From the IMG/VR virus record IMGVR_UViG_3300042540_001822, positions 124,001-188,000 of that record: a stretch of DNA of 64,000 bases. The stretch is one strand, 5' to 3'. The position numbers were made by a program, and so were the translations under genes. The notes beneath the pieces were generated by a model. The model worked only from the letters and a program-made list of their open reading frames with translations. It had not been told where the DNA came from and did not search any database. Below are positions 1 to 64,000 of this stretch, one piece after another; position 1 is the first letter of the stretch; each line of letters opens with the position of its first letter.

Positions 1-1126
1 TAGATAACGGCATTTTTATGCTTGGGTGGGATTGATAATTCTCCAATTTCCAGAAATCTGGTTTAAATTGTTCGATCTTTTGAGAAAATGGTATATCCAG
101 ATCCATCAAATAATGGTACTCGTCTTTCCCTAACATTTGTGGTAAAGAATAAGGCTTTCTTGTTAGCTGATCTTTAACCCCATCTATTTGATTCAAGTAA
201 ATGTGACAGTCTCCCATATTTGAAATGAGTTCATATGGTACCATACCAACCTCTTTAGCTATAATTGTTAATAATAGCCCATAAGATGCCAAATTAAAAG
301 GGGTCCCTAGTGGAACATCTTGACTTCTGGCATTGCACATTAAAGAGATTGCTCTGGTTGGGATATTAGATTTAGAAAGTTCAATGTGTATTTCATGCTC
401 GTTCATGTTTTCTGAATTTGAAGTGCAGTCAAAAAACTCTTCAAAGTAACTTAATCGTTCTTTAACGCTCAACTCTCTTGTATAAACTTGAAATCCATAA
501 TGACAAGGTGGAAGAGTCATCGAATCCAATTCACCTACATTCCAAGCTGAAACCATCAATCGTCTTGAGTCTGGGTTTGTTTTGAGTTCGTTGATTAGGT
601 TTTGGATTTGGTCTATTTTATTGTTTGGCCAAAATAAAGGTAGTTTATTTGGTCCAAAGTCATCTTGCCAACTTCTCCACTGCTTACCATAGATTGGACC
701 TAAATCACCCCACTTCTTAGCAAACTCATCATCTGTTTTAATTTTGTTGATAAATTCTTCTTTTGGATAAATTAGTTGTTTTTCTAATATCTGTATTGAT
801 ATCTCACTTCTGTCACCCTCAGTCCTGATAGCATGTTTATGTTTCTTTACATATGCTTTGTAACAATCACCATCCCAAATATGACAATCATTATCAACAA
901 GGTATTTAATATTTGTTTCTCCTCTTAAAAACCAAAGTAACTCAGTTACAATTGACTTCCAATGCATTTTTTTGGTTGTGAGTAATGGAAACCCCTCACT
1001 CATTTTATGACGGATTTGTCTACCAAATACTGAAATAGTACCAGTACCCGTTCTATCTTTCTTTTCCACTCCATTATCTAATATATCTTGGAGTAGTGAT
1101 TGATATTGTTTGTCTAAATTATTCAT
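1..1126 (-). CDS. thyA: Thymidylate synthase, running off the left edge within its last codons (not in ORF track)
   Basis: Manual translation: MNNLDKQYQSLLQDILDNGVEKKDRTGTGTISVFGRQ...FPLLTTKK...ELLWFLRG...LPPCHYGF...RSQDVPLGTPFNLASY...GDCHIYLNQ...YQSHPSIKMPLS. Confidence 0.97.
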   Translation of the reverse strand, partial: MNNLDKQYQSLLQDILDNGVEKKDRTGTGTISVFGRQIRHKMSEGFPLLTTKKMHWKSIVTELLWFLRGETNIKYLVDNDCHIWDGDCYKAYVKKHKHAIRTEGDRSEISIQILEKQLIYPKEEFINKIKTDDEFAKKWGDLGPIYGKQWRSWQDDFGPNKLPLFWPNNKIDQIQNLINELKTNPDSRRLMVSAWNVGELDSMTLPPCHYGFQVYTRELSVKERLSYFEEFFDCTSNSENMNEHEIHIELSKSNIPTRAISLMCNARSQDVPLGTPFNLASYGLLLTIIAKEVGMVPYELISNMGDCHIYLNQIDGVKDQLTRKPYSLPQMLGKDEYHYLMDLDIPFSQKIEQFKPDFWKLENYQSHPSIKMPLS

Positions 1127-1418
1127 CTGTCAATTCTTTAACGTATTCTTTTACAATGTAATCAGGTGCTGGTAAAATATCAAGTCGGTGTGCTATTTCT
1201 GTCAAACCAAATTCTTCATCTACCATCAATTCTTCTCTTAATGAATCTGCATCTTTCTTTGTTGGTTTATCCCAATACCCAACAAAGTGAAGTATGTTTA
1301 TCATATCACCTTCTTGGGTTGGATCAATAACTATCAATCCGTATTTAATGTCTTTTAGGTCTGGATCTTTATTCATAATCTTTGTTAAAGGAGGTATTGG
1401 TTTATCTAAATTATTCAT
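1119..1418 (-). CDS. Hypothetical protein; N-terminus (MNNLDK) shared with thyA
   Basis: ORF track; 8-bp overlap with thyA start. Confidence 0.75.
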   Translation of the reverse strand: MNNLDKPIPPLTKIMNKDPDLKDIKYGLIVIDPTQEGDMINILHFVGYWDKPTKKDADSLREELMVDEEFGLTEIAHRLDILPAPDYIVKEYVKELTDE

Positions 1419-1420
1419 CT

Positions 1421-1639
1421 TTACCTAAATTTTTTTAATCTCTCTACAATATTATTATTGATCCCAGTACAAAAATCACGTTCAAATATATTCATTAGTG
1501 CTTGTTCAGCATCAACACCGCATTCATTTGTTGCCAATGCTATACATTCATCATCTGTCTTATTGTGCCAGAATGATAAATGTTTCAAAAACCAAGCACC
1601 GTCTTCTATTATTATTTTTCTTGGTCCTTCGTTATTCAT
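1421..1639 (-). CDS. Hypothetical protein (MNNE start)
   Basis: ORF track; coupled overlap with upstream gene. Confidence 0.7.
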   Translation of the reverse strand: MNNEGPRKIIIEDGAWFLKHLSFWHNKTDDECIALATNECGVDAEQALMNIFERDFCTGINNNIVERLKKFR

Positions 1640-1817
1640 AATGTTCTAATTGTTGTTCGTTAAAAATGTGTAATAATCCATATTCATCCATTTCGGCTAC
1701 TAATCTAATTTCACCTTTTATTGTTGTGAATACGGATACAATTGTGCAAGGAAATTTATATCCTTTCGGTTTCCACGCTTTGTCTCCTACTTTAAATTTT
1801 GTGTTATTCATTTTCAT
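1632..1817 (-). CDS. Small hypothetical protein, KOW/SH3-like beta fold (FKVGDKAW...)
   Basis: ORF track; its 3' 76 bp are duplicated at 2772-2847. Confidence 0.7.
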   Translation of the reverse strand: MKMNNTKFKVGDKAWKPKGYKFPCTIVSVFTTIKGEIRLVAEMDEYGLLHIFNEQQLEHYE

Positions 1818-2091
1818 ATTTGTTAATTGTATCTTCCATCTGGTGGAACATTTGTTTAATTCTCATCCCAAGTTCATATGGGTCGGCGTACTTAACCCCT
1901 TCTAGTGTTATTGTTTGGTTGGCTTTGAACCATTGTGGTATTTTAGACCATTTCTCTTGACCCCAAAGTCCTTTATATTTTTTATACCCCACATCATGCA
2001 TTGTAACCAAACAATCAAATTTGATTTCACATACTCGTTGTGTATTTGCAACAACTTCGGGTACAGGTGTTATTTCAATTTCTTTATTCAT
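1804..2091 (-). CDS. Hypothetical protein
   Basis: ORF track; follows junction motif. Confidence 0.7.
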   Translation of the reverse strand: MNKEIEITPVPEVVANTQRVCEIKFDCLVTMHDVGYKKYKGLWGQEKWSKIPQWFKANQTITLEGVKYADPYELGMRIKQMFHQMEDTINKYENE

Positions 2092-2213
2092 AAACTTCTA
2101 TGTTCTAAATGTTTTTTCCAAATGGTTACTACCGCTTCTGTTATTGGGCCTTTTAGTTTTGACCAACGATTAATCCAGTGTTGAATTTCTTCTTTGTCAA
2201 TAAGTTTGTTCAT
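2088..2213 (-). CDS. Small hypothetical protein, 41 aa (MNKLIDKEEIQHWINRWSKLKGP...)
   Basis: Manual translation; exactly fills the gap, with 4-bp ATGA overlaps on both sides. Confidence 0.6.
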   Translation of the reverse strand: MNKLIDKEEIQHWINRWSKLKGPITEAVVTIWKKHLEHRSL

Positions 2214-2443
2214 CTTGGTAATTTGTTGTATTTATTTACGAACCAATCAATTCGAGTTATTCGCCACAAATAATAAAGAATAATCTTTTTCTTATTATTT
2301 GTCCATATTTTACTAGTCCCATTTTTATCCGAGAGGATTATATAAGGTGTCTCCACAACAATCCAAGGAGTATGAATAACTTTTCCTTTTACCTCTATGG
2401 TTTCTAACTTTAAGTCTATTGTTGGTATTTCTTCTTTACTCAT
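2210..2443 (-). CDS. Hypothetical protein
   Basis: ORF track; ATG sits in junction motif. Confidence 0.65.
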   Translation of the reverse strand: MSKEEIPTIDLKLETIEVKGKVIHTPWIVVETPYIILSDKNGTSKIWTNNKKKIILYYLWRITRIDWFVNKYNKLPR

Positions 2444-2449
2444 AACTTT

Positions 2450-2767
2450 CTATTGTTTAGTTGGTAATATCGTTATTCTACATTCTATAAAATCTACCGA
2501 TTTATTTAGTCGATGATAAATGTTAATCTCTTTTATTGGAGTCCCATCATCCAAACTCAACTCTCTTTCCTCAATCCGTAATCCCCATGTTTCGGGGAAC
2601 TCAGAATCGGTTTTACATTTGTTGATAAACTCTTGTTTTTTTAATTGTCTGTAATTTTTTTTGCCATCTCCATCATCTAACCAATTTTCTTCGGGATGAT
2701 ATACCATTTTTTCTAAATAATTTTCATACGCCTCATCAATCATCTGATTCATTTTTTCGTTATTCAT
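2450..2767 (-). CDS. MNNEK-family paralogue 1
   Basis: MNNEKMNQMIDEAYENYL...EFINKCKTDSEF..WGL.IEERELS. Confidence 0.85.
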   Translation of the reverse strand: MNNEKMNQMIDEAYENYLEKMVYHPEENWLDDGDGKKNYRQLKKQEFINKCKTDSEFPETWGLRIEERELSLDDGTPIKEINIYHRLNKSVDFIECRITILPTKQ

Positions 2768-2838
2768 AACTTTCTAATTGTTGTTCGTTAAAAATGTGTA
2801 ACAATCCATATTCATCCATTTCGGCTACTAATCTAATT

Positions 2839-3075
2839 TCACCTTTTTTTCTTTTGAACGATATCAATATATTCTTTTAATATATTCGCAGCCCTCTGAC
2901 TCGGTTTTCCATTCTCAACCGTGAACAAATACTTCTCAAAGAAATACCTCAGCGCTTCCACGTCCGATAGTTTTGCACCTGGCAATGTTTCCTTGTTCGA
3001 TTCCATACATTCTCCTGTGCAAGATTCTCCACAACTGTAAAGACATCCTTGCGTTCCTGAATAACCTATTCCCAT
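2839..3075 (-). CDS. Hypothetical protein with Cys-rich N-terminus
   Basis: ORF track. Confidence 0.6.
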   Translation of the reverse strand: MGIGYSGTQGCLYSCGESCTGECMESNKETLPGAKLSDVEALRYFFEKYLFTVENGKPSQRAANILKEYIDIVQKKKR

Positions 3076-3113
3076 ACTTTATCCTTTATGTGTTTTTTGT
3101 TATACATAATCTT

Positions 3114-3356
3114 CTATTGTTTCGTTGTATTTCCAAAGTGTGATATGTCATAGGACATTTTCTCTGTTTCTTCAACAGTATTATCATCTTTTATTTTACC
3201 AATACTTCTAGATGACACCCAAACAGTTTGATTTTGAGTAAGTAGTTTATTCACTTTTTTTGATGACTCACCATCATTAAATTGAATGGTCTTTCCTTCG
3301 TCTGTCGTGTATCCGACAATTTCACCATTATATTTTACAGGGATTTCTTTACTCAT
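3114..3356 (-). CDS. Hypothetical protein
   Basis: ORF track; junction motif at both ends. Confidence 0.7.
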   Translation of the reverse strand: MSKEIPVKYNGEIVGYTTDEGKTIQFNDGESSKKVNKLLTQNQTVWVSSRSIGKIKDDNTVEETEKMSYDISHFGNTTKQ

Positions 3357-3711
3357 AACTTTCTATTTTAGTTCCGTTGTATGTTATTGTGATTAGTTTG
3401 GTTGGGATGTTATCATTATTTAATTCTTCTTCAAGTTGTTTTCGTTTTATGTTTAAATAATATAAACCTCTAACATTGTGAGAATACTCAAATCGTTCTT
3501 CAAAACTCAACTCTCTTTCCTCAATCTTCAATCCCCATTTTTTTGAGAACTCAGAATCGGTTTTACATTTGTTTATGAACTCTTCTTTTGTTAATCTAAA
3601 TCCCAACTCTAACATTTTTTCTTTTGACATATTAGGTAAGATTCTGGCATCTTCAATTAAGTAATTCTCATACACCTCATCAATAATCTGATTGTATTTT
3701 TCGTTATTCAT
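3349..3711 (-). CDS. MNNEK-family paralogue 2
   Basis: Shared N-terminus, FINKCKTDSEF core and KLITITYNGTKIESYE tail. Confidence 0.85.
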   Translation of the reverse strand: MNNEKYNQIIDEVYENYLIEDARILPNMSKEKMLELGFRLTKEEFINKCKTDSEFSKKWGLKIEERELSFEERFEYSHNVRGLYYLNIKRKQLEEELNNDNIPTKLITITYNGTKIESYE

Positions 3712-4156
3712 ACCTTTCTATTTTAGTTCCGTTGTATGTTATTGTGATTAGTTTGGTTGGGATATTATGTTCATCACATAATTTGTTACAATAATCAAAC
3801 TCGGTCATATTAGGAGTTAAACCCGCCATCAACCATCTTTCCATCATGTCCAATTCTCTTTCCTCAATCTTTAATCCACCACCCACTTTAAAAAATGAAC
3901 GATTTGTAAGTTGAGTAAATCTTTGTTTACCATCTTTATCTGAAAATTTCACCATATACACTTTGTTTTCATCACGTTCATTTTCAGTTGATGGTACAAC
4001 ATATCTTATTTCACCAATTTCACCTTTGTCAATAGAATATCCATATTCACCATCATCTTCATTCTTTTCAATATCATATTTTAGTTCTACCAAATCACCT
4101 TTTAAGTAGTTCTCATACGCCTCATCAATAATTTGATTCATTTTTTCGTTATTCAT
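3704..4156 (-). CDS. MNNEK-family paralogue 3, chimeric (core replaced by unrelated ~75 aa)
   Basis: Keeps MNNEK N-terminus and LKIEEREL...IERYE tail; lacks FINKCKTD. Confidence 0.85.
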   Translation of the reverse strand: MNNEKMNQIIDEAYENYLKGDLVELKYDIEKNEDDGEYGYSIDKGEIGEIRYVVPSTENERDENKVYMVKFSDKDGKQRFTQLTNRSFFKVGGGLKIEERELDMMERWLMAGLTPNMTEFDYCNKLCDEHNIPTKLITITYNGTKIERYE

Positions 4157-4484
4157 GTATCCTTTTTAGTTTTTCATATTCAGGTCGAATACATTCAAAA
4201 ATTATTTCATCTGCCACCATCTGTGCTAACTGAGGAGAGCCTCCCATAGCATTCCAACCCATATCTTCGGCTATGGAATTTCTGAGAAAAAGTTTGACTG
4301 GCTTCATGTCTACACTAGGTATTTTAATTTCAACATCACATCCCAATGCACCTGCTGGTGCATCCTCGGAAGGAGCTAATCGATAGGCTTCACTGACAAT
4401 TTGAACATCGGTTCCTCCAAATGATCTTTTCATAAATTCAACTGCTATTGGAATTGCAGGAGGAACTTCTTTAATGTTTTCCAT
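4149..4484 (-). CDS. Hypothetical protein
   Basis: ORF track; coupled overlaps. Confidence 0.75.
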   Translation of the reverse strand: MENIKEVPPAIPIAVEFMKRSFGGTDVQIVSEAYRLAPSEDAPAGALGCDVEIKIPSVDMKPVKLFLRNSIAEDMGWNAMGGSPQLAQMVADEIIFECIRPEYEKLKRIHE

Positions 4485-4725
4485 TTTCTTTTATTAGTTT
4501 GTATAGAATAGATCTATCAATATGTTTAGATAGACAAGCTGCATTTATGTCTGGGTATTTTTCCTGAACGCCTTCATTTAGACAAAATTGGTAGCTCTCT
4601 TTATCGAATTGCGCCAATTCTTCATCTGTCATTTTATTCATCCATTCTTCATTGAATTCGTTTCTGATGATTGGTCTTTGCAGCAATTCTTGTATTGTTA
4701 TTGAATAATTGTTATTCTGTTCCAT
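4471..4725 (-). CDS. Hypothetical protein
   Basis: ORF track. Confidence 0.7.
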   Translation of the reverse strand: MEQNNNYSITIQELLQRPIIRNEFNEEWMNKMTDEELAQFDKESYQFCLNEGVQEKYPDINAACLSKHIDRSILYKLIKENGKH

Positions 4726-5275
4726 ATTCTCCTTTTACGATTCTACCTCGATCGATGTCGAGTTGAATCTCATTAGTGATAAAGTCGATCTCTTTTTGGA
4801 TCTCAGCTTCAACGTCCATTCCTTCTCGAAGTCGAAGCATTCCCGGATAGAAGAGAAATCCCTTCATAATCTTGTCGTTGACTGCTAGACGTTCTCCTCG
4901 GCTCATTTCCACTCGGTAACCAGGAAATCTTTCCTGTAGGCCTTTGAGGATCCGCCAGAAAGGACGACATTTCTCACCCAGTGCATTGTACTGTTCGGGG
5001 TCTTGAGAGGCAAACACCATTCCGCCGGATTCGTTGACGATGAAGTAACCTTGTCCGAATGAGTGTCCGTAAGATCCGTAGAGGTGAACTGATTCGTAAG
5101 AATGCACACTAATTCTTCCGCTTTCGTACTCGGTAACATGGTCTCCCATGTGGTTTCGATATTTACGTTTGATGGGTTGAGGTTCCATCGAAGGCTGAAA
5201 GCCTCGAATTTGATCTGCGATGGTGGTAGCCGCTACTTGTTTGACTATCGGGAATTTCAAGTTTTCGAATGACAT
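4712..5275 (-). CDS. Hypothetical protein; N-terminus LKFPIVKQVAATTIADQI recurs in huge-phage proteins
   Basis: ORF track; visibly more GC-rich than its flanks. Confidence 0.75.
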   Translation of the reverse strand: MSFENLKFPIVKQVAATTIADQIRGFQPSMEPQPIKRKYRNHMGDHVTEYESGRISVHSYESVHLYGSYGHSFGQGYFIVNESGGMVFASQDPEQYNALGEKCRPFWRILKGLQERFPGYRVEMSRGERLAVNDKIMKGFLFYPGMLRLREGMDVEAEIQKEIDFITNEIQLDIDRGRIVKGEYGTE

Positions 5276-5332
5276 TTTTAGTATGTTTTGAAAGGAGGTT
5301 TTGGCATGTTTTTCATTCTAATTAAATGGTGC

Positions 5333-5476
5333 TTATAGTTTCAGTTTTTTGATAAATTCTTCGCCAATTTCGGGGTTAAACAAAAGAGAAACCAAAATCA
5401 CCCCCGTGAAGATTATAAAAAACAGTGCAAACAAGGACGAGAGGAAGATGAAAATAAAATTAAGCAGGCTACTCAT
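5333..5476 (-). CDS. Small single-pass membrane protein, 47 aa (MSSLLNFIFIFLSSLFALFFIIFTGVILVSLLFNPE...)
   Basis: Manual translation; ATG sits in junction motif. Confidence 0.6.
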   Translation of the reverse strand: MSSLLNFIFIFLSSLFALFFIIFTGVILVSLLFNPEIGEEFIKKLKL

Positions 5477-5512
5477 AGATTTCTATTGTTCCGTTTTTAT
5501 ATGTTATTGTGA

Positions 5513-5854
5513 TTAGTTTGGTATTAATCCAAATCTAAAATAAGGTTTACCATAAGTTGCATTTGTAACTATAATCCCTTCAGATTCATTTATTTCTCTC
5601 ACATCAGATTCAGTTAATTCACTTCTGCATCGTAAGGGGATGAAGATATTGTTATCAACAGTTAATTCTAGATTCCCATTACCATCATCAACTAATTCAA
5701 GTGCATCTGGTTGGTATTTGCCACCAACAAGACATTTTCGTGTTTTTGACCAAATAACAAGAGATGGTGATTCTGTTGCTATTATTTTGGTTTGGTAAAC
5801 ACCTTTATTGATAAACCTAGTTACCGTTTCTTGTATTGTTTCTTCTTTATTCAT
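5513..5854 (-). CDS. Hypothetical protein
   Basis: ORF track; 3' end runs into an MNNEK tail remnant. Confidence 0.7.
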   Translation of the reverse strand: MNKEETIQETVTRFINKGVYQTKIIATESPSLVIWSKTRKCLVGGKYQPDALELVDDGNGNLELTVDNNIFIPLRCRSELTESDVREINESEGIIVTNATYGKPYFRFGLIPN

Positions 5855-6155
5855 AAACTTCTATTATTTCGTTTTTATAAACAACAATCAATTTATTTTT
5901 TCTTTTTGATGTTGTAATTATAACATCACCAAAATCTTCTGTATGTGGAATCAAGTCGTAAGTTTCTTTTATTAACAATCCCCACCTTTCAGAGAACTCT
6001 GAATCGGTTTTACATTTGTTTATGAAATCTTGTTTTGTTAGCGTGGGTAATTTAATTGAAGTTGGGCCAAATCCATCATATTGAGAGGTTTTAATACTAT
6101 CCCAATATCTCTCATACACCTCATCAATCATCTGATTGATTTTTTCGTTATTCAT
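5847..6155 (-). CDS. MNNEK-family paralogue 4
   Basis: MNNEKINQMIDEVYE...LTKQDFINKCKTDSEFSERWGL...IIEVYE. Confidence 0.85.
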   Translation of the reverse strand: MNNEKINQMIDEVYERYWDSIKTSQYDGFGPTSIKLPTLTKQDFINKCKTDSEFSERWGLLIKETYDLIPHTEDFGDVIITTSKRKNKLIVVYKNEIIEVYE

Positions 6156-6158
6156 GTC

Positions 6159-6560
6159 TTAATATTTGTAATAATTACCATCGTTCTCCTTATCAGTTAA
6201 AAAATAAACTTTAAATCCTTTCAGTACTGACATTGCTCTGTTCATACAGGTTTCAATAGAATCAAATTCACCCCAATTTTCAACTCTTAAAGAAAGTTCT
6301 TCATACGTCCTTAAAGATATGGGAGATGTGGTAGTTAATTTATATTTTTTATTGATAGGTGTAATAGTAAAACTTAATGGAAATTTGGAGTTATTAATCT
6401 TTCCAATAATGTATTCCTTATTTTCCATATTTAAGTGGGTTAAATCTTGACTTTCAGATTCAAAAGATATTAGACCTACTGTCGAATACCCGTTTGATGT
6501 AAATGGATTTGATAAACCTCTACTTTCAATATAATGTTTTTTCCAATTAATTATCAACAT
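6159..6560 (-). CDS. Hypothetical protein
   Basis: ORF track; ATG sits in junction motif. Confidence 0.7.
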   Translation of the reverse strand: MLIINWKKHYIESRGLSNPFTSNGYSTVGLISFESESQDLTHLNMENKEYIIGKINNSKFPLSFTITPINKKYKLTTTSPISLRTYEELSLRVENWGEFDSIETCMNRAMSVLKGFKVYFLTDKENDGNYYKY

Positions 6561-6933
6561 AACTTTCTACTATTTCGTTGTTATATGTTATTGTGATTAG
6601 TTTGGTTGGTACATTATGTTCATCACATAATTTGTTGCAATAATCAAACTCGGTCATATTAGGAGTTAAATCAGCCATTTTCCATCTTTCTTCCATAAAT
6701 AACTCTCTTTCTTCAATCTTTAGTCCCCACATTTCAGAGAACTCTGAATCGGTTTTACATTTGTTGATAAACTCTTCTTTTGTTAAGAGATTTATAAGAG
6801 CAACTCTAACTTTTTTTCCTTGTGAACGAAGTCTTTCGACTTCTTTCTTTTGAATGTCTCGTTGCGTCTCAATGTGCTTTTTATATTTCTCATACGCCTC
6901 ATCAATCATCTGATTCATTTTTTCGTTATTCAT
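6547..6933 (-). CDS. MNNEK-family paralogue 5 (start moved to the MNNEK ATG at 6933)
   Basis: Family motifs; tail DNA nearly identical to paralogue 3. Confidence 0.85.
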   Translation of the reverse strand: MNNEKMNQMIDEAYEKYKKHIETQRDIQKKEVERLRSQGKKVRVALINLLTKEEFINKCKTDSEFSEMWGLKIEERELFMEERWKMADLTPNMTEFDYCNKLCDEHNVPTKLITITYNNEIVESYVDN

Positions 6934-7687
6934 TATCTTTTTTTTCACGTCTAAACCAATTAATCATTCCATCATAAAAAACACTACCATGATTTATTGA
7001 ACCATAATCTTTGTGTTCTGCAAAATGTTCAGCATCCAACAAATCATCTTCGTTTTGTGTTGAGTTTGGTGGTTCTATATTTGATTTTCTTTTTTCTAAC
7101 TCATCCCACCATTCATCCGATGTCATATAACTCAAATCGGGATTAATCCTAATTTCTCCGGGTTCATACCCTAGTAAGATTGTTGCGGGTAATCCATAAT
7201 ACCATATTTTTCGCCCAATCTCTTCTTTCGGATTTAGAAAATTAAAAGGATGTTCTGATATTTTGCTTATCACATGCTGTGCTTCTGCTAATGACCCACC
7301 TAAATCTCCCCAATGAAATTTATAAACTTCCTTACCATTTGCTTTAATGGTGCATATCCCACCATTTCTAATGCTCCATTCATCCCACTTATATTTGGTT
7401 GAATTAAATTGTGCATAATTTACTTCCCAACAAACTCTATGAACCCCTTTATCAATGTATGGGATAAGCTCTCTTATAGTTGGTACTTCATCATCATTAT
7501 CCGAATGATAAACTGAATAGTCCAACCACCAAGTATCAGGACACCCATTCCATTTACCTAAATTGTGTTCATATCCTTCAATTGAATAAACTGGATAAAG
7601 TTTTTCTCTTATTAGAATATCAAATATTTTACGAGGTTTTCCAAATTTTTCGGTGGCCTGTTGTAATGTGTAATTTTGTTGTTCCAT
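6926..7687 (-). CDS. Hypothetical protein
   Basis: 253-aa ORF with coupled overlap. Confidence 0.8.
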   Translation of the reverse strand: MEQQNYTLQQATEKFGKPRKIFDILIREKLYPVYSIEGYEHNLGKWNGCPDTWWLDYSVYHSDNDDEVPTIRELIPYIDKGVHRVCWEVNYAQFNSTKYKWDEWSIRNGGICTIKANGKEVYKFHWGDLGGSLAEAQHVISKISEHPFNFLNPKEEIGRKIWYYGLPATILLGYEPGEIRINPDLSYMTSDEWWDELEKRKSNIEPPNSTQNEDDLLDAEHFAEHKDYGSINHGSVFYDGMINWFRREKKDNE

Positions 7688-7690
7688 AAC

Positions 7691-7993
7691 TTATTTTTCA
7701 AATTTTTTTAATTCATCGTATAAATCTTGATTTAACTCTTTGAGTTTATTTCCCAGTTCTAAAAGAGTGTGTTCGCTCCAATATCCTTTTCCATCTTCGG
7801 GTTCAAAATAGTAAAATCCATCAACGTCAGGAACAAAATAACCTATCAATTTTCCACCATGTTTCTTGGTGGTGATTTTAAAACTATTGTTTGATAGTTC
7901 GTAGTTTAACATTGAGTTTGTAGCTTTGTAAAGTACATGTCCATTAGGATAACTGGAGTAAAATTCTATCTTCTTTTTTAAAACATTCCCCAT
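7691..7993 (-). CDS. Hypothetical protein (start uncertain)
   Basis: ORF track. Confidence 0.65.
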   Translation of the reverse strand: MGNVLKKKIEFYSSYPNGHVLYKATNSMLNYELSNNSFKITTKKHGGKLIGYFVPDVDGFYYFEPEDGKGYWSEHTLLELGNKLKELNQDLYDELKKFEK

Positions 7994-8399
7994 TTATTAT
8001 CATATCCCCACTTTCATTTCTTTCAGTTTCAACGGTACAATAAATCCATCTGAGTTGTTGAAGGTGAGATACAACGCTAGATATTTTACACCATTTAGGT
8101 TTAAACATATCACTTGCCGTGTCTATATCATCTAACAACTTAAACATAAATTCAAGTTTATGTGTTAATGTTGCAATATTAATACCTCTACGTTGTGATA
8201 AATCAATAGCATAAGTATCTTCAATCATTTTAACTAATTCATCATCAACAGAGTGAGCCTCTTTTGCTTTGTTATAGCAATACTTCACATAATTTTTATT
8301 ACCTTCTATCCCTTCATACCCTTCGAGAATATCTTCAATTGATGATAACACATCTCTTAATTTGTTTGCTGAATATAGCATTTTGTCTTTGTCATTCAT
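7944..8399 (-). CDS. Hypothetical protein
   Basis: ORF track; ATG sits in junction motif. Confidence 0.75.
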   Translation of the reverse strand: MNDKDKMLYSANKLRDVLSSIEDILEGYEGIEGNKNYVKYCYNKAKEAHSVDDELVKMIEDTYAIDLSQRRGINIATLTHKLEFMFKLLDDIDTASDMFKPKWCKISSVVSHLQQLRWIYCTVETERNESGDMIINGECFKKEDRILLQLS

Positions 8400-8419
8400 A
8401 ACTTTCTATTGTTTACAGT

Positions 8420-9001
8420 TCAATTAGGATTAACAAGAAAATCAGGTTTTTTGTAATACTCCCATACTTCATCTAATTGTTTTGGGTCTTTCACCCACAT
8501 AATCCAATCATCTTTTTTAATTTCTTCCTCCAACACATCAATGTAAAATGTTTTCGGTGTAAATGGAAATCCTTTAATTTCCAAAATACTGCGAAATGGG
8601 TTTGTATTGTTGATAGCATCTTCTCGGGTCATATAAATAGTTCCCGACCAAGTTGTTCCATTAGGACATCTTTTGATAATAGCGTCATTATATGTAACCT
8701 TACCATCGTTATCCTTAAACAATCCACTTTCTCTTTTATTTTGATACCAGGGTTCACCTGCTATATCACTAATATCTCCCCACTCTTCATCTTTACCTGT
8801 AATAGGCCCCAGTGGTTTGTAGTTAGCTAATTTGTGAAATAACGATGCTACAATCGGGGCTGAACCACCTGAGTGTCCTTGCTTTGCGAAGACTTCCATT
8901 AGTTCCATAACCGCCTCTCCGATTGCTCCTCCATAGTCAGAATCTTCATCAAAGAAGCCTGCTAATTCTAATTCAAATTTTGCGTGTGATGTTGTGCTCA
9001 T
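8420..9001 (-). CDS. Conserved phage hypothetical protein (FAKQGHSGGSA motif)
   Basis: ORF track; GHSGxSA motif recognised from phage hypotheticals. Confidence 0.8.
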   Translation of the reverse strand: MSTTSHAKFELELAGFFDEDSDYGGAIGEAVMELMEVFAKQGHSGGSAPIVASLFHKLANYKPLGPITGKDEEWGDISDIAGEPWYQNKRESGLFKDNDGKVTYNDAIIKRCPNGTTWSGTIYMTREDAINNTNPFRSILEIKGFPFTPKTFYIDVLEEEIKKDDWIMWVKDPKQLDEVWEYYKKPDFLVNPN

Positions 9002-9005
9002 AGTT

Positions 9006-9626
9006 TTATTTTAAATTTGTAAAGTTTACTTCTCCGTTGGGCATACCAATGTTGATGTCAGTAGTAGTATTAGTCCACCTTATTCCAGTTCCATATTTTT
9101 TTGGATTAGGGACCATCTTATTACCCATAATACAACCACATATACCACTTCCACCATTTGTTGGATTACAAGAGCAAATACTTCCATAAGGGACTTCATC
9201 GGGTTCTGAACTTAGACTGAATCCACCTGGATGACTTTTGTCCCAAGTTGGAATATTTGGGATAGTTTCATCGTGTGGAATAGATCTATCATCTTGAATT
9301 TTTTCAAGAGTATCCAATTGTTTTTTGAATGCCTCTCTTTCAGTTTCTAAAACTAAAATATCCCTATCAAGTGATTTTCTTTCAGTTTCTAAAACTAAAA
9401 TATCCATATCAAGTGATTTGATATGTGATTTGATATCACTAATTGCTCTTTCAATTTTGTTCATAGTATTTGTTTTTTCAGTTTTGTAAAAACCAAGACC
9501 TACAACTTCTTCCCAAAGTTGCTTCATAGTTGTTCTAATGGAGTCTTTTTGATTTTGGTCTAATAAACCAAAATCGTGCCTATATCTCATCGCCATAGAG
9601 TCAATCAGTTTTGGGTCTGGTTTCAT
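9006..9626 (-). CDS. Hypothetical coiled-coil protein with internal 14-aa duplication and CSCNP...CGC motif
   Basis: ORF track. Confidence 0.75.
   Translation of the reverse strand: MKPDPKLIDSMAMRYRHDFGLLDQNQKDSIRTTMKQLWEEVVGLGFYKTEKTNTMNKIERAISDIKSHIKSLDMDILVLETERKSLDRDILVLETEREAFKKQLDTLEKIQDDRSIPHDETIPNIPTWDKSHPGGFSLSSEPDEVPYGSICSCNPTNGGSGICGCIMGNKMVPNPKKYGTGIRWTNTTTDINIGMPNGEVNFTNLK
9336..9419. repeat. 42-bp tandem duplication encoding KSLD(M/R)DILVLETER twice
   Basis: tctttcagtttctaaaactaaaatatcc(c/a)tatcaagtgattt at 9336 and 9378, one mismatch. Confidence 0.95.
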
Positions 9627-9628
9627 AA

Positions 9629-9916
9629 TTAATATAGTTGGGAAATTTTTATTTCTCTTTCTACTTCTATCAAAAAATTACTTTTCGGATGATTAGCCCA
9701 ATAAGCAGTTTGGGATTCATCATCATCTTCCCTCATAAACTGAAATATTTCTTTCACAACAGTCAATGCACATTCTTTGTAGTAAATGTTCGTTGGGATA
9801 GGTTTCATTGTGCCATCAGAAAAATCATTTGATTGATTTTTACTGAACATAACTGAATCTATCAGTTGTTCGGCTTTTTCTCTTGGTGTAATCGTGATTG
9901 GTTTGTATTTAGGCAT
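9629..9916 (-). CDS. Hypothetical protein, paralogue of 13593..13877
   Basis: Both contain QFMREDDDES.TAYWANHPKSNF. Confidence 0.85.
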   Translation of the reverse strand: MPKYKPITITPREKAEQLIDSVMFSKNQSNDFSDGTMKPIPTNIYYKECALTVVKEIFQFMREDDDESQTAYWANHPKSNFLIEVEREIKISQLY

Positions 9917-9927
9917 ACATTTGTTTT

Positions 9928-10293
9928 TTATCGGTCGAAGGTTTGTATTTTTGCATCAACCTCTCTTAATTCAGACCAGGTTCCCAGATAAGTTACCGCT
10001 CTGACTTTTCTATTATCAATCCAAACGTACTCTTGGCCATCCTTAATTGTTGGTTTGTCCATAATTAATCCGTGATATTTGAATCCATTTAAACTCAACC
10101 ATTCTTCTGTGACCATTCTGTCTTTTGATTCTCGAGCAGTGAAAAAGGTTATTATGTTTCCTTCATCAAACCACTTGTTGATGATCTTTTGTGCATCCAT
10201 AAAAGGTTTGGCACTCGAATACAAATGTGAATCTTCATTCGAAATATCATCACAGATAGTTCCATCAATGTCAATCAAAAAAATTCTGTTCAT
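9928..10293 (-). CDS. HAD-superfamily phosphatase
   Basis: FLIDIDGT motif I, FFTAR motif II, KP, WIDN. Confidence 0.85.
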   Translation of the reverse strand: MNRIFLIDIDGTICDDISNEDSHLYSSAKPFMDAQKIINKWFDEGNIITFFTARESKDRMVTEEWLSLNGFKYHGLIMDKPTIKDGQEYVWIDNRKVRAVTYLGTWSELREVDAKIQTFDR

Positions 10294-10311
10294 TTTTAAT
10301 CCATTTAAAGT

Positions 10312-10635
10312 TTAAACCTCCAACCAATTGAATATTTGGGCAAAGTCTGAATCTGATTTTACCCTTTCCCAAAATTCATCTTCTGTCATTATCCTGGTAC
10401 AATTTTGATTTGGATCATCAATTAGGTACCTGTAATTAACTTCCTCTAATGAAGAAGCAAAATCAAGATATCTGTTGTACATTATCGAAATACCATTGGG
10501 ATCTATATAGGATTCTTCCATCGAAGAAAGATCATCCCCTGTGTCTAATGGATGTTCCGATTTCATTCGTTCTTTTCCCCTTACCCATAGGAAGGCTAAC
10601 ACTAAAGAAACAATAAAAATTACAGTTAGAATCAT
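10312..10635 (-). CDS. Membrane-anchored protein with an MNNEK-like core
   Basis: N-terminal hydrophobic helix; YNRYL...MTEDEFWERVKSDSDFAQIF resembles LTKEEFINKCKTDSEFSE.W. Confidence 0.7.
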   Translation of the reverse strand: MILTVIFIVSLVLAFLWVRGKERMKSEHPLDTGDDLSSMEESYIDPNGISIMYNRYLDFASSLEEVNYRYLIDDPNQNCTRIMTEDEFWERVKSDSDFAQIFNWLEV

Positions 10636-10667
10636 AATTTAATTTTGAATAAAAGTAATTGAAAAAA

Positions 10668-10889
10668 TCAATCATCCTCAAGACCGTCTAACAAAGTTAC
10701 ATCCCAATCGGAAAATTCCGTGCCCAACCCCGAAAGGTCGGGAGACTCCTTCAAAATTTTGTCTTTAATCCAAGACTCATAACTTGGAATTTCATCTTCA
10801 CTTTTGAAGCTACCACTATCTTTCGACTGCTGGATAAAGTTATGATATTGTGTTTTTAAATTTATCATGTTCTTTAATTTAAACCTCAT
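10668..10889 (-). CDS. Hypothetical protein
   Basis: ORF track. Confidence 0.65.
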   Translation of the reverse strand: MRFKLKNMINLKTQYHNFIQQSKDSGSFKSEDEIPSYESWIKDKILKESPDLSGLGTEFSDWDVTLLDGLEDD

Positions 10890-11118
10890 CTGGATCGTCG
10901 TTTTCCCAAGAATCTCTAAATTTAGGTTTCGGCTTCAAGTCAACCTCATCCTCTGAATAAAATTCTCCAAAATAGAAAGATCCATCTGGACCAATTTGAA
11001 AATCATCATTCATTTGGTTGGGAGAAAATGAAACCTTCTTTTTCCATTCCTCAAAGTTCAAATTAGATCCTGGATTTTTATCCAAAAATTCCTGATATGA
11101 ATTTTGGGAAAATTTCAT
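10879..11118 (-). CDS. Hypothetical acidic protein
   Basis: ORF track. Confidence 0.65.
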   Translation of the reverse strand: MKFSQNSYQEFLDKNPGSNLNFEEWKKKVSFSPNQMNDDFQIGPDGSFYFGEFYSEDEVDLKPKPKFRDSWENDDPDEV

Positions 11119-11405
11119 TGTTTACTTGGCAAAAAAGAAAAAGTAAGTAAGAAAAGTAAACATCCCAAATAAATCAAAAGTTCTGCTTTCCAAAAAGACA
11201 AATCCCCAGCTCTTCGATTTCTAAAATTTAAAAGATTAAAAGATTTTATGTAATTACCTTCTATCCAAAGCTCTTCGGATTTAGAGAAATCTATTGTTAC
11301 CGAAGATCCCATAGCTCTAAAATAGAAAAAAAATCCCAATAACCATCCTTCAGCTTGTACGTGAAAGATTCCACAGGGTTTATATTTCCATTTGAACATA
11401 ATCAA
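11115..11405 (-). CDS. Hypothetical protein with C-terminal hydrophobic segment
   Basis: ORF track. Confidence 0.65.
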   Translation of the reverse strand: MIMFKWKYKPCGIFHVQAEGWLLGFFFYFRAMGSSVTIDFSKSEELWIEGNYIKSFNLLNFRNRRAGDLSFWKAELLIYLGCLLFLLTFSFLPSKQ

Positions 11406-11477
11406 TTGATTTTGAATATAAAACCAATTTTATACGAATAAAAAATAAAATAATTTCGATTTTTTTGGGTAAAAATC

Positions 11478-11711
11478 TTAAAGATCGGATGAAATCTTTT
11501 TCAAGATTCTCCAATCCTGAACGAAAGAATCTTTCGAATATCTATTGGAGGTTCCTAAATTAGAAGAATCTAATTCCTCCACCAGAATGGTTGTGGGTGT
11601 TTTCTCTATAACCTTGATTTTCATGTAGCTAGAAAAAAATTGAATCTCCTCGTTGGTTTCGGAATTCGGACCCAACAAATAAATTTCTCCCGGGATTAAA
11701 TCAAACCACAT
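11478..11711 (-). CDS. Hypothetical protein
   Basis: ORF track. Confidence 0.65.
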   Translation of the reverse strand: MWFDLIPGEIYLLGPNSETNEEIQFFSSYMKIKVIEKTPTTILVEELDSSNLGTSNRYSKDSFVQDWRILKKISSDL

Positions 11712-12200
11712 TTAGCAGTGAATTTTTTGAATCCTTTTAAGATGTCTACCCCCTTCAAAATCAGTTTTTAAAAAAATTTCTATTGATTTTATTGCCTCGA
11801 ACGTAGAAATAAATCTGGCAGGCAAACAAAGTAGATTTGCGTCGTTGTGTTTTCTTGAAAGAGCAGTAATATCAGAGTTCCAGCACAATGCTGCTCTAAC
11901 ATTTGGCCATTTGTTTGCAGTTATTGCAACCCCATTACCAGATCCGCAAATTAAAATTCCAATTCTGTCCGTGTCAATCAATCCTGCAACCCGGTGTGCA
12001 TAGTCTGGATAGTCTGTTGATTCTTGGTGGTAGGTACCTACGTCAATTACCTCATAATCATTTTCGCAAAACCAATCCAAGATTTTTGTTTTCAATTCAA
12101 ATCCTGCATGGTCTGAGCCTATTATGATGGTTTGGATATGATTTGACATGGAAGAAGAATAGATTTTTTTTCTTAATTTTCCATTCTTATATTTAAACAA
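11712..12200 (-). CDS. rpiB: Ribose-5-phosphate isomerase B (true start probably MSNHIQ)
   Basis: GSDHAG, DYPD, GILICGSGNG, ANK, RAAL, RKHNDAN, FEGGRH motifs. Confidence 0.95.
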   Translation of the reverse strand: MFKYKNGKLRKKIYSSSMSNHIQTIIIGSDHAGFELKTKILDWFCENDYEVIDVGTYHQESTDYPDYAHRVAGLIDTDRIGILICGSGNGVAITANKWPNVRAALCWNSDITALSRKHNDANLLCLPARFISTFEAIKSIEIFLKTDFEGGRHLKRIQKIHC

Positions 12201-12243
12201 TTACGAAATTGTTCCAGAAAAACCAATTTTTTTGAAAATAATT

Positions 12244-13011
12244 TTATCCAATATTAGAAAAAAAATTCGTCAGTAAATTTTTTCTTTCCTCTTCTGTCAT
12301 TTTTCGGGGAAGATCATAGTCTGATTTAGAATTTTCCTCAAGCCATTCATGTAAATCTTCGATAGTTTCACACAGTACATTTCCAGAAGAATCTGTCATA
12401 CGCAAATCTTTTCTCGTTCCCCATCCTTTTTCGTAACACCACCAATTGAAAGTTTCTAAACCTTCTTTTCCGTAGATGCTTCCGATTAACATGGAAACAA
12501 CACTTTGGAGTTCATCCTCAAAATTTCCCAAATCAATCCCATAATAACAAACTGCCCGGAATCTTTCTTGAGAGGATTTAAGTTTAAAAATAATTTCTTT
12601 AAAAACTTCGAAATTAATTTTATGTGAAAACATACTTTTTTTCATCTTTTGAATTAAAGGATGAAGATCCAAATGAGAAAATTCCTTATAAGGCAAGAAA
12701 ATTTTTTCCTTGTACTTCAAACCATGTTTCACAGCATTAACACCGTGAATAACAGTTGAATGATCCCTTCCAATTAAAGTTCCAATTTTACCGAAAGAAA
12801 ATATGTGACCAAATTTTTCTCTCAAAACGAACATGAGAAGGTGACGTGCTGCAACCAGGTGTTGGGTCTTTTTTTTGTTTTTAAGTTCGTCCAGACTGAA
12901 TCCAAAAACCCTATTTACCTCATTAACGTAGTGGTCAAAAATTAAAAGCTCTAACGTTGAATGGTACATTTTAAAAAAGATATGGATTACTATGGACGAA
13001 TGGCTAAACAA
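12244..13011 (-). CDS. DnaA C-terminal (domain IV) HTH-like domain fused to an unknown domain
   Basis: ARHLLMFVLRE...SFGKIGTLIGRDHSTVIHGV matches the DnaA signature GRDHSTVIHA. Confidence 0.75.
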   Translation of the reverse strand: MFSHSSIVIHIFFKMYHSTLELLIFDHYVNEVNRVFGFSLDELKNKKKTQHLVAARHLLMFVLREKFGHIFSFGKIGTLIGRDHSTVIHGVNAVKHGLKYKEKIFLPYKEFSHLDLHPLIQKMKKSMFSHKINFEVFKEIIFKLKSSQERFRAVCYYGIDLGNFEDELQSVVSMLIGSIYGKEGLETFNWWCYEKGWGTRKDLRMTDSSGNVLCETIEDLHEWLEENSKSDYDLPRKMTEEERKNLLTNFFSNIG

Positions 13012-13562
13012 TCAAAACCCCAGGGTCCCAGGCCGTAAGTAACTGAGAAACCTAGGGGTTCAAGAAATGAAATTAATTTTAGATTGTTAATGTGAACTGA
13101 CTCGTAATAAATTTGTTTGATGTCAAATTTTCTCCAGTCCAAACTGTAAAGAATTTGATCGTCGATTCCTTCGGCATCTAACATTAAATAATCTAAATGA
13201 TACAAATCAAATTCTTCTAAAATAGAAGAAAGAGTTCTTGCTGGAACGGAGATCTGAACCACTCTTTCTTTTTGGAGTAATCCGTGTCTTGGCTGGAAAA
13301 AATGATCTTGTGAAATAGATGATAAAGGATAATGTGGTCCATCATCCATGTGAAAAAAGAAAGAAGTTTTTCCCGTTGGTGTTGGATCTGGGACCACTGC
13401 ACAGTCCAAAATAACATGAGGAATTCCAAAATAAGCCTGTGAAATAATCCCGTGGTGAATTTTCAAAGGCTCTGCTAAAACAACTAATTCGGCATTATTT
13501 TCTTTAGCCAATTTAGGTAAATGGTCTTCAGCAGTAGAAGTTCCAACTTGTAAAATTTTCAT
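12990..13562 (-). CDS. FkbM-family SAM-dependent methyltransferase-like protein
   Basis: ILQVG, LVVLAEP, RTLSSIL, LDYLMLDAEG.D, IYYES. Confidence 0.75.
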   Translation of the reverse strand: MKILQVGTSTAEDHLPKLAKENNAELVVLAEPLKIHHGIISQAYFGIPHVILDCAVVPDPTPTGKTSFFFHMDDGPHYPLSSISQDHFFQPRHGLLQKERVVQISVPARTLSSILEEFDLYHLDYLMLDAEGIDDQILYSLDWRKFDIKQIYYESVHINNLKLISFLEPLGFSVTYGLGPWGFDCLAIRP

Positions 13563-13592
13563 TTTGTGAAAAGGGTTATTAAATTTGGGATT

Positions 13593-13877
13593 TTATGGAT
13601 TATAATCTTTAATTTCTCTTTCAACTTCCACCCAAAAATTACTTTTAGGATGGTTAGCCCAATAAGCAGTTTCGGATTCATCGTCATCTTCTCTCATGAA
13701 TTGAAGTATTTCTTTCACGATTGCCAAGGCACATTCTTTGTGGTAAATGTTTGTTGGGAGAGGTTTCATTATACCATCATAGTAATCTATCGATTGGTTT
13801 GTGCTAAAAGCCACCGATTCTATCAGTTGTTTTGCTTTTTCTTTAGGAGTTATTTCAATGGGTTTGTACTTAGACAT
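13593..13877 (-). CDS. Hypothetical protein, paralogue of 9629..9916
   Basis: Direct alignment. Confidence 0.85.
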   Translation of the reverse strand: MSKYKPIEITPKEKAKQLIESVAFSTNQSIDYYDGIMKPLPTNIYHKECALAIVKEILQFMREDDDESETAYWANHPKSNFWVEVEREIKDYNP

Positions 13878-14390
13878 TTATTTCCAGTCAATTTTAGGAC
13901 AATACTTGTAATAGGTTGCTTTAACCATTTCAACAGTAATATTAGAACTTTTTTCTTCTTTCGGTAGATTTTTCCTCCCCCATTTTCTTTCTTTTCTTTC
14001 TTTTATTTTATCTTGGATGTATTCAATAAACCAAGCACAACCCCAAGTCAAACCTACCGCCCATACAAAAAAACCGTAAATAATTAAATTTTCTAAAATA
14101 GATCCTTTATGTGGTGTGTGCCAAAATAACATAATGGGACTGAGAGCTGCAATTAAAAGCAAAAGTATAAACCAAGAAATGAAACTTATCCAAATTCTAT
14201 TACCAAGTGATTCGTTATACGTATCTTTATCTATAATAACATAAGGAAGGGAAAAAATAAATAGTGGGATTGCGAATACATAAGCTATTACCAATTTCCA
14301 AAAGTATGGACATAAGTTGGTTGGAAGTTCACTTGTTCTGTAAAACCAACGGAAGAGTTTTGCTGAGATTGAGTTTTTGTTGAGTTTCAT
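13878..14390 (-). CDS. Multi-pass membrane protein (NLCPYFW; YYKYCPKIDW)
   Basis: Three hydrophobic segments. Confidence 0.8.
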   Translation of the reverse strand: MKLNKNSISAKLFRWFYRTSELPTNLCPYFWKLVIAYVFAIPLFIFSLPYVIIDKDTYNESLGNRIWISFISWFILLLLIAALSPIMLFWHTPHKGSILENLIIYGFFVWAVGLTWGCAWFIEYIQDKIKERKERKWGRKNLPKEEKSSNITVEMVKATYYKYCPKIDWK

Positions 14391-14761
14391 ACTTTTACAA
14401 GTTTAAATTTTTCACCACCAATTACAATTTCTTTACCTTCGCAAGATTTGGGTCGGTTGTCTTTGATTATACCTTTTGAATTCTCAAAGTAGATTAGATT
14501 ACCTTGAGAATCCCATTCCTGCTTTAACCAATACCCAGTTGAATCCTCAAAGTAGATTCTATTACCTTGAGAATCCCATTCCTTCTTTGCCCAATATTTC
14601 TTTGAATTCTCATAGTAGATTTCATTACCTTGAGAATCGTATTCACTCTTTACCCAACGTTTATTTGAATTCTCAAAGTAGATTTTTTTGCCATTCGTGT
14701 CTAGGATTACCAATGTACCATTGGTCTTGAAATCCCATTTAATTTGTTGTGCGATTGTCAT
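14387..14761 (-). CDS. Beta-repeat family member, 3 internal units, 124 aa
   Basis: xWxKxE(W/Y)DSQGNxIYxE(N/D)S repeats, YD/RHS-like. Confidence 0.9.
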   Translation of the reverse strand: MTIAQQIKWDFKTNGTLVILDTNGKKIYFENSNKRWVKSEYDSQGNEIYYENSKKYWAKKEWDSQGNRIYFEDSTGYWLKQEWDSQGNLIYFENSKGIIKDNRPKSCEGKEIVIGGEKFKLVKV

Positions 14762-15069
14762 ACTTTTACAAGTTTAAATTTTTCACCATCGATTTCTACT
14801 ACTTTATTTTCGCAAGATTTAGGTCGGTTGTCTATGATTTTACCATTTGAATTCTCATAGTAGATTCTATTACCTTGAGAATCCCATTCTCGTTTTGACC
14901 AATATCCATCTGAATCATGATAGTAGGTTTGGTTACCTTGAGAATCGTATTCACACTTTCCCCAATATCCATCTGAATTCTCATAGTAGATTCTATTACC
15001 ATTCTTGTCTTTAATTTCCAAGTAACCGTTGGTCTCAAAGTCCCAGTTGATTTGTTGTCCTATTGTCAT
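14758..15069 (-). CDS. Beta-repeat family member, 2 units, 103 aa
   Basis: Same family motifs. Confidence 0.9.
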   Translation of the reverse strand: MTIGQQINWDFETNGYLEIKDKNGNRIYYENSDGYWGKCEYDSQGNQTYYHDSDGYWSKREWDSQGNRIYYENSNGKIIDNRPKSCENKVVEIDGEKFKLVKV

Positions 15070-15314
15070 ACTTTTACAAGTTTAAATTTTTCACCATCGA
15101 TTTCTACTACTTTGTTTTCACAAGACTTGGGTCGGTTGTCTCTGATTACGCCATATGAATTCTCATAGTAGATTTCTTTTCCTTGGGAATCCCACTCCTT
15201 CTTTGACCAATGTCCATTTGAATTCTCCCAGTAGATTTCTTTACCATTCTTGTCTTTAATTTCCAAGTTACCGTTGGCCTTGAAATCCCATTTGATTTGT
15301 TGTGCGATTGTCAT
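15066..15314 (-). CDS. Beta-repeat family member, 1 unit, 82 aa
   Basis: Same family motifs. Confidence 0.9.
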   Translation of the reverse strand: MTIAQQIKWDFKANGNLEIKDKNGKEIYWENSNGHWSKKEWDSQGKEIYYENSYGVIRDNRPKSCENKVVEIDGEKFKLVKV

Positions 15315-15622
15315 ACTTTTACAAGTTTAAATTTTTCACCATCAATTACGATTTCTTTATTTTCACAAGGCTTGGGTCGGTTGTCTTTGATTACACCACG
15401 TGAATTCTCAAGGTAGATTTCATTCCCTTCAGAATCCCATTCCTCCTTTACCCAATCTCCCTTTGAATCCCCAGAGTAGATACAATAGCCATTAGAATCG
15501 TATTCTTGTTTTGTCCAATACCCATATGAAGCCTCTCGGTAGATTTCTTTACCATTCTTGTCTTTGATTACCAAGGAACCATTGGTTTCAAAGTCCCATT
15601 TGATTTGTTGTGCTATTGTCAT
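15311..15622 (-). CDS. Beta-repeat family member, 2 units, 103 aa
   Basis: Same family motifs. Confidence 0.9.
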   Translation of the reverse strand: MTIAQQIKWDFETNGSLVIKDKNGKEIYREASYGYWTKQEYDSNGYCIYSGDSKGDWVKEEWDSEGNEIYLENSRGVIKDNRPKPCENKEIVIDGEKFKLVKV

Positions 15623-16014
15623 ACTTTTACAAGTTTAAATTTTTCACCACCAATTACAATTTCTTTGTTTTCACAGGATTTGGGTCGGTAGTCTACGATT
15701 GCACCATCTGAATCCTCGTGGTAGATTATATTACCTTTAGAATCGTATTCCCACTTTCTCCAATCTCCCTTTGAATTCTCCCAGTAGATTAATTTACCTT
15801 GAGAATCGTATTCACACTTTACCCAAAATCCATCTGAATTCTCATAGTAGATTAGATTGCCTTGAGAATCCATTTCATACTTTCTCCAAGTCCCATGTGA
15901 ATCCTCAAAGTAGATTAGGTTGTCATTCTTGTCTCGGATTATCAAGTCACCATTGGTCTTGAAATCCCATTTGATTTGTCGTGCTATTGTTTCCATAATT
16001 TTTTTAATCTTCAA
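15619..16014 (-). CDS. Beta-repeat family member, 3 units (start possibly METIARQ)
   Basis: Same family motifs. Confidence 0.9.
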   Translation of the reverse strand: MKIKKIMETIARQIKWDFKTNGDLIIRDKNDNLIYFEDSHGTWRKYEMDSQGNLIYYENSDGFWVKCEYDSQGKLIYWENSKGDWRKWEYDSKGNIIYHEDSDGAIVDYRPKSCENKEIVIGGEKFKLVKV

Positions 16015-16540
16015 ACAGATTTTCTAAATATCGACACATTTCCCCGAGTTGATGAGCTTGTCCTTCAACAAATCCAAGACTAGTTAAGAAATGGTCATTT
16101 TCTTTTTTATACATGTCAAACATACGGCTACCAGTCATTTTAGAGTATTGAACATTAGCTATTCTATCACAAAGTTTAACAAACACAGCTTCTTTGAAGT
16201 TACGAATTCCCTCGTAGTATTTGTCATTTGCACGTTCCTTACGGTTCTTACCCTTTTCATTGGTACATGCATATATGATATCCGCTGTAAATAGTCCAAG
16301 ATTTTCCTTTACATCATTATAAGAAACTCTTGTGTCTTCGATTAAATCGTGACCGTATGCGGCTAGTAGAACCATATCTCTCCATGCTGTTTCTCCATCA
16401 TTTAAATTGGGGATTAATTCTATGAACTTCTCTGCCACCTTAGCAACCATTCGCAGATGGAACTCATAAGGCAAATATGCGTCGTACATATGGTTTGTAG
16501 ATTCGTGTTGCTTAAGAATCCATTTGATTTTTTCATTCAT
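16004..16540 (-). CDS. HD-domain hydrolase, RelA/SpoT hydrolase-like (SAH/Mesh1-type)
   Basis: PYEFHLRMV, AAYGHDLIEDT, VKLCDRIANV. Confidence 0.85.
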   Translation of the reverse strand: MNEKIKWILKQHESTNHMYDAYLPYEFHLRMVAKVAEKFIELIPNLNDGETAWRDMVLLAAYGHDLIEDTRVSYNDVKENLGLFTADIIYACTNEKGKNRKERANDKYYEGIRNFKEAVFVKLCDRIANVQYSKMTGSRMFDMYKKENDHFLTSLGFVEGQAHQLGEMCRYLENLFED

Positions 16541-16593
16541 ATATTCGATTTCTTTTGTGAAATTAAAATTAAGGTAGGACGTTATTATTATTG

Positions 16594-18036
16594 TTAACCC
16601 TCTGATTTTTTGCTACTAGCCAAACCGTTCAACATTGATAAAATGTTTTTACCCTCCTCAGTTTGTTTTAGTCCTTCGAGTAAACCGTTAATTTGTGAAG
16701 CTCCTTTGGACGTGAAAAGGTCTGAAAGCTTTCCAATGCCGGATTGTACGTCTCCACTGTTAATGAGAAGCTTGAGATCAGCTGCGGATAAGGCTTTTGC
16801 CATAGATTCGTACTGTGCAACCCCGACCACTTGGCTCACCTCCACCTCTTTTACCCGAATCAAGTACTCTTGATAAGGTTTGTTTTCCCCGATCTCTTTG
16901 GCCAAAGTGGTCTGTGCAGAAACGCTGGCCAATTCCATCGCCTTTCTTGATTCAGCCTCTGATATACCTTTGGCCTTAATAACATCTGCCTCTGCAGAAC
17001 CAACAGTTTTGGTAGCCTCTGCCTCTTTACGTTTTGCTTCCAGTGCAGCTGATGCTTCTGTTTCAATACGGTATTTTTCGGCCATAGCACGAATTTCTGT
17101 CTTCTGTTTTTCTTGTTCTGCAGTGATGATCTCACGTTCTCTGTCGATCTCGGCTTGCTTGACTTGATTTACCTTTATAACTTCCATCTCTTGCTCGGCA
17201 GTCATTCTTTGTGATTTTGCGATCTCCGAGATAGATTCTTGTTCTGCAATTCCTGTGCGTTTCTTTGACTCTGCTTTGGCTATTCCGATGGCCTGTTGAG
17301 ATTGAGCCTGTGCCTCCCCTGCGATCTTTTCTGTTTCTGCAGTGGTGACGTCAATTTCTTTTCTGGCCTCTAGCTCTGCTTGTTTTGCCATCTTGTTGTT
17401 TTTCGCAACTTCAGTTCTTGATTCCATGTCTATGGCTGACATTCTTTTTGCCATGATTTGGTGGATGACCTGGGATCCGTCTGCGTCTCTTACGTCCATC
17501 AATTCAATGCTTTTGATAGCTTCTACCCCCCAGTTTTGCAAATCATTGTTGACCGCCTCTGTGAACTGCTTACCGAAAATGGATCTTTCCTCCATGATTT
17601 CTTCCAATTTTGATTTGGCCAAAATCGAACGGACTGCTCCTTGAACTACATTTTCTAACTGTCCTTTAAGTTCTTCAAATGATTCAACCTTTTGTGCTGC
17701 AACGTTTGTGTCAGATATATGAAAGAAAGCCTTTACGTCAACCACGAAAGGAACACGATCTTTATCATAGGCCTCATATCGTTTTAAATCGATGTCGAAG
17801 TTGCTAACTGGCAAAACACGTTTTGATACACCGAAGAAAGGAAGCCAACTTGGCCATTCATAGTATACGTTGGATTGTTTATTGGTTCCATATGAGACCG
17901 TCTGTTTTCCACGTTGAACAATGTGTACCACGTTGGTCGGCACGATTCGGCGAAGTGAAACAACGTAAATCAGAATGGAAATCCCGATGATGGTTGGTAA
18001 CGATAGAGCTACCATGGAGAGAATTGATAGAAACAT
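16594..18036 (-). CDS. SPFH/band-7 (flotillin-like) membrane protein
   Basis: N-terminal TM; VPTNVVHIV; DKDRVPFVVDVKAFFHI; GAVRSILA; long AE-rich coiled coil. Confidence 0.9.
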   Translation of the reverse strand: MFLSILSMVALSLPTIIGISILIYVVSLRRIVPTNVVHIVQRGKQTVSYGTNKQSNVYYEWPSWLPFFGVSKRVLPVSNFDIDLKRYEAYDKDRVPFVVDVKAFFHISDTNVAAQKVESFEELKGQLENVVQGAVRSILAKSKLEEIMEERSIFGKQFTEAVNNDLQNWGVEAIKSIELMDVRDADGSQVIHQIMAKRMSAIDMESRTEVAKNNKMAKQAELEARKEIDVTTAETEKIAGEAQAQSQQAIGIAKAESKKRTGIAEQESISEIAKSQRMTAEQEMEVIKVNQVKQAEIDREREIITAEQEKQKTEIRAMAEKYRIETEASAALEAKRKEAEATKTVGSAEADVIKAKGISEAESRKAMELASVSAQTTLAKEIGENKPYQEYLIRVKEVEVSQVVGVAQYESMAKALSAADLKLLINSGDVQSGIGKLSDLFTSKGASQINGLLEGLKQTEEGKNILSMLNGLASSKKSEG

Positions 18037-18091
18037 TTTTTTTGGGTTTAAATTGGTTTATGAAATTGGTTTTTGGATTTTAAAATTTAAA

Positions 18092-18739
18092 TTAAGAAAG
18101 AGAATTTGGAAGGTATAACAGAGTTGGATTCTTCTTTTGAATGTCGATATCTGGATACTTTTTTTTAAATTCCATCACATCAAACTTTTTTGTTATTAAA
18201 TGATGGCCGTTTTTCGTTGGAATAATTGCTTCTATCTTCGGACCCACTTTATGACCGATAGGAAATCCAGCTTCATCAAAGTCAACTTTGGTAATGGGTT
18301 GACAGGAATACTCCAGATGTGCCATCATAAGGGGGGATGGTGTTTGTGATCCATCTACATCCACAATCCATCTTTTCTCATGAGTTTGCATTTGACCAAC
18401 AACAGAATCAAAAAGATTTTTTTGGTTTGGTTGACCATTTCGAATTCTTTCAGCCAAGGAAACCATCATGTTTAAAGAAACATCTTTGTGATTTTGTTTC
18501 TGAACATGAATATAAGCTCTTGCTTTGAACATCTCGCACAATTGTTTTATCTCTTCATATCTTTGGTCGAGATGGTCAACACTTTCTATACAGTAGGTCT
18601 TGATTGTTCTGACCGACTGGTGGTTGTCTTTTTCACCCTCTGGTTGGTCTTTCTTCCTTTTGAAAACATACAACATGTAGAAATCTCCAGATTTCTCAAA
18701 ATTAAGAAGAGGTTTGATTAGAGGAAGATTGTCTATCAT
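18092..18739 (-). CDS. Prim-pol / archaeo-eukaryotic primase-like protein (start moved to MIDNLP)
   Basis: WIVDVD (hhhDhD) and IPTKNGHHLI (sxH) match AEP motifs I and II; canonical promoter just upstream of 18739. Confidence 0.6.
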   Translation of the reverse strand: MIDNLPLIKPLLNFEKSGDFYMLYVFKRKKDQPEGEKDNHQSVRTIKTYCIESVDHLDQRYEEIKQLCEMFKARAYIHVQKQNHKDVSLNMMVSLAERIRNGQPNQKNLFDSVVGQMQTHEKRWIVDVDGSQTPSPLMMAHLEYSCQPITKVDFDEAGFPIGHKVGPKIEAIIPTKNGHHLITKKFDVMEFKKKYPDIDIQKKNPTLLYLPNSLS

Positions 18740-18756
18740 TTGCTGTAAGTTGTAGC

Positions 18757-18789
18757 AAATATACGAAAAAGGATTCGATAAAAAACAAA
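18757..18789 (-). promoter_or_regulatory. Bacteroidota-type housekeeping sigma promoter (-33 TTTG / -7 TAnnTTTG)
   Basis: Minus strand TTTG (18789-18786), 21-nt spacer, TATATTTG (18764-18757). Confidence 0.6.
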
Positions 18790-18817
18790 AACCCAAATTT
18801 TTTTTGGGTTTTTTGTT
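18783..18817 (-). terminator. Hairpin, probable intrinsic terminator downstream of the tRNA-like RNA
   Basis: aaaaacccaaa-ttttt-tttgggttttt inverted repeat with A/T tails. Confidence 0.65.
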
Positions 18818-18824
18818 ATCTTTG

Positions 18825-18946
18825 CCAGAAGGGCGGGGTTCGAACCCGCGGCTCGCCATTACCTCGACCTTAGCGTGCATTCGATCTCGACTTTGCTTGC
18901 GCTTTCAGTGGGTTTCCTTGTAGCACGTTGTTACCCACACCTCCTG
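18825..18946 (-). ncRNA. 122-nt tRNA-like non-coding RNA without a canonical anticodon arm
   Basis: 7-bp acceptor stem CAGGAGG/CCTTCTG; T-arm GCGGG-TTCGAAC-CCCGC; TGGGT/ACCCA stem at D-arm position; GC-rich intergenic island; no CCA. Confidence 0.7.
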
Positions 18947-18950
18947 TTTT

Positions 18951-19178
18951 TTAGTCGTCGTTTCTTTCTCTGATTGAACCTGATGTTGAATCCGGAGGGA
19001 TTGCACCCCAAATTTTTGCAAAATTTTTGTCTTCTATTACACGGGCAATGAAGTCAGATTTTGAAAGCGGATCATTGGTTGTCATCATCCAGGCGTTGTA
19101 ATATTTCTGGTAAACAAGATCAATGTTAGATTTTTCTTCTCCGAAAGAAATTTGTTGTTTTTGTGAATTTGAAATCAT
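18951..19178 (-). CDS. Small protein with an MNNEK-like core
   Basis: VYQKYY...LSKSDFIARVIEDKNFAKIWG aligns with VYERYW...LTKQDFINKCKTDSEFSERWG. Confidence 0.7.
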   Translation of the reverse strand: MISNSQKQQISFGEEKSNIDLVYQKYYNAWMMTTNDPLSKSDFIARVIEDKNFAKIWGAIPPDSTSGSIRERNDD

Positions 19179-19191
19179 AAGAATTTTTTAT

Positions 19192-19929
19192 TTAAGAAAT
19201 TTCTCCTACAGATAGTTTTCCTTTAACATCAATAAGAAATTTACCAATTTCTAAAGCATCTGCCAAATAATATTTTCCACCCATATACTTTCTCATGTGA
19301 CCAAGATTTAAATCCTTAACTTGGGTGTGACCCACAATTTGAATAAAATTCTTTTTGATCCAATAATTTGAATCTGACCTCCTCTTTTTATTCGAAGCTA
19401 GTAGAGCGGGTATACGAATCCAAACAGGAGATTGTGTTACATCATTACCGTAAGAATTCCAACCAGAGAAACAAAAAGCTTTAGGTCGGAATACGAACAT
19501 TTCGTTTATCTTTTCAACCAGATTCCAACAATCCCAGCCATTTATTCCAAATGTATTTTCCATCCAAATGTGGCTGACCCCTGCGTGTGTACAAAGATAT
19601 CTATCGAAAGAGAATGACATTTGGAATTGAGGTAAGTTTTCGGACAGAACTGTGGAAATATCGAATTGTAAACCCGGTTGAAACCCTGAGTATGTTTCAC
19701 CAACGTGCATATAGTGAAGGTCGTGATTACCTACGAGTAAAACTACTTCCTTGTCACTTGACTTTTTAAATTCAACTATTTCCTTGAAGTTGTGTAATTG
19801 GTCTATGCCAGGAATATCAAAAGAATCAAAGTAATCCCCTAAGAATACAATTCTATCTGGATCCTCCTGCTGAATAATTTTTTTCCAGATGGATCTTCCG
19901 TGAATATCACCTATAAAAACTGTTTTCAT
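19192..19929 (-). CDS. Calcineurin-like metallophosphoesterase
   Basis: GDIHG, GDYFD, GNHD, THAG, GHT. Confidence 0.92.
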   Translation of the reverse strand: MKTVFIGDIHGRSIWKKIIQQEDPDRIVFLGDYFDSFDIPGIDQLHNFKEIVEFKKSSDKEVVLLVGNHDLHYMHVGETYSGFQPGLQFDISTVLSENLPQFQMSFSFDRYLCTHAGVSHIWMENTFGINGWDCWNLVEKINEMFVFRPKAFCFSGWNSYGNDVTQSPVWIRIPALLASNKKRRSDSNYWIKKNFIQIVGHTQVKDLNLGHMRKYMGGKYYLADALEIGKFLIDVKGKLSVGEIS

Positions 19930-19970
19930 TTAATTGTAAATGTGAATAATTATGGTTCTGTTATTTCTCA

Positions 19971-20429
19971 TTATGATTCTATTAGTTGTGCAACGATGTT
20001 CTTAACAGTTCCAATATCTGCTCTTCCTTGGAATCTTTTATTGAACTCACCGATAGTTTTTCCTTGAAGAGCTTGCGGATTTTTGATTGTATCGCTGAAT
20101 CCTTTCATGATCTCGATAAGAGAATCTGCGATTTCTTGGTCTGACATTTGAGCAGGCATGTACCTTCTTAAGACACACGCTTCATCACATTCTTTGCGGG
20201 CAAGTTCATCTCGTCCAGCATCCTCAAAGATCTTTTGAGATTCTTCTCTCTGCTTGATGGCTTTCACCAAAACTTTAACGACTTCTTCATCTTTTAAGTT
20301 TTGCGAAAACCCCGCTTTCTCGGCCTCGGTGATTTTTGCTTTTAAGCTGCTTAAAGCAGACTTCGCATTTTCATCTTTGGCTTTCATAGCCACCACGAAA
20401 TCTTTTTGAATTTGTTCTTTGAGTGTCAT
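19971..20429 (-). CDS. GatB/YqeY-domain protein
   Basis: MTLKEQIQKDFVVAMKAKD...IKQREES...GRDELA.KE...YMP.QMS. Confidence 0.9.
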   Translation of the reverse strand: MTLKEQIQKDFVVAMKAKDENAKSALSSLKAKITEAEKAGFSQNLKDEEVVKVLVKAIKQREESQKIFEDAGRDELARKECDEACVLRRYMPAQMSDQEIADSLIEIMKGFSDTIKNPQALQGKTIGEFNKRFQGRADIGTVKNIVAQLIES

Positions 20430-20430
20430 A

Positions 20431-21531
20431 CTATTTTTCGTTTTTAAGAAGGAACTTGTTGCTAATTGCCTTGAAAGAAATGGTAGTGTCCATACTACGA
20501 ATGACCACTCCTTCCCGTTCAGTATTGGGATTTAGAACTGATTTTCCTTCTGCTTGTTGTAGAAGTTCTTCGATGGTGTCTGGTAGAAGAAACTCAATCC
20601 CGAGAATTGGCACGGTTTCGAATCCCAATAACTTCATTATGTTGATAAAATCTCGAAGGTTTAGTCTTTCCTGCTTATCAATGTCAAAAGCATTGTAGAA
20701 ACGAACGGTATGACCTTTGAGCTTGTAAGGATTCTTTTGAATTCCTTCTCCGATCAATTCTCCTTGGATGCAAATGTTAAGACCGGTTGCTAGTAACTTT
20801 TTCTTAATGTCCATTTCACGAGCTACTTTCCAGAAAGTGTTTTCCTGCTTCGGTCTTTCCAAGCCATCTTCACACATTACAGTGCCAGGTACAAAATCTC
20901 CGGGGTCAGCAAGTTCCAGGTTGCGAGAGCAGACCCCAAATTCACCGTCCTTGATGTAGAATGTAGCAGAACTCCCATCCAACTTTTCAGTTGCATAGAA
21001 CTGGTGTTTGCTGGAGAACTTCCATTCCTCGTATTCCTTGGTTAGATTCTGCACCCTCTCTTCATCGGTCTTACGGATAAAAGATGGGAAGTAGCCTTTG
21101 ACCTTGCCGGCCAGCTCGGCAGGAACTGGCGGCTCGTACTTGACAATGTTCAACATTTCTGTAACATCTAGTCCTTCGAACCAGCCCATATCCAGGTTAG
21201 GAGTGCTACGTTTGTAGATCGCATAGGAATCTGCCAATGGTAGGATGAGACCTTGTGATACTTGCCCGCGAAGTTTGATCGTCTTCAATCGAAATCCTTC
21301 AGATCCGTCAGACATTTTTTTATACGAGCTCTTCCGAAGAAACTCAAACTCTGGCTCAATTGGCAAGTAAGAGTCGATCTCGCAATAGACTACAAGATCT
21401 CCCTCTTTGTGGCCTACGTTTTTGCCAACCACCACTTGCCAGGAATTGATGATTGCCAGTTCAATGGAGTCTGCTCCTTCGATTGGTCGAATCTCACGGA
21501 TTCTTTGTATGCTTGCTAATTTTCTTTCCAT
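20431..21531 (-). CDS. ATP-dependent RNA ligase (DRB0094/Rnl5-like) with N-terminal OB-like domain
   Basis: RKLASIQRI...ADSIE; TEKLDGSS (motif I), QGELIG, FYNAFD, REGVV, FKAISNKFL. Confidence 0.92.
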   Translation of the reverse strand: MERKLASIQRIREIRPIEGADSIELAIINSWQVVVGKNVGHKEGDLVVYCEIDSYLPIEPEFEFLRKSSYKKMSDGSEGFRLKTIKLRGQVSQGLILPLADSYAIYKRSTPNLDMGWFEGLDVTEMLNIVKYEPPVPAELAGKVKGYFPSFIRKTDEERVQNLTKEYEEWKFSSKHQFYATEKLDGSSATFYIKDGEFGVCSRNLELADPGDFVPGTVMCEDGLERPKQENTFWKVAREMDIKKKLLATGLNICIQGELIGEGIQKNPYKLKGHTVRFYNAFDIDKQERLNLRDFINIMKLLGFETVPILGIEFLLPDTIEELLQQAEGKSVLNPNTEREGVVIRSMDTTISFKAISNKFLLKNEK

Positions 21532-21533
21532 GG

Positions 21534-21791
21534 TTAAATTGGATTTGTTAGTTGTCTTGTTACAATTCGGCTATCTTCATCAGGACGGGACTCGATTCCC
21601 AAAGAAACGGACTTCCCGTAACATTTGGCAACAACAATTGGGTCTCCGTATATGGGGTCAAAATCTGATCTAAAGGAGACGAACCCGGCACCATCACATT
21701 TTCGATTATATCCTACCATATCCTTGTGTTGAATTGCCGCAGAAAAAACTATTGCGCTTCCGTCCACAATTACGTATTTTGCTTCGTACAT
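21534..21791 (-). CDS. Hypothetical protein
   Basis: ORF track. Confidence 0.75.
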   Translation of the reverse strand: MYEAKYVIVDGSAIVFSAAIQHKDMVGYNRKCDGAGFVSFRSDFDPIYGDPIVVAKCYGKSVSLGIESRPDEDSRIVTRQLTNPI

Positions 21792-21867
21792 AAATATTTA
21801 AATTTTATTAGAACAACAATAATTTCATATTCTTATTGAACGCTAAATTAATAATTTATTTCCAATT

Positions 21868-22281
21868 TCATTCGAATTTTTCCCGAAAATTGTGAATTTT
21901 TTCAAAGTAAAATTGTACAGGTGTACCAGTTTCAATAACCAATCCATAACGTTTGGCAAACTTGTATTGGGTGCTATATTCATTGAGAGAATTCACGAAT
22001 TGCTTGATATTTGACCTGAACTCTTCCACAGTAAATGAGTTCTTTTGGATATTACAACTGGGGCAGGCTGGATTAAAATTTTCTAAAATTTCATTTTCTG
22101 GATTCCTACATGTTCCCTTGTTTACAAACTTACCTTTTTTTCTGTCCCATTTACTATCTCTGACAATTGGTTGAACATGGTCTGCATGCCAACTTTTTGT
22201 TAAATTACATCCACAATATGCACATTTCCCGCCATACTTCTCAAAAATTTTGATCCTATCAGATTTTTTCATCCATTTCAA
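21868..22281 (-). CDS. HNH endonuclease
   Basis: CAYCG...DHVQP...NPACPSCNIQK. Confidence 0.9.
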   Translation of the reverse strand: MKWMKKSDRIKIFEKYGGKCAYCGCNLTKSWHADHVQPIVRDSKWDRKKGKFVNKGTCRNPENEILENFNPACPSCNIQKNSFTVEEFRSNIKQFVNSLNEYSTQYKFAKRYGLVIETGTPVQFYFEKIHNFREKFE

Positions 22282-22633
22282 TCTGTCTGATTTTGTGAAT
22301 GGCCTCCATAGGCATTGTCTTCACACAATATTCAACGATATGTTTGAATTCTTCCATAGGAAAAACTAGAAGTTCTAAGGAGAAGACTTTTGAATCTCGA
22401 TGTTCTTCTACCTGTAGGTGTTTACTAACCTTACCTACGATCTGTTCGGACAATCGTTGGGTTATTTCTTTGTATACAATTTTCTCAAAATCCACAGACG
22501 AATGTTCCAAGATATCTTTGGACAAAGTATGTTGACATTTGTGATGTGCATTTTCTAACATTAACGCTTGTTTGGCGGTTTGTAGAGATCTGACGAGTTC
22601 TCTAGAAACATGATCGAAATCTTGTGTGTTCAT
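22259..22633 (-). CDS. Hypothetical protein
   Basis: ORF track. Confidence 0.75.
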   Translation of the reverse strand: MNTQDFDHVSRELVRSLQTAKQALMLENAHHKCQHTLSKDILEHSSVDFEKIVYKEITQRLSEQIVGKVSKHLQVEEHRDSKVFSLELLVFPMEEFKHIVEYCVKTMPMEAIHKIRQIEMDEKI

Positions 22634-22637
22634 TTTT

Positions 22638-23339
22638 TTAGGAATTTATTTGAACGTCAAATATGGTATTTTTGTGGTAATCTGATACATAACAACCCAT
22701 AACGAGCAAAAATGTTTTTTCTCCGGGTATTCCAAAAAAACACCTCGAATCATTGGCGGAAAAGATTTCCAATTCAGATATTCCAACGAACAAAAGATTA
22801 TCAATCAATTCCCTTGTAGTCTTCATAGATAAGTAAACTCCATCCACATTAAAGTAATGATTTTCTGGTAAGTGGTAATGTCCAGTTTCCTCCGTGCCTG
22901 AGGGTATTTCACCTTCACCATCACATTTTTCACAATCAGATTCCGAACCACAACAGTCACACTCAATAGTTCCAAATCCATCACACTCAGAGCATTCTAT
23001 GTATTTTTCCGAAAATTCTGGAATTAATTTGATTTTTTCAAAAACTTCTTCAAAATCCTTGATTTTAATTCTACCGATAGGTCGGGGAACACCCTCGTAA
23101 AATTCGGAGAATTTCTCAACAACTGGAAGTGCCTTGATCCCTTCTGTATCCGAATAAATGTATCTGTTTTCAAAATTTTTATAATCAGGATCGTAGGTCC
23201 AAATTAATTTGTAAGAATCCGTAGCACAGACCCATCCATCGTCAAAACAGGTTGGTTTCAACATTTGTGTTCTAAGGATGCTATCCTTAGAACACCAGGA
23301 TTCAATGAACGTTTGATATTTTGGATGTTCTCTAAGCAT
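22638..23339 (-). CDS. Hypothetical protein with a DnaJ-type zinc-finger insert
   Basis: CSECDGFG...CDCCG...CEKCDGEG. Confidence 0.8.
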   Translation of the reverse strand: MLREHPKYQTFIESWCSKDSILRTQMLKPTCFDDGWVCATDSYKLIWTYDPDYKNFENRYIYSDTEGIKALPVVEKFSEFYEGVPRPIGRIKIKDFEEVFEKIKLIPEFSEKYIECSECDGFGTIECDCCGSESDCEKCDGEGEIPSGTEETGHYHLPENHYFNVDGVYLSMKTTRELIDNLLFVGISELEIFSANDSRCFFGIPGEKTFLLVMGCYVSDYHKNTIFDVQINS

Positions 23340-23535
23340 TATTTTTTTTATTTAGAAAAGAAACTAAGAAAAAAATACCGAAGAAAATGGTAAAACCCCA
23401 TCGGTGAGGTTCAATAGGACTATTGAACTTAAACTGACTAGTTGCGTAGGCGCCTAGCATTAAACTACAAATAAAGAATAGGAACAAGAAGAAGTATTTT
23501 TTCATTGGTTTTTTTTACAAATATACAGATAAATC

Positions 23536-23991
23536 TCAAACAAAGTGTGGAATATTCACTCGAACACAAGATTGTGGTTGACCCTCGTTCATCCAAAAAT
23601 TGTTAATGTAGCCCATAATGTTGGCGGATCCAATTGGGTTGGCCGAATGGGTGTAAACTAAGGGAAAAACGATACCAGATGATTTTTTTTCTGACCTACT
23701 TTCTTGAGTAATGTAATTGTCAAGATAGTGATTGACCAACCACTTAGCACAATCCATTCCCGTCTTTTCAAGGATGTTATTGTAATCCAATTTGTAGTTT
23801 GGACTCACGTTATTGAAATATTCATTCATCGCTGTATCATCCAAATCGTGATCCAAAGAAATAAGTTCAATATTTTCCAAACCCGTATTCGTGACAGTTT
23901 CCACGAATTGTTCGTAGTTCCTAACAACCACCCAATTTTCATCTTTGGGTGTCCTAACGTCATCTAAGTAAATTTGTTTTTTCATTTTCAA
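23536..23991 (-). CDS. Cyclic-phosphate-processing receiver-like domain protein
   Basis: IYLDDVRTP, ISLDHDL, GMDCAKWL, HSANPIG. Confidence 0.8.
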   Translation of the reverse strand: MKMKKQIYLDDVRTPKDENWVVVRNYEQFVETVTNTGLENIELISLDHDLDDTAMNEYFNNVSPNYKLDYNNILEKTGMDCAKWLVNHYLDNYITQESRSEKKSSGIVFPLVYTHSANPIGSANIMGYINNFWMNEGQPQSCVRVNIPHFV

Positions 23992-23997
23992 TTTTTT

Positions 23998-24240
23998 TTA
24001 AAGCCACTTCACGACGGATCCCCAAACGGAATCTATAGAGTTAAAGAAAACTCGGTGATTTCCATTTCCTAGGGTTTGGGGTATGAACTCGAATTTAAAA
24101 AACCCCCTTATATAGAGGAATCCGATTTGTTTGTGCATATAGAAACCTCCCTGAGTGAATTGTGGGGTTTCAATTTCAACATATGATCGACCTAGGATAA
24201 AATCGTACAATTTAGAAAAAAACAGCAAGAATAATTTCAT
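23998..24240 (-). CDS. Hypothetical protein
   Basis: ORF track. Confidence 0.6.
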   Translation of the reverse strand: MKLFLLFFSKLYDFILGRSYVEIETPQFTQGGFYMHKQIGFLYIRGFFKFEFIPQTLGNGNHRVFFNSIDSVWGSVVKWL

Positions 24241-24485
24241 AGATTGATGTAAGTTGTTTTTTTGATGCTCTCTCCTATTTTTTCTTTTTGATTTTCTTTA
24301 AAAAGTTCAATTACATCTTCGGCTTGTTTTTGGGTGGGGTATATGTGTCTAGACTTATCACTTGTTGATGTTGTGTGAGAATCCGAAATTATATTTTCCC
24401 ATGATTCCCATTCCCAAAATTTAACTTGTGGAGTATATCCCATCTCGCCAGAGTTTTTTTCCTCTACCATAATTCTGTATTTCAT
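24237..24485 (-). CDS. Hypothetical protein
   Basis: ORF track. Confidence 0.7.
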   Translation of the reverse strand: MKYRIMVEEKNSGEMGYTPQVKFWEWESWENIISDSHTTSTSDKSRHIYPTQKQAEDVIELFKENQKEKIGESIKKTTYINL

Positions 24486-25117
24486 TGTTTAGTTTGTTTG
24501 ATTAAAGTTCTATTCAATTTTCCATAGTTTGATTCACCGTCAAAAGCTCTACCAATACGGTACAAATGTTTAGGTGATAATCCAAAGTAACCATCACAAT
24601 GATAAAATTTATCCATTTGTTCTGGAAGCATATCAGAGTCATCATCTAAAATTGCATAATCCTCAACTTCAGGATTTTTATCTAACCATTGCTGTATTTC
24701 TTCTCCCCTCATACCAAACCCCCTTCCAGTAATCCCAACAAAAGTTCCCTCATTAAATCCAAAATGTACCAAAGCATCTTCCCACCACTCTGGAATTAAT
24801 TCTTTTTTCTTACCAAAATGATGTCTCCAAACAGATGAAACACAAATTTTAGTTCCAGTTTCATTACAAAAATTAGAAAGCCATTTCCATTTTTGTGGAC
24901 AAGTTTCTCCAATCAACCTTTTAAGCTGAAATTCGTAGGTGTAGTAAATATCGGGTGTTTTGTGATTTGCATAACTCACAGGTTTTGATTTGATACCTAA
25001 AAACTTTCTGATTAAGTAGTAGTAAGTCCTGGGTTTCAACCACCTTTTTTTGTGTCGGTTCTCGTAAAAAACTTCAGAGTTCATAACCCCATCAATATCT
25101 AAAAATATAACTTTCAT
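24482..25117 (-). CDS. HAD phosphatase of the Swiss-Army-knife RNA-repair type
   Basis: VIFLDIDGVMN, ICVSSVWR, RGEEIQQWL, YAILDDDSDM. Confidence 0.82.
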   Translation of the reverse strand: MKVIFLDIDGVMNSEVFYENRHKKRWLKPRTYYYLIRKFLGIKSKPVSYANHKTPDIYYTYEFQLKRLIGETCPQKWKWLSNFCNETGTKICVSSVWRHHFGKKKELIPEWWEDALVHFGFNEGTFVGITGRGFGMRGEEIQQWLDKNPEVEDYAILDDDSDMLPEQMDKFYHCDGYFGLSPKHLYRIGRAFDGESNYGKLNRTLIKQTKQ

Positions 25118-25425
25118 ACTTTTACAAGTTTAAAATTTTCGCCATCGATTAGGATTTCTTTGTTTTCGCAAGACTTAGGTCGGTTGTCTATGATTAGACC
25201 ACCTGAATCCTCAAAGTAGATTTTATTACCTTGAGAATCGTATTCTCGTTTAGCCCAAACTCCATCTGAATCCTCAACGTAGATTAGATTGCCTTGAGAA
25301 TCATATTCACACTTTTCCCAATATCCATTTAAATGCTCATAATAGATTTCATTACCATTCTTGTCTCGGATTACCAAGAGACCATTGGTCTTGAAGTTCC
25401 ATTTAATTTTTTGTGCGATTGTCAT
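25114..25425 (-). CDS. Beta-repeat family member, 103 aa
   Basis: Family motifs. Confidence 0.9.
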   Translation of the reverse strand: MTIAQKIKWNFKTNGLLVIRDKNGNEIYYEHLNGYWEKCEYDSQGNLIYVEDSDGVWAKREYDSQGNKIYFEDSGGLIIDNRPKSCENKEILIDGENFKLVKV

Positions 25426-25874
25426 ACTTTCACGAGTTTAAATTTTTCACCACCAATTAGGATTTCTTTGTTTTCACAAGGCTTGGGTCGGTAGTCTATG
25501 ATTTCACCATATGAATTCTCATAGTAGATTACATTACCATTCTTGTCTTTGATTTCCTTTAAGTTACCGTTGGCCTTGAAGTTCCATTTGACACTGGCCT
25601 TGAAGTTCCATTTGGCACAGGGTTTAGGTCGATCGTCTCTGATTTGGCCAACTGAATTTTCAAAGTAGATTACATTGCCTTGAGAATCCCATTCTCGTTT
25701 TGACCAATACCCATTTGAATCCTCCAAGTAGATTTGATTACCTTGAGAATCCCGTTCATACTTTTCCCAAAACCTATTTGAATCCTCAAAGTAGATTAGA
25801 TTATCATTCTTGTCTTGGATGTTCAAGCATCCATTGGTCTCAAAATCCCATTTGATTTGTTGTGCTATTGTCAT
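25422..25874 (-). CDS. Beta-repeat family member, chimeric, 150 aa (partial second copy fused in frame)
   Basis: RPKPCAKWNFKASVKWNFKANGNL...; 24-bp tandem repeat at 25571-25618. Confidence 0.88.
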   Translation of the reverse strand: MTIAQQIKWDFETNGCLNIQDKNDNLIYFEDSNRFWEKYERDSQGNQIYLEDSNGYWSKREWDSQGNVIYFENSVGQIRDDRPKPCAKWNFKASVKWNFKANGNLKEIKDKNGNVIYYENSYGEIIDYRPKPCENKEILIGGEKFKLVKV

Positions 25875-26185
25875 ACTTTCACGAGTTTAAATTTTTCACC
25901 ATCGATTTCTACTACTTTGTTTTCACAGGGTTTGGGTCGTTTGTCTTTGATTACACCTTTTGAATTCTCATAGTAGATTTCTTTACCTTGAGAATCCCAT
26001 TCTTGTTTTTCCCAATATCCATCTGAATTCTCATAGTAGATTAATTTTTCTTCAGAATTGTATTCATGCCTGTCCCAACCTCCCGTATTTTCAAAGTAGA
26101 TTAGATTACCATTCTTGTCTCGGATTTCCAAGACACCGTTGGTCTTGAAATCCCATTTGATTTGTTGTGCTATTGTCTGTATCAT
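25871..26185 (-). CDS. Beta-repeat family member, 104 aa
   Basis: Family motifs. Confidence 0.9.
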   Translation of the reverse strand: MIQTIAQQIKWDFKTNGVLEIRDKNGNLIYFENTGGWDRHEYNSEEKLIYYENSDGYWEKQEWDSQGKEIYYENSKGVIKDKRPKPCENKVVEIDGEKFKLVKV

Positions 26186-26523
26186 ACTTTTACAAGTTTA
26201 TATTTTCCACCAGGTGCAAACATAGAAAAAAGACCTAAGCCTTTAAATTCTACTACTTTACCTTCACAGGGCTTGGGTCGGCTGTCTATGATTTCACCAT
26301 ATGAATTCTCATAGTAGATTACTTTTCCTTCAGAATCCAGTTCCCACTTTCTCCAAGTCCCATGTGAATACTCCAAGTAGATCAATTTACCTTGAGAATC
26401 CCATTCATACTTTTCCCAAACTCCATCTGAATTCTCCAGGTAGATTGGTTTACCATTCTTGTCTCGGATTACCAAGAGACCATTGGTCTTGAAATCCCAT
26501 TTGATTTGCTGTGCTATCGTCAT
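26182..26523 (-). CDS. Beta-repeat family member, 113 aa, with C-cap insertion (GLGLFSMFAP)
   Basis: Family motifs. Confidence 0.9.
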   Translation of the reverse strand: MTIAQQIKWDFKTNGLLVIRDKNGKPIYLENSDGVWEKYEWDSQGKLIYLEYSHGTWRKWELDSEGKVIYYENSYGEIIDSRPKPCEGKVVEFKGLGLFSMFAPGGKYKLVKV

Positions 26524-26828
26524 ACTTTCACGAGTTTAAATTTTTCACCACCAAATTCTACTATCTTACCTTCACAAGACTTAGGTCGTTTGTCTTTAAT
26601 TAGACCATCTGAATTCTCATAATAGATTTCATTGCCTTCAGAATCGTATTCATGCTTTCTCCAATATCCCATTGAATTCTCACAGTAGATTTCTTTGCCT
26701 TTAGAATTCCGTTCCCACTTTGCCCAATATCCATCTAAATCCTCAAAGTAGATTATTTTACCATTCTTGTCTAGGATATCCAAGTCACCATTAGTGAAGT
26801 CCCATTTGATTTGTTGTGCTATTGTCAT
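26520..26828 (-). CDS. Beta-repeat family member, 102 aa
   Basis: Family motifs. Confidence 0.9.
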   Translation of the reverse strand: MTIAQQIKWDFTNGDLDILDKNGKIIYFEDLDGYWAKWERNSKGKEIYCENSMGYWRKHEYDSEGNEIYYENSDGLIKDKRPKSCEGKIVEFGGEKFKLVKV

Positions 26829-27076
26829 ACTTTCACTAGTTTATATTTTTCACCTTCAAATTCTACTATCTTACCTTCACAGGGCTTGGGTCGTTTGTCT
26901 ATGATTCTACCAAATGAATTCTCCCTGTAGATTAGATTGCCTTGAGAATCGTATTCGCTCTTTTCCCAAACCCTATTTGAATCCTCCCAGTAGATTAGTT
27001 TACCATTATTGTCTTTGATTCTCAATTCATCATTGGTCCTGAAATCCCATTTGATTTGTTGTGCTACTGTTTTCAT
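26825..27076 (-). CDS. Beta-repeat family member, 83 aa, 1 unit
   Basis: Family motifs. Confidence 0.9.
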   Translation of the reverse strand: MKTVAQQIKWDFRTNDELRIKDNNGKLIYWEDSNRVWEKSEYDSQGNLIYRENSFGRIIDKRPKPCEGKIVEFEGEKYKLVKV

Positions 27077-27384
27077 ACTTTTACAAGTTTAAATTTTTCA
27101 CCACCGATTAGGATTTCTTTGTTTTCACAAGATTTGGGTCGTTTGTCTGCGATTACACCATTTGAATCCTCACAGTAGATTACATTACCTTGAGAATCGA
27201 ATTCATACTTTGCCCAAAGTCCTTTTGAATCCTCCATGTAGATTAGATTGTCTTGAGAATCGTATTCACGCTTTGCCCAAAATCCACTTGAAGTCTCAAA
27301 GTAGATTAGGGAATCATTCTTGTCTCGGATTTGCAAGACGCCATTGGTCTTGAAATCCCACTTGATTTGTTGTGCTATTGTCAT
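27073..27384 (-). CDS. Beta-repeat family member, 103 aa
   Basis: Family motifs. Confidence 0.9.
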   Translation of the reverse strand: MTIAQQIKWDFKTNGVLQIRDKNDSLIYFETSSGFWAKREYDSQDNLIYMEDSKGLWAKYEFDSQGNVIYCEDSNGVIADKRPKSCENKEILIGGEKFKLVKV

Positions 27385-27388
27385 ACTT

Positions 27389-28000
27389 TCATTTTTTATT
27401 TTGTAATTCTTCTAAATAATCCTGAAGATCTGATGAGGTCATATATGTTTTACTAAAATCAGGTTCAATTTTCTTAATTTGTTTAATTGTGTCTTCTTTT
27501 TTACCAAGTCTGTAATAATGAGCCTCAATAGCATCTGCTAAGTCTTGAATATATTTTGGTGCAGCAACCGAGATTCTTAAATCATACCAAGACCATTTTG
27601 TTTTATAGTCTGTGAATGTTATTCCTTTGGTTAGTTTTCTATGCAAATTATGTAGTGTTCTATTACGAACTCTTACAATTGATTTATCATTACCAAATAC
27701 CTGAAGAAATCTAAGAAACCAACGAGGACACCACCAAGGTTTTGCTTCATAATCCATGGCCAAAACTAATGGGACCATAGCTTTATTATAGTATTTGTCA
27801 TCAGGTACAGAACCTAAATAACCATACTTTTGGGAAAAGTTTTTGGGAAAGAATATGAAACAAATATCACTCCACTTTAAATCACGAGTATAAATTATTC
27901 CTTTCTTTCTTCCTTTCCAAAATAGTAGAGATTGTCCAAAGTCTTTGACTTTATCAATAAGCGGACGATTGTCCTTAATGTAAAATTTACTTTTTTTCAT
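27389..28000 (-). CDS. Hypothetical protein (KPWWCPRWFLRFL)
   Basis: ORF track. Confidence 0.8.
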   Translation of the reverse strand: MKKSKFYIKDNRPLIDKVKDFGQSLLFWKGRKKGIIYTRDLKWSDICFIFFPKNFSQKYGYLGSVPDDKYYNKAMVPLVLAMDYEAKPWWCPRWFLRFLQVFGNDKSIVRVRNRTLHNLHRKLTKGITFTDYKTKWSWYDLRISVAAPKYIQDLADAIEAHYYRLGKKEDTIKQIKKIEPDFSKTYMTSSDLQDYLEELQNKK

Positions 28001-28134
28001 TTTTTGTAATTTTATGAAAGCATATCTTCAATTAACATGTACATTCCATAAAGGAAAAAAACCAAGATGGCAAATAAAATTAAATTAGAGATGAATGAGA
28101 AAATTGGGTTTATTTTTTGGGTTGACATATAAAA

Positions 28135-28461
28135 TTAATTTGAATCCGGGGAAGAATTAGAAATGGGTAAAGAATCAGGTTCACAGTGATTTCTGGTACA
28201 AATCTGTTGAATTTTTTCTATTACAATAATTGTGTCTTTTGTAGGAAGTTCTTCTACAATTTCCACTGGGGAATCCATAACTTTTGGTGAGGAAATCTCC
28301 GTTTTCACTGATTTAATTTGTAAGTGGATTAACCTTTGAAGCGGTTCTAAAATTTGAAAAACCAATCCTAGAATTAAAACACAAGTGACTAAAGTCATAA
28401 GCAACCCGGCCCAAAAGGCAATTTGGAATCCATAATTTCTAGGCTTTTTGTTCGAGCTCAT
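28135..28461 (-). CDS. Single-pass membrane protein
   Basis: N-terminal hydrophobic helix. Confidence 0.7.
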   Translation of the reverse strand: MSSNKKPRNYGFQIAFWAGLLMTLVTCVLILGLVFQILEPLQRLIHLQIKSVKTEISSPKVMDSPVEIVEELPTKDTIIVIEKIQQICTRNHCEPDSLPISNSSPDSN

Positions 28462-28897
28462 CTAAAATTGTTTTGAGTGAGTGTTTTATGTTAGAGGTTA
28501 TTTCCATTTCAAATCCAAGTCTCCGTTCTTCCATTTCAACATTGTAAAAGTCAATGAGTCTTTTCCAACTTCGATGACTGAGAGAAACTGAGTAAGAATG
28601 GACGTTGTTGATAATTTGAACGTGTTGGTTCTGCATGATGACATAGATCTCAAGTCTTTGATTTTTAATGTACCTCTTGTCTGTTAGAGGGGTCATTAAA
28701 ATGACAGAGTCTTTCATTTTGACTAGTTTTTTGCACAAAACTACACAGTCTCCCTCATGGGGAAGAAGCTCTGACCTATTGGAATAATCTATGTCGAATT
28801 TTCGTACAATCCAAATGTAAATTTTTTGGATCTTTCTTCGCAAGGAGTGTGAATTGAAGGGTTTATTAGTTATCATTTGAATTGATTTACTACCCAA
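28439..28897 (-). CDS. Hypothetical protein
   Basis: ORF track. Confidence 0.75.
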   Translation of the reverse strand: MGSKSIQMITNKPFNSHSLRRKIQKIYIWIVRKFDIDYSNRSELLPHEGDCVVLCKKLVKMKDSVILMTPLTDKRYIKNQRLEIYVIMQNQHVQIINNVHSYSVSLSHRSWKRLIDFYNVEMEERRLGFEMEITSNIKHSLKTILDELEQKA

Positions 28898-28952
28898 AAT
28901 TACAAAAAGATTTCCACAAATAAAAATAAAAAGGGTAAAATATTTTGTGCTT

Positions 28953-29837
28953 TTATGCCTTTTTTAAATTGTCCAGGTCAAGGTTTCGGGCAAAAGCAAG
29001 TGCTTTTTGTGTTCCCTCCCTGGGAATACCCTTGTCAATATTTGTAGCTGGTCCAGCATTGGCATTAGATACCGCCTTTGTTGCATTTTCTAGGTTGCTA
29101 AAATCGTTGTGGTCTTTATTGCCGTATTTGCGTTTAATTGTGGGATTATTGAGCATATCTCTAAAATAAAGGGCAACCACATCTGCTGCAACCTTAGAAT
29201 CACGATCTAATATTTCTGGATCAGAAACCAAATTTACATTAGATCCAATTGACTTTAAAAGGTCCGTATATCTTTGATAGTTGGATTTGAATGTTAGCCC
29301 ATTGTATCCCCTACCTCTATACTTCCATCCATCTCCTGGTGAAGTGTTCCCGTACCCTTGTGATGTACCACTTGGATCATCTTTTCCATAAACACGATCC
29401 CAAAATTTAGAATCATCTTTTTTTAGAGCATCTAATTCCGAATCTGAAAGTTCTTTGACCCTGGATCCAAAGATTTCTCTAATTCTAGAATTCGGAGTGG
29501 TTTTATAGGACATCTCCGCTCTCTTGTGATTGAAAGAGCTTTCTTTTGAAATTACACCAAGAACTCCCGCTTGAACATATGGATTTGTAATGCCTGCCTT
29601 TTTCAGAGAATCGATAATTTCCCCCATCGCCTCCTTAACATTGACCGGGGAAGAATCCAATTTTATTTCTCCTGAAACGGGTGAAGTTGAATTTTTTCCA
29701 TCCAAACCTTTTTCTATTTCTGATGCTAAACTGCTTACACTTTGTGTAGAATACACCCCCATCGCTTCTTTTCTTTGATTAACAAGCCATTTTTTGAAAT
29801 CATCTACACCAGATGAATTTTCTTTATCTTCGTTCAT
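28953..29837 (-). CDS. Glycoside hydrolase family 19 lysozyme/chitinase-like, probable lysin
   Basis: AGVLGVISKESSF, YGN..PGDGWKYRGRGYNGLT..SNY. Confidence 0.85.
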   Translation of the reverse strand: MNEDKENSSGVDDFKKWLVNQRKEAMGVYSTQSVSSLASEIEKGLDGKNSTSPVSGEIKLDSSPVNVKEAMGEIIDSLKKAGITNPYVQAGVLGVISKESSFNHKRAEMSYKTTPNSRIREIFGSRVKELSDSELDALKKDDSKFWDRVYGKDDPSGTSQGYGNTSPGDGWKYRGRGYNGLTFKSNYQRYTDLLKSIGSNVNLVSDPEILDRDSKVAADVVALYFRDMLNNPTIKRKYGNKDHNDFSNLENATKAVSNANAGPATNIDKGIPREGTQKALAFARNLDLDNLKKA

Positions 29838-29850
29838 AATTTGGTTTTAT

Positions 29851-29859
29851 TTATATATC
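29851..29859 (-). promoter_or_regulatory. GATATATAA putative phage late-promoter element, overlapping T4-like TATAAATA
   Basis: Exact copies also at 36021-36029, 47590-47598, 56804-56812 (minus) and 50064-50072 (plus), each upstream of a gene start. Confidence 0.6.
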
Positions 29860-29861
29860 CC

Positions 29862-30689
29862 TCACCAATTTGGAATAGATTGGTAATAAGAATCTGAATC
29901 TATAAATTGAAAGAGGTTTGAATTTTCGGCAACTCTAATTTCCATGTTTCTTACTTTTTGTTTGTGGTCAGAGAAAGACAAAAATTCTCGAGAAATCATG
30001 GGCCAAATGGTGTAATTCTGGATAGGAACTTTTTCTGACGTTATGAAGTGGTCAAAGTCTGGGAATTCTTTAGATTTTTGAATATTTTGTTCCACTTTTG
30101 AAATGATCGTGTTTCTATAAACCACAAAGTTAATTGTTGAGGCGTACCCTATCGGTTTGGAAAGATTCTCTGTTAGAATTTGCATTTCTCCAAAAAAATA
30201 ATGGTTTCCAATTAGACAATCCCAATCATAAGGCAAATCGTTGAATGCCAATTTCAACTTAGATAAGGCACCAGGTACCAAATAAGCGTCGTCCTCCATA
30301 ACAACTATACATTCTTCTTCTGATAGTCCTTGTTTGAGACAAGAAAAATGTGATTCAAAAATTGCAGACTGTCTGTCTTCTTTCTCAATTGCAGAAAATC
30401 TTGAAACTTCAAAGTTATCGAATAAATCGAAATTTCTGGATTTAAATTCATCCCATCGATCTGATCTTCTATCTAAATTTATAACATAAGCTTTGGAAGG
30501 GAATTTACATGGATTCAATTTCCGTAATTCACCAGAATCTATGGATTTCTTAATTCTTGATAAATTTTCTTCCTTGTTACTTTTGGAGACAGCTCTAAAA
30601 TAACCATGGCCCCCAGATGAACGTAAAGGATCATTCATCGTCCCAAAGATCAAAGTCTTCTTGTTCTTCGTAGGGATTTGTTTCTTCAA
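29862..30689 (-). CDS. Glycosyltransferase family 25-like
   Basis: YVINLDRRSDRW, SH, VMEDDA. Confidence 0.8.
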   Translation of the reverse strand: MKKQIPTKNKKTLIFGTMNDPLRSSGGHGYFRAVSKSNKEENLSRIKKSIDSGELRKLNPCKFPSKAYVINLDRRSDRWDEFKSRNFDLFDNFEVSRFSAIEKEDRQSAIFESHFSCLKQGLSEEECIVVMEDDAYLVPGALSKLKLAFNDLPYDWDCLIGNHYFFGEMQILTENLSKPIGYASTINFVVYRNTIISKVEQNIQKSKEFPDFDHFITSEKVPIQNYTIWPMISREFLSFSDHKQKVRNMEIRVAENSNLFQFIDSDSYYQSIPNW

Positions 30690-31032
30690 AAATCAACTCC
30701 CATCCATCAGATTCTTTCTTCCAAACTTTTGAAGAATAGGGGAGATCTACAGTCCAGGAATAATTTGATCCTTGATCAAATTCAACAAAGATTGATTCTA
30801 GAGATGCAATTAAATTCGAGAATTCTTCGTCCCCTAAAATTTCAACTCCATCCTCCTCCAAGAAAATCTCCCAAACCCCAATTTTTCCCACCTCGACACT
30901 TGATGAGATTTTTTCCAAAAGAACTTTATTGTAATTTAATTTTAGAATTTCGGATTGAATGAATTCTAATTTAGTTTTGTCTGCTTTTTCAGATGAGATC
31001 AAGTCGATCTGAAAAGATCCATAGTCGGACAT
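30631..31032 (-). CDS. Hypothetical acidic protein
   Basis: ORF track. Confidence 0.7.
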   Translation of the reverse strand: MSDYGSFQIDLISSEKADKTKLEFIQSEILKLNYNKVLLEKISSSVEVGKIGVWEIFLEEDGVEILGDEEFSNLIASLESIFVEFDQGSNYSWTVDLPYSSKVWKKESDGWELIFEETNPYEEQEDFDLWDDE

Positions 31033-31051
31033 GTTTTTTATTTTTTTTATA

Positions 31052-31648
31052 TTATTTTCTCAGACACCAAACAAATTGGTTTTCATATAAGTTTACCTGG
31101 TTTGGTGTAAAAATGGGTAAACTCAGAAATTCATCTACAGCTTGAACAACGCTAGGCCATTTAGGATTATAGTCATGACCTGCTATAAATCCTCCAATTT
31201 TGATTTTTGGGAACCAAGAAGTTATGTCTTCTTTAACATTTTCATATGAATGTCCGGCATCTATGAACACAAAATCTAAAGATCGATCATCATAATCAAA
31301 AGAGGCCAGATTGGATTTTTTGCGGACCGGATTGATAATTTCTTGAACAGGACTTACGTTTTTTAAAAACTCTTCATAAAGCCAATTTGGATCTTCAAGA
31401 ATTTTAGGGTTGAACGCGTATGAATTTGGATCGATGTGTTCATCAGATCCATCCCATGTATCAACACAATCAAATCTTATTTTTTTCTTTGAATTTATAA
31501 TTTCAACTGCCATATAGGATGAACTTCTTCCCTTCCATGACCCAACTTCGACAAAATGAGATCCATCTACAAAATGTGAAACCATTTGAGAATAAAAATC
31601 CGGATATGTAAACCAGTTTTCTCCTAGATTTTGATAAAAATGATCCAT
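31052..31648 (-). CDS. Class I SAM-dependent methyltransferase (Methyltransf_24-like)
   Basis: FVEVGSWKGRS, VDTW, LDFVFIDAGHSYE.VKEDI..W, GHDY. Confidence 0.9.
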   Translation of the reverse strand: MDHFYQNLGENWFTYPDFYSQMVSHFVDGSHFVEVGSWKGRSSSYMAVEIINSKKKIRFDCVDTWDGSDEHIDPNSYAFNPKILEDPNWLYEEFLKNVSPVQEIINPVRKKSNLASFDYDDRSLDFVFIDAGHSYENVKEDITSWFPKIKIGGFIAGHDYNPKWPSVVQAVDEFLSLPIFTPNQVNLYENQFVWCLRK

Positions 31649-31650
31649 TG

Positions 31651-33186
31651 TTATACGTTGGCCATTAAGGTGACTTTCAAACCTTTTGAAGGATGAATAA
31701 GATAACCGTGTAATGCCCGTGTAGATCCTTCATATCCATGGTTGTGGTGCCATCGATCTGATCCAGAAAGACTAGGCATTTGAAATACCTTTACTCCCTT
31801 ATAATCTTTTACCATTTCGTGGTGGAGGTGTCCAGTAAAAAAGCTTCTGTGTTTAGTTCTGGCCCAAGCTTCTTGCGCTTCGTTGGCCATAAGATAAGGA
31901 AGTTCTTGGAGTTTGGTTCCGTCTCCGTGTGTGAAGCCCAGCAGATTCTCCCCGTACTCAAAATACTGTCTGAATTTGTGGCACCGAATAACATTCACGT
32001 CCGAGCAGTTCCGATAATATGCACCCAGATATTGTAAGAGCACGTGTGAAAGTTTGAAATCGTGATTACCTGCGGTCAGAAGAATTTCAACAGGAGCTAT
32101 CTGTCTTAGTGTGTCAATAAATTCAACCATGAGCTGCTGACCTTCCACCATAATTTGGATGAATGTTCCGTCACAATCTTGAGGAGTACCTTTGGTGGTA
32201 GTACCACCTAAAGTATCAACATGGAAAAAATCAGATCCTACTGGAACTACAATTTTTTCCACATTGTAATGAACCACATCAGCTAAAATTTCTGCAGTCT
32301 TTGTCATTAACAGATCTTTCGCCATTTGCCTGCTATATGCTTCTCTGACTTCCCCAGACCAAGAATATTTTCCGTAGTGAAGATCGAAGGGAGAAATTAC
32401 CAAAGAATGAGGATCTCCATCGGGCAATTTCAATTTGGGTACCTCATACTGGGCAAAAACCTGGGAAAGTTTTTCAACTAAAGGGTTAATGATCAGTCCT
32501 CTAAATGCCCACCAATTGCTGGCCGCTTCTTTAATCATTTTTTCCTCTTCCCTAGTATATTTTTGAAAGAAAGAAAATTTTCTTTTTTGTAAAGCATCCG
32601 CCACCATTTCCTCCTCTTCTCTCATGAACATTTCCTCGTCGGTGAAAGGCTCAGAATCGTGGGTCCATCCCAGAATTGTCTTCAAAGCGACAAAGATGTT
32701 TCGAGGGATTTCAAAATTGCGGCAAATTTCGTTGATTGTCTCGGGTGATCCTGTTAAAGCAGAATATCTGCTTTTCATATCACGGATGATTGTACCTGTA
32801 AATTTGTAAGCTTTATTTTTGATGTAGACTATGTATAGATCTTTGGTCTCGTCATAGTAATAATCCGTGCTGTGTTTGTACTTTTTAAAAGCAGATCTAG
32901 CAGCAGATTCTTCCTCCTGGATCATTTGGTCCAAATCTTCATCGGTCACCTCCTCAGTTTTAAATTTTTCCTGGATGTGTTCCGTCACTTCCGATTCAGA
33001 ATCAGGTTCGGCCAAACGGGAAGAAATTGCTCGACGAAACGAATCCAATTGGGAAGAGCCTAAAGTTATGTTCTTGTCCTCGACAATTTTTTTTGCAATC
33101 TCCGTTTTGCTGAGACCAGATTGGTGCAACTGTCTAATTTCTTCTTCATACTTTAAAACTAAATCTCTAAGGGAAAATGAACTCAT
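31651..33186 (-). CDS. Metallophosphoesterase with N-terminal HTH-like and acidic regions
   Basis: DLHYG, GSDFFH, GNHD, THGD, GHLHH. Confidence 0.85.
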   Translation of the reverse strand: MSSFSLRDLVLKYEEEIRQLHQSGLSKTEIAKKIVEDKNITLGSSQLDSFRRAISSRLAEPDSESEVTEHIQEKFKTEEVTDEDLDQMIQEEESAARSAFKKYKHSTDYYYDETKDLYIVYIKNKAYKFTGTIIRDMKSRYSALTGSPETINEICRNFEIPRNIFVALKTILGWTHDSEPFTDEEMFMREEEEMVADALQKRKFSFFQKYTREEEKMIKEAASNWWAFRGLIINPLVEKLSQVFAQYEVPKLKLPDGDPHSLVISPFDLHYGKYSWSGEVREAYSRQMAKDLLMTKTAEILADVVHYNVEKIVVPVGSDFFHVDTLGGTTTKGTPQDCDGTFIQIMVEGQQLMVEFIDTLRQIAPVEILLTAGNHDFKLSHVLLQYLGAYYRNCSDVNVIRCHKFRQYFEYGENLLGFTHGDGTKLQELPYLMANEAQEAWARTKHRSFFTGHLHHEMVKDYKGVKVFQMPSLSGSDRWHHNHGYEGSTRALHGYLIHPSKGLKVTLMANV

Positions 33187-33269
33187 ATTGGGTTTGAATT
33201 TTATACCGAAACGGATTTTGCTATATACTTTAGAAGTGTTGAAAAATTTCGAATTCTAAAAAATTAATT

Positions 33270-33530
33270 TTAAGATTCTAAATTTTTTTGTTCTACGGAT
33301 TTTACAATCGATTCGATAAGGAGGTCTTTTTCTAATTTCGAAAAGAAATCAGTTACGTATTTACATTTCTCATATTCTTCCGTCGATTCGTAATAAATCA
33401 ACAAGGAAGTTTTAATGACATCTCTTCTTTGTATAAGATGAGGATGCATTAATGCACGAGATCCCATTTTCTCCATTCTTTGGAGAGCGCTCTCATAAAT
33501 ATTCCGATCCAGTTTTGGTTCGTTTTGCAA
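33270..33530 (-). CDS. Small protein with EEYEKC (UVR-like) motif
   Basis: YYESTEEYEKCKYV. Confidence 0.75.
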   Translation of the reverse strand: MQNEPKLDRNIYESALQRMEKMGSRALMHPHLIQRRDVIKTSLLIYYESTEEYEKCKYVTDFFSKLEKDLLIESIVKSVEQKNLES

Positions 33531-33539
33531 TTTATTTTT

Positions 33540-33743
33540 TTATTTTGAGTTGTTTCTCGGATCTTTTTTTTTGGTTAAAATCCTGTATAATTCTTCACAC
33601 TTTTCATATTCTTCAAAAGATTCCAAAATTTTTAAACAAGATTCACTTTGTGTCCAAAGAGAACTTCTTTCTCCATATTTTACCAGCTCCGAGTAAATTT
33701 GAAGTGCCCAATTAAGATCTTCGATTGATTTGGGGTTAGACAT
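33540..33743 (-). CDS. Small protein with EEYEKC motif
   Basis: LESFEEYEKCEEL. Confidence 0.7.
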   Translation of the reverse strand: MSNPKSIEDLNWALQIYSELVKYGERSSLWTQSESCLKILESFEEYEKCEELYRILTKKKDPRNNSK

Positions 33744-33788
33744 AAGTGAATCTGTAAATTCACTTATATATTCATAACAACAGATAAA

Positions 33789-34052
33789 TCAGTTTAAAAA
33801 TTGAAAAGAATCAGCAGGTTTTTGGAATGGTAAACCAAATTCCCCAGGTGCGTTATATTCAACCTGTAGAAGAGATTCATTTTGTTTGTTTTTATATACG
33901 TTCAAAACCTTGACAGTTTTTTTTGTAGAAGATTCTCTCAGTATATCTCCTTTTTCTACTCTCATTCCATGTACGTATGTAGAGCTGGCTAATTTGTAGT
34001 CTTTAAGTTCCATTTTTTTAATTTTTGTATTTGTTTTTTTACTTCTGCACAA
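33789..34052 (-). CDS. Hypothetical protein (start probably MELKDY)
   Basis: ORF track. Confidence 0.7.
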   Translation of the reverse strand: MCRSKKTNTKIKKMELKDYKLASSTYVHGMRVEKGDILRESSTKKTVKVLNVYKNKQNESLLQVEYNAPGEFGLPFQKPADSFQFLN

Positions 34053-34297
34053 ATTTCATACCGTTCCAATTCTTCACACCAAAGAAGAAAATTTTTGAGA
34101 AAAAGATCAAAATTTTGTCTTTCGATGATAATGGAATACCCTTCTCCACCGACCTCTTGATCGTCTATTTGAAAAATGATTGTGTAATCCTGTTTTTTTG
34201 TGATGGCTTTTGAAACCTGTGCATAGATGATGGACCAGAATTTATCCTTCTCCTCGAAAGAAAGATCGTCACTGAACGAAAAATTTGAGTTTTTCAC
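33989..34297 (-). CDS. Small protein with ERYEIC motif
   Basis: WCEELERYEICAEVKK. Confidence 0.75.
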   Translation of the reverse strand: MKNSNFSFSDDLSFEEKDKFWSIIYAQVSKAITKKQDYTIIFQIDDQEVGGEGYSIIIERQNFDLFLKNFLLWCEELERYEICAEVKKQIQKLKKWNLKTTN

Positions 34298-34307
34298 TAT
34301 TCAAATT

Positions 34308-35369
34308 TTATTTCGGGAGAATTGAATTTATAACACCAGAAAGATAATTGGTGATTTTATAAGGATCTGCATTTGAACCTGGCCTCCTGTCTTCTAGATA
34401 TCCTTTCCATGTTTGAGAGGTAGACAATGGAATTCTAATAGAAGCACCTCTGTCGCTAACTCCCCAGCTGAATTTATCAATGCTTTGGGTCTCATGCTTG
34501 CCTGTCAATCTCATTCGATTGTCAGAGCCGTAAAGAGAAATGGCGGTTTCGTGAGTTTTACCCAATTCCTCACAAATTTGTTCGAAGTATTCTTTGCCTC
34601 CAGATTCTCTCATTTCGAAGGTTGAGAAATTGGTGTGCATGCCAGAGCCATTCCAGTCCTCATGCTCGCCCATGGGCTTTGGATGAAAATCAACTTTTAT
34701 TTTATATGACTCTGCAATTCGAACCAGAAGAAATCTTGAAATCCATAGGTCGTCTGCCGCTGCCTTTTCTCCTTGACCAAAAATTTGGTATTCCCATTGG
34801 CCTAACATTACTTCTGCATTAGTTCCAGTGATGTTGATTCCACAAGACAAACAAGCTTCTAGATGTTGTTCCGAAATTTCTCTTCCTGCAGAATATGGGT
34901 GTCCAATTGAACAATAATATTTACCTTGTTCTTCCGGTACACGGAAATTTTCGAATCCTACAGGAAGAGTTTTGTCTTTATTAAACCATCGAAGAACATA
35001 TTCTTGTTCGAAGCCGAACCAAGTGTTGAAATCCTCATCGTTTATTTTAGCTCTAAAATTCGAGGTGTGTGGGGAATAATCTGAATTTAAAACTTCACAT
35101 AACACAATGAATGAAAATCCACCTTTGAGAGGGTCCGCATACATTTTCACGGGTTTTAAAATACAATCTGAAAGTTTTCCATCCGCTTGTCTAGTAGAAC
35201 TACCGTCAAAATTCCATTCTGGTATTTTCGAAAAGTGATTTCTTGCCCAGTGCATCGGAGAAAATGAACTTTCCCCTTCAAAGGGAACATCCAACACTTT
35301 AATTTTCGATCTTAGATTCGGCTCTGGTTCATATCCATCCAACCAGACATATTCCAATTTTATTTTCAT
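34308..35369 (-). CDS. glnA: Glutamine synthetase, type II (GlnII-like)
   Basis: LEYVWLDG, WNFDGSST, GFEQEY, AEVMLGQWEYQ, DWNGSGMHTNFS, RLTGKHET, RGASIRIP, YLEDRRP. Confidence 0.95.
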   Translation of the reverse strand: MKIKLEYVWLDGYEPEPNLRSKIKVLDVPFEGESSFSPMHWARNHFSKIPEWNFDGSSTRQADGKLSDCILKPVKMYADPLKGGFSFIVLCEVLNSDYSPHTSNFRAKINDEDFNTWFGFEQEYVLRWFNKDKTLPVGFENFRVPEEQGKYYCSIGHPYSAGREISEQHLEACLSCGINITGTNAEVMLGQWEYQIFGQGEKAAADDLWISRFLLVRIAESYKIKVDFHPKPMGEHEDWNGSGMHTNFSTFEMRESGGKEYFEQICEELGKTHETAISLYGSDNRMRLTGKHETQSIDKFSWGVSDRGASIRIPLSTSQTWKGYLEDRRPGSNADPYKITNYLSGVINSILPK

Positions 35370-35437
35370 ATGGGAATTTTAATTTTGATGTTGTTTATAC
35401 ATCAAATTTTAAAAAAATTTCCAATACAGAAATGAAA

Positions 35438-35614
35438 TTATTTAGATTGAAATCCAGTAAATGTTTTCTTGAAATCTTCGAATCCCATCAACTTTCCTAC
35501 AGTTGAATGTTTCAAACCTAAGGAACCTTGCTTTGTTCCAAAAATCTTTTGGTCGTACCACTTAATGAAATTATCTGGCGTGGTGTATTTTGCTTGTGGG
35601 GTAACTGTTTTCAT
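35438..35614 (-). CDS. Small protein, 58 aa (MKTVTPQAKY...KLMGFEDFKK...)
   Basis: Manual translation; fills the gap between flanking genes. Confidence 0.6.
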   Translation of the reverse strand: MKTVTPQAKYTTPDNFIKWYDQKIFGTKQGSLGLKHSTVGKLMGFEDFKKTFTGFQSK

Positions 35615-35617
35615 AAT

Positions 35618-36013
35618 TTAGGGGGTTTCCGATAGGAAAAATATTTTTGCCAGAATTCCAACCAGGGATGTAAAGAAAATCCAAAGAGCCTTGTTGACTC
35701 CAGATTTCCACTTTACTAAATCAGAGTGTTCTAAAACCATCTTTTGGTAGGCAGCATCCTCTCTTTCTTGCTTTCTTTCGAATTCTGCACGAAATCTGGT
35801 ATTTTCGTTTACTTTTACGATAACACCATCGTCTGGATCTAACAATTTGCGTTTAATGTCTGATAACTCTCTTTTCATTTCGGCTTGAGAGTTTTTAAGA
35901 TCCTCCATAGCCATCTGAATAATTCTAAGATCGCTAGAAGGAATTCCTCTCATGTTAGAAAGTTCTTCGTGAAGAATTGCACGGATAGTTTCGGCGAGTG
36001 GGGTAGGTTCCAT
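35618..36013 (-). CDS. Coiled-coil protein with C-terminal TM (holin/XhlA-like architecture)
   Basis: Heptads plus ALWIFFTSLVGILAKIFF; GATATATAA upstream. Confidence 0.65.
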   Translation of the reverse strand: MEPTPLAETIRAILHEELSNMRGIPSSDLRIIQMAMEDLKNSQAEMKRELSDIKRKLLDPDDGVIVKVNENTRFRAEFERKQEREDAAYQKMVLEHSDLVKWKSGVNKALWIFFTSLVGILAKIFFLSETP

Positions 36014-36048
36014 GGTTGGATTATATATCCAACATAAACCTGAAATTT

Positions 36049-36252
36049 TTAGGAATTAGATTCCCAGCATACACTTGTTTCGGAGGCAATAATGAAAGAA
36101 TCCACAGTTTCTGGATCGGTATCTATCACGAACATCCCATAATATTCACCGTTTAAAATTTTCGATTCAATTATAAGAGATTCGTGCATATTAATTAGGG
36201 TGCAAACTTCCAAATGTGATTTTGCACTTTTTGTTTTAATTGTTGTTATCAT
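36049..36252 (-). CDS. Hypothetical protein
   Basis: ORF track. Confidence 0.6.
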   Translation of the reverse strand: MITTIKTKSAKSHLEVCTLINMHESLIIESKILNGEYYGMFVIDTDPETVDSFIIASETSVCWESNS

Positions 36253-36719
36253 GATTCATCAATCTTTAAAATTATATTGTTGACTCTTGGAGAATCTACT
36301 ATGAAAAATTTGCTTTTATCAACTTCTTCAATTATAAATTCTGTGGGATTTATACTTCCTCTCAACCAATATTTGGTTTTTCCAATTTTGAATTCGGTAT
36401 CCAAATGATCTGGGGTTAACTTTGAAAGTCTTATCCATTTGCTTTGATTTCTGATAAACTGGGTTCGATAGTATTCCAACAAAGAATCCGTTGGTTTTTT
36501 TATTTCTCTAAAAATTTGGGCCATTAATTTGTTTTTTCCTTGAGTTATACAACCAATTGGAAAAATAATTTCCCCGGTTGAATTTGAATTTTTACTTACG
36601 ATTGTTGTGGTGTTTGCATTTGTAATCTCAAACTTGTTAGATCGTCCATAATAGGACCAAGAATGAAAAATTCCTTTGACTCTTTTCCCATCTCGCAAAC
36701 TCCAGGTTGGCAGTACCAA
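36249..36719 (-). CDS. Hypothetical protein (true start probably MAQIFRE at 36524)
   Basis: Track start overlaps the upstream gene by >100 bp. Confidence 0.6.
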   Translation of the reverse strand: MVLPTWSLRDGKRVKGIFHSWSYYGRSNKFEITNANTTTIVSKNSNSTGEIIFPIGCITQGKNKLMAQIFREIKKPTDSLLEYYRTQFIRNQSKWIRLSKLTPDHLDTEFKIGKTKYWLRGSINPTEFIIEEVDKSKFFIVDSPRVNNIILKIDES

Positions 36720-37339
36720 TAAATGTTATAGTGAAAATGATTGTGATCCCCCGAAGACATTCTCTTCGATCCATTGACCTCGTTGGTCCAAGGATCCTCT
36801 CCATCGACCAGATGTTTTAAAAGATAATTTCTATCCCAAATGGTGGCATTGTGGGAGTGTAAATAATTTTCTCCATCCGAGTACTTTAGAATTTGTTTTT
36901 TGTTTATTTCAAATGGGGTTGGCTCCAATTTATAGGATTCATAGTAGTGCAATTTGGTGTGGATTTTGATTGAGTTTGCATTGTGTAACTCAACAAAAGA
37001 AACCAATTCTTCTAAAACTTCATCCCCGGGATATGAAAAAGGCCACATATCTTCTTGGATGTAAATTACCCACTTAGAAGGAATACGTTCTAATGCCAAT
37101 CTCATCCTGGTAGAAAAACCATTTTTGTCTGTCAACCCTGTTAAAATTGGTGTAATACCGGGATTCACGGTATATGGAAGATTACGACAAGACAAATTGA
37201 TGTCATGTACATTTTTTTCCTCTGAAGCCCAATAGACCGGTACCTTTTCAAAATTCCAATTGAAGTCAAGACCATAAAGCATACCAAACCAATATTGTTG
37301 GTATGAATCACAGGTGTGAACGAGCAAAGAAAGATCCAT
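36596..37339 (-). CDS. Glycosyltransferase-like protein (GT-A fold)
   Basis: LLVHTCDSY...WVIYIQEDMW; cluster context. Confidence 0.6.
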   Translation of the reverse strand: MDLSLLVHTCDSYQQYWFGMLYGLDFNWNFEKVPVYWASEEKNVHDINLSCRNLPYTVNPGITPILTGLTDKNGFSTRMRLALERIPSKWVIYIQEDMWPFSYPGDEVLEELVSFVELHNANSIKIHTKLHYYESYKLEPTPFEINKKQILKYSDGENYLHSHNATIWDRNYLLKHLVDGEDPWTNEVNGSKRMSSGDHNHFHYNIYWYCQPGVCEMGKESKEFFILGPIMDDLTSLRLQMQTPQQS

Positions 37340-37340
37340 T

Positions 37341-38336
37341 TTAAAAATTTTGGAAATAATTCGATTTTTGAAGCTTTTCTAGATAATCTGTAATTTTAGA
37401 ACACTCTGATTCTCTCTTTTCCCCGTGTAAAACTTTGATCGATCTTTTTTCTTCCGGAATTTTATAAAAGCATAAAGAAGGATCTGGATTTTCCTCGGTC
37501 ATCCACGATGAAAATCCAGGTTGACCCTGTTCATAAAAATGTACGGTTGTCTCTAAACCATCTCTTAAATTAATGTAACACAAAGGCAAACCCTCGTTCG
37601 TTTTTTTCCAGGACAAAACATTGTAAATGGTTTCCTCGTGATAGGCAGCATAATAATTCAAATCTAAATTGAGTTTTGGTAACATAAAACAAAGCTCACG
37701 CCACATTTTCACAAAAGATAAACAATCTGGTGTGGCTAATATCACGTTAGTTGTTCTGTAGGTACCCCTCGAATCTGGAAACATCTGTAGAAATTGCATT
37801 AAAGGCCATTCTAAAGTTTTTGTGTGATCTGCCATGGGCCAACATCCTTCAAATGGATTACCTCTTTCTTTTCCAGATTCAATCATAATCATGTACTGAT
37901 GTATGCCTTCTGAACAGAGAGGATAGTTCTTAACAAGCGGAATCCAATCGAACAACTCGTCAACAATAGGAGTTCCTAAACAATCTGAATCTAGATAGCA
38001 AACCTCTTCGACACCAGACTCCAAAGCTTTTTCGATGGCAACAGTTTTGGCACAAAGGATTTGATAAATTCTTGGGCTTTTTCTTTCGATATAAAAATTT
38101 CCATCTGATTGTGTTCCAAAATCTTCAGGTCTCAAAGAATCGATAGGTAAATCAATATGAATTAGATGAACTTCCGTAATATCTTCGAAAGGATTGACGT
38201 TTTCCCGACAATTTATTCCATAAATTAGAATAGGAATGTCGGAAAATTTACGAATAGATAAAGCCAGATTTCTAGCGACCTGAAAATAATTTTCAGTCAC
38301 ATGGGTAATGTATGCTCTTTTCATAAGAACTCCCAT
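37341..38336 (-). CDS. Glycosyltransferase-like protein (DxD; start probably MKRAY)
   Basis: ARNLALSI, K..AI..AL, CYLDSDC, EETIYNVL. Confidence 0.65.
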   Translation of the reverse strand: MGVLMKRAYITHVTENYFQVARNLALSIRKFSDIPILIYGINCRENVNPFEDITEVHLIHIDLPIDSLRPEDFGTQSDGNFYIERKSPRIYQILCAKTVAIEKALESGVEEVCYLDSDCLGTPIVDELFDWIPLVKNYPLCSEGIHQYMIMIESGKERGNPFEGCWPMADHTKTLEWPLMQFLQMFPDSRGTYRTTNVILATPDCLSFVKMWRELCFMLPKLNLDLNYYAAYHEETIYNVLSWKKTNEGLPLCYINLRDGLETTVHFYEQGQPGFSSWMTEENPDPSLCFYKIPEEKRSIKVLHGEKRESECSKITDYLEKLQKSNYFQNF

Positions 38337-38443
38337 CCTCCACCTGGAAATTTTTCTTCTTGGACTAAAACATTAAAATTTTTTAGTTGTTCATTAAAAT
38401 AACAAATGTAATTAATGTACAGGTCTTGTAGTTTCATGGGTTA

Positions 38444-39271
38444 TTAATTAATTGATTTTATTTGATCAATGTTTCTTTTAGTATATCCTTCTTCTGGGAC
38501 ATTTACCAAAATCTTATTGATAAAAACCGACCTAAGGCTATTGCTTACCATATACTCACGAACACGCTCCCATAAATCACAATCACTTGGTGATACATTT
38601 CCAGTTTCCTCGTAAACATCCCGAAATAAAAGGGGTATTTTCACAAAATTCATGCAAACTGTTTGTGTTAATAAACGTGTGCAATGAGGGTAAATTTCGT
38701 GATAATCCTTGTCGCTCGGCAAACTATATAAAGGAAATTCCTGTCCATTTGTGAAATATCCTTTGGCAAAAACAAAGTCAGCCCCCGTTATCTTGATGCA
38801 CCGATTAACTTCCTCTAAATAAGTTGGATAGTAAAAATCATCATGGTTCTGCAAACATATAAAACTATGACCATCTCTCTTTGCCAACTCAATACCAGTA
38901 TTTATTGCATTTGCTCCGCCCGAACTCCAAAGCTTATCTCCATCTTCATATTTATCCCTCTCCTTGGCGTGAGGTAAATTTACAGCTTTGATTCTATGGT
39001 CGTAACTCTTGGCGATCTGGCCGAATTGTTCTTGGTCTGAGTATTTGTCACCAATCATGTAAACTTCAAAATCTTGGTGAGATTGAGCATAAATACTATC
39101 CAAAAGCCTGCGAATGTAAAATTCGCTTAGGCCATCGGGGCGTTGGTAAGTCGGAAATACTATTGGGAATGTCATATCTTTATTTTTTAATAATCCGGAA
39201 TCTAATGTTTGTTTCACATTAATCTTGATTTTTTTTATAAAAACGTTTATTTTCTGGTTGATACCATTCAT
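38444..39271 (-). CDS. Glycosyltransferase family 2 (start probably MTFPIV)
   Basis: IVFPTYQR, LLDSIYAQSHQDFE, AINTG, QNHDDFY. Confidence 0.85.
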   Translation of the reverse strand: MNGINQKINVFIKKIKINVKQTLDSGLLKNKDMTFPIVFPTYQRPDGLSEFYIRRLLDSIYAQSHQDFEVYMIGDKYSDQEQFGQIAKSYDHRIKAVNLPHAKERDKYEDGDKLWSSGGANAINTGIELAKRDGHSFICLQNHDDFYYPTYLEEVNRCIKITGADFVFAKGYFTNGQEFPLYSLPSDKDYHEIYPHCTRLLTQTVCMNFVKIPLLFRDVYEETGNVSPSDCDLWERVREYMVSNSLRSVFINKILVNVPEEGYTKRNIDQIKSIN

Positions 39272-40004
39272 CTAATGAAGCTGGGACTCTTGAATGGTAA
39301 CCTAAAAATTGTTGCATTTCATAAGTAAACGAATTCATTCTTTCATATCCTAAAGCTCTAGGATAATCTAATAATTGTTTCATAAATGATTTACTTATAG
39401 TAAAAGGAATAGCTCTTCTATTATTCTGGGTTTTATTAGGAGCTGAAGAATGCCACACATTAGAATTGAATATTAATATATCTCCTCTTTTTCCTGTTGC
39501 TTGGTGGGCATTGTTAAAAAACTCTTCATCGGTTGGTTTTCTTTCTTCTAAATGGGAACCGGTAAGAAGATAAGTCCCGCCATTCTCAATAGTAAAATCA
39601 TCTATCATAATTAAACAATTAAGCATTATAGGAAATTCTCCAGAATAAAATCTTAGATCACGATGTACTATGGATGAAAAATTAGGTTGGTTAGGTAAAT
39701 TATTTAAAGCACTAAATGAATTTAAAATACATTTACTATGGAAAAAATTATCTTGTAATGATTGAATAAACCCATTTTTAAGTAAAGTTTGTAAAAATTC
39801 TATAAATACCGGACTACTTAATAAAACATGAAGGGCAACCCCCATTGAATTAATATCATTATTATTATATAATTGAATATTTCTATGTTCTAAAAATGCT
39901 TTATCTATTTCACTAGATAGTATATCTAACCATTTTTTAGTTATTTGATTACGAACAATTACATAACCTTTTTCTTTTAATTCTTGGGATTGCTGTATTA
40001 TCAT
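39219..40004 (-). CDS. Phytanoyl-CoA dioxygenase (PhyH)-like 2OG-Fe(II) oxygenase
   Basis: HRD, ENGGT..L.GSH, GDILIF...WHSS..N...RR. Confidence 0.85.
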   Translation of the reverse strand: MIIQQSQELKEKGYVIVRNQITKKWLDILSSEIDKAFLEHRNIQLYNNNDINSMGVALHVLLSSPVFIEFLQTLLKNGFIQSLQDNFFHSKCILNSFSALNNLPNQPNFSSIVHRDLRFYSGEFPIMLNCLIMIDDFTIENGGTYLLTGSHLEERKPTDEEFFNNAHQATGKRGDILIFNSNVWHSSAPNKTQNNRRAIPFTISKSFMKQLLDYPRALGYERMNSFTYEMQQFLGYHSRVPASLDEWYQPENKRFYKKNQD

Positions 40005-40666
40005 TTTAAAAATTTTTCTCCTTCAACTCTATTTTTAATTATTTTAGCAGGGTTGCCGTATGCTAGTACATTTGATGGGATAGATTTAGTAACTAAACTA
40101 CCTGAGCCTATTACTGTGTTTTCTCCTATTTCTAATCTATCCATTATAGTTACCCCTAATGTAATAGCCGAAAATTTTCCAATTTTAACATATCCCCCTG
40201 TTAAGGATCCCGCAGATATACTAGCAAAATCTTCTATTTCATTATCATGTTCTACTTGTGCCCCTGTAGCAAAAAAAGTAAAATTACCTATTTTAGCTTT
40301 AGGATTAAAAATACATCCAGCCATTGCTACAATCCCTATTCCTAATTCAGTAGTATTTCCTATAATAACTGAGGGGTGAATAGCATTCACAAATTTAAAA
40401 TTAGGTATTAATTCATGTATTTGATTATAAACATAATACCTACTCCAATTATCTCCTATAGAAATTACTCCCCCATATATGTCATTTTGATTAATAATTT
40501 CTTTCAAATTTTCTTGACGACCTAAAATAGAATAACCAAATCTTTTACTTCCTATCTCATGGATTGAGTCAACAATACCAATAATATTATATTTTTTTTC
40601 TTTTTCAATAATATCTATAGTATAATGAGCTTGGTTACCTCCTCCTATTAAAATTATATTTTTCAC
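40001..40666 (-). CDS. Sugar acetyltransferase, NeuD/PglD hexapeptide-repeat family
   Basis: IILIGGGNQA, ISIGDN..R, IHPS, hexapeptide repeats, GNPAK. Confidence 0.92.
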   Translation of the reverse strand: MKNIILIGGGNQAHYTIDIIEKEKKYNIIGIVDSIHEIGSKRFGYSILGRQENLKEIINQNDIYGGVISIGDNWSRYYVYNQIHELIPNFKFVNAIHPSVIIGNTTELGIGIVAMAGCIFNPKAKIGNFTFFATGAQVEHDNEIEDFASISAGSLTGGYVKIGKFSAITLGVTIMDRLEIGENTVIGSGSLVTKSIPSNVLAYGNPAKIIKNRVEGEKFLK

Positions 40667-41289
40667 TTTGTATAAATTTTAAATTTAGATAAGTTGGGGT
40701 ATGGAAGCTCCAAATCAGCGTTATGCTTTTTGCTACCATCGGTGTTGTAAAATTGATTCATTAACAACAAGCCCCTCGTTGCAAGTTCGGGCATCATATA
40801 GAAATTCCATCCGAGCATATCAAAATGATCATCGTGATAACTGCACTCTCTCCTACCGCTATACCTTGCTCTTTTAAACCACAAATAAGCCTGATGATCA
40901 TCGGTAAGTATTGCTCCTCCCTTGGATAACTTAAAATGCTTGTACGGACCTGTAAACGATATGCACATATGGGTATTGGGAAGATACATATCAGCCGTAA
41001 ACCTTAAAGCACTATCCCAAACCCGGCTCGGTTTGAGTTGGTATGCGCCCTTCAATGTCGTTCCTTCAACTTCTTCAAAATCCACCCTTGCCCCTGCGTG
41101 GATGATTTCGCAAGGCACGGATGGGTATGTTCGTTCCGGGATAGTAATTGTTGTGCCTCCAACTTTCTCGTACATCAATGCTAAAAACAGTCCATTGGAT
41201 TGGTTGTCTAAGCACACTGCATAAGGAGCGCCGGTGTAGTCCGCAAGGCGTTTTTCAAATTCGTTGGTAATGTCATAAACAGTTTTCAT
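40663..41289 (-). CDS. Short DegT/DnrJ/EryC1/StrS aminotransferase-like protein (208 aa)
   Basis: FEKRLADYTG, DSA, SFTGPYKHF..SKGGAILTDD, GWNFYM. Confidence 0.8.
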   Translation of the reverse strand: MKTVYDITNEFEKRLADYTGAPYAVCLDNQSNGLFLALMYEKVGGTTITIPERTYPSVPCEIIHAGARVDFEEVEGTTLKGAYQLKPSRVWDSALRFTADMYLPNTHMCISFTGPYKHFKLSKGGAILTDDHQAYLWFKRARYSGRRECSYHDDHFDMLGWNFYMMPELATRGLLLMNQFYNTDGSKKHNADLELPYPNLSKFKIYTK

Positions 41290-41324
41290 CCAGATAATTT
41301 TTTTTCTTCTTGGTGAATAAAATT

Positions 41325-41966
41325 TTAAATTTTGATTTTTTTTAAATAACCATTAGGGTTGAAAGTAACATTGTAACCATAAAAATCACACCATTTTCTA
41401 TCTATTTCGAATTGTGGATTTTGGGGCAAAAATTCTCCTATTGCTCTAAGAGGACCTCCGTCATAGTTTTTTTCGATGCCCATCCAATTCACAGTTCCAT
41501 CTTCAACGATCATATAGGAATCTTCGCTGATTAAATCTTTGAATTTATTCATCACAGACAAAACATCGTTATATTTGTGTGACCCGTCTTCAATCAACAT
41601 AATTTTTTCAAATGAGGATGCATAATCCAAGTTGTATTCTTGATAACCTCCCAAGAATCTCTGAATTCTTGGATGTCGATTAATCAAACCCCTCTTTTCT
41701 TCGGAATTTGATAAAAAAGTTTCATCCTGAATATCCACAGTATGAACCATACCTTTACCTATATTATTTAAAATATCACCCAAATACAGGCAGGATCCTC
41801 CATAATTAGTCCCTATCTCTATTATCAAATCGGGTTTTATTTCATTAATTATCATTTGATACATTACGTAATCAAATGGGGATTTTTCAGTTATGATTCC
41901 TCTATATAAAGTTTTTAGATGTCCATCCATGATACCATCTAAATTTAAGTTGTATGAATTGTTCAT
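41325..41966 (-). CDS. CmcI / rhamnosyl O-methyltransferase family
   Basis: EKSPFD, KPDLIIEIGT..GGS, EDGSH, YMIVED. Confidence 0.88.
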   Translation of the reverse strand: MNNSYNLNLDGIMDGHLKTLYRGIITEKSPFDYVMYQMIINEIKPDLIIEIGTNYGGSCLYLGDILNNIGKGMVHTVDIQDETFLSNSEEKRGLINRHPRIQRFLGGYQEYNLDYASSFEKIMLIEDGSHKYNDVLSVMNKFKDLISEDSYMIVEDGTVNWMGIEKNYDGGPLRAIGEFLPQNPQFEIDRKWCDFYGYNVTFNPNGYLKKIKI

Positions 41967-41975
41967 TTTTTTATT

Positions 41976-42380
41976 TTAAAGATCCACTCTCATAGTATTG
42001 CACTCCCTGAAAAATCCACATCTTTCATAGAAATTTATTCTCTCATCAAAACAGGATAGAATAACCTTATAACATCCAAGATATCTTGCTTTTTCCAATG
42101 CTTTTTGAACTAATAAATAACCAATTTTATTACCTCTAAATTTTTCTTTTACTGCTACATCCTCAATATACCCAGCTATTCCCCCGTTCCTTATTAATTT
42201 TTTTTGAATATGAAGGGTAATTGTTCCTATAATTTCTTCCCCTTCAACCGCTACAAAGTTATGATTGTTAAGCATCCACTGGTCTAAATTGTGAATTTCA
42301 ATTTCTGTAATCCACCATGTTTCACTAAGGACTTTCAATAAACCTAGTTCATCTCCTTTTTGAAATTCTCGAATAATCAT
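41976..42380 (-). CDS. GNAT acetyltransferase, glucosamine-6-P N-acetyltransferase-like
   Basis: GYIEDVAV...RGNKIG..LV...GCYKVILSC...FYERCGF. Confidence 0.88.
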   Translation of the reverse strand: MIIREFQKGDELGLLKVLSETWWITEIEIHNLDQWMLNNHNFVAVEGEEIIGTITLHIQKKLIRNGGIAGYIEDVAVKEKFRGNKIGYLLVQKALEKARYLGCYKVILSCFDERINFYERCGFFRECNTMRVDL

Positions 42381-42385
42381 GATAT

Positions 42386-43546
42386 TTATTTTTGAGATTC
42401 TAAAACTCGATCAATTACAAATTCAATTTCTTCGTCTCTTAAATAAAGATGCAAAGGAAGACTGATGATTTTTTCGCTTGAAATTAAAGAATTGGGGTTT
42501 AGCCCAAATTGAGATTTATACATCTCATAATTAGTATTGTCTCTATAATGAACCCCGGGATAGATTCCGTTCATATTCAAGTATTCCATAGTTTTATTTC
42601 TTTCCTCTACAATTATTTGGTACAAATGTCTGGAAGAGATTTCCGTATAAGGAGAAACTTTAACTGATTTAATGCCAGATGATTCAAAAGCAGTTTCATA
42701 AATTTTGCAGATCTCCCTCCTTCTTTCATTATCTTCTTCCAAATATTTGAGACCTACCAAAGCCATAGAAGCCATCATAGAATTTCCATGGTATTTAAAT
42801 CCGACATCTACCAGATCATATTCCCATTTATAACTCCCTTTATCATGGGATCTCTGGTAAGTGTCTTTTGAAATTCCAAGCCAAGATAATTTTCTAGCTA
42901 AAGCGTCGTAATCCTCGTTTTTAAAACAGATCATTCCTGAATCAGCGGTAGGGAGGTTTTTAACAGCCTGAAAACTAAAAATGGAAACATCAGCATCTAA
43001 ACCAACATGGTCTTTCGAGTATCCAACCCCAATCTCTGTTTTGTTTTTGACCCAGGTTCCGGCCATATGTGCGGCGTCTAAAATAATTTTTAGGCCTTTT
43101 TTTTTGCAAAGTTTTACTATTTCATCAAACCTACCGGCATTACCACCAATACCAACAAATAAAACAGCTTTGGTTTTTTTAGTAATTTTTGATTCAACTG
43201 ACTTAGGATCTAAGCAAAGAAATTCATCCACGTCCGCAAAAATTGGTTTCAACCTTTCGTACAAAATCGCATGATTCGAAGAAACGAAAGTTAGAGGAGA
43301 CGTGATAACCTCATCTCCATCTTTCCATTTATTTGCATCTTTCAAAATTTTCAAGGCAAGATGTAAACCTGATGTGTTAGAATTTATAAAATGCGAATGG
43401 TTGAATCCAGTGTACTTTTTCCATTCTTCTTCAATCTGCTGAGTTTTAAAACCTAAACCAGTCCAGCCCATTTCCATACATTCCTCCATTATTTCGAAAA
43501 TTTCGGAAGTTCTAAATTTAGGTTTAAATAATTGAATATTTTTCAC
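42386..43546 (-). CDS. DegT/DnrJ/EryC1/StrS PLP-dependent sugar aminotransferase
   Basis: NSNTSGLHLAL, DAAH, FSFQAVKNL...DSGM. Confidence 0.95.
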   Translation of the reverse strand: MKNIQLFKPKFRTSEIFEIMEECMEMGWTGLGFKTQQIEEEWKKYTGFNHSHFINSNTSGLHLALKILKDANKWKDGDEVITSPLTFVSSNHAILYERLKPIFADVDEFLCLDPKSVESKITKKTKAVLFVGIGGNAGRFDEIVKLCKKKGLKIILDAAHMAGTWVKNKTEIGVGYSKDHVGLDADVSIFSFQAVKNLPTADSGMICFKNEDYDALARKLSWLGISKDTYQRSHDKGSYKWEYDLVDVGFKYHGNSMMASMALVGLKYLEEDNERRREICKIYETAFESSGIKSVKVSPYTEISSRHLYQIIVEERNKTMEYLNMNGIYPGVHYRDNTNYEMYKSQFGLNPNSLISSEKIISLPLHLYLRDEEIEFVIDRVLESQK

Positions 43547-44649
43547 AACAAATAATAATTTTTTACTAGAGCATACTTAGACAAGTTTTCTCTTTTAATT
43601 TTTATAGAATCTGTGAATTGACATGTTTCATCTCCTATATTCTGTAATTTTTTTGTAAAAACTACAGAATCCCCATCTACAAACAAATCATTCAATTTTT
43701 CTTTGTACCAAGTTCCTTTTCTCAAAATAATTTCTCGTTTATAAAATAATTCGCCATTTTCATTTTCAATCTGAATTTCGAATTTTATTTCTTCCCCGAA
43801 AAAACCGTAGTCTACTTCCAAAAGCAATGAACATTCACTAAGATCTTCTTTCCAAAATATCGAAGAAGTTGTTTGGGAATGTAAAGAACTAGGTCCTGGT
43901 TGTATAACTGAACTTTTTAAGTTCCAATTCCCAATTCCAAAAAAATTATCTAATTCTTCATAATTGCAAATTAAATTGTCGTCTTGAACAAAAAGTTGTA
44001 AAATTACATCTTCACCAGAGCAATTAGGAAAATGTTTTTGATAAACTGAATTATCAGAAAAATCTATATTTGGAATTCTGTTTATTAAAATTTCATCAAC
44101 GCTGAATCCGAAAAAGAATCCAGAAAACCAACTGCTAAAATTTGGGCTATTTCTAATAAAGAAATTCCTTTTTTTTCCTAGGTCATTAAAAACCTGATTA
44201 AATTTTTCTAGGATATTATCTGGGCATTTAAAATCACCTACAAAATAAAAAGAAAAATCATAACCTTTAGAATGAACAAATTTTATAGAGTTAAAAAATT
44301 GGGACATAATAGCAACAGACCAACCAGTGATTACTACATAATCTCTAAACATCTCGTTTCCAATAGTCATAAATTTCATATAAATTGGATTCGATATACC
44401 TTGTAAATTGTAATTTAAAATGTCGGAATCAAGGAAATGGTAATTGTTTTTCTTTTCAAAAATAAAATAAGTCGAGTTTTCAATTATTTCTGGAGTACAC
44501 GGGTGATGGCTGGTAAGTAAAACATCTATGTTATTTAATTTGAATTTTTTTAAGTTCTCTAATAGAATTTTCTGTTCATCTTCTGTTTGAGGATAAGCAT
44601 CAATAATAACACAAAATTTTTTTTCTGTGTAATTTTTTTTGGAGTCCAT
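43543..44649 (-). CDS. Unknown protein, paralogous N-terminal domain with 50458..51390 (GT-like?)
   Basis: AYP...KIL.E.L...LLTSHHP...Y.IFEK.N. Confidence 0.65.
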   Translation of the reverse strand: MDSKKNYTEKKFCVIIDAYPQTEDEQKILLENLKKFKLNNIDVLLTSHHPCTPEIIENSTYFIFEKKNNYHFLDSDILNYNLQGISNPIYMKFMTIGNEMFRDYVVITGWSVAIMSQFFNSIKFVHSKGYDFSFYFVGDFKCPDNILEKFNQVFNDLGKKRNFFIRNSPNFSSWFSGFFFGFSVDEILINRIPNIDFSDNSVYQKHFPNCSGEDVILQLFVQDDNLICNYEELDNFFGIGNWNLKSSVIQPGPSSLHSQTTSSIFWKEDLSECSLLLEVDYGFFGEEIKFEIQIENENGELFYKREIILRKGTWYKEKLNDLFVDGDSVVFTKKLQNIGDETCQFTDSIKIKRENLSKYALVKNYYLL

Positions 44650-44683
44650 TCTTTAAAAAATATTTAATTTTTCTTCCAAATTA

Positions 44684-45598
44684 TCAATTTTTCCAAGCCC
44701 ATATCATGTTTCCAGTGTGGTGTGTTTGGAATCCATTTTCTGAAAAGATAAGCAACAATTGATCCGGAGGATGAATATGATATTCTAAAACTATCTTTGG
44801 TATAGACTTTAAAAATTCAGAGCTTAAGTAAGGCAAAATTTCCCATTCACATCCTTCACAGTCGATTTTCAAAAAATCTATTTTTACTCCAGATTCTCTA
44901 GCCCATTCTTCCAGAACAACTCCTTGGCAAGAAACACTTTCATCAGTATGATCAAACGAAAAAGAAACTGAATTCAAAACACTAAAGTCATGTATGTTTA
45001 ATCTTAAATCTTTTTTTTCAGACCACACGGCTGAATTGTTAACATGAATTGGTAAATCCCCAAAATTTGTTTGTATAAAGTTTGATAATTTGGGATCTGG
45101 TTCAAAAGAGTGAACTTTAGAAGCACCTTGTGTAATTGAAAAATAAGTGAATAAACCAATATTAGCCCCAATATCAACAACAACATCTCCAGGTTCTACT
45201 TTACAACGATCGTGGTTATATTCACCGTTAAGAAAAATCTCCCAAAGTACCAATCCGGTTGATAAGTCTTTTTTTGAAAGATTACTCCCTATATTTTTCA
45301 ACTTGTTTTTTTGGTCTAAATTTCTTACATCATGTTGAAAAACATCCGAGTAATCACAAACTTGAAGTAGGATTTCTTCAGTTTTAGAATCTTCCACTAC
45401 AAAAGTCATTAATTTTGTAATTCTACCGTCATAAGATGCCCAGTAGGAACATTTTGGAAGGACTTTCATTGTTTCCCCCCTGAAAATTAAACTAGTATAT
45501 GAATCAATGAACTTAATTACAATTTCTTTTTCTTCATCAAAATGACTTGTAAAATCTATTCCGTTTCTATCTGGTAAAATGTGATTCAATGAGATCAT
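44684..45598 (-). CDS. FkbM-family methyltransferase
   Basis: VVDIGANIG, FEP, IDFLKIDCEGCE, VLEYH. Confidence 0.92.
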   Translation of the reverse strand: MISLNHILPDRNGIDFTSHFDEEKEIVIKFIDSYTSLIFRGETMKVLPKCSYWASYDGRITKLMTFVVEDSKTEEILLQVCDYSDVFQHDVRNLDQKNKLKNIGSNLSKKDLSTGLVLWEIFLNGEYNHDRCKVEPGDVVVDIGANIGLFTYFSITQGASKVHSFEPDPKLSNFIQTNFGDLPIHVNNSAVWSEKKDLRLNIHDFSVLNSVSFSFDHTDESVSCQGVVLEEWARESGVKIDFLKIDCEGCEWEILPYLSSEFLKSIPKIVLEYHIHPPDQLLLIFSENGFQTHHTGNMIWAWKN

Positions 45599-45604
45599 AA
45601 TTTA

Positions 45605-46381
45605 TTATTTGTTGTTTTGTTTAAGAACTTCTTTTTCTTTATTGAAGCAATGTAAAGAAGTGATGTGCATGGTAAAAAGTCCAGGTTTTACATTTTCCCA
45701 AGATTCGGGACTTCTCTCTTTCAATTTTTCTAGAACCCAAAAAACTTTGCGGCAAGCCATGTAAATATCGTCCCTGAAATGGCGGAGGTAGTCGCAAGAC
45801 CTTATGTAATACACGATGTGTAAATAATCTGCTCTTCTCATAAAATGATAACCGATTGTACAAGGAACTCGTTCACCGTGAACAGAACCAGTGTCTTCAG
45901 GGAACCACAAAGGAAGAAATGCCTGCCTTGTAAAAGGTTCTCTTTGTAGCAAATCGATCACATCCCCAAAGTCACCATAATGGTACCTGATACCAAACAT
46001 GGTAGATTTGGGTTCTTCCGATGCAAATTTAGGCCAGAGCCTTTCGGGATAAGTGTGAGAAAATTTCTCCTCGATTTTAAACTGGGCGTTCTTCTTTTGG
46101 TTGAAAGGCCACCATTCGTTCGAAGGTGGTGGATTTAAAGGTTGGCCCCCTATTCTTTCTTCAAAATGATCGTCCGCCCAGGGAAGATTAGGTCTGACCT
46201 CCTCGCGTAGCTCCTGAAGTGTACCTGGCACAAACATAGAGAAAGATGTATTTAAAGTTTCCCACATGTCGTCGGGAGAAGTTATACCCTGCCATCTCTC
46301 GGTCTGTACAACATATCCATAGTCGATCAATTTTTCCTTAGCCCACTTGATGGCTTGTGAGGGCTTTTGAAATGTTTTCAA
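45605..46381 (-). CDS. Thymidylate-synthase-fold pyrimidine-modifying enzyme, dCMP hydroxymethylase-like
   Basis: TRQA, VPCT (catalytic Cys), IRSCDYLRHFRDD with Asp at the TS Asn177-equivalent position, SLH. Confidence 0.8.
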   Translation of the reverse strand: MKTFQKPSQAIKWAKEKLIDYGYVVQTERWQGITSPDDMWETLNTSFSMFVPGTLQELREEVRPNLPWADDHFEERIGGQPLNPPPSNEWWPFNQKKNAQFKIEEKFSHTYPERLWPKFASEEPKSTMFGIRYHYGDFGDVIDLLQREPFTRQAFLPLWFPEDTGSVHGERVPCTIGYHFMRRADYLHIVYYIRSCDYLRHFRDDIYMACRKVFWVLEKLKERSPESWENVKPGLFTMHITSLHCFNKEKEVLKQNNK

Positions 46382-46455
46382 TTGAAATAAATTTTGAAAA
46401 TTATACAGATCAGAAACTATAAGTTTCTGTTTGATTTTATTTTATCTCAAAAATT

Positions 46456-47109
46456 TTATTGGTTCAACCAAAAAAATAATTCTTCATTACCAATCAAATT
46501 TAAATCCCTAACTCTATTTTTTTGAAAAACTTTATATTCGAAATATGGGTTGTCAAAGGGAACGAGCTCTTGTCTTCCTCTTTTAATAAGACCAACTCCC
46601 TCATCGATATTAAGAGTACAAATATTTAAGTCAGATCTAGTTGCCTTTAATTTATAAATCGTTTTCCAAACCGTTCCGTTCCATGGCTGTCCCCAATTAT
46701 CCTCAACTAATCTGGTATAATTTTCTTCATACATAAATGGGTCACAATCATGCAAAACAATAACACCATTTTCTGATAAGTGATTCAAAGAATTCAATAT
46801 GTCTTTTTCCACCTGATAAGAAAGATGTAATCCATCAATAAAAATTAGGTCCCACTTATAATCAGGAGGTAAATCCAACAAATTATTTTCTAGCCTAATA
46901 AAGAATTCATCCGATGTGTATTGGTATTTAACTGGATTTTCCTGGTACTCTAAACCTGGATCTACCCCGGATTTTTCTGGACATTGAATTAAATCGAAAC
47001 AATCCCACGGGAATCTAACTCCTATTTCTAAATAGGTATTAAAATTTTTTGTTTGAATGATTTGGTTGATTACTTCAGATCTGTGCATGAATATAAACTT
47101 GTTTACCAA
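46456..47109 (-). CDS. Class I SAM-dependent methyltransferase-like
   Basis: YLEIGV, GVDP, DLIFIDGLH, VLHDC, WNGTVWK. Confidence 0.85.
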   Translation of the reverse strand: MVNKFIFMHRSEVINQIIQTKNFNTYLEIGVRFPWDCFDLIQCPEKSGVDPGLEYQENPVKYQYTSDEFFIRLENNLLDLPPDYKWDLIFIDGLHLSYQVEKDILNSLNHLSENGVIVLHDCDPFMYEENYTRLVEDNWGQPWNGTVWKTIYKLKATRSDLNICTLNIDEGVGLIKRGRQELVPFDNPYFEYKVFQKNRVRDLNLIGNEELFFWLNQ

Positions 47110-47172
47110 TTGTACTGAATTGATAATTAAAGTTTCTTGGATACAAAAAATAGCAGGATTTAATCCTATAAA

Positions 47173-47583
47173 TTATCTATTCTTACTGCTCATTTTCCGG
47201 TACAACTTGTATTCTGGTGTTTCCTCAATGGAATCTAATTCGAATCTCTGGAAATTTCCGAACCTCATAGGTCCATTTAAATTAAACCTTTTGTGTGGTT
47301 CGACTGAATCCTCGTAAAATTGACAAATTTGCTCGTGATATTCGGAATCTTTTTCAATAAAATATTCTTCTGGGTTGTGATAGTAGTCAAAAAGATACTC
47401 TGCCCATTCGGAGGGATTCTTTCCTCCTCCAAATTGTTCGACAAATTTTTCCATTTGGATTTCTTCATCCGTCATGCTTATACCCAAATTTTGGAAACCT
47501 GAAATCAAATCATCTAGATCTGACCCAATATCATTATTTTCATTCAAAATTGAGAACACCCAAAAGGATTTTAAATTATTCAT
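47173..47583 (-). CDS. Hypothetical protein, possibly virion-associated
   Basis: MNNLKSFWVFSILNE N-terminus; GATATATAA directly upstream of ATG. Confidence 0.75.
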   Translation of the reverse strand: MNNLKSFWVFSILNENNDIGSDLDDLISGFQNLGISMTDEEIQMEKFVEQFGGGKNPSEWAEYLFDYYHNPEEYFIEKDSEYHEQICQFYEDSVEPHKRFNLNGPMRFGNFQRFELDSIEETPEYKLYRKMSSKNR

Positions 47584-47615
47584 GATAAATTATATATCCA
47601 TTTTTTTGCCCACAA

Positions 47616-47644
47616 AAAACCCGACCTGAATTGGGTCGGGTTTT
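47616..47644 (-). terminator. Intrinsic terminator after the lipoprotein gene
   Basis: aaaacccgacc-tgaattg-ggtcgggtttt hairpin with U-tract on the minus strand. Confidence 0.8.
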
Positions 47645-47658
47645 AAGCTTGTCCGGAA

Positions 47659-47817
47659 TTACTGAACTGCCGTGGTTGAATCTACAGAGGTAGTGTCCGC
47701 AGATTCAACTACTGTAGAATCCACTGTTGTCTCCTCGGAAGGAGCAGTTTCTTCTGTTGGTGTAGCACATGAGCTCAGAATCAAAGCTGAGACAAGCAAG
47801 AAAAACAAATTTTTCAT
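47659..47817 (-). CDS. Small lipoprotein, 52 aa (MKNLFFLLVSALILSSCATPTEETAPSEETTVDST...)
   Basis: Manual translation; signal peptide with LSSC lipobox; Ser/Thr/Asp-rich tail; own terminator. Confidence 0.8.
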   Translation of the reverse strand: MKNLFFLLVSALILSSCATPTEETAPSEETTVDSTVVESADTTSVDSTTAVQ

Positions 47818-47887
47818 TTTTTTGGTTTTGAATTTTAAATTATATATTCATTTCGAAGAATGTTTCAATGAATTCAATATTTTTTAT

Positions 47888-48133
47888 TCAAATAGAAGAA
47901 GATCCATATTCCATTTCGAGGTAAGACATCTCTATTTCTGCTTTTTTCTGGTCATATCCAAATTCATTCTGAATTAAATTTACACCATATTGTCTCCATT
48001 CCAAAAGCGTTTCCCCCTTCAAAGGAAAATTCAAATTCCAATAGGGATCTTTATTTAAAACTTCTTGTTTCAGATCAAGATAAATTCTGTGTCTCTCTTT
48101 TAGAGCGGCAAAAATTTTGTTTTTGTTTTTCAT
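47888..48133 (-). CDS. Hypothetical protein
   Basis: ORF track. Confidence 0.7.
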   Translation of the reverse strand: MKNKNKIFAALKERHRIYLDLKQEVLNKDPYWNLNFPLKGETLLEWRQYGVNLIQNEFGYDQKKAEIEMSYLEMEYGSSSI

Positions 48134-48149
48134 TTAATTTTTGATTTTA

Positions 48150-48938
48150 TTAAAATTTTGAGGATTCGAGATATTGTCTTTTTCTTTCATTCAGTGTTTT
48201 TCTTCCTTCCGATAACCAATTTTCCTGTGCGTTTGAATTTTCATCTTTAGTTTCTGATGGATAAGTTAATGAATTAGGATGAACACGATAAACATAACTG
48301 GGATATTGAAGATATTCAATTTTTCCTCTTAGAGAAAGCTCAAAGTTCATCGGCCAGTCGGAATAAGGAAATTCTTCCATATATTTTTGAAATAAATCAG
48401 GATAATTCACAAAAAATCTAGAAGATGAAGTAACACAGTTGTGTTGATTAGCAATAAAATCCGAAGAAGTATATTCCTCTTTTTGTAAGTGTTCAGGAGG
48501 CCCAAAAAAATAATTTCCTGTTCTTAGAGGTTCGAATTTTTTTTCATTCTCGTTGTATATTATGTAAGCCGTGAAACACATTGATAAATCTTTATTATTT
48601 TCCATAATTTCATACTGATTTTGGAGTTTGTTCGGATCTATCCAATAGTCATCAGCATCTAAATAAGCTATGTAATCACCGGTTGCCTGTTCAAGTAAAA
48701 ATTTTGTATTTTGTATTTCTCCGGAATTAGATCTAGAAAAATAGCGAAACGAAAATTTATGTCCTGGAAGTATATTTTTAAAGTACTCTAAAACTTCTAA
48801 ACTTTGATCCGTAGATCCATCATCCGAAACCAGAATTTCTACGGGGAAAGAAGTTTGTTGACATAAAACGGAAAATAAACAGGTGTCCAAAAATCTACCA
48901 TAATTATAATTAGGTATAATGACCGTTACTTTTTTCAT
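48150..48938 (-). CDS. Glycosyltransferase family 2
   Basis: VTVIIPNYNYGRFL, VSDDGSTD, YIAYLDADDYW. Confidence 0.93.
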   Translation of the reverse strand: MKKVTVIIPNYNYGRFLDTCLFSVLCQQTSFPVEILVSDDGSTDQSLEVLEYFKNILPGHKFSFRYFSRSNSGEIQNTKFLLEQATGDYIAYLDADDYWIDPNKLQNQYEIMENNKDLSMCFTAYIIYNENEKKFEPLRTGNYFFGPPEHLQKEEYTSSDFIANQHNCVTSSSRFFVNYPDLFQKYMEEFPYSDWPMNFELSLRGKIEYLQYPSYVYRVHPNSLTYPSETKDENSNAQENWLSEGRKTLNERKRQYLESSKF

Positions 48939-48948
48939 TTTTAAAAAA

Positions 48949-49629
48949 TTATTGATTTACAAAATAAAACATTGTTTGATGTTCCCCGTTATTATTTACA
49001 TCCCAATAAAAAGAATGTCTAACTTTTCCTGGAATAAAAAAAGTTTCATTAAGAATAGGATCGTGTGTTTCTACTGCTATTTTATTTATTTTATTTAAAA
49101 TTGATTCATCCAAGTTTTGGAATAAATCATATTCTCCACCTTCAATGTCACACTTCAAAAAGTCAATTTTTTCCAAATTGAAAATTTTGAAAACATCCTC
49201 CATTTGCAAATAAAGGGGGTTGTGTTTTGGTGACCATAAGTGTGTTGGATGTAGGGATTTTCCCAAAACAGAAGCATTCAAATATTTTACATTGTTGTGT
49301 TCTTTTGTATTTTCTATAAGACAAGAAAAAACTTCATAACCTCCATCTATAGCTATTATTTCTTTACATTTTTTTGCTGCCAAGTGAGTAAAGAAACCAA
49401 CATTTGCCCCCAAATCAACCACCACATCTTCTGGATTAAGTTTGCAATCCCACATTTCATAAATGCAATTAGTTTCAGAGAATTCCCAGCCATAAATTTC
49501 CTTGAAGAGAAATTCATAACCAAAAAAAGAATTGGAACTTAAAACAAAATCAAGATTTTGATTCCAATAATGGTTATTCTTGTCTGAAAAAAGTTTCCAA
49601 TTTTTTCCTGTCATTTTATTTATATTCAT
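48949..49629 (-). CDS. FkbM-family methyltransferase
   Basis: VVDLGANVG, IDFLKCDIEGGEY, AVETH. Confidence 0.9.
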   Translation of the reverse strand: MNINKMTGKNWKLFSDKNNHYWNQNLDFVLSSNSFFGYEFLFKEIYGWEFSETNCIYEMWDCKLNPEDVVVDLGANVGFFTHLAAKKCKEIIAIDGGYEVFSCLIENTKEHNNVKYLNASVLGKSLHPTHLWSPKHNPLYLQMEDVFKIFNLEKIDFLKCDIEGGEYDLFQNLDESILNKINKIAVETHDPILNETFFIPGKVRHSFYWDVNNNGEHQTMFYFVNQ

Positions 49630-50055
49630 TTATTTTTGGCTATCACCTTTCGAAACCCGATAAGAATCTGACTCAATGTGGTGAGTTGAAACTTCAAAGA
49701 TTATACCCTCTGTTATTGCTTCCAGTTGATGTGGTGTTCCTGGCTTTTGTCTCACACAGTCACCTTTTTTTAAGGTTGTCTCAACTACATCTGCATTCCT
49801 GGTGTCGATGAATCTATAAATGAAAGTTCCTTCCTGAACATACCACGTTTCATCCTTAATCAAATGGTAGTGCATAGAAAATTTGGCTCCGGCTTTGAAG
49901 CAAAGAAGTTTCCCACAATACAATTCGTTGTTTTCGAAAACAATCTCTTGCCCCCACCCTTTTGGTATATTACAACTGGGGCATTCCAAAGCATTGTAAA
50001 TATGTGAAAGGTTGATTTCAATCATTTCAATTGGAGGATTTGGCAAATAGGACAT
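49630..50055 (-). CDS. Cupin-domain protein, sugar isomerase-like
   Basis: PKGWGQE, YCGKLL, SMHYH..KDETWYV, PGTPHQL. Confidence 0.85.
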   Translation of the reverse strand: MSYLPNPPIEMIEINLSHIYNALECPSCNIPKGWGQEIVFENNELYCGKLLCFKAGAKFSMHYHLIKDETWYVQEGTFIYRFIDTRNADVVETTLKKGDCVRQKPGTPHQLEAITEGIIFEVSTHHIESDSYRVSKGDSQK

Positions 50056-50135
50056 TTTAATTCGATATATAATTTTATGGAATTTGAATAAAAGTTTTCG
50101 AATTTTGGTTTATATTTGTAAATAATTAATTAATA

Positions 50136-50342
50136 ATGGAAATTGATAAAATAATCAATTCGATCAAAAATCACCTGCTGAGCATCGAGCTTTCATCTGA
50201 TGGGGAAGATAAAAAAAATCATTTGATTGTAATTAAGCAGGAAGTTGAAAACTTATCTGTGGAATATCAAAAATTAAAAGAAACACACGATACAATCATT
50301 TCTCAGTTGAAACAGGAAATTTCTAGATTGAATAGGCTTTGA
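50136..50342 (+). CDS. Small coiled-coil protein
   Basis: ORF track; upstream GATATATAA (50064) and TATATTTG (50111) on plus strand. Confidence 0.7.
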   Translation: MEIDKIINSIKNHLLSIELSSDGEDKKNHLIVIKQEVENLSVEYQKLKETHDTIISQLKQEISRLNRL

Positions 50343-50364
50343 TTTCAATTATTTAAAATTTTTG

Positions 50365-50449
50365 CGGAGAGGGAGGGATTCGAACCCCCGGATCCTTGCG
50401 GATCGGCTGTTTTCAAGACAGCTCTCGTAAACCACTTGAGTACCTCTCC
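50365..50449 (-). tRNA. tRNA-Ser, anticodon TGA; CCA not encoded
   Basis: Acceptor GGAGAGG/CCTCTCC; anticodon arm GCTGT-CTTGAAA-ACAGC; long variable arm GATCC-GCAA-GGATC; T-loop TTCGAAT. Confidence 0.95.
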
Positions 50450-50457
50450 AATTTTTA

Positions 50458-51390
50458 TCAAACGAAAAATTCTAACAAACCTCTTTGGTTGTATTTGACC
50501 TTATTTTCTTCATTCAAAACAAATTTTTTTGTAAGGATAAATTCTTTATCTTGTATTTTAACTTCTGTTAATTCTTCAGAAGGATAATACCAATACGTTC
50601 CAGGGTATAGATCAAAACTTTTACCATTCACTTCACACTGTAAACCATAATCTTTATTGTTCATAATATACAAATAATAGCCTTGATCAGAAGGAATAGT
50701 TTCACAGATTATTTCAATCCCGGAAATTCTATTAATATAACTGTTTTCGAAACCTTGAATAGAATTAAATCCATCACACGATTTTATCAAAAATAATTCC
50801 TCTTCTGGATAAAAAAAATTATAAAAATCATCTTCTAAATATCCACTTAAATTTTTGATGTCTGGACTTTCTTTAGTAATTGGAAATCTAAAATTCCTAA
50901 CGAAAAAATCAATATTTCCACCAAACAATAAAGTATGATAGCCATAACTTGATTCAGTTGGATATTTGTGAAAAATCAATTTTTTATTTTCTTTCAACAT
51001 CTCTGAAAGATGTAAATCAAATGTTTGTAAATCAATATCACCAATTAGATTGTCACACTCAGTGAAAAAAAAGTTGACAAATCCCAAACGTTGACCTAGT
51101 GAAATTCCATTGATCATATTTCTTAAAATAGCGATAGAGTGACCTGGATTTGAGATAGAAACTCTAAATTGGGAGTTAGCGAACCAAAACCAAGATGTAG
51201 ATTCTAACATGATGTTTTCCGAATCATAAACACAATAATCAACCATTTTTTGAATTTCTTCTGGTATTGGGAGGTGTGAGCACACCATCAATTTGTAATT
51301 TGTTTTTTTCAATCTGGTCAAACAATCTTTTAAAATATCCAAATGATATTGACTAGAGTGATAAGAATTGACAATAATTATCTTTTCCAT
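50458..51390 (-). CDS. Unknown protein, paralogous to 43543..44649
   Basis: SY...DILKDCL...LMVCSHLP...DYCVYDSEN. Confidence 0.7.
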
Positions 51391-51392
51391 AA

Positions 51393-51842
51393 AAAGGCGT
51401 AGTTCTGCGATTTTATCCCTCTGTCTGGGAATTTTTTTTGTTTGAAATATCGTTGAACCTCATTTGGCTCAACTCGTAATTTGCGTTGACCTGAGCCCAG
51501 AGTTTATCACATCTGGAATCCAATTGTTTCTGTAATGATTCAAATAGTTCTTTTTCAGCTCTTATTCTCGAGTCTTCTCGTTTGCCGATTTCATCTGTAA
51601 CTTCATCGATTCTACTGTGGATGTAAGAATCATCAGAATGTAGGTTTCCCCTTGTAATTTCAATCTCTTTCCAAACCGATTCAATGCGGTCAGAGATTTT
51701 GTTTGTGATTTTTCGGTCTAAATCCGAATTCATCTTAAACACGCCCACCACAGTGACCAAGACCACCACGGTAAGCGCACCTAAAAGAAAATAAAGTGTT
51801 TCCATAATTTTTAAATTTTTTTTGAAGCAGAACTACGCCTTT
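51393..51842. repeat. Perfect 16-bp inverted repeats flanking one gene
   Basis: aaaggcgtagttctgc (51393-51408) and gcagaactacgccttt (51827-51842). Confidence 0.95.
51413..51805 (-). CDS. Membrane-anchored coiled-coil protein
   Basis: N-terminal hydrophobic helix. Confidence 0.8.
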   Translation of the reverse strand: METLYFLLGALTVVVLVTVVGVFKMNSDLDRKITNKISDRIESVWKEIEITRGNLHSDDSYIHSRIDEVTDEIGKREDSRIRAEKELFESLQKQLDSRCDKLWAQVNANYELSQMRFNDISNKKNSQTEG

Positions 51843-51875
51843 GGGATTTGTATATGAAATTCCACAAAAGTTTCC

Positions 51876-51906
51876 AAAAAAAAAAGTTTGTCCGAAGACA
51901 AACTTT
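51876..51906 (-). terminator. Intrinsic terminator after tmRNA
   Basis: AAAGTTTGTC-TTCG-GACAAACTTT followed by U-tract. Confidence 0.85.
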
Positions 51907-51910
51907 GTTG

Positions 51911-52347
51911 TGGAGCTGGGCGGATTCGAACCGCCGTCCTGTTAGGTAGATCTTGGAAACTCATTCACAGGCTTAGTCTATTTTTATAAACAGACAAATC
52001 TTTACCTCCTAGTTTTTGACTGTGATAGGAGATAATCCACAGCGTCTTCCCTTACAGCGATCTGAAGGGTATTGGGCCGGAGCCCGCAGGGTTACTGAGG
52101 GTCGACGAATTTTGTGGTACTATTAACCCTTTTTCCCACAATTGTGACTTTCTGTTCCTGGGCGTCACCTCCCGGTGTTTAGGCTGCCAAGGCAACTTCA
52201 ACCGACTCCACTGAACCTAGTCCAGCAAGAGCAAAAAATGGATTTTCGCCATTTGAAAAGTACTTAGGATATTTAGGTGCTTCCAAAGCTAGCACCGCCT
52301 GCATCATGTCAAAGAACTTGTTCCTCCAGTCGATTCCTGTCAGCCCC
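51911..52347 (-). ncRNA. ssrA: tmRNA, 437 nt; tag reading frame 52250-52179 = (A)GENPFFALAGLGSVESVEVALAA*
   Basis: 5' GGGGCTGACAGGAATCGAC; acceptor GGGGCTG/CAGCTCC with G3:U; T-arm GGCGG-TTCGAAT-CCGCC; tag ends ALAA-stop. Confidence 0.95.
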
Positions 52348-52382
52348 GAAGTTGTGTTTATATATGTACGAAAAAAAAAGTT

Positions 52383-52775
52383 TCATAATTTGACCTCAAA
52401 TCTTTTCGCCATAGCATCTAACTTGTCAGAAGGAACTCCGTGAACATTTTCACCCATGTGTCGGTTTTCTACGATCGCGGTGGAAACCAGATAACCGAAT
52501 TTTTCGGCCATTTGAAAATAAGGTTCCATTTCCCATTCCTGTGTAAATGTATTTGATACGATAATTAAAGGGTGGTCCAAAAACATCCAATCTTTAACCA
52601 TTGTTTGGCACCACTCGTGAGCCTGCTTTAATTTGTCACCTTGGAATTTATATTCTCCATCTACCATGAAAAATTGGTCAGCTTCAACGTGAAAAACCCC
52701 ATAACCTCCTAACCTTTTGGCCAAAGTTGATTTACCAGATCCGGGCAAACCCCGGAGTAAAAGAAGTGTATTCAT
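52383..52775 (-). CDS. P-loop kinase (AAA_33 / polynucleotide-kinase-like)
   Basis: LLRGLPGSGKSTLA, EADQFF, IIVSNTF..EWEMEPY. Confidence 0.85.
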   Translation of the reverse strand: MNTLLLLRGLPGSGKSTLAKRLGGYGVFHVEADQFFMVDGEYKFQGDKLKQAHEWCQTMVKDWMFLDHPLIIVSNTFTQEWEMEPYFQMAEKFGYLVSTAIVENRHMGENVHGVPSDKLDAMAKRFEVKL

Positions 52776-52788
52776 GATTTAAATTTGT

Positions 52789-53463
52789 TTAATTGGTTTT
52801 CTTTGTGATTACCCCATCGATGATTCCATAGGCCTTGGCTTCCTCGGCATCGAGCCAAAAATCACGGGTTGCGTCCTCCTGAACCTTTGCCGGATCCTTA
52901 CCACAAAAATCACCAAGTAGTTCAAATAGGATTTTATTCACCTTTTCCCATTCTTGAAAGTCAATTTTTGCGTCCTGGATGTTTCCTTCGAAGCCTCCAG
53001 AAGATTGGTGCAACATCACCTTAGAGAAGCGAAGAGAAAATCTTTTTCCCTTGGTCCCAGCACCTAATAGCACAGATCCCATAGAAGCTGCCATGCCCGT
53101 GTTGATTGTGGAGATGTCAGATTTAATGTACTGCATGACATCCACCATTGAAAGTCCAGATTTAACCGATCCCCCTGGTGAATCGATGTGCATTGTGATG
53201 TCCCTTTCATCAACGGAATCTAAAAACATCAGCTGTGCCTGAACTACTGTCGACATGGAATCACGGACCGGACCTGCCACCCATAAAATTCTGTCCATCA
53301 TGAGTCTTGAAAAAATGTCCAATTGTGTCACCCGAAGTTCTCTTTCTTCTAGAATGTAGGGGGTTAGTGAGCTTTGAACTTGTTTTTCATAGTAGTCCAA
53401 AGTGGAGGAACTAATTCCTTGAGATAGGGAGAATTTTTGAAATTCCGAAAAAAGTTTTGACAT
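52789..53463 (-). CDS. clpP: ATP-dependent Clp protease proteolytic subunit
   Basis: DIFSRLMMDRI, IDSPGGSV, AASMGS, MLHQ, RDFWL.AEEAKAYG. Confidence 0.96.
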   Translation of the reverse strand: MSKLFSEFQKFSLSQGISSSTLDYYEKQVQSSLTPYILEERELRVTQLDIFSRLMMDRILWVAGPVRDSMSTVVQAQLMFLDSVDERDITMHIDSPGGSVKSGLSMVDVMQYIKSDISTINTGMAASMGSVLLGAGTKGKRFSLRFSKVMLHQSSGGFEGNIQDAKIDFQEWEKVNKILFELLGDFCGKDPAKVQEDATRDFWLDAEEAKAYGIIDGVITKKTN

Positions 53464-53662
53464 GGTTTTAATTTAAAATGTAAAATTTTCTAACCCAAAT
53501 ATACGAACAAGAGAACTTAAAATTCCCTTACTTGTGATAATTAATTAACCTTTGATGATTCCTTTTAAAAAGGTTTCTTTAGCAATACACTCATCCTCAA
53601 ATTCGTTCAAAAGCATGAACATGAAACCAAACAAAAATATGGCCCAAAACATGCTATGAAAT

Positions 53663-53974
53663 TTAAATCAAAGAGGTGTTTACTGTTCTATTTGCAACCC
53701 CGGCTATTCCTGGAAAAGAAGAAAAAACGTTGGTCATATCTTTAATCGTCGTGTCCCAAGGAGAATGGCTTTCGTTAAATCTGACCATAGGATAAAATAC
53801 TGGTGATTCGTAATTTCCACCCCGGATTGGCATTTTGCACCTGACTGGCGGGTGACTAACCGCCTGTAAATAAAAAACTGCAGATCCATCTGGAGTAAAT
53901 CGAATTTCGGACACCTCAATGTCACTTCTCTCTTTTCCAGTGAGAAAATTTTTTAACTCGTCTCTGAAGTTCAT
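53663..53974 (-). CDS. Hypothetical protein
   Basis: ORF track. Confidence 0.65.
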   Translation of the reverse strand: MNFRDELKNFLTGKERSDIEVSEIRFTPDGSAVFYLQAVSHPPVRCKMPIRGGNYESPVFYPMVRFNESHSPWDTTIKDMTNVFSSFPGIAGVANRTVNTSLI

Positions 53975-54255
53975 AATTCTGAAGTGTGTTTTTGAATGAG
54001 ATCCTGATAAAAACCTTCGGGTTTCAAACCTTTAACGTTTTCTAAAACTGAATTTTCTTTCATAAATAAAACCGTAGGCAAAGATCTAATTCCAAATTCC
54101 GCTGTTCTTTCCTTATTTTCATCAACGTTAATTTTCACAATTTCAACGTTTGGATTTTTTGATTTTAAATTTTCTAAAATTGGATTAAGCATACGGCAGG
54201 GTCCACACCATTCGGCATAAAAATCTAAAATTGTAAGTGGAGTAGGGTTTGACAT
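53971..54255 (-). CDS. trxA: Thioredoxin
   Basis: DFYAEWCGPCRML, IRSLPT. Confidence 0.95.
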   Translation of the reverse strand: MSNPTPLTILDFYAEWCGPCRMLNPILENLKSKNPNVEIVKINVDENKERTAEFGIRSLPTVLFMKENSVLENVKGLKPEGFYQDLIQKHTSEL

Positions 54256-54300
54256 AAAAGTTTTTAAAATATTAGATAAAATAGAAAAAATTGTTTCTTT

Positions 54301-54621
54301 TCAATAAACAATAGTTTGTGTCATATCTGGATTTGTTCTGTAAATTACCTCGGGACCAGGTGACATGATAACTGAAAGTTCATCTGACAGTGTTTGCAAA
54401 CTTTGGATAAAATTTTGAACGTCGTCTTTTTTGGAAGCGGGAAAATTAAAATGAGTCATAACATCATTAGTCAGGGACTCAATAGAATCATCAAATTGCC
54501 CGGCATCATGAAAATCCATGTCCTTTTCATATTTTGAAACGAAGTCTTTGATTTCGTCCTGTTCTACCTGTGACAAAGAAAGATTCGACACAAAATCATC
54601 AAATTCTAGAATTCTTTTCAT
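54301..54621 (-). CDS. Hypothetical protein with MKRILEFDDFV N-terminus, possible internal head protein
   Basis: ORF track; (TA)n element at 54637-54650. Confidence 0.75.
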   Translation of the reverse strand: MKRILEFDDFVSNLSLSQVEQDEIKDFVSKYEKDMDFHDAGQFDDSIESLTNDVMTHFNFPASKKDDVQNFIQSLQTLSDELSVIMSPGPEVIYRTNPDMTQTIVY

Positions 54622-54669
54622 ATGACAAATTTTTTTGATATATATATATTATAACCAAATAAATACAAA

Positions 54670-55116
54670 ATGGAAAAACATGATAAGGATAAAGATTTCT
54701 TGATCCAAGATTCGACAGAAGAATTTGAAACAACTGATTTGGATTCAAATGATGAATTCACCCTTGAAGAGGAGGATTTTGACGAAGAGCCAGCAGAAGA
54801 TATCGTAATTCAACCCCAAGAAGATAAAGACGAGGATGAAGATGATGATGATGAGGAAGATGATGACGAAGATCAGAAATCATCTGACACCGAAGATGAA
54901 ATTTCCATGCAATATTACATGGATGATGAACCAGGAAAACCGGAGTTTAAAAAATCTAATAAAGAAGAAGATGATGGGGAAGATGATGAGGATGATGAAG
55001 ATGAATATATTTCTTTAAGTCACTCAGGGGAAGAACACAAAACCCCACAGAAATCCTCAAAAGGAACAAAGATACTTTCATTTGAAGATTTTGTAGATGG
55101 TCTGGACGAGGATTAA
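54670..55116 (+). CDS. Extremely acidic (poly-Asp/Glu) protein ending KILSFEDFVDGLDED
   Basis: ORF track; divergent from 54301..54621. Confidence 0.8.
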   Translation: MEKHDKDKDFLIQDSTEEFETTDLDSNDEFTLEEEDFDEEPAEDIVIQPQEDKDEDEDDDDEEDDDEDQKSSDTEDEISMQYYMDDEPGKPEFKKSNKEEDDGEDDEDDEDEYISLSHSGEEHKTPQKSSKGTKILSFEDFVDGLDED

Positions 55117-55295
55117 TCCTCTGAAGTAGTACTTCTTCCAAGATCTCTACGGATCAGTTTTCTGACATAGTGAGAAATAGAAACTGGGGGATCACCTTTA
55201 GTTAAAGCTTGTTTCGAGATTTTTTTCCCAAGTTCTTCTAGATCTTCGCTAGAAAGCAACACTTGGATTTTTTCGGATTTTTCTTCTTTTGCCAT
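55113..55295 (-). CDS. Small ribbon-helix-helix/CopG-like DNA-binding protein
   Basis: KIQVLLSSEDLEEL...SISHYVRKLIRRDL. Confidence 0.55.
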   Translation of the reverse strand: MAKEEKSEKIQVLLSSEDLEELGKKISKQALTKGDPPVSISHYVRKLIRRDLGRSTTSED

Positions 55296-55308
55296 GATTG
55301 ATTTTTTT

Positions 55309-56781
55309 TTAAATTGATTCGAATTTTATACCTCCATGAGGCATTCCTTTTGTTTTAAGTGGTCTGTAACCTTTCATTTCGTCTGTAACTACGAATGCCT
55401 TATGAGGATTAACCATTACCCCCATTCTTTTCATTAAACCTCTATTTGCCAAAAAAGGAGTGCTTTTTTGAATTCTGTCAGTAGGTGCAACCTTAACATC
55501 GGAAATTTTAACTCCATTGAGCATCAAATCCAATGATATAATAGGTCTTTTTTCTTTTTCCCTTCCAATTTCAGTGTTTGTGTAACCTATAATTTCATCT
55601 GCGAAAGTATTTTCACCTATTTTCCAATATAGAACTCCATTTTTTTCCTCCAATTCATCAGCGTGAATCGAAGAGGCTGAAGATCCATTACCAGTGTCAA
55701 ATTTTGCCACCATTTTACCAATTCTGGGAATATCTAAAGTTTCTAAATAGCCAACCTCCATTTTGCTATAGCTCCAATTATTCTTGTCTATAACATAGTC
55801 AATAACATCTCCAACAATAGGTCTTCCAATTGCCTGAGAAATACCTTCTGTTCCAGGAGAAGAATTGACCTCCAAAATGTAGGGTTTACCCGATTCAGCA
55901 TCAATCATGATGTCTACTCCACACCAGTGGCTTCCGACTGCATTAGCGGCTTCACAAGCGAGAGCTGCTGTTTCTTCGTCGATATCATAGGATGAAACCT
56001 GCCCTCCCAAAGAGTAATTAGTTCTAAAGTCTTTTTCAACAGCTTCTCTTTTCATGGAACCGAGAATGGTGTAATTTCCTTTTTTTGAAATAAGTGGATC
56101 GAATCTTTTAACGATTACCTGAATTCTAAGATCAAAATTAGAATTAATCTTTTCTTGTATCAAAATTTCCTTTTCCGGGTCTAGCTTTGCTATGGTCTGA
56201 TAAACCGACTTTAAAGAAGCATAAGAATCAACAATCGAAACTCCAATTCCCTGGGTCCCAGACAGTAATTTCATAACGACAGGAAATTTACCTCCAATCT
56301 GCTCCAAAGCGGAATCTAGATTGTCTTCCCCGTTGACTAATGCGTATCTAGGAACGGGTAAACCCTCACCCTCCAAAATCCGGGAGGTAAGAAATTTGCT
56401 TTCACAAATCTCAATTGATTCTAAAGAGTTAACGCAAAAATATCTAGATGCCTCCAAATCTCTCATGATTTGTTTGGTGTAGGAGTTGGTAATAACTCCT
56501 CTCCGAGGAATAATTGCAGTTTTATCTGGTTTAATTAGAATTTCTTTGCCATCTTTTTTTCCTTCACGAACCATGTGTCCGTTGTAAATTTTTTCCAACG
56601 TTATGTTGTTTATGTCCACCACGTTGCAGACGATTCCCCGATTTTCACACTCGGCCATAAAAGATTTAGAGGTAGGGCTGGGTTTGGCGGTACCGGACAG
56701 GATAAGAATTTCTACCCCATCTGAGGACTCGGATTCATTCAAGAAGGTTGAAAAATTAACAACAGAAGGAGCAAAGGACAT
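55309..56781 (-). CDS. RimK-family ATP-grasp ligase fused to a C-terminal retropepsin-like (RimB/DUF785-type) protease; start moved to MSFAPS
   Basis: SKFLT..IL...GLPVP, FPVVMK...GTQGIGV, IQEKI, DLRI, FRTNYSLGG, GVDIM, LEVNSSPG; then AKFDTGNG...SSIHA. Confidence 0.88.
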   Translation of the reverse strand: MSFAPSVVNFSTFLNESESSDGVEILILSGTAKPSPTSKSFMAECENRGIVCNVVDINNITLEKIYNGHMVREGKKDGKEILIKPDKTAIIPRRGVITNSYTKQIMRDLEASRYFCVNSLESIEICESKFLTSRILEGEGLPVPRYALVNGEDNLDSALEQIGGKFPVVMKLLSGTQGIGVSIVDSYASLKSVYQTIAKLDPEKEILIQEKINSNFDLRIQVIVKRFDPLISKKGNYTILGSMKREAVEKDFRTNYSLGGQVSSYDIDEETAALACEAANAVGSHWCGVDIMIDAESGKPYILEVNSSPGTEGISQAIGRPIVGDVIDYVIDKNNWSYSKMEVGYLETLDIPRIGKMVAKFDTGNGSSASSIHADELEEKNGVLYWKIGENTFADEIIGYTNTEIGREKEKRPIISLDLMLNGVKISDVKVAPTDRIQKSTPFLANRGLMKRMGVMVNPHKAFVVTDEMKGYRPLKTKGMPHGGIKFESI

Positions 56782-56810
56782 GAAAGTGGGAAGAAATTTT
56801 TCCTTATATA

Positions 56811-57440
56811 TCACTTTTTTTCAACAAACTCTGTAAAATAATGTTGATCTGTCTCGAAATTTGTTTTATTTTCTACCGAATAAACATTCATATCAATTTT
56901 GTAACCAGGATTTTTTTCTATCCTCTTAAATGTCCACGCATTATCCATCCAAATTATTCTATTATTTGGATAGATGAAATAATTTCCATTGTCCATCTTG
57001 AAAACGTGTCCACATTTGTGTTCTGGTGTTTCTGAAAAATTGGTATCTAATAAGGATCTATTTTCAAAAGACCAATCAAGAGTAAAAAGGTAAATCCCCT
57101 GTCTTTTTAAACCCGAAATTGAAATTAAATCTGCTCTTAATCCGCTCATTCTTGCCCTCACCTGAACATCGATGTACGAGCTAAAGCAATCCCAATAAAT
57201 ATGCTCGCTTAAAGGCAATAATTCAGCATCCTTTTTCCAACAAAAAGCGTTAATGGGTCTTCTTGTCCAATTGACCCCATTTTCCAAAAAAGCTTCAAAT
57301 AATGGAACTCTTTTTTCAATCGAAGCAACCGAATGAACATCTGCTAAGGTAAAATCACCGTGTCCTTTTTCGTGGTTAAATAAAAATTCATTTCTGATGA
57401 AACAGGTCAGAGTTGGGATGTTGTGATTTAGATAGGGCAT
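56811..57440 (-). CDS. Conserved phage hypothetical protein
   Basis: 209-aa ORF (YLNHNIP...WDCFS...YPNNRIIW). Confidence 0.8.
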   Translation of the reverse strand: MPYLNHNIPTLTCFIRNEFLFNHEKGHGDFTLADVHSVASIEKRVPLFEAFLENGVNWTRRPINAFCWKKDAELLPLSEHIYWDCFSSYIDVQVRARMSGLRADLISISGLKRQGIYLFTLDWSFENRSLLDTNFSETPEHKCGHVFKMDNGNYFIYPNNRIIWMDNAWTFKRIEKNPGYKIDMNVYSVENKTNFETDQHYFTEFVEKK

Positions 57441-57468
57441 TTTTTGGAATTAAAATCGATTTTCGAAT

Positions 57469-57732
57469 TTAAATATCAAGCAAATATTGGATTTCTACTG
57501 CATTCTTGATTTTAAGAAGTTCTGCACACTGTGTGTAATTTTCTTCTAACAACAAAAAATCGATTATTTCCTGAACTCTCTCGCACTTAAATCCGGAGGT
57601 AAAGGTGGGGTCAGAAATAAATTCAAATTTGTATTTCAAAATTTGGTTGGCATTTTCAAACATGAATTGCCTGTAATCTTCAAATTCTTGGTCAATCTCG
57701 TCCAGAAGTGGGGTTGTCGTTTCTTTTTTCAT
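57469..57732 (-). CDS. Small protein with EENYTQCAEL (UVR-like) motif
   Basis: ORF track. Confidence 0.7.
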   Translation of the reverse strand: MKKETTTPLLDEIDQEFEDYRQFMFENANQILKYKFEFISDPTFTSGFKCERVQEIIDFLLLEENYTQCAELLKIKNAVEIQYLLDI

Positions 57733-57892
57733 TTTGAATTAATTGTTTCATATAAGACATAGATTCTTCGGGTCCAGTCAAAGCGTCGGGCTTGTGCCAA
57801 TACAGTTTCATGAATCTTTGGTCATCTGCCATTCTTTCCCTAATAAGAATTAGTTCCTCTACAGAAGGTAAAGTGCGTCGGTGGAATCCCAT
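57692..57892 (-). CDS. Hypothetical protein
   Basis: ORF track. Confidence 0.65.
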   Translation of the reverse strand: MGFHRRTLPSVEELILIRERMADDQRFMKLYWHKPDALTGPEESMSYMKQLIQNEKRNDNPTSGRD

Positions 57893-57893
57893 T

Positions 57894-59060
57894 TTAAAAA
57901 AGAGTATTAATCATGAAAAGGTTGGGAGAAATCGGGTGGTGACCCATTACTTCTATGAAGCGGTTGATTGGATCTAAAATTGTTTTGGTGAACTGTTGGT
58001 CTAAATCCACCGGAGGAGCATACTCGTAAGGGTAATTTCCTTGAGAATAGGCAAAAACATTGTTTTCCTGTGGATTATTGGTTTTAACAAAGTAAAATCT
58101 AACTTTTTCTCCGCTTCCTAACAGGGGATATTTGTCCTTGTACTTCGAGTTGTTTAGTATGTAATTATGATAGCCAGAAGCTCTGACGTGAATAGGGGTA
58201 GCCTTGGCAAATTCGAAACCTGTGGTGTCGTTTAAAATGAACTTCTCGTAGTTGTTAACCGAAATAGCCAAGGCGATCCGTTCTGGTTCCTGGGCTTTAA
58301 AATCTTTCTTGATTGATTTTAACTCTGTAACGAACTCCCTAATGTTGAAAGACCTACCTTTCGTTAAAATAAACTTAGTTAAGTACATTAGCTTCTCACG
58401 AACAAAGGCAGGTGTGCCTCCTTTTATCATCTCAACTCCAGTGGTTTTGATGTTGCTTAGAGGTTCGAACTCCACACCATCTGAGTAAACTGTGTTCGTA
58501 ACATATTTTTTCTTGCCAAGAAAGATGGCATTAATCGACAAGGTCTCAAGTTCGAAATCCTGATAGTTTTCCGTGTTCCATTTTTTGGCGTAAATCTCAA
58601 AGCACTTTTTAAGATAACCTTTTAATCTAAATTCATTGATTTTTAAAATCAATTCCTTTGGATCTCCTTGCCAGTTACAAGACGCCACGACTTCCTGAAA
58701 TGTTACATAATTGGAGTCAGTATCACCATAGATAGTTAAGGGCCGGTGTACCTTCTTGACATCGGTGACTCCTAGTTTTTCATGAAGATCGACATCATCG
58801 TGCCAGAAATCGTGAAAGTATCTATGAATAATTTTTTCTGAATACTTGATTAAATCCTGTCCCTGAAGAGTAACTGCTTCTGCAACGTCTGTATTAAAGC
58901 AAGCAAAGAAATTATTTCCTACCGCTCCATAGATGGAGTTCATCGTTAACTTTACGGCTTGTTCCTCGTTCTTGAGCTCATTCTTTAGGGAGGTGAGCTC
59001 TTCTATTTTTAATTTTAGTTCTTTCGCATTTAGATTATGTGGTTCCATTCTTGTTCCCAA
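57894..59060 (-). CDS. Family-B DNA polymerase, C-terminal subunit only (split polymerase)
   Basis: KLTMNSIYG (motif B), AVTLQGQ, YGDTDS (motif C), KKKY; no exonuclease domain or motif A. Confidence 0.9.
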   Translation of the reverse strand: MGTRMEPHNLNAKELKLKIEELTSLKNELKNEEQAVKLTMNSIYGAVGNNFFACFNTDVAEAVTLQGQDLIKYSEKIIHRYFHDFWHDDVDLHEKLGVTDVKKVHRPLTIYGDTDSNYVTFQEVVASCNWQGDPKELILKINEFRLKGYLKKCFEIYAKKWNTENYQDFELETLSINAIFLGKKKYVTNTVYSDGVEFEPLSNIKTTGVEMIKGGTPAFVREKLMYLTKFILTKGRSFNIREFVTELKSIKKDFKAQEPERIALAISVNNYEKFILNDTTGFEFAKATPIHVRASGYHNYILNNSKYKDKYPLLGSGEKVRFYFVKTNNPQENNVFAYSQGNYPYEYAPPVDLDQQFTKTILDPINRFIEVMGHHPISPNLFMINTLF

Positions 59061-59066
59061 TCTAAT

Positions 59067-59828
59067 TTATTTCTCGATGATTCCAATCGCAGTGGAAGTT
59101 TTTGTCTGCTCTGAACAGAAAACGATGCGATTATCGTGAACATAACAGTGGGATGATTCAGAGTCTACATAATTCAAATGCGATTTGTAAATTGAGGAAT
59201 CCATTTTACCTGACCCCTTGATTTCTGAAGTTCCAATGTTTAATTTAAAGTCAAAAGAATCTCCGGTTACCCTAACGTTGTCTTTTTCAATTCGGAAAAC
59301 AAGAAGTTCCTCTGCGTTGGACTCCATGCCACACAAAGAAGATAAAGAAGAAAAATCGGAAGAATACAATTTGAAGTTTGCTTCTGAATCTTCTTTCGAA
59401 TGAACCATTTCTCCAATTGAATCCTCGACATAAGACAGCAAAGAAAGATCTGCACACTTAATCTTAATTTTCAGCGAGTTTGAAATGACATTGAGTTCGG
59501 TAGCCACACAAGATCCATCCAATTTAGAAATCTCAAGATTCAAAAAGATTTCTTCTTCTGCACGGTAGTACCTGAAGCAGTCTATCAATCTAACGACATC
59601 GATCAAACCAATTTTAATTCTTTCGCACTTCAATTTTGCGAATCCTTCGAGTGGTTCGAAAATTTGATCTACTGGAATCGATGCAAATTTCATAACAGAT
59701 TTATCTGGTGTGTGAATTTTGCAAAAAAGTTCAGTTTCATTCAATTCCAATAGAACGCTTCGATCTACAACCTTTAATTTCTTCAGAAATGCGATTAAGT
59801 TGGTGGTACTTAAAACCCTAATTTTCAT
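59067..59828 (-). CDS. Probable sliding clamp (gp45/PCNA-like)
   Basis: 253 aa, alternating helix/strand pattern, directly upstream of the polymerase; no diagnostic motif. Confidence 0.45.
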   Translation of the reverse strand: MKIRVLSTTNLIAFLKKLKVVDRSVLLELNETELFCKIHTPDKSVMKFASIPVDQIFEPLEGFAKLKCERIKIGLIDVVRLIDCFRYYRAEEEIFLNLEISKLDGSCVATELNVISNSLKIKIKCADLSLLSYVEDSIGEMVHSKEDSEANFKLYSSDFSSLSSLCGMESNAEELLVFRIEKDNVRVTGDSFDFKLNIGTSEIKGSGKMDSSIYKSHLNYVDSESSHCYVHDNRIVFCSEQTKTSTAIGIIEK

Positions 59829-59892
59829 GTGTTTAAATTTTTATGTTTATTGTATGTCGGGCCCGAGATTTGTTTTCGTCTTTGCCCAAAAT

Positions 59893-61278
59893 TTATTCTT
59901 CTTCTTGTTCTTCGGTTGGTGTTTCTTCTTCTACCTCGAAAATTTGAATGTCGGAATCCAAATTTCTGACGGAAGGTTGTGAAGAGGTAACAAGTAAGGT
60001 GGCAGAAGTCTTTTTAACCGGAATCACCTCGAGAAGTTTTACGACCTTTTCTTGTGCTTTAATAGCCACCTGTGTTGTCTTTATTTGTTGTTTGATGGAT
60101 TTAATTTCCTCTTGAATTTCAACAATGTGATTGGTAGAAAGCTTTACTAGTTGAATCGATGAAAGACGTCCAGAGATGGATTTATTAAACTGGGTCAGGA
60201 ATTCCAAAATCTCTTCGTTTTTCCTTTTGCTTCCGCTCATGTAAATTAAAAATTTCAATTTTGCCTCCAGAAATTCCATTTCGTTGGTCAAATCCTGAAC
60301 ATCCCGATTTAATCTTTTAAGTTTAACATATTCAAGATGAGATTTGAATTCTTCGAGATAGGACTTTACAGAATCAAACTGCCTGACCCCTCCATCTTTG
60401 ATAAAAACAATGTCCTCCTTAACCAAAATTTGAGTTAGCTTTTTTACTGTCTGTGTTAAAGATGTAAACTCGGCAGAGGTGCTTTTATAAAACCAAAGGG
60501 TAATGTCACACTTGCTTTGTGAGTTATTGTTTAACTTGTAGTCGACGCCCAGATTTTCCAATTTTCTGACAATTTTTTCCATAAAGGAATCAAATCTCAT
60601 CACTGGGGGAAGATCAAAAATACGTATGGATTTTTTTTGTTGGTTAGCCTCAAACCCGCTCTCCAATAACCACACATTTTCGTGATCTTCGTATTTGTAA
60701 ATTTTACCGGAGAAATCTTTAAAGTAGGGCTTTAATACCTTGTTCTTTCCCTGTAAAAATTCAACAATGTCCTCAAGCTTACGTGGCAAGATATTGGTTC
60801 GATATCCTACTGCTATGCCAATGATATGGGTTAGCAATCCGATGGGTATTTCCACGTTAAGCCAGTCGTGGCCTCCCTCTTCGTTCTGCTCATTCAAATC
60901 GGAATGCCGAGTAATGATATCTTTCACACCACGGTTTATTCTCACCGAAGTGTATCTTGGAGCGGATGGATTTGGATTGACCGGTGATCCAAAAAATCCA
61001 TCTCCTTCTAAAATGGAGAAGGAACATCCAAAGGGTCTGGCCAATTTTGAAATAGCTCCGGCCAAAGAAGAATCTCCGTGGTGATATAAACCAGTTCTGA
61101 TGACCTCTCCAACTAAACCAATTGTTTTGTGAAAAGTAGACGGACTATTTTCTAAAATAATTCTTTGAACTGGGGTTAGAGAATCGTAGAAATTTGGAAT
61201 ACCTCTGGACTGAAGAACATAAAGAGCATAATCCCTATATTGGGTATTAATTTGGTCTGTAATCGAAATAAAGTTCAA
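59893..61278 (-). CDS. Type II DNA topoisomerase subunit A (GyrA/ParC/gp52-like)
   Basis: YALYV..SRGIP...DSLTPVQR, YHHGDSS, GDGFFGS, SAPRYT (catalytic Tyr). Confidence 0.93.
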   Translation of the reverse strand: MNFISITDQINTQYRDYALYVLQSRGIPNFYDSLTPVQRIILENSPSTFHKTIGLVGEVIRTGLYHHGDSSLAGAISKLARPFGCSFSILEGDGFFGSPVNPNPSAPRYTSVRINRGVKDIITRHSDLNEQNEEGGHDWLNVEIPIGLLTHIIGIAVGYRTNILPRKLEDIVEFLQGKNKVLKPYFKDFSGKIYKYEDHENVWLLESGFEANQQKKSIRIFDLPPVMRFDSFMEKIVRKLENLGVDYKLNNNSQSKCDITLWFYKSTSAEFTSLTQTVKKLTQILVKEDIVFIKDGGVRQFDSVKSYLEEFKSHLEYVKLKRLNRDVQDLTNEMEFLEAKLKFLIYMSGSKRKNEEILEFLTQFNKSISGRLSSIQLVKLSTNHIVEIQEEIKSIKQQIKTTQVAIKAQEKVVKLLEVIPVKKTSATLLVTSSQPSVRNLDSDIQIFEVEEETPTEEQEEE

Positions 61279-61377
61279 TTTTCAAATTTTTAATTATAGC
61301 AACAAGAAAAGCTCAATGTTTCTCATTTTAAAATTTAAACGAGTAAACAAAAGATGTGATTTGAAATTAGTGAATGG

Positions 61378-62517
61378 TTAAGAGGTAGACTTATCGCCCT
61401 CGCCTTTAATTGCAGAAGCCAGAACAGGAGCTGGAACATCGTCCATTTCTACCAAAACAAAGTCAATTTGATTCTGGTTTTCCTTCCTCATTTCTTGAAG
61501 AACTTTTTGTAAATCGGTTGCATTTTTGAAAACGATACATCCAGCTGAATACCAACCTATTTCTTCTGTGGTGCCTGTTTTATTTCCTCTGTGAATGTTG
61601 ATTCCATAATTTCCAGTTTCCGCATTTCCAGGAGAAAAGGTGGTGAACTTGGCCTTATTCACATCATCGACAATTGGGAATCTTTCTACCTTTACAGGTC
61701 CAGCCTGTACCAAAGCATCATAATCATTATGTTTACCAATTTTGTAAGGATATACCCCTGGCCGTAAAATTGCCAATCCATCTGGATTAAGAGCTTCTTT
61801 GCTTTTGGCGAACCAATAATTTCTCAATTTAGAAATTAGAAAACTAGCACCTGGAACCGTGGTTCCTTGCATGATGGACAAAGATTTTTCATTTTCTGGA
61901 CTCATCAAAATCAAAGCATCAATAAATCTATTGGGATAATTCTTTTTAACCGAAAGGTAATTTCTAAGACCAACCAGGTTATATTTTTTAAAGTTCATTT
62001 CCCTGGCCAAACCTTTTTTTTCTAAAATGTATTTTAATCCTTCCCAAGACAAATCTTTAACGTCGTCAAATTTGTAATCTCCAGATTTTAATTCTTTGAA
62101 AATTTCTTTTGTTTCAGCCTCATCTGCAGTGGAAACCCCGGCAGAATTTAAAGCCTCAATGTCTTTTTCGGTTGTATCTTTAGAATTAGAAGATTGATCA
62201 CCGGATGTCCAATCCTGAGGGAGAATCCCCTTTTTTTTCAAAGCATCGAGTAATTCTTTATTTTCGTCCTTATGGAATTCCCCGGCAATTTTTTTGCCAA
62301 TTTCGGTTCCATAAAAAAGGTCTGCAACGGAGATCGAGCTTTTACCCAGAGAGGTTGATTTGGACGTACTAGAACTATCCTCAGATGAAGATTTTGTTTC
62401 TTTTGTTGCTTGTTTTAAAATAGATTCACTGGAATCTTCCTGAATTTTGGTGTAGCTATTAGAATTCAGAATAACGAAAAATTCAGAAAATTTCAAAATG
62501 TTTTGTGACACAGACAA
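61378..62517 (-). CDS. Protein with C-terminal YkuD/L,D-transpeptidase-like domain
   Basis: GINIHRG...IGWYSAGCIVF (H...SxGC); N-terminal ILKFSEF motif and Ser/Thr/Lys-rich linker. Confidence 0.65.
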   Translation of the reverse strand: MSVSQNILKFSEFFVILNSNSYTKIQEDSSESILKQATKETKSSSEDSSSTSKSTSLGKSSISVADLFYGTEIGKKIAGEFHKDENKELLDALKKKGILPQDWTSGDQSSNSKDTTEKDIEALNSAGVSTADEAETKEIFKELKSGDYKFDDVKDLSWEGLKYILEKKGLAREMNFKKYNLVGLRNYLSVKKNYPNRFIDALILMSPENEKSLSIMQGTTVPGASFLISKLRNYWFAKSKEALNPDGLAILRPGVYPYKIGKHNDYDALVQAGPVKVERFPIVDDVNKAKFTTFSPGNAETGNYGINIHRGNKTGTTEEIGWYSAGCIVFKNATDLQKVLQEMRKENQNQIDFVLVEMDDVPAPVLASAIKGEGDKSTS

Positions 62518-62526
62518 GAATTTTTT

Positions 62527-62880
62527 TTAGATTTCTCCATCTGTATATATCTTTCCTGGACTATTTTTTATTAGATAAACAATTAGGGTATTAATAATGA
62601 CACTTGCCCCGCTAATCCAAAATCCAGAAAAAAGTATTGTTAGAATTTGGTAAAAATACCCATCATATTCCAATAAAAACATGAAAGGATTAACCATCTG
62701 ATTGGCGGAAATCAGCAAACCAAATAAGATTCCCACCCAAAAGCCAGAACACTGCATACAGGTCAATAATTTTCCCAAAGTTGGGTACATTACCTGCAAA
62801 TAAATTCTGAGAGGATCAAATATGGAACCATTGACTAAAATACTGGTGATGGCCCAACCTAAAAAACTAAATTCAATCAT
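62527..62880 (-). CDS. DUF1360-like membrane protein
   Basis: LGKLLTCMQCSGFWVG between TM helices. Confidence 0.65.
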   Translation of the reverse strand: MIEFSFLGWAITSILVNGSIFDPLRIYLQVMYPTLGKLLTCMQCSGFWVGILFGLLISANQMVNPFMFLLEYDGYFYQILTILFSGFWISGASVIINTLIVYLIKNSPGKIYTDGEI

Positions 62881-63914
62881 GACGGAAAGATTTTCTTGTA
62901 AGTAGACAAGAAATCCCTTTGTGTTTCATTTAATTCTTTAGGAATTCTTAATTTTAATCTGATTAATATGTCTCCTCTGAAATCAGAGTTAAATTCAGGA
63001 ATTCCCTTTCCTGCTAACCGGAGAATCTTTCCTGGATCTGATCCAGGAGGTATTGAAATTTTATATTCTCCGTCTGGAATTTCTAAATTTGGAATTTTAA
63101 CCTCTGCACCCATACAGGCATCATAAAAATCAACATCCATATCACAATACAAATTCAGGGAATCACGTTTGTAAAAATGATGTTGAATATCCTCTACAGA
63201 CACAATTAAGTCTCCAGGATCACATGGGGATTTTTCAAAATCTCCACCTCCGTCGATCTTGAAATTTATACCCGTAACTGAACCTTTAGGAACCGTAATG
63301 TCTACCTGTGTTGTCTGTCTTATGGTTCCAGAACCAGAACAAGAATGGCAAGGTGTTTTGGCAGTTTCTCCAAATCCACCACAGGAAAAACACGTTCCAT
63401 CCACAGCCATTTGACCAAACCCTGTATTTACAATTTTTCTATTTACTCCTGTTCCATTACACTGAACACAAAAAACGACCTCAGCATTATGTGCTCCTGT
63501 CCCTTTGCACGGTTCACAAGGAAATCTTTTGAATAGTGTTACCTTTTTCTGTGCTCCCTTTAGTACATCCGCTAGATTAATTTGCAATCTGGCGTTTATA
63601 TTTTTCCCCTTTCGAATTTGTGTTTTATGTTGATGCCAGGAGTTTGCTGAATTGAAATTATTAAAAAAATCTGCAAATGGACTTCCCCAGTTTGCTTGAT
63701 TAGGTCCGCTCCACTTCGGAGAATCATATGCTTTCTTTTTTGAAGGATCCCCTAAAGTTTCGTAGGCTTCGTTTATTTGTTTAAATTTTGCCTCTGCAGA
63801 GGTGTCTCCTGGATTTTTATCTGGATGATATTTTAAGGCCAATCTCCTGTAACTTTTTTTTATTGCATCAGAAGACGCTTCTCTTCCAACTTCTAAAATT
63901 TGATAAAAGTCCAT
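62877..63914 (-). CDS. dnaJ: DnaJ chaperone
   Basis: J-domain with HPD; four CxxCxGxG repeats; C-terminal GDLIV / GDILI. Confidence 0.96.
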   Translation of the reverse strand: MDFYQILEVGREASSDAIKKSYRRLALKYHPDKNPGDTSAEAKFKQINEAYETLGDPSKKKAYDSPKWSGPNQANWGSPFADFFNNFNSANSWHQHKTQIRKGKNINARLQINLADVLKGAQKKVTLFKRFPCEPCKGTGAHNAEVVFCVQCNGTGVNRKIVNTGFGQMAVDGTCFSCGGFGETAKTPCHSCSGSGTIRQTTQVDITVPKGSVTGINFKIDGGGDFEKSPCDPGDLIVSVEDIQHHFYKRDSLNLYCDMDVDFYDACMGAEVKIPNLEIPDGEYKISIPPGSDPGKILRLAGKGIPEFNSDFRGDILIRLKLRIPKELNETQRDFLSTYKKIFPS

Positions 63915-64000
63915 TTGGGATTTTAAAATGTGGATTTAAGCCATGATCTAAGTTGATCGATCTTGGTTTTTTTCTTTTTAGGAAGGGATTTCCATTTTTG

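What the first reader, a model, noticed from the sequence alone, without database searches (positions are those of the whole stretch)
1637..8414. Cassette-like region: 11 gene starts share an ~18-bp junction motif (AAACAATAGAAAGTTATG)
Seen: plus-strand cata-actttcta-ttgttt or close variants at 1637, 2089, 2441, 2765, 3105, 3354, 3709, 5474, 5852, 6558 and 8397. The 2441 and 8397 copies are identical over 18 bp. Each contains the ATG of the next gene, many of them unrelated. The motif is the 3' end of the MNNEK gene (...IESYE*) but is read in other frames by other upstream genes (...TKQ*). I did not notice it elsewhere in the window. Inference: a portable stop/RBS/start junction acting as a microhomology site, so accessory genes are inserted, swapped or deleted as expression-ready cassettes, integron-like but without attC hairpins.
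Basis: partly seen in the sequence, partly recalled or inferred. Interest (0 to 1): 0.72.

Follow-up and report, generated by a model that had tools for sequence, protein, structure and literature searches.

The report
Portable gene junction between phage cassettes
A roughly 26-base signal holding stop codons in all three frames plus a start codon sits between many unrelated small genes in one variable region of an uncultured lake phage and its relatives, and gene blocks have been swapped at it.

Summary
All 11 copies exist, all on the minus (coding) strand. The core TAGAANNNTATG occurs 14 times in the 219-kb genome, 11 of them in window 1637-8414. Ten of the 11 start a gene and one (3105) is a dead junction.

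The exact 18-mer also occurs in more than 115 IMG/VR loci, often 2-12 copies within a few kb. There it precedes at least 61 unrelated gene families and follows upstream genes that end in any of the three frames. It is at chance level in 596 Gb of prokaryote genomes and absent from cultured phages.

The element spans about -16 to +9 around the ATG. It is A-rich and unstructured. It carries TAG at -9, TGA at +1 and TAA at +5.

Homology between related phages breaks at it far more often than at motif-less gene starts, including one clean three-way crossover.

I found no promoter, terminator, hairpin or site-specific recombinase, so "integron-like" is not supported. The best reading is a translation-ready junction that also serves as a short homology patch for general recombination. 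It works like the PeSLs of T4-type phages and looks like the start-associated sequences of Cluster K mycobacteriophages. The biochemical role is inferred, not shown.

The parts
8397..8414 (-). Junction motif, exact 18-mer AAACAATAGAAAGTTATG. It starts g7944 (7944-8399). It is intergenic: the stop of g8420 lies 21 nt upstream.
   Evidence: Homology with L056 (94.8% identity) begins exactly at 8414. Loose ends of variant contigs at 8414.
6558..6575 (-). Junction motif (2 mismatches). It starts g6159 (6159-6560). The upstream MNNEK paralog g6547 reads through it and stops at 6547.
5852..5869 (-). Junction motif, TAGAAGTTTATG allele. It starts g5513 (5513-5854). Upstream g5847 ends ...IEVYE* at TAA +5.
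   Evidence: The same allele is the lineage consensus in L118/L155 and L120.
5474..5526 (-). Junction motif (5474-5491) plus a remnant of the MNNEK 3' box, lying after the unrelated g5513. It starts g5333 (5333-5476).
   Evidence: In L099 an intact MNNEK-type gene precedes the g5333 homolog (92.9% identity).
3709..3726 (-). Junction motif between two MNNEK paralogs. g3704 ends ...IERYE* and g3349 starts.
3354..3371 (-). Junction motif. g3349 ends ...IESYE* at TAA +5 and g3114 (3114-3356) starts.
3105..3122 (-). Dead junction. g3114 ends ...TKQ* at the TAG, but the ATG opens only a 13-codon ORF. The next gene, g2839, starts at 3075.
2765..2782 (-). Junction motif. It starts MNNEK paralog g2450 (2450-2767). 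Upstream is a truncated copy of g1632 (2760-2867).
2441..2458 (-). Junction motif, exact 18-mer. g2450 ends ...TKQ* at the TAG and g2210 (2210-2443) starts.
   Evidence: Variant contigs diverge at 2435 and 2463.
2089..2106 (-). Junction motif (degenerate). g2088 ends at TGA +1 (ATGA overlap) and g1804 (1804-2091) starts.
1637..1654 (-). Junction motif (degenerate). g1632 ends ...LEHYE* at TAA +5 and g1421 (1421-1639) starts.
2450..6933 (-). Span holding five paralogs of the 'MNNEK' family (2450-2767, 3349-3711, 3704-4156, 5847-6155, 6547-6933). Each is followed by a junction motif. Their shared 5' end, central box and 3' box are further dispersed repeats.
   Evidence: The family has 5,291 cluster representatives and no Pfam match.
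1632..1730 (-). 3' part of g1632 plus its junction, duplicated at about 2760-2858 (87.5% identity at the protein level).
1119..8414 (-). The variable region as a whole: about 23 small minus-strand genes between a Tad3-like gene (8420-9001) and thyA (2-1126). None of the 20 genes scanned has a PHROGs hit apart from the flanking g8420, and none of those 20 passes a curated Pfam cut-off apart from g8420; g5333, g2088 and the g2760 fragment were not scanned.

Best explanation
The motif is the core of a portable gene junction about 26 nt long: AAAACAATAGAAAGTTATGA(A/G)TAAAG, from -16 to +9 around the ATG. It is shared by a large uncultured clade of big lake phages that are distantly T4-like and probably infect Bacteroidota.

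It packs into one unstructured, G-poor stretch:
- a stop codon for each reading frame (TAG at -9, TGA at +1, TAA at +5);
- the A-rich upstream pattern that SD-less ribosomes of the Bacteroidia type prefer;
- the start codon of the next gene.

Any gene placed upstream is therefore terminated within a few bases of the next start, and any gene placed downstream is expression-ready inside a long polycistronic message.

The same sequence recurs at many junctions and in many phages. It therefore also gives general homologous recombination a short patch of identity, as do the conserved boxes of the abundant MNNEK paralogs. Crossovers in these patches insert, delete, replace and reorder whole genes within a genome and between co-infecting relatives.

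Shown: the anatomy, the clade-wide conservation, the use of all three frames, the confinement to one variable region, and the coincidence of homology breakpoints with the motif.

Inferred: that it drives translation re-initiation, and that it causes the crossovers rather than merely marking where they survive.
For: Anatomy and position
- Copies are strand-specific: 376 on the gene strand against 13 on the other.
- The ATG opens an ORF with a median of 86 codons, and only 11 of 191 are under 30 codons. In 14 of 17 chance hits in prokaryote genomes the ATG opens 13 codons or fewer.
- Upstream ORFs end at TAA +5 (83), TAG -9 (38) and TGA +1 (10).
- Stops in all three frames occur in 70% of 270 distinct junctions, against 1.6% of motif-less starts. 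Outside the searched 18-mer, TGA +1 is present in 96% against 64%, and a stop at +5 in 80% against 17%.

Constraint at the nucleotide level
- In 143 contexts without the MNNEK tail, conservation begins sharply at -16 and fades after +9.
- Third-codon positions are as conserved as the others: 0.95 against 0.95.
- In 44 orthologous junction pairs the motif is about 0.9 identical while the flanks are 0.63-0.8.

Translation context
- Genome-wide starts lack a Shine-Dalgarno sequence (GGAG in 1.2%) and are A-rich at -14 to -11 and -5 to -3. This is the pattern reported for Flavobacterium johnsoniae (PMC6847099).
- The motif has A at -15 to -13, -11, -10 and -6 to -4.
- There is no stable RNA fold, no excess of promoter-like or terminator-like sites and no Rfam match.

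Recombination
- Breakpoint enrichment as given.
- The L056 crossover lies inside the motif.
- Closely related pairs break at +7 to +14 or at -19 relative to the ATG.
- 9 of the 20 listed loose ends of variant contigs lie within 10 nt of a motif, where 5.7% is expected.
- The block g7944-g6926 is 94.8% identical to L056, while the neighbouring backbone gene is about 71% identical.
- A weak RecA/UvsX-like gene is present and no site-specific recombinase was found.
Against: - Nothing here measures translation. G at -3 is not favourable in the F. johnsoniae reporter work.
- The motif is used only in one variable region and not by the other roughly 300 genes. It is therefore not needed for expression in general, and some class-specific role may be missed.
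- Breakpoints at gene boundaries are expected from selection for intact genes whatever the mechanism. 10.9% of motif-less starts carry them too.
- The loci are not independent, and most were collected through the motif itself.
- Many breakpoints in close pairs lie elsewhere.
- 18-26 nt is short for efficient homologous recombination.
- A linkage test across the junction was confounded by paralogy.
Confidence: 0.55

Rival explanations
1. The motif is an operator on the mRNA (or DNA) for a phage-encoded factor that controls this gene class as a regulon. Candidates are a translational repressor of the RegA kind or an endoribonuclease of the RegB kind. Under this reading recombination at the motif is a by-product.
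For: - More positions are conserved than the generic initiation pattern explains: T-9, G-7, G-3, T-2 and T-1.
- The motif is restricted to one region per genome.
- There are lineage-specific alleles, and copies within a locus are slightly more alike than copies between loci (3.27 against 3.71 differences, 0 of 2000 permutations).
- T4 RegA sites are A+U-rich, unstructured, include the AUG and have a 5' A tract. The SELEX consensus aaAAUUGUUAUGUAA shares GUUAUG with the motif (PMC3014915).
Against: - There is no RegA homolog (PF01818) in the 88%-complete genome, although the control genomes could not validate that search.
- The stops in three frames and the use of all frames by upstream genes are not explained by an operator.
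- Copies in this genome have decayed at many positions yet still head intact genes.
Confidence: 0.2
2. The motif has no function of its own. It is the inherited tail-to-head junction of tandem MNNEK paralogs (...TIESYE* / MNKEQ...), spread by duplication and kept similar by recent common descent and gene conversion. Other genes have simply landed inside the array.
For: - All five MNNEK genes here are followed by it.
- 90 of 233 junction contexts carry the MNNEK 3' box, and the consensus downstream of the ATG resembles the family's N-terminus.
- The family is huge.
- Copies in this genome are decaying and one is dead.
- An ordinary tandem array elsewhere in the window (14387-16014) shows that such junction repeats arise by duplication alone.
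Against: - 117 of 229 distinct junctions have neither a MNNEK tail upstream nor a MNNEK start downstream.
- In those contexts conservation starts abruptly at -16.
- The motif stays about 0.9 identical where flanking coding sequence has fallen to 0.63-0.8, with no relaxation at wobble positions.
- The stops at +1 and +5 are kept in 96% and 80% of junctions in front of unrelated proteins.
Confidence: 0.15
3. It is a site-specific recombination system, integron-like. A dedicated recombinase recognises the motif and excises and integrates cassettes as circles.
For: - Direct repeats of one orientation flank single genes.
- Breakpoints lie inside the motif.
Against: - No tyrosine or serine recombinase was found in the genome, and the controls rang in 14 of 14 and 12 of 14 reference genomes.
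- There is no inverted repeat or hairpin.
- Breakpoints also occur in other shared boxes.
- No circle junction with a long flank was seen in the contig data, though contigs are a poor test.
Confidence: 0.05
4. It is a promoter for leaderless or short-leader transcripts, as in PeSLs, read by host or phage RNA polymerase.
For: - It has a fixed position next to the start and a single orientation.
- PeSLs set a precedent for regulatory cassettes at each small gene.
Against: - The element ends 0-3 nt before the ATG, which leaves no room for a -10 element at the usual distance.
- Sigma-70-like sites show no excess (45 against 55 expected).
- There is no Bacteroidota-type TTTG/TAnnTTTG promoter on the gene strand in window 1-12000.
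- There are no terminators between the genes.
Confidence: 0.05

Closest known systems
PeSLs (promoter-early stem-loops) of T4-type phages (Arbiol et al. 2010, PMC2839356; Comeau et al. 2014, PMC4122927)
   Same: - Short conserved regulatory cassettes repeated between small ORFan genes in hyperplastic regions.
- Indels and replacements between relatives end in them.
- They are read as substrates for homologous recombination that shuffles expression-ready modules.
   Different: - PeSLs are a sigma-70 promoter plus a G+C stem-loop terminator, followed by a Shine-Dalgarno sequence. This element has none of these.
- This element acts, if at all, at the level of translation. It overlaps the coding ends of both neighbours, carries stops in three frames and is only about 26 nt long.
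- Mini-circles have not been shown here.
Start-associated sequences (SAS) of Cluster K mycobacteriophages (Pope et al. 2011, PMC3203893)
   Same: - An asymmetric conserved motif in one orientation, a few bases from the ATG of many unrelated non-structural genes.
- Conserved across a phage cluster and absent from host genomes.
- Sometimes contains the upstream stop codon.
- About half the sites have an extended upstream part.
- Function unknown; a role in translation has been proposed.
   Different: - SAS is 13 bp, G+C-rich, contains the AGGAG Shine-Dalgarno core and lies 3-7 bp before the start. Its extension is an inverted repeat.
- This element is A-rich with no Shine-Dalgarno core, includes the ATG itself and the first codons, and encodes stops in all three frames.
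- It is confined to one region of a few kb, and it coincides with recombination breakpoints. I saw no report of that last feature in the SAS passages I read.
Integron attC / gene cassettes
   Same: Single promoterless genes in one orientation, separated by a repeated boundary element, forming a variable array.
   Different: There is no integrase, no attC hairpin or imperfect inverted repeat, and no attI/Pc platform. The boundary lies inside coding sequence.
RegA translational operators of T4 (review PMC3014915)
   Same: Unstructured, A+U-rich, with a 5' A tract, and includes the AUG of many early genes. Shares GUUAUG with the SELEX consensus.
   Different: T4 sites are loosely conserved, whereas this one is nearly invariant. 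No RegA homolog was found. RegA sites have no known link to stops in three frames or to recombination.

Membership tests
PeSL (T4-type promoter-early stem-loop cassette) | Contains a sigma-70-type early promoter (-35/-10) | tested here: not met
   Promoter-like sites number 45 against 55.2 expected, and none coincides with the motif. There is no Bacteroidota-type promoter on the gene strand in window 1-12000.
PeSL (T4-type promoter-early stem-loop cassette) | Contains a stable stem-loop acting as terminator or attenuator | tested here: not met
   81-nt folds around six copies give -1.3 to -9 kcal/mol, with z-scores of -1.35 to +1.36. Terminator-like sites are at the chance level.
PeSL (T4-type promoter-early stem-loop cassette) | Repeated in hyperplastic regions, with indels and replacements between relatives ending in the element | tested here: met
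PeSL (T4-type promoter-early stem-loop cassette) | Forms mini-circles by recombination between neighbouring copies | not testable with these tools
   Only assembled contigs of metagenomes could be laid. The joints seen have short flanks inside repeats.
Start-associated sequence (SAS), Cluster K mycobacteriophages | Asymmetric motif in one orientation, within a few bases of the start codon of many unrelated genes, conserved across the phage group | tested here: met
Start-associated sequence (SAS), Cluster K mycobacteriophages | The sequence GGGATAGGAGCCC, with a Shine-Dalgarno core pairing to the 16S rRNA | tested here: not met
   The sequence is different and has no GGAG. The genome as a whole lacks Shine-Dalgarno sequences. 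Only AGAAAG is complementary to the last six bases of the F. johnsoniae-type 16S tail, as inferred from the oligonucleotide used in PMC7797042. This is a lead, not a test.
Integron gene cassette array | Tyrosine recombinase (IntI) encoded next to or within the element's genome | tested here: not met
   PF00589 gives 0 hits in G000 and the control rang in 14 of 14 genomes. PF00239 also gives 0 hits. The genome is 88% complete.
Integron gene cassette array | attC sites with imperfect inverted repeats that fold as hairpins | tested here: not met
RegA-type translational operator | A RegA-family repressor (PF01818) encoded by the phage | tested here: inconclusive
   There were 0 candidates in G000, but the family rang in none of the control genomes, so the search was not validated.
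RegA-type translational operator | Unstructured A/U-rich site overlapping the AUG | tested here: met

The most novel reading that the evidence does not exclude
The junction is a clade-wide adaptor for a recombinase-free exchange network of cassettes. Any ORF flanked by two copies can be moved between co-infecting phages by ordinary homologous recombination, and it arrives already terminated, initiated and in phase. The sequence would then be kept nearly invariant by selection on cassette mobility, possibly together with a dedicated factor that reads it. The region next to a Thoeris-inhibitor homolog would be a nursery and marketplace for counter-defence and other ORFan genes in phages of SD-less hosts.
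Probability: 0.35. Interest if true: 0.85.

Novelty: new variant of a known kind. Interest (0 to 1): 0.68.

Why it matters
How phages gain, lose and trade their many small genes of unknown function is only partly understood. PeSLs showed one route in coliphages, built on promoters and terminators.

Here the same outcome seems to be reached with a different device: a translational junction that suits hosts whose ribosomes ignore Shine-Dalgarno sequences.

If this holds, it would:
- give a simple sequence tag for finding variable, probably host-interaction, gene cassettes in metagenomic phage genomes (more than 60 families already);
- provide a natural "universal linker" for polycistronic expression in Bacteroidota;
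- offer a test case for how short a shared sequence can be and still organise mosaic evolution.

Tried and rejected
- **Generic ribosome-binding signal:** rejected. The core occurs 14 times in 219 kb, 11 of them in this region, and genome-wide starts show only a loose A-rich pattern.
- **Host-derived signal:** rejected. There are 17 single hits in 596 Gb of prokaryote genomes, and 14 are not followed by an ORF.
- **Promoter, terminator or known RNA:** nothing above chance.
- **Site-specific recombinase:** none found.
- **RegA:** no hit, but the search was unvalidated.
- **gp23 capsid family:** no hit, also unvalidated.
- **Cultured relatives:** none hold the region, the MNNEK family or the junction.
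- **PHROGs and Pfam on the region's genes:** no significant hit on the 20 genes scanned apart from the flanking Tad3 domain; g5333, g2088 and the g2760 fragment were not scanned. Pfam on 55 cassette families gave one DUF.
- **Fold of the MNNEK family:** a confident model (pLDDT 88) but no PDB match by Foldseek.
- **Reads:** only assembled contigs were available. Joints have short flanks inside repeats and cannot show circles or deletions. No RNA 5' ends could be read.
- **Linkage test across junctions (k-mer sharing of the two flanks):** 0.98 unlinked for motif junctions against 0.85 for motif-less ones. It is confounded by the paralogs and was not used.
- **Complementarity of AGAAAG to the 16S 3' end:** noted as a lead only. 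The spacing to the AUG (3 nt) is not that of a Shine-Dalgarno site.

Full report
**Setting**

The window is part of a 219,475-bp IMG/VR virus record, 36% G+C and about 88% complete. All genes in the window lie on the minus strand.

The phage is only distantly T4-like. Its topoisomerase II is 28% identical to T4-group proteins. Its DNA polymerase is closest to uncultured huge phages, Prevotella Lak phages and Chryseobacterium phage MA9V-1.

Gene starts genome-wide lack Shine-Dalgarno sequences (GGAG in 1.2%). They are A-rich at -14 to -11 and at -5 to -3. This is the pattern described for Flavobacterium johnsoniae (PMC6847099). A Bacteroidota host is therefore likely; this is an inference.

The phage is common in lake metagenomes from many studies.

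**The observation**

All 11 sites exist in gene sense.
- The 18-mer with up to 3 mismatches gives 8 hits, against 0.42 expected.
- The core TAGAANNNTATG finds all 11 sites.
- In the whole genome the core occurs 14 times on the gene strand and never on the other strand. Two of the three copies outside the region are followed by ORFs of only 9 and 13 codons.
- Ten of the 11 copies start ORFs of 47-151 codons. The copy at 3105 is a dead junction.
- Upstream genes stop in the motif in all three frames: TAA at +5 (five sites), TAG at -9 (two sites) and TGA at +1 (g2088). Two copies are intergenic.

The region (1119-8414) holds about 23 small genes between a Tad3-like gene and thyA. Five of them are paralogs of one family ("MNNEK"), and each of these is followed by the motif. 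No PHROGs family matched the 20 genes scanned apart from the flanking g8420, and none of them passes a curated Pfam cut-off apart from g8420's Tad3 domain; g5333, g2088 and the g2760 fragment were not scanned.

**Beyond the window**

Many loci carry 2-6 copies within a few kb.

The contexts show many unrelated sequences on both sides. Variants with up to 4 mismatches lie 376 times on the same strand and 13 times on the other.

Among 201 distinct junctions:
- the ATG opens an ORF with a median of 86 codons;
- upstream ORFs end at TAA +5 (83), TAG -9 (38) or TGA +1 (10).

Loci fetched through the MNNEK protein rather than through the motif still carry it in 66 of 79 cases. One such locus has 12 copies in 4.8 kb.

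In four large relatives of 217-321 kb, the copies cluster in one stretch of 0.6-2.2 kb each.

The 19-mer occurs 17 times, always singly, in 596 Gb of prokaryote genomes. In 14 of those 17 the ATG opens 13 codons or fewer. This serves as an empirical chance background.

No cultured phage has the junction or the MNNEK family.

**Anatomy**

In 143 contexts without the MNNEK tail, conservation begins abruptly at -16 and fades after +9. The consensus is AAAACAATAGAAAGTTATGA(A/G)TAAAG.

In 90 further contexts a second box at -50 to -25 (the family's ...PTKLITITY tail) is also conserved. Its wobble positions are almost as fixed as the rest, 0.89 against 0.93.

In orthologous junction pairs the motif is about 0.9 identical while the flanks are 0.63-0.8.

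Stops in all three frames are present in 70% of 270 junctions, against 1.6% of motif-less starts. The two stops that lie outside the searched 18-mer are present in 96% and 80% of junctions, against 64% and 17%.

The element is G-poor and does not fold. There is no excess of promoter-like or terminator-like sites, no Bacteroidota-type promoter on the gene strand within 12 kb, and no Rfam match.

Lineage-specific alleles exist, for example TAGAAGTTTATG. Copies within a locus are slightly more alike than copies between loci.

**What the cassettes are**

The 182 distinct proteins that follow the motif fall into 61 families. Of 55 representatives, 54 have no Pfam match.

The MNNEK family has 5,291 cluster representatives, all "hypothetical".

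**Recombination**

Ends of HSPs at 88% identity or more between loci pile up at the motif. 5' ends fall at -25 to -11 and 3' ends at 0 to +14. Between 24% and 36% lie within 25 nt of the ATG, against 1.9% of random positions.

As a control for "any gene boundary", 52% of motif-bearing small-gene starts have a breakpoint within 25 nt, against 10.9% of motif-less ones (odds ratio 8.9). The loci are not independent.

A clean case is L056. It carries the g2088-like gene, then the motif, then the g7944-g6926 block at 94.8% identity. Homology to the window starts exactly at 8414. In the window itself g2088 precedes g1804, and g7944 follows g8420. The three-way alignment places the crossover inside the motif.

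L099 has an intact MNNEK gene where the window has g5513 plus a 45-nt remnant.

In closely related pairs, breaks lie at +7 to +14 or at -19. Others lie in the central box of MNNEK paralogs or elsewhere.

In lake metagenomes, contigs of variant strains diverge from the window at 2435, 2463, 2756, 2768, 3711, 3730 and 8414. That is 9 of the 20 listed loose ends within 10 nt of a motif, where 5.7% is expected. The sequence beyond 8414 is the g2088-like end, as in L056.

The genome has no tyrosine or serine recombinase and one weak RecA/UvsX-like gene.

**Interpretation**

The best reading is a translation-ready junction that also acts as a short homology patch for general recombination.
- It works like a PeSL (PMC2839356, PMC4122927) but fails the two structural tests for membership, promoter and stem-loop.
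- It looks like a start-associated sequence of Cluster K mycobacteriophages (PMC3203893), but with another sequence, no Shine-Dalgarno core, stops in three frames and a link to breakpoints.
- It is not integron-like in mechanism.

An operator for a RegA- or RegB-like factor is the main rival. It would explain why more positions are fixed than initiation alone needs, and why only this gene class carries the motif.

A pure by-product of MNNEK tandem duplication is unlikely. Half of the junctions involve no MNNEK gene on either side, and conservation there is sharp and independent of codon position.

**Limits**

- No experiment bears on translation, binding or crossover formation.
- Most loci were collected through the motif.
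- Breakpoints at gene boundaries are partly expected from selection for intact genes.
- The only read data were assembled contigs.

Noticed in passing
window 8420-9001 (minus): The gene just upstream of the cassette region has an N-terminal Tad3 domain (Pfam PF25185, type I Thoeris inhibitor; E 1.9e-36, 125 bits) plus about 75 further residues. This suggests the region holds counter-defence genes.
   Followed up: partly
window 2450-6933 (five paralogs); proteins P0001-P0120: The 'MNNEK' family of proteins of roughly 100-150 aa has 5,291 cluster representatives in public data, no Pfam or PHROGs family and no cultured-phage member. The AlphaFold model is confident (pLDDT 88, pTM 0.71) but Foldseek finds no PDB match.
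   Followed up: partly
window 707-847 (thyA) against the central box of the MNNEK genes: A 21-residue box of the MNNEK family (EEFINKCKTDSEFSxKWG) is 76% identical to ThyA residues 120-140 of the same phage (hhalign probability 96%, E 2.8e-9). One database relative is annotated as a thymidylate synthase fusion. thyA borders the variable region, and in 13 related junctions thyA is itself preceded by the motif.
   Followed up: partly
window 14387-16014 (minus); also about 25100-27100 and genome 59.7-61 kb: A second tandem array: five paralogs (MTIAQQIKWDF ... GEKFKLVKV*) with internal YxENSxGxW/DSQGN repeats, joined by ATGA overlaps. Here the repeated junction is simply shared by homologous neighbours, in contrast to the finding.
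   Followed up: partly
window 51910-52347 and 50364-50449 (minus): ARAGORN calls a tmRNA-like gene (tag VPQNSSTLSNPAGSGPIPFRSL*) and a tRNA-Ser(tga). The tmRNA call was not checked against Rfam.
   Followed up: no
genome 77-113 kb and 40467-40671 (outside the window): The 14-mer TTGCAGATTGCATG occurs 8 times dispersed over 36 kb on the gene strand. GGGCAGAGTCTATG occurs 8 times, mostly 24 nt (or multiples of 12) apart, probably a tandem repeat inside a gene.
   Followed up: no
window 57894-59060: The family-B DNA polymerase match covers only the C-terminal half of the Pfam model in a 388-aa ORF, so the polymerase may be split into two genes.
   Followed up: no
L005, L011, L042, L069: Some relatives have two exact motif copies only 105-161 nt apart. 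These enclose mini-ORFs, which may be nearly empty cassettes.
   Followed up: no

What the first reader, a model, noticed from the sequence alone, without database searches (positions are those of the whole stretch)
14387..27384. Twelve beta-repeat proteins with one hypervariable strand face: a possible phage binder repertoire
Seen: two arrays (5 genes at 14387-16014, 7 at 25114-27384) share a constant N-cap (MTIAQQIKWDF.TNG.L.I.D.NG) and C-cap (RPKxCExK...GEKFKLVKV). Each has 1-3 copies of a 21-aa unit, so lengths step 82/103/124 aa. In the unit x-W-x-K-x-E-(W/Y)-D, W/K/E/D are almost invariant while the alternating i, i+2, i+4 positions vary freely. Inference: a beta-sheet with one conserved and one diversified face, like a ligand-binding scaffold. 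No signal peptide, so probably cytoplasmic. Next to the RNA-repair locus, the best guess is diversified inhibitors or adaptors against host defence proteins.
Basis: partly seen in the sequence, partly recalled or inferred. Interest (0 to 1): 0.85.

Follow-up and report, generated by a model that had tools for sequence, protein, structure and literature searches.

The report
Phage arrays of hypervariable mini YD-repeat proteins
A jumbo phage carries at least 17 tandem genes for tiny proteins built from the same beta-hairpin (YD/Rhs) repeat that bacteria use in toxin shells. A few surface positions of each hairpin are diversified under apparent positive selection, which looks like a natural library of binding proteins whose targets are unknown.

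Summary
Twelve co-oriented, 4-nt-overlapping genes lie in two arrays on the minus strand. They share an N-cap and a C-cap and hold 1-3 copies of a 21-aa unit.

- The unit is a YD (Rhs) repeat: NCBIfam TIGR01643 above cut-off, a PDB profile hit to an Rhs protein, and Foldseek top hits to Rhs, teneurin and Tc shells.
- A third array of 5 genes lies on the same contig, outside the window.
- The family is large but almost confined to uncultured phages. It is usually single-copy and sits in replication/early modules.

At the nucleotide level the scaffold codons are nearly identical in all 33 units, synonymous sites included. Six codons per unit vary in their first two bases. dN/dS is about 3 at those codons and about 0.1 in the scaffold. 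The same positions give 2.3-3.3 in an independent phage lineage.

A variant contig from another sample has 5 instead of 7 genes, through two chimeric joins at 10- and 18-nt microhomologies. DGR-type hypermutation is excluded.

By inference from turn types, four of the six variable positions share one sheet face, striped with conserved Tyr/Glu. So 'one diversified face' is only partly right. The RNA-repair link is not general.

Best reading: a repertoire of cytoplasmic binders in phage-host conflict. The function is untested.

The parts
14387..14761 (-). Mini YD-repeat gene, 124 aa, 3 W-units (array 1, last gene)
   Evidence: HMM E=1e-72; AF2 model
14758..15069 (-). Mini YD-repeat gene, 103 aa, 2 units
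15066..15314 (-). Mini YD-repeat gene, 82 aa, 1 unit
15311..15622 (-). Mini YD-repeat gene, 103 aa, 2 units
15619..16014 (-). Mini YD-repeat gene, 3 units (array 1, first gene). 125 aa from the ATG at 15996, or 131 aa from the TTG at 16014. It passes NCBIfam YD_repeat_2x.
   Evidence: TIGR01643, 27 bits against a cut-off of 15.8
25114..25425 (-). Mini YD-repeat gene, 103 aa, 2 units (array 2, last gene). Its stop overlaps the start of the HAD_SAK_2 gene.
25422..25874 (-). 150-aa in-frame fusion of two family genes. The first has lost its C-cap hairpin; the second keeps a duplicated N-cap remnant.
   Evidence: 24-nt tandem repeat at 25571-25618
25871..26185 (-). Mini YD-repeat gene, 104 aa, 2 units (one unit has a 1-residue deletion)
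26182..26523 (-). Mini YD-repeat gene, 113 aa, 2 units, with a 10-aa insertion in the C-cap
26520..26828 (-). Mini YD-repeat gene, 102 aa, 2 units
26825..27076 (-). Mini YD-repeat gene, 83 aa, 1 unit
27073..27384 (-). Mini YD-repeat gene, 103 aa, 2 units (array 2, first gene)
27389..28000 (-). Uncharacterised 203-aa gene directly upstream of array 2. It travels with YD genes in otherwise unrelated phage contigs at 60-95% identity.
   Evidence: No Pfam, PHROG, PADLOC or PDB hit.
13878..14390 (-). Membrane protein (phrog_944) directly downstream of array 1, overlapping it by 4 nt. A 70%-identical homologue lies next to YD genes in L027/L028.
16004..16540 (-). HD phosphohydrolase directly upstream of array 1
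   Evidence: phrog_990, E=1e-21
24482..25117 (-). HAD_SAK_2 (RNA-repair type HAD) directly downstream of array 2
   Evidence: E=4e-20

Best explanation
**Shown**
- The twelve genes, and 17 or more in the whole phage, encode small proteins with no evident export signal, made only of YD (Rhs-type) beta-hairpin repeats.
- Each protein has a degenerate repeat as N-cap, 1-3 canonical 21-aa hairpins, a terminal half-unit ending in a D-x-R-P-K motif, and a short C-terminal beta-hairpin tail.
- The genes evolve as a concerted multigene family. Scaffold codons are homogenised within the genome, even at synonymous sites. Six codons per hairpin are diversified, with dN/dS about 3.
- Unequal recombination at short scaffold microhomologies fuses, deletes and reshuffles genes.

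**Inferred**
- The fold is a capped single-layer beta-sheet, far too short to make an Rhs shell.
- The invariant W11/K13/E15/I2 face keeps the sheet stable or contacts a constant partner.
- The opposite face carries x1, x10, x12 and x14 between conserved Y3/E5 stripes, and together with the hairpin tip x8 it forms a variable binding surface.
- The arrays are then a repertoire of binding proteins, each paralogue recognising a different variant of a fast-evolving partner. The most likely partners are host proteins in the phage-host conflict, bound as inhibitors or adaptors and expressed with early/accessory genes.
For: **YD identity and fold**
- TIGR01643 is passed above its cut-off.
- The PDB profile search has an Rhs protein as best hit, E=5.6e-5.
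- The AF2 model has pLDDT 86.6 and is all hairpins.
- Foldseek top hits are Rhs, teneurin and Tc shells, plus the OspA single-layer sheet.
- 13 of 90 longer relatives hit Pfam RHS_repeat, best 1.7e-18.

**Hypervariability and selection**
- In variable codons the third base is fixed while the first two vary.
- omega_hv is 3.1 (CI 2.2-5.0) against 0.1 for the scaffold.
- The same positions give omega 2.3-3.3 in the L016/L022 lineage, which uses different synonymous scaffold codons.

**Recombination**
- The L075 variant contig has two chimeric genes with 10- and 18-nt junction overlaps. These are too short for an assembler mis-join.
- The window itself holds a fused 150-aa gene.
- Nearest-neighbour relations are mosaic across the arrays.

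**Functional genes and context**
- 15 of the 17 copies are intact single ORFs under strong scaffold constraint; one is an in-frame fusion and one is N-terminally truncated.
- The family is phage-restricted as far as tested.
- In small phages the gene sits in replication/recombination modules.
- Variable-position residues are rich in Y, R, L and E.
Against: - No binding partner, expression data or phenotype exists.
- The face assignment comes from DSSP strand limits and turn-type rules, not from coordinates.
- One variable site (x4, mostly F/Y/W) lies on the conserved face.
- The omega estimate uses simple counting on recombining paralogues. In the window data the sites were chosen after the fact. 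Older arrays (L009, L021) give omega near 1, where dS is saturated.
- Most phages carry a single copy, so a repertoire is not the family's general mode.
- No PADLOC or anti-defence annotation was found. Two of the three literature searches found no paper describing small phage YD-repeat proteins.
Confidence: 0.45

Rival explanations
1. The variability is neutral. All copies do one conserved job through the invariant W/K/E face or the caps, for example binding one constant partner, or gene dosage. The six variable positions are simply unconstrained solvent-exposed residues. Gene conversion homogenises everything else, which artificially lowers dS.
For: - Scaffold synonymous sites are unusually uniform, which indicates conversion or recent amplification.
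- Older arrays give omega near 1.
- Single-copy phages are the majority.
Against: - Conversion tracts would homogenise the variable codons too, since they are only 3-6 nt apart from scaffold codons.
- Within the variable codons themselves the third base is fixed while the first two are near saturation.
- omega exceeds 2 in two independently expanded lineages, with sites pre-defined for the second.
Confidence: 0.2
2. The proteins are virion-associated or surface-acting carbohydrate/receptor-binding accessories, such as decoration proteins or adhesins. The C-terminal tail docks them to the particle and the aromatic-rich variable face binds diverse glycans.
For: - Weak sub-threshold similarity to choline-, glucan- and cell-wall-binding hairpin repeats and endolysin PHROGs.
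- 12-16% aromatic residues.
- The same conserved-scaffold, hypervariable-segment logic as T-even gp38 adhesins (own knowledge).
Against: - In small phages the gene lies among helicase, primosomal, SSB and exonuclease genes, not among structural genes.
- In the window no gene with a structural-protein match lies beside either array.
- No signal peptide is visible.
Confidence: 0.12
3. The repeats are nucleic-acid-recognition repeats with a residue code, like TALE, PUF or PPR proteins. Each hairpin would read bases of an RNA through its variable residues, guiding the neighbouring or fused HD/HAD RNA-repair enzymes to particular damaged tRNAs.
For: - A TALE-like pattern: near-identical repeat DNA with variation confined to a few codons.
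- Adjacency to HD and HAD_SAK_2 in the window.
- True single-ORF fusions with HAD_SAK_1 (P0093) and an HD domain (P0137) in other phage-like contigs.
Against: - Net charge is -5 to +3, mostly acidic.
- Only 1-3 repeats per protein.
- RNA-repair genes are absent near YD genes in about 60 other loci.
- No known YD repeat binds nucleic acid (own knowledge).
Confidence: 0.08
4. The genes are Rhs-derived fragments: orphan Rhs tips, or toxin or immunity cassettes captured by the phage.
For: - YD repeats are present.
- Short Rhs proteins with 2-16 repeats exist next to full Rhs loci (10.1101/2024.02.26.582050).
Against: - There is no DPxGL motif and no toxin domain; the tail is only about 25-30 aa.
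- No PAAR, VgrG or Tc neighbours were seen.
- The pattern scan of 185,579 species genomes returned no true relative; its single hit was a chance motif match.
- The distinct invariant W-x-K-x-E signature is conserved across phages.
Confidence: 0.03
5. The variation comes from targeted hypermutation by a diversity-generating retroelement or a similar mechanism.
For: Variable codons of the NNT/NNA type with a fixed third base superficially resemble DGR variable repeats.
Against: - Many adenines are invariant, and the variable sites have non-A majority bases.
- Array 2 is 99.9-100% identical in 8 contigs from different samples, and the only 4 differences are synonymous.
- There is no template/variable repeat pair.
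Confidence: 0.01

Closest known systems
YD / Rhs repeat proteins (TIGR01643, Pfam PF05593; Rhs T6SS effectors, TcB/TcC, teneurins)
   Same: - The same ~21-residue beta-hairpin unit, with Y-D at the strand-to-turn transition and G three residues later.
- Sequence-profile and fold matches.
   Different: - 80-150 aa with 1-3 repeats, against more than 1000 aa, so no shell can form.
- No DPxGL cleavage motif, toxin domain, PAAR or VgrG.
- No evident export signal, and encoded by phages.
- A distinct invariant W-x-K-x-E signature. Position 14, an aromatic in the aligned Rhs repeats, is hypervariable here.
OspA central single-layer beta-sheet and engineered self-assembly mimics
   Same: A flat, solvent-exposed antiparallel sheet of consecutive hairpins with capping elements. 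These are Foldseek hits.
   Different: No sequence relation. OspA is a surface lipoprotein with globular caps.
Repeat-protein repertoires with code-like hypervariable positions (TALE RVDs, lamprey VLR LRR cassettes, ankyrin/MORN expansions in pox- and giant viruses)
   Same: - A conserved scaffold, with diversity focused at fixed positions.
- Tandem expansion and contraction by recombination.
- Presumed host-interaction roles.
   Different: A different fold and a different host domain of life. Here the paralogues are separate tiny genes rather than long repeat arrays. The analogy comes from own knowledge and was not tested.
Tandem strings of non-identical immunity genes shaped by recombination (T7SS esaG/tsaI arrays, PMC9484751)
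   Same: Tandem paralogues that recombine with each other and are thought to match polymorphic antagonists.
   Different: Those are bacterial immunity proteins of unrelated folds with known toxin partners. No partner is known here.
Verrucomicrobia phage P8625 gp42 (AKA60293.1, hypothetical protein)
   Same: The only homologue in a cultured phage: 152 aa, 4 W-units plus the terminal unit, and the same C-terminal hairpin tail.
   Different: Single copy in a 33-kb phage, lying between helicase and primase/helicase genes. It has a different N-terminus.

Membership tests
YD repeat (NCBIfam TIGR01643 YD_repeat_2x / Pfam PF05593 RHS_repeat) | Score above the curated cut-off of the repeat model | tested here: met
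   - TIGR01643 gives 27 bits against a cut-off of 15.8 for the 15619 gene. Two other window paralogues did not reach it.
- Pfam RHS_repeat gives only E=0.1 for window genes.
- 13 of 90 longer relatives do hit Pfam RHS_repeat, best 1.7e-18.
YD repeat (NCBIfam TIGR01643 YD_repeat_2x / Pfam PF05593 RHS_repeat) | A ~21-residue beta-hairpin with the YD motif at the strand-to-turn transition, and a fold like solved YD shells | tested here: met
   - 63-nt period.
- DSSP of the AF2 model.
- Foldseek to 7q97, 8cp6, 8qjc, teneurin and 4igl: E 2e-5 to 1e-3, query TM up to 0.61.
- The published description of the motif's position.
Rhs polymorphic toxin / RHS core protein (NF041261) | A large closed shell of dozens of repeats (over 1000 aa) | tested here: not met
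   The proteins are 82-150 aa. RHS_core scores 20 bits against a cut-off of 2000.
Rhs polymorphic toxin / RHS core protein (NF041261) | A DPxGL autoproteolysis motif followed by a C-terminal toxin domain, plus PAAR, VgrG or Tc partners | tested here: not met
   No such motif is in alignment A1. The tail after D-x-R-P-K is about 25-30 aa. The neighbours have no PAAR, VgrG or Tc domains.
DGR variable protein | Adenine-specific differences between a template and a variable repeat, a nearby reverse transcriptase, and population-level variation | tested here: not met
   The base spectrum is not A-specific. The arrays are identical across samples. A reverse transcriptase was not searched for systematically.
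MORN / MORN_2 (YwqK-type) repeats | A match to the Pfam MORN models | tested here: not met
   No MORN hit at E below 1. Only low-ranking fold resemblance to viral MORN proteins.
Choline-/glucan-/cell-wall-binding hairpin repeats | A match above cut-off to the CW_binding, Choline_bind or glucan_65_rpt models | tested here: not met
   Choline_bind_3 gives E=0.56. glucan_65_rpt gives 18.7 bits against 147.7. Endolysin PHROGs give E of 1e-3 or weaker.
Phage anti-defence protein (functional class) | Demonstrated inhibition of, or binding to, a defence system | not testable with these tools
   No homology to annotated families. The host is unknown.

The most novel reading that the evidence does not exclude
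Phages have turned the YD hairpin into a minimal, evolvable binder scaffold. It would be a natural combinatorial library in which each 21-aa hairpin carries about five specificity positions. Short scaffold microhomologies shuffle hairpins and whole genes, so arrays expand and contract like a genomic accordion. Each paralogue would neutralise or redirect a different polymorphic host immune or toxin protein. This would be a prokaryotic-virus counterpart of VLR, TALE and ankyrin repertoires, and a ready-made small scaffold for protein engineering.
Probability: 0.3. Interest if true: 0.85.

Novelty: new variant of a known kind. Interest (0 to 1): 0.7.

Why it matters
YD repeats are known only as the wall of large toxin-encapsulating shells (Rhs, Tc, teneurin). 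Here they appear as free-standing 80-150-aa proteins in a family of thousands of clusters that is almost invisible in cultured phages: 1 of 50,697 GenBank phage records.

The combination is unusual for phage genes: nucleotide-level scaffold identity, focal hypervariability with dN/dS above 1, independent expansions in different phage lineages, and copy-number change between samples by unequal recombination. It points to an arms-race function.

If the targets are host defence proteins, this would be a new anti-defence strategy, a repertoire rather than a single inhibitor. If not, it is still a new minimal beta-sheet scaffold, with the natural sequence tolerance of its positions already mapped.

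Tried and rejected
- **Homologue search.** The search for homologous proteins could not be used; the shared database is switched off. The representative search replaced it.
- **Family libraries.** Pfam, PHROGs and PADLOC gave no significant family for the window proteins.
- **Conserved neighbour (27389-28000).** No Pfam, PHROG, PDB or phage-database hit. Its single-sequence AF2 model was too poor to search with (pLDDT 45). I should have supplied an alignment.
- **Two-gene module.** The idea that the upstream neighbour in small phages (A3) is a distant homologue of that gene, which would make a universal two-gene module, was rejected by hhalign (probability 0.1).
- **General RNA-repair link.** Rejected: no HD, HAD, ligase or cREC near YD genes in the other loci.
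- **DGR.** Rejected.
- **Bacterial genomes.** The one hit was a chance motif match in a LysM protein. That scan used narrow motifs, so only close relatives were excluded.
- **Promoter/terminator scan.** Uninformative.
- **Literature.** Two of three searches found no paper on small phage YD-repeat proteins; the third returned only the T7SS immunity-gene analogy.

Full report
**1. The observation**

The window is one strand-biased stretch of a jumbo phage. All long ORFs are on the minus strand, GC is about 34%, and the window encodes a tRNA and a tmRNA. It is part of IMG/VR contig UViG_3300042540_001822 (219 kb). A near-identical 231-kb contig exists in another sample. The neighbouring flotillin gene is 70% identical to one in a 634-kb uncultured phage.

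TRF finds the 63-nt unit in every multi-unit gene. An HMM built from the twelve finds exactly these twelve in the window. It also finds five more in a third array on the same contig, outside the window (L003 9627-11239).

Two genes are rearranged. The gene at 25422-25874 is an in-frame fusion of two family genes. The gene at 26182-26523 has a 10-residue insertion in the C-cap.

**2. What the repeat is**

Pfam and PHROGs give nothing significant. Four other lines of evidence identify the unit as a YD (Rhs) repeat:
- The 15619 gene passes NCBIfam TIGR01643, 'YD repeat (two copies)': 27 bits against a cut-off of 15.8.
- A profile of the twelve finds an Rhs protein as best PDB sequence hit, E=5.6e-5. 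The unit W-x-K-x-E-Y-D-S-Q-G-N aligns on the R-[FY]-x-Y-D-x-x-G-R core.
- The AlphaFold2 model (pLDDT 86.6) is a run of beta-hairpins. Its best Foldseek matches are T6SS Rhs shells, teneurin YD shells and Tc BC components, followed by the single-layer sheet of OspA.
- Among 90 longer relatives, 13 hit Pfam RHS_repeat, best 1.7e-18.

The N-cap is itself a degenerate repeat. With 1-3 hairpins these proteins cannot form a shell, and they lack the DPxGL motif and any toxin domain. They are therefore not Rhs toxins or fragments of them.

**3. The family**

A full HMMER scan of 1.84 billion representative proteins finds 3,874 clusters at E of 1e-3 or better, and 102 at 1e-30 or better. Of the best 150, 86 are 200 aa or shorter and have 1-4 units.

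IMG/VR holds 63 loci. Most have a single copy. Arrays occur in a few: L016 has 7, L022 has 5, L009 has 5, L021 has 4 and L037 has 3.

The constant part is an N-terminal T-I-A-Q-Q-(L/I) peptide, the hairpins, and the G-x-I-x-D-N-R-P-K end. The C-terminal 25-30 residues are swapped between lineages: a beta-hairpin tail as in the window, helical or HTH-like tails, and others.

In some phage-like contigs, 5-6 modules are concatenated in a single ORF (P0001 and similar).

Only one cultured phage of 50,697 records has a homologue, Verrucomicrobia phage P8625 gp42. A motif scan of 185,579 species genomes gave no true hit, but that scan only reaches close relatives. Some distant relatives are bacterial proteins with a Cu_amine_oxidN1 domain.

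**4. Nucleotide-level pattern**

Across 33 units from the 17 paralogues, eleven residues are invariant or nearly invariant, and their codons are almost identical too. Examples are ATC 32/33, TAC 32/33, GAG 30/33, TCA 31/33, GAA 31/33, GAT 30/33 and TCT 30/33. Several of these (ATC, TAC, GAG) are not the synonymous codons an AT-rich genome would be expected to favour; codon usage was not measured.

Six codons (positions 1, 4, 8, 10, 12 and 14) vary through their first two bases. At positions 1, 8, 10 and 12 the third base is almost fixed: T in 33/33 at position 10 and A in 32/33 at position 12. At positions 4 and 14 the third base varies as well. The caps show the same pattern.

Nei-Gojobori counting gives these values:
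- Variable codons: dN 0.97 against a global dS of 0.31 over all pairs.
- On 16 disjoint nearest-neighbour pairs: omega 3.1, bootstrap 95% CI 2.2-5.0.
- Scaffold: omega 0.1.

The variable sites were chosen after seeing the data. I therefore applied the same site list to other expanded lineages:
- L016 gives omega 2.3-2.4 and L022 gives 2.8-3.3.
- These lineages use different synonymous scaffold codons (ATT, TCC, NNG). Homogenisation is therefore within each genome, and the expansions are independent.
- Older arrays (L009, L021; dS 0.5-1.6) give omega near 1, as expected under saturation.

Caveats: the counting methods ignore recombination, and synonymous diversity is heterogeneous. K13, G9 and G20 vary silently while I2, S7 and D17 do not, and I cannot explain this.

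**5. Not hypermutation**

Many adenines are invariant, and the variable sites are not A-derived. Array 2 is 99.9-100% identical in eight contigs from different samples, and the four differences are synonymous. A DGR-like process is excluded.

**6. Array dynamics**

One contig from another sample (L075) has five genes where the window has seven. Its third gene is a chimera of 26520-26828 and 26182-26523. Its fourth is a chimera of 25871-26185 and 25422-25874. Both are otherwise identical to their parents.

The junction overlaps are only 10 and 18 nt. That is below the smallest k-mers assemblers normally use (own knowledge), so these are real unequal-recombination products.

The nearest relatives of each gene differ between its N- and C-parts and cross the three arrays. 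Many metagenomic contigs break inside the array.

**7. Which face varies**

DSSP puts unit positions 1-6 and 11-16 in strands, with loops at 7-10 and 17-21.

The x8-G9 turn (mostly N-G or D-G) fits a tight two-residue turn. D-S-Q-G fits a 3:5 turn with a glycine bulge. Both give the pairings 6:11, 4:13, 2:15 and 16:1', 14:3', 12:5', which are mutually consistent.
- Face 1 then carries I2, x4, N/D6, W11, K13 and E15.
- Face 2 carries x1, Y3, E5, S7, x10, x12, x14 and Y/W16.

Four of the six variable positions are therefore on one face, interleaved with conserved Tyr/Glu from the partner strand. x8 is at the hairpin tip. x4 (F/Y/W in 22 of 33 units) is on the conserved face.

**8. Context**

In the window the arrays bracket an 8.5-kb block. 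It holds an HD phosphohydrolase, a flotillin, a metallophosphoesterase, YqeY, an RNA ligase, an HNH protein, cREC_REC and HAD_SAK_2. The HD gene runs into array 1, and array 2 runs into the HAD gene.

Two distant relatives are true fusions, one with HAD_SAK_1 and one with an HD domain.

However, none of the other ~60 loci has any of these RNA-repair genes within 10 kb. In small phages the gene lies among DnaB, primosomal, SSB and exonuclease genes.

The genes that do travel with YD genes between otherwise unrelated contigs are:
- the uncharacterised 203-aa gene at 27389-28000, 60-95% identical in eight loci;
- a phrog_944 membrane protein at 13878-14390;
- a DnaA_C-HTH protein at 12244-13011.

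**9. Interpretation**

The family is functional: ORFs are intact and scaffold omega is 0.1. It is probably cytoplasmic and is placed with replication and accessory genes rather than structural ones, which suggests early expression. In expanded arrays it is diversified at fixed surface positions faster than silent sites change.

The simplest mechanism is a capped single-layer sheet used as a binding scaffold, with paralogues matching variants of a fast-evolving partner, most plausibly host proteins in conflict with the phage. I put this at about 0.45.

The main rival is neutral surface variation with conversion-depressed dS (0.2). After that come a virion or glycan-binding role (0.12), an RNA-reading code linked to repair enzymes (0.08; net charge -5 to +3 argues against it), Rhs fragments (0.03) and DGR (0.01).

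**10. Novelty**

The repeat type is known. The architecture, the phage-restricted family, the library-like codon pattern and the array dynamics are not described in the literature I could search. Two of the three searches found no paper on small phage YD-repeat proteins. The third turned up the closest evolutionary analogy, recombining tandem immunity genes (PMC9484751). I class this as a new variant of a known kind, with interest 0.7.

Noticed in passing
window 51908-52347 (-) and 50364-50449 (-): Phage-encoded tmRNA (Rfam RF00023, 67 bits; ARAGORN gives a 22-residue tag) and a tRNA-Ser(UGA).
   Followed up: partly
window 16004-25117: An RNA-repair/accessory block between the two arrays. It holds an HD phosphohydrolase, a flotillin/SPFH protein (70% identical to the 634-kb phage LR745206.1), a metallophosphoesterase, YqeY, an RNA ligase with a PHA02142 OB domain, an HNH protein, cREC_REC and HAD_SAK_2. 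The arrays form direct repeats around it, so the block could be deleted or duplicated by recombination.
   Followed up: partly
L003 9627-11239 (same contig, about 64 kb outside the window's low-coordinate end): A third array of five family genes. One of them (10423-10686) lacks the N-cap and starts at a TTG, so it may be a truncated copy. None of ten neighbouring genes has a Pfam hit.
   Followed up: partly
window 27389-28000 (-): A 203-aa protein with a strongly conserved core around a P-W-W-C-P-R-W-F-L-R-F-L motif and no match in Pfam, PHROGs, PADLOC, PDB or GenBank phages. It is 60-95% identical in eight otherwise unrelated phage loci, and in most of them lies adjacent to or within two genes of a YD gene.
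   Followed up: partly
window + strand, e.g. 14476-14730, 14847-15014, 15771-15962, 25960-26148, 26301-26492, 27162-27353: Antisense ORFs of 55-84 aa inside most multi-unit YD genes, with their own repeated motif. They are most likely a mechanical by-product of the conserved repeat lacking stops in that frame.
   Followed up: no
L065 2541-4814 (P0001); also P0002, P0003, P0005, P0010: In other phage-like, Asn-rich contigs, 5-6 modules are concatenated in a single long ORF instead of being separate genes. Each module has a ~50-aa helical N-domain, 2-5 YD hairpins and the D-N-R-P end.
   Followed up: partly
window 34308-35369 (-), 11712-12200 (-), 12990-13562 (-): Auxiliary-metabolism-like genes: a glutamine synthetase homologue (Pfam families listed for the identical gene in L067), ribose-5-phosphate isomerase B, and an FkbM-type methyltransferase.
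   Followed up: no
units of all arrays: Synonymous diversity is very uneven. K13 (AAG/AAA), G9 and G20 vary silently, whereas I2, S7, D17 and the third bases of variable codons at positions 1, 10 and 12 are almost fixed. No explanation so far accounts for this.
   Followed up: no

Follow-up and report, generated by a model that had tools for sequence, protein, structure and literature searches.

Tandem arrays of miniature YD-repeat genes in a freshwater phage: retained third codon bases, diversifying selection and recombination

Three arrays of a small repeat-protein gene

The window (the whole stretch of 64,000 nucleotides analysed here) belongs to a freshwater phage genome of about 220 kb, represented by a record of 219,475 bp that is estimated to be 88% complete. 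In this phage of lake water a small repeat-protein gene is present in 17-18 tandem copies. Within the window every gene of the family is encoded on the minus strand, in array A (14387-15996; 5 genes, 11 repeat units) and array B (25114-27384; 7 genes, 13 units), giving 24 units of 21 codons that can be aligned on an anchoring TGG codon. A third array outside the window (genome positions 59436-60985) brings the number of units to 34, and a lone copy of the gene is present elsewhere in the genome. The encoded proteins of 82-150 aa have no signal peptide and share one plan, in which one to three full 21-residue units stand between an N-cap and a C tail that are both conserved. Adjoining genes share overlapping stop and start codons (GTATGA), and therefore translation is probably coupled from each gene of an array to the next.

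Array A begins with a gene of three full YD-type units between N-cap and C tail (gene 1, 15619-15996, 125 aa from its ATG), the orf of which reaches upstream to a TTG at 16014. It is followed by gene 2 (15311-15622, 103 aa, two units), gene 3 (15066-15314, 82 aa, one unit), gene 4 (14758-15069, 103 aa, two units), whose exact protein is found on about 20 contigs and was used for structure prediction, and gene 5 (14387-14761, 124 aa, three units), the C tail of which contains a gene-conversion tract in one population variant. Array B consists of gene 1 (27073-27384, 103 aa, two units), gene 2 (26825-27076, 83 aa, one unit), gene 3 (26520-26828, 102 aa, two units), gene 4 (26182-26523, 113 aa, two units and an insertion in its C tail), gene 5 (25871-26185, 104 aa, two units, the first with a one-codon deletion), gene 6 (25422-25874, 150 aa), which is a fusion of two family genes and has a 24-nt tandem duplication at 25571-25618, and gene 7 (25114-25425, 103 aa, two units).

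Neighbours of the family include genes for Tad3, an RNA ligase and cREC_REC. When 14 kb was compared with GenBank phages by megablast, there was no match. A gene for an HD-phosphohydrolase adjoins an array, and a search with that gene gave 60 related loci; apart from a weak match in one of them (L053), the family was beside the HD-phosphohydrolase gene in none of the 60, and at that distance the arrays are without synteny. The family has more than 1140 relatives in the protein database, all unnamed, and no description of it was found in the literature searched. The look-alike clusters of the Atlas are all labelled viral, and the contigs that were fetched are likewise viral.

The units are beta-hairpin repeats of the YD/Rhs type. 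The AlphaFold model of array A gene 4 (pLDDT 93.4) is a beta-hairpin meander that Foldseek aligned to PDB entries 7q97, 8uxt, 8qja, 8h8a and 9ifo with rmsd of 1.3-1.7 A over 60-63 residues, and the family profile matched RhsA (7q97) with E = 7e-7. The YD_repeat_2x model TIGR01643 recognized gene 1 of array A (15619-16014; 26.7 bits against a cut-off of 15.8, E = 5e-6); it gave no match at E <= 1 to three other paralogs, and in Pfam searches with four single paralog sequences nothing was significant and RHS_repeat was not matched. Like the YD/Rhs proteins (TIGR01643, PF05593; Rhs effectors of type VI secretion, Tc toxin BC components, teneurins), the family has a hairpin repeat of about 21 residues with a Y-D..G-N motif, and the gene 4 model superposes on Rhs shells over three repeats, 63 residues in all, with rmsd of 1.4-1.7 A. 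Rhs, Tc and teneurin proteins, however, are 600 to more than 2000 residues long and enclose a toxin domain in a closed cocoon, with autoproteolysis, whereas the phage proteins are made of one to three full units plus caps with no toxin or protease part, are encoded by the phage in tandem arrays and have hypervariable positions. An Rhs or Tc-BC toxin proper was ruled out by the length of 82-150 aa, the maximum of three full units and a C tail that is a 25-residue hairpin. Choline- and glucan-binding repeats (CW_binding_1, Choline_bind_3, TIGR04035) are also aromatic-rich hairpins of about 20 residues, and weak matches were obtained to glucansucrase repeat regions and to the repeat region of an endolysin, the only match in PHROGs; this assignment was rejected because every such match is far short of its curated cut-off (Choline_bind_3 scored 10.6 bits against 27 and TIGR04035 18.7 against 147.7) and the YD models fit better.

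Codon pattern and selection along the repeat unit

A preliminary description of the window reported that the codon before the conserved TGG ends in T in 24/24 units and the codon after it in A in 22/24, between constant codons that end in C, and these counts were reproduced. Column 9 of the unit is NNT in 24 of 24 units, encoding Y, F, V, D, T, R, H, G or L; column 11 is NNA in 22 of 24, the exceptions being GCT (array B gene 7) and GAC (the unit of array B gene 5 with the one-codon deletion); and constant ATC and TAC codons flank the variable ones. With the third array included, the fractions are 34/34 for column 9 and 32/34 for column 11. Retention is not confined to these columns, as column 21 is NNA in 22/24 units and column 5 is NNT in 23/24. 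The view that a fixed third base sets the variable codons apart was not supported: most constant codons retain theirs as strongly, 12% of all three-column sets match or exceed columns 9, 11 and 21 in third-base conservation, and retention is lacking at the hypervariable columns 3, 13 and 15. Constant codons also depart from codon usage as far as the variable ones do; the isoleucine codon is ATC in 32 of the 34 units, although ATC accounts for only 22% of isoleucine codons in the genome.

Comparison with 193 units of 73 loci in other phages showed that the third base is unfixed in the wider family, with A96/C42/G16/T39 at column 11 and A117/G61 at column 21, while column 9 has T in 150 of the 193. 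When third bases were tabulated locus by locus for ten other phage arrays and the source genome, column 21 was NNG in loci L095, L116, L117 and L100, column 9 was NNC in L144, L111 and L122, and column 11 was NNC in 22 of 35 units of L110. Constant codons of the other phage arrays have lineage-specific silent states as well, matching the variable columns. Silent sites are thus homogenised inside one genome and differ among lineages, and the retained third base is an inherited, lineage-specific state, not the trace of a special mutation machinery.

The scaffold residues I1, Y2, E4, S6, G8, W10, K12, E14, D16, S17 and G19 alternate along both strands with variable positions, which otherwise sit in turns; positions 3, 9, 11, 13, 15 and 21 are hypervariable and positions 5 and 7 semi-variable. 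By the Nei-Gojobori method, constant columns have pS 0.29 and pN 0.035 (omega about 0.1), and hypervariable columns have pN 0.54 against a pS over all columns of about 0.25-0.29. A contrast of nearest unit pairs was dropped as evidence, because choosing such pairs on about 10 silent sites selects noise and biases pS downward; it was replaced by random disjoint pairings. In 300 such pairings the median omega was 3.1 (2.3-4.4) and the median Fisher P was 4e-9, and pN of the hypervariable columns exceeded pS of all columns in 300 of 300 (maximum P = 1.7e-4), these values being pairwise counts on short, recombining, non-independent units and not the output of a site model with recombination partitions. 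Six codons per unit, with dN/dS of about 3, are probably under positive diversifying selection, and the scaffold residues under purifying selection.

Stability among samples and exchange of segments

Array A with its flanks (2663 nt) is 100% identical in six of nine other samples and has one mismatch in two more. The ninth (L002) has nine clustered mismatches at 14396-14432, in the C tail of array A gene 5, where KEIVIGG is replaced by KIVEIDG, a gene-conversion tract. Sixteen studies contributed 20 lake or freshwater runs that contain array B, and array B contigs from 2016, 2020 and 2024 have zero differences on the main pieces. The changes in array A among the nine assemblies spare columns 9, 11 and 21, and the strain variants of array B fall mostly in the N-cap and C tail, columns 9 and 11 being free of them. 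In nine assemblies and four runs (2016-2025) the codons of columns 9, 11 and 21 were all unchanged, in a comparison of assembled contigs whose reach does not extend to low-frequency variants inside one sample.

What does differ between strains is the content of the copies. In run X6, array B gene 1 has a joint with a net deletion of 63 nt (27186>27259) and array B gene 5 a joint with a 63-nt duplication (26018>25959); a joint between genes was also seen. A sister strain (L148) has flanks that are 97.4% identical in nucleotides and an array that is a mosaic of exact 56-127 nt segments from genes 2 of array A, 4 of array A, 2 of array B and 3 of array B of the source phage: 115 nt from array A gene 2, 127 nt from array B gene 2, and segments of 65 and 56 nt from array B gene 3 inside two different L148 genes. 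Conversion, mosaic copies and changes of copy number are all represented (the L002 tract, the L148 mosaics, the 63-nt joints and the fused gene 6 of array B). The suggestion in the preliminary description of diversifying selection with homogenisation by gene conversion is supported by the dN/dS of about 3, the conversion tract, the mosaic genes and the silent states fixed by lineage.

Explanation of the codon pattern and putative function

The codon pattern, the fold class, dN/dS above 1, the stability among samples, the mosaicism and the lineage-specific silent states are established here, and the pattern is probably explained by a family of paralogs under diversifying selection and recombination. 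All of the arrays and the lone copy are tandem paralogs of one phage gene family, and the units of the source genome would be recently descended from, or homogenised to, one unit type, so that nearly every third position, constant or variable, would keep the ancestral family letter; in other phage lineages the letters of these columns do differ. Positions 1 and 2 of the hypervariable codons would have been replaced repeatedly by positive diversifying selection, with dN near saturation. Column 9 tolerates mostly residues encoded by NNY (Y, F, H, D), which bars a purine third base, and AT pressure favours T. The diversity would then be re-assorted by gain and loss of 63-nt units, gene fusion and gene conversion, and ectopic recombination would exchange segments between arrays 10-90 kb apart.

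Explanations by base composition or by constraint on the nucleotides have to be set against descent. Genome-wide codon bias or neighbouring-base context could in principle give NNT before TGG and NNA before AAR: the phage is AT-rich, with T at 34% and A at 33% of third positions, T-ending codons account for 53-72% of Y, F, D and H, and the frequency of T at column 9 in the wider family is near the bias expectation for NNY-coded residues. The preliminary description had proposed codon bias as a refuting test, and genome codon usage does not reproduce the pattern. Conditional on amino acids, 286 other genes of the same phage lead one to expect 13.0/24 at column 9 and 10.9/24 at column 11 against the 24 and 22 observed (P = 5e-8 and 1e-7), and nulls conditional on the next codon (TGG or AAR) are rejected at P = 5e-6 and 5e-7, all of these values assuming independent units, which array units are not. 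Moreover, all three valines of column 9 are GTT, whereas all nine of columns 11 and 21 are GTA; the constant ATC and TAC go against the genome bias, and independent lineages do not share NNT/NNA, since C or G has become fixed at these columns in other phages. As a sole cause codon bias is already largely refuted and is very improbable; it is the wrong null for the retained third base, which has to be judged against shared descent. It is also improbable that third bases and scaffold silent sites are held by a constraint at the nucleotide level, whether from mRNA structure, translational accuracy or recombination homology. Silent variability is indeed very uneven, with pS per column between 0 and 0.92, and some of these sites may be under constraint of their own: serine TCA/TCT is nearly invariant while glycine codons vary, and across 59 loci the tyrosine codon depends on the column, being TAC at columns 2 and 15 and TAT at column 9. 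Against such a constraint, other lineages have C or G at columns 11 and 21, and silent sites of the wider family are mostly mixed (GAG 101/GAA 85, AAA 92/AAG 92, TCN mixed).

Neutral variation at unconstrained positions, with a third base that looks fixed because the family is young, shares its element of descent with the preferred explanation and gains from the imprecision of pairwise dN/dS on short recombining repeats; yet it predicts omega of about 1 where about 3 was found, every random pairing put pN above pS, and column 9 is clearly limited to a subset of residues, making it unlikely. The least probable account is targeted hypermutation at positions 1 and 2 of selected codons, whether by a diversity-generating retroelement (DGR) or by a system of a new kind. 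In its favour, a DGR acting on AAY codons gives variable positions 1 and 2 with a fixed position 3, the arrays resemble DGR targets in having such variation at a few probable surface codons of an invariant scaffold in a phage genome, and the hypervariable codons look saturated even between units with identical scaffolds. The preliminary description judged that the pattern was not that of a classical DGR and proposed a scan for a reverse transcriptase or a template repeat, and its judgment stands. A six-frame RVT_1 search of the record, in which the controls matched, found no reverse transcriptase, which could sit in the missing part of this 88% complete sequence; a scan of the genome found no family-like unit with A-rich codons at the variable sites, and eight matches to the template pattern were unrelated sequence. 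A DGR has adenine specificity, yet many adenines in the units never vary, and adenine mutagenesis cannot yield the NNA columns; 34 targets in 17 genes are also unlike any DGR. The alternative of a targeted diversification mechanism, also raised there, is not supported, given the identity or near-identity of the arrays in independent samples from 2016 to 2025 with the flagged codons unchanged, and strain differences are recombination tracts and 63-nt steps, not point changes at those codons.

If the codon pattern is the product of paralogy, selection and recombination, it requires no new mutational mechanism; it is the footprint expected of a family that was expanded or homogenised in its lineage and is under diversifying selection, which helps to tell such footprints from DGR-like systems in later scans. 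From the alternation along the strands, the variable residues are predicted to form one exposed binding face. The proteins may, rather tentatively, be a repertoire of binders against variable targets of the host or of competitors, and the neighbouring Tad3, RNA ligase and cREC_REC genes make counter-defence a plausible target. Comparable systems are tandem paralog arrays under recombination and diversifying selection, such as the strings of non-identical esaG immunity genes of type VII secretion (PMC9484751). MHC-type multigene families, repeat-protein families of poxviruses and giant viruses, and the hypervariable positions of LRR receptors belong here too. Systems of this kind and the phage family have in common non-identical tandem copies, recombination between copies, copy number and content that differ between close strains, and a conserved framework with variable contact residues, which in the phage are predicted ones; the phage family is unlike them in its miniature YD fold, its carriage by a freshwater phage of jumbo size and its three dispersed arrays that exchange segments.

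That the arrays differ between strains with 97% identical flanks points to an arms-race locus. A more specific and rather doubtful proposal is that the phage keeps, in its three arrays, a germline repertoire of miniature YD-repeat binders against variable proteins of hosts or rival phages, for example of defence systems, with a shared handle (N-cap and C tail) and differing recognition faces that would be renewed by shuffling of segments between arrays. If this is true, the repertoire would be a recombination-driven counterpart to DGRs, and its members would make up a new class of proteins for interaction between phage and host. If the proteins do bind defence or surface components of the host, they would offer a natural flat beta-sheet binder scaffold and a handle on the conflict between phages and their hosts in lakes.

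Tandem arrays and predicted fold of the family

The window covers positions 124001-188000 of the virus record (linear, 219,475 bp, GC 0.36, estimated 88% complete), which encodes five small tandem paralogs in array A (14387-15996, minus strand) and seven in array B (25114-27384, minus strand). Outside the window, whole-genome tblastn located a third array of five genes (genome 59436-60985) and a lone diverged copy (approximately genome 47906-48142) with 43% identity and a different C-terminal part. In the tripartite family proteins (82-150 aa), the N-cap (MTIAQQIKWDFKTNG.L.I.DKNG) is followed by between one and three full units of 21 residues (IY.ENS.G.W.K.E[YW]DSQGN.) and then by the C tail (I.D.RPK.CE.K..I.GEKFKLVKV). 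Within the arrays, all junctions read GTATGA, in which the stop and the next start share 4 nt, suggesting that the genes of an array form one translationally coupled string. Gene B6 (25422-25874, minus strand, 150 aa) is a two-unit gene fused to a shorter family gene, joined at a 24-nt tandem duplication (25571-25618, KWNFKASV KWNFKANG), and the C tail of gene B4 (26182-26523) carries an insertion. Gene 3 of the third array (genome 59989-60300) lacks an ATG, its junction being GTATAAAAACAATCG and not GTATGACAATCG; a pseudogene and the use of an alternative start are both possible. Antisense open frames of 62-84 aa recur on the plus strand (14476-14730, 15771-15962, 26301-26492, 27162-27353); these frames arise from the repeat sequence itself and do not represent genes of their own.

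Units were extracted by anchoring on the invariant TGG (column 10 of 21 codon columns), which recovered 34 units genome-wide and 24 in the window, the number counted in the preliminary description. An AlphaFold model from a 55-sequence alignment (pLDDT 93.4) is a beta-hairpin meander, for which Foldseek matched Rhs T6SS effectors, Tc BC components and teneurins (rmsd 1.3-1.7 A over 60-63 residues) as well as the single-layer sheet of OspA. The family profile matched RhsA (E = 7e-7), and one paralog passed the curated TIGR01643 YD-repeat cut-off. The fold is that of YD/Rhs proteins, but the family itself is no Rhs toxin. In the modeled strands, scaffold residues W10, K12 and E14 alternate with variable residues 11, 13 and 15, and Y2 and E4 with variable residue 3, while columns 7 and 9 are placed in a turn; the alternation suggests that one face is a conserved ladder and another is variable. 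The more than 1140 relatives are all unnamed or hypothetical apart from a few labelled 'YD repeat-containing' by JGI, and the look-alike clusters of the ESM Atlas all carry a viral label. No description of the family was found in the literature searched, and this mini YD-repeat phage family appears to be previously undescribed.

Codon pattern of the variable columns

The codon before TGG (column 9) is NNT in 24/24 units of the window and 34/34 of the genome, and the codon after it (column 11) is NNA in 22/24 and 32/34, with the exceptions GCT and GAC, exactly as first described. The window units also show NNA at column 21 (22/24) and NNT at column 5 (23/24). Genome-wide codon bias was the explanation by which the pattern could have been dismissed. 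A null based on how 286 other genes of the phage use codons, conditioned on the amino acids present, predicts 13.0/24 at column 9 and 10.9/24 at column 11 (P = 5e-8 and 1e-7); with the next codon (TGG or AAR) as a condition, P is still 5e-6 and 5e-7. Valine is encoded by GTT at column 9 (3/3) and by GTA at columns 11 and 21 (9/9). With the nulls rejected and valine codons specific to columns, the pattern is real and exceeds what codon bias alone would produce.

The further suggestion that the wobble base is retained specifically in variable codons did not hold. The constant codons stray from phage codon usage even further than the variable ones: ATC, just 22% of isoleucine codons phage-wide, occupies its column in 32/34 units, and the scaffold codons TAC, GAG, TCA, GAA, GAT, TCT and CAA are as fixed. 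Of the six hypervariable columns, 3, 13 and 15 fail to retain the third base, and 12% of all three-column sets match or exceed the third-base conservation of columns 9, 11 and 21. Across 73 other phage loci (193 distinct units), third bases vary at column 9 (T150/C36/G5/A2), column 11 (A96/C42/T39/G16) and column 21 (A117/G61/T11/C4), as they do in scaffold codons (ATT 67/ATC 56, GAG 101/GAA 85). Other genomes with large arrays have each fixed a letter of their own: NNG at column 21 in four loci (L095 10/11, L116 8/8, L117 6/6, L100 5/5), NNC at column 9 in three (L144 7/9, also L111 and L122) and NNC at column 11 in L110 (22/35), and lineage-specific states run parallel in their scaffold codons. 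Because the constant codons, columns 3, 13 and 15, the other loci and the per-genome letters agree, wobble retention, judged from these alignments, reflects descent and is nothing peculiar to the variable codons. Column 9 is subject to an amino-acid effect as well: family-wide it tolerates chiefly Y, F, D and H, residues whose codons are all NNY.

Tyrosine codons in 59 phage loci, compared over units of L070-L145 and of the window arrays, differ by column: TAC prevails at column 2 (TAC 167/TAT 21) and column 15 (TAC 112/TAT 45) and TAT at column 9 (TAT 65/TAC 8), while column 3 is even. This choice would fit accuracy selection at conserved residues.

Stability, selection and re-assortment

A diversity-generating retroelement (DGR) was rejected on every criterion tested, despite the mimicked footprint. 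In agreement with the preliminary description, which had seen no classical DGR, a six-frame search of the 219,475-bp record (estimated 88% complete) gave no RVT_1 match although controls matched, and no family-like unit has the A-rich codons at variable sites expected of a template for A mutagenesis. Targeted diversification of another kind, also proposed there, finds no support in the contigs compared: the arrays are stable between samples, and neither column 9 nor column 11 is hit by a listed variant. About 20 contigs encode a protein identical to that of gene A4 (14758-15069), and array A is present in nine loci from other metagenome samples; over 13878-16540 (2663 nt), six of these show 100% identity and two differ by one mismatch each. 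The ninth, L002, has nine mismatches, every one inside 14396-14432, which change the C tail from KEIVIGG to KIVEIDG, similar to tails that other paralogs carry (KVVEIDG, KIVEFGG); they are read as a probable short gene-conversion tract. Sixteen studies contribute the 20 lake or freshwater runs in which array B occurs, and the main pieces of contigs from runs of 2016, 2020, 2024 and 2025 match it with zero differences. The listed contig variants concentrate in the N-cap and C tail, are often synonymous and come mostly from a co-occurring strain in one sequencing run (X6); none of those listed for array B falls at columns 9 and 11, in a contig-level comparison that is blind to rare within-sample variants.

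Nei-Gojobori counting over 33 in-register units, a crude method for units that recombine, gave pS 0.29 and pN 0.035 for scaffold columns, and pN 0.54, close to saturation, for columns 3, 9, 11, 13, 15 and 21. Random disjoint pairings of units gave a median omega of 3.1 (2.3-4.4), with a non-synonymous excess significant in 300/300 replicates (median P = 4e-9, maximum 1.7e-4), which fits positive diversifying selection on the hypervariable columns.

Three joints in X6, with shorter sides of just 22-38 nt, are suggestive only: 26018>25959 plus 3 nt (a 63-nt duplication), 27186>27259 with 9 nt between (a net 63-nt loss) and 26902>25199, connecting two genes of array B. The sister strain L148 comes from a sample that contains this phage too; its flank has 97.4% nucleotide identity over 2.1 kb (proteins: HAD 95%, 80-aa gene product 97.5%, cREC_REC 100%), but its array aligns with array B at only 76-80%. 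That array is a mosaic with exact segments from A2 (115 nt), A4 (79 nt), B2 (127 nt) and B3 (65 and 56 nt). The longest exact inter-paralog matches in this genome are at most 48 nt, all in the N-cap or C tail. The mosaic is the most telling evidence on re-assortment, indicating that segments move between arrays 10-90 kb apart.

Together, the omega of about 3.1, the conversion tract and the mosaic bear out the first of the two readings originally offered, diversifying selection combined with gene-conversion homogenisation. In its mechanism the family is of a known kind, a multigene family on which both processes act, and it resembles MHC-type families. It also resembles the esaG immunity genes, which form strings of non-identical copies (PMC9484751).

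Gene neighbourhood and putative role

A type I Thoeris inhibitor, Tad3 (Pfam; 8420-9001, minus strand, 193 aa, E = 1.9e-36, 124.9 bits), is encoded 5.4 kb downstream of array A. Between the arrays, all on the minus strand, are genes for a Band_7/SPFH protein with a long coiled tail (16594-18036), a metallophosphoesterase (19192-19929), an RNA ligase (20431-21531), an HNH endonuclease (21868-22281) and a cREC_REC cyclic-phosphate receiver protein (23536-23991), together with a YqeY-like gene (within 16594-24000); they look like a putative RNA-repair and counter-defence neighbourhood. The family proteins have no signal peptide, their N-cap and C tail are constant, one face is predicted to be variable, and their content differs between strains. 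As a working guess, which we hold to be possible though rather doubtful, they may constitute a putative intracellular binder repertoire for variable host or competitor proteins.
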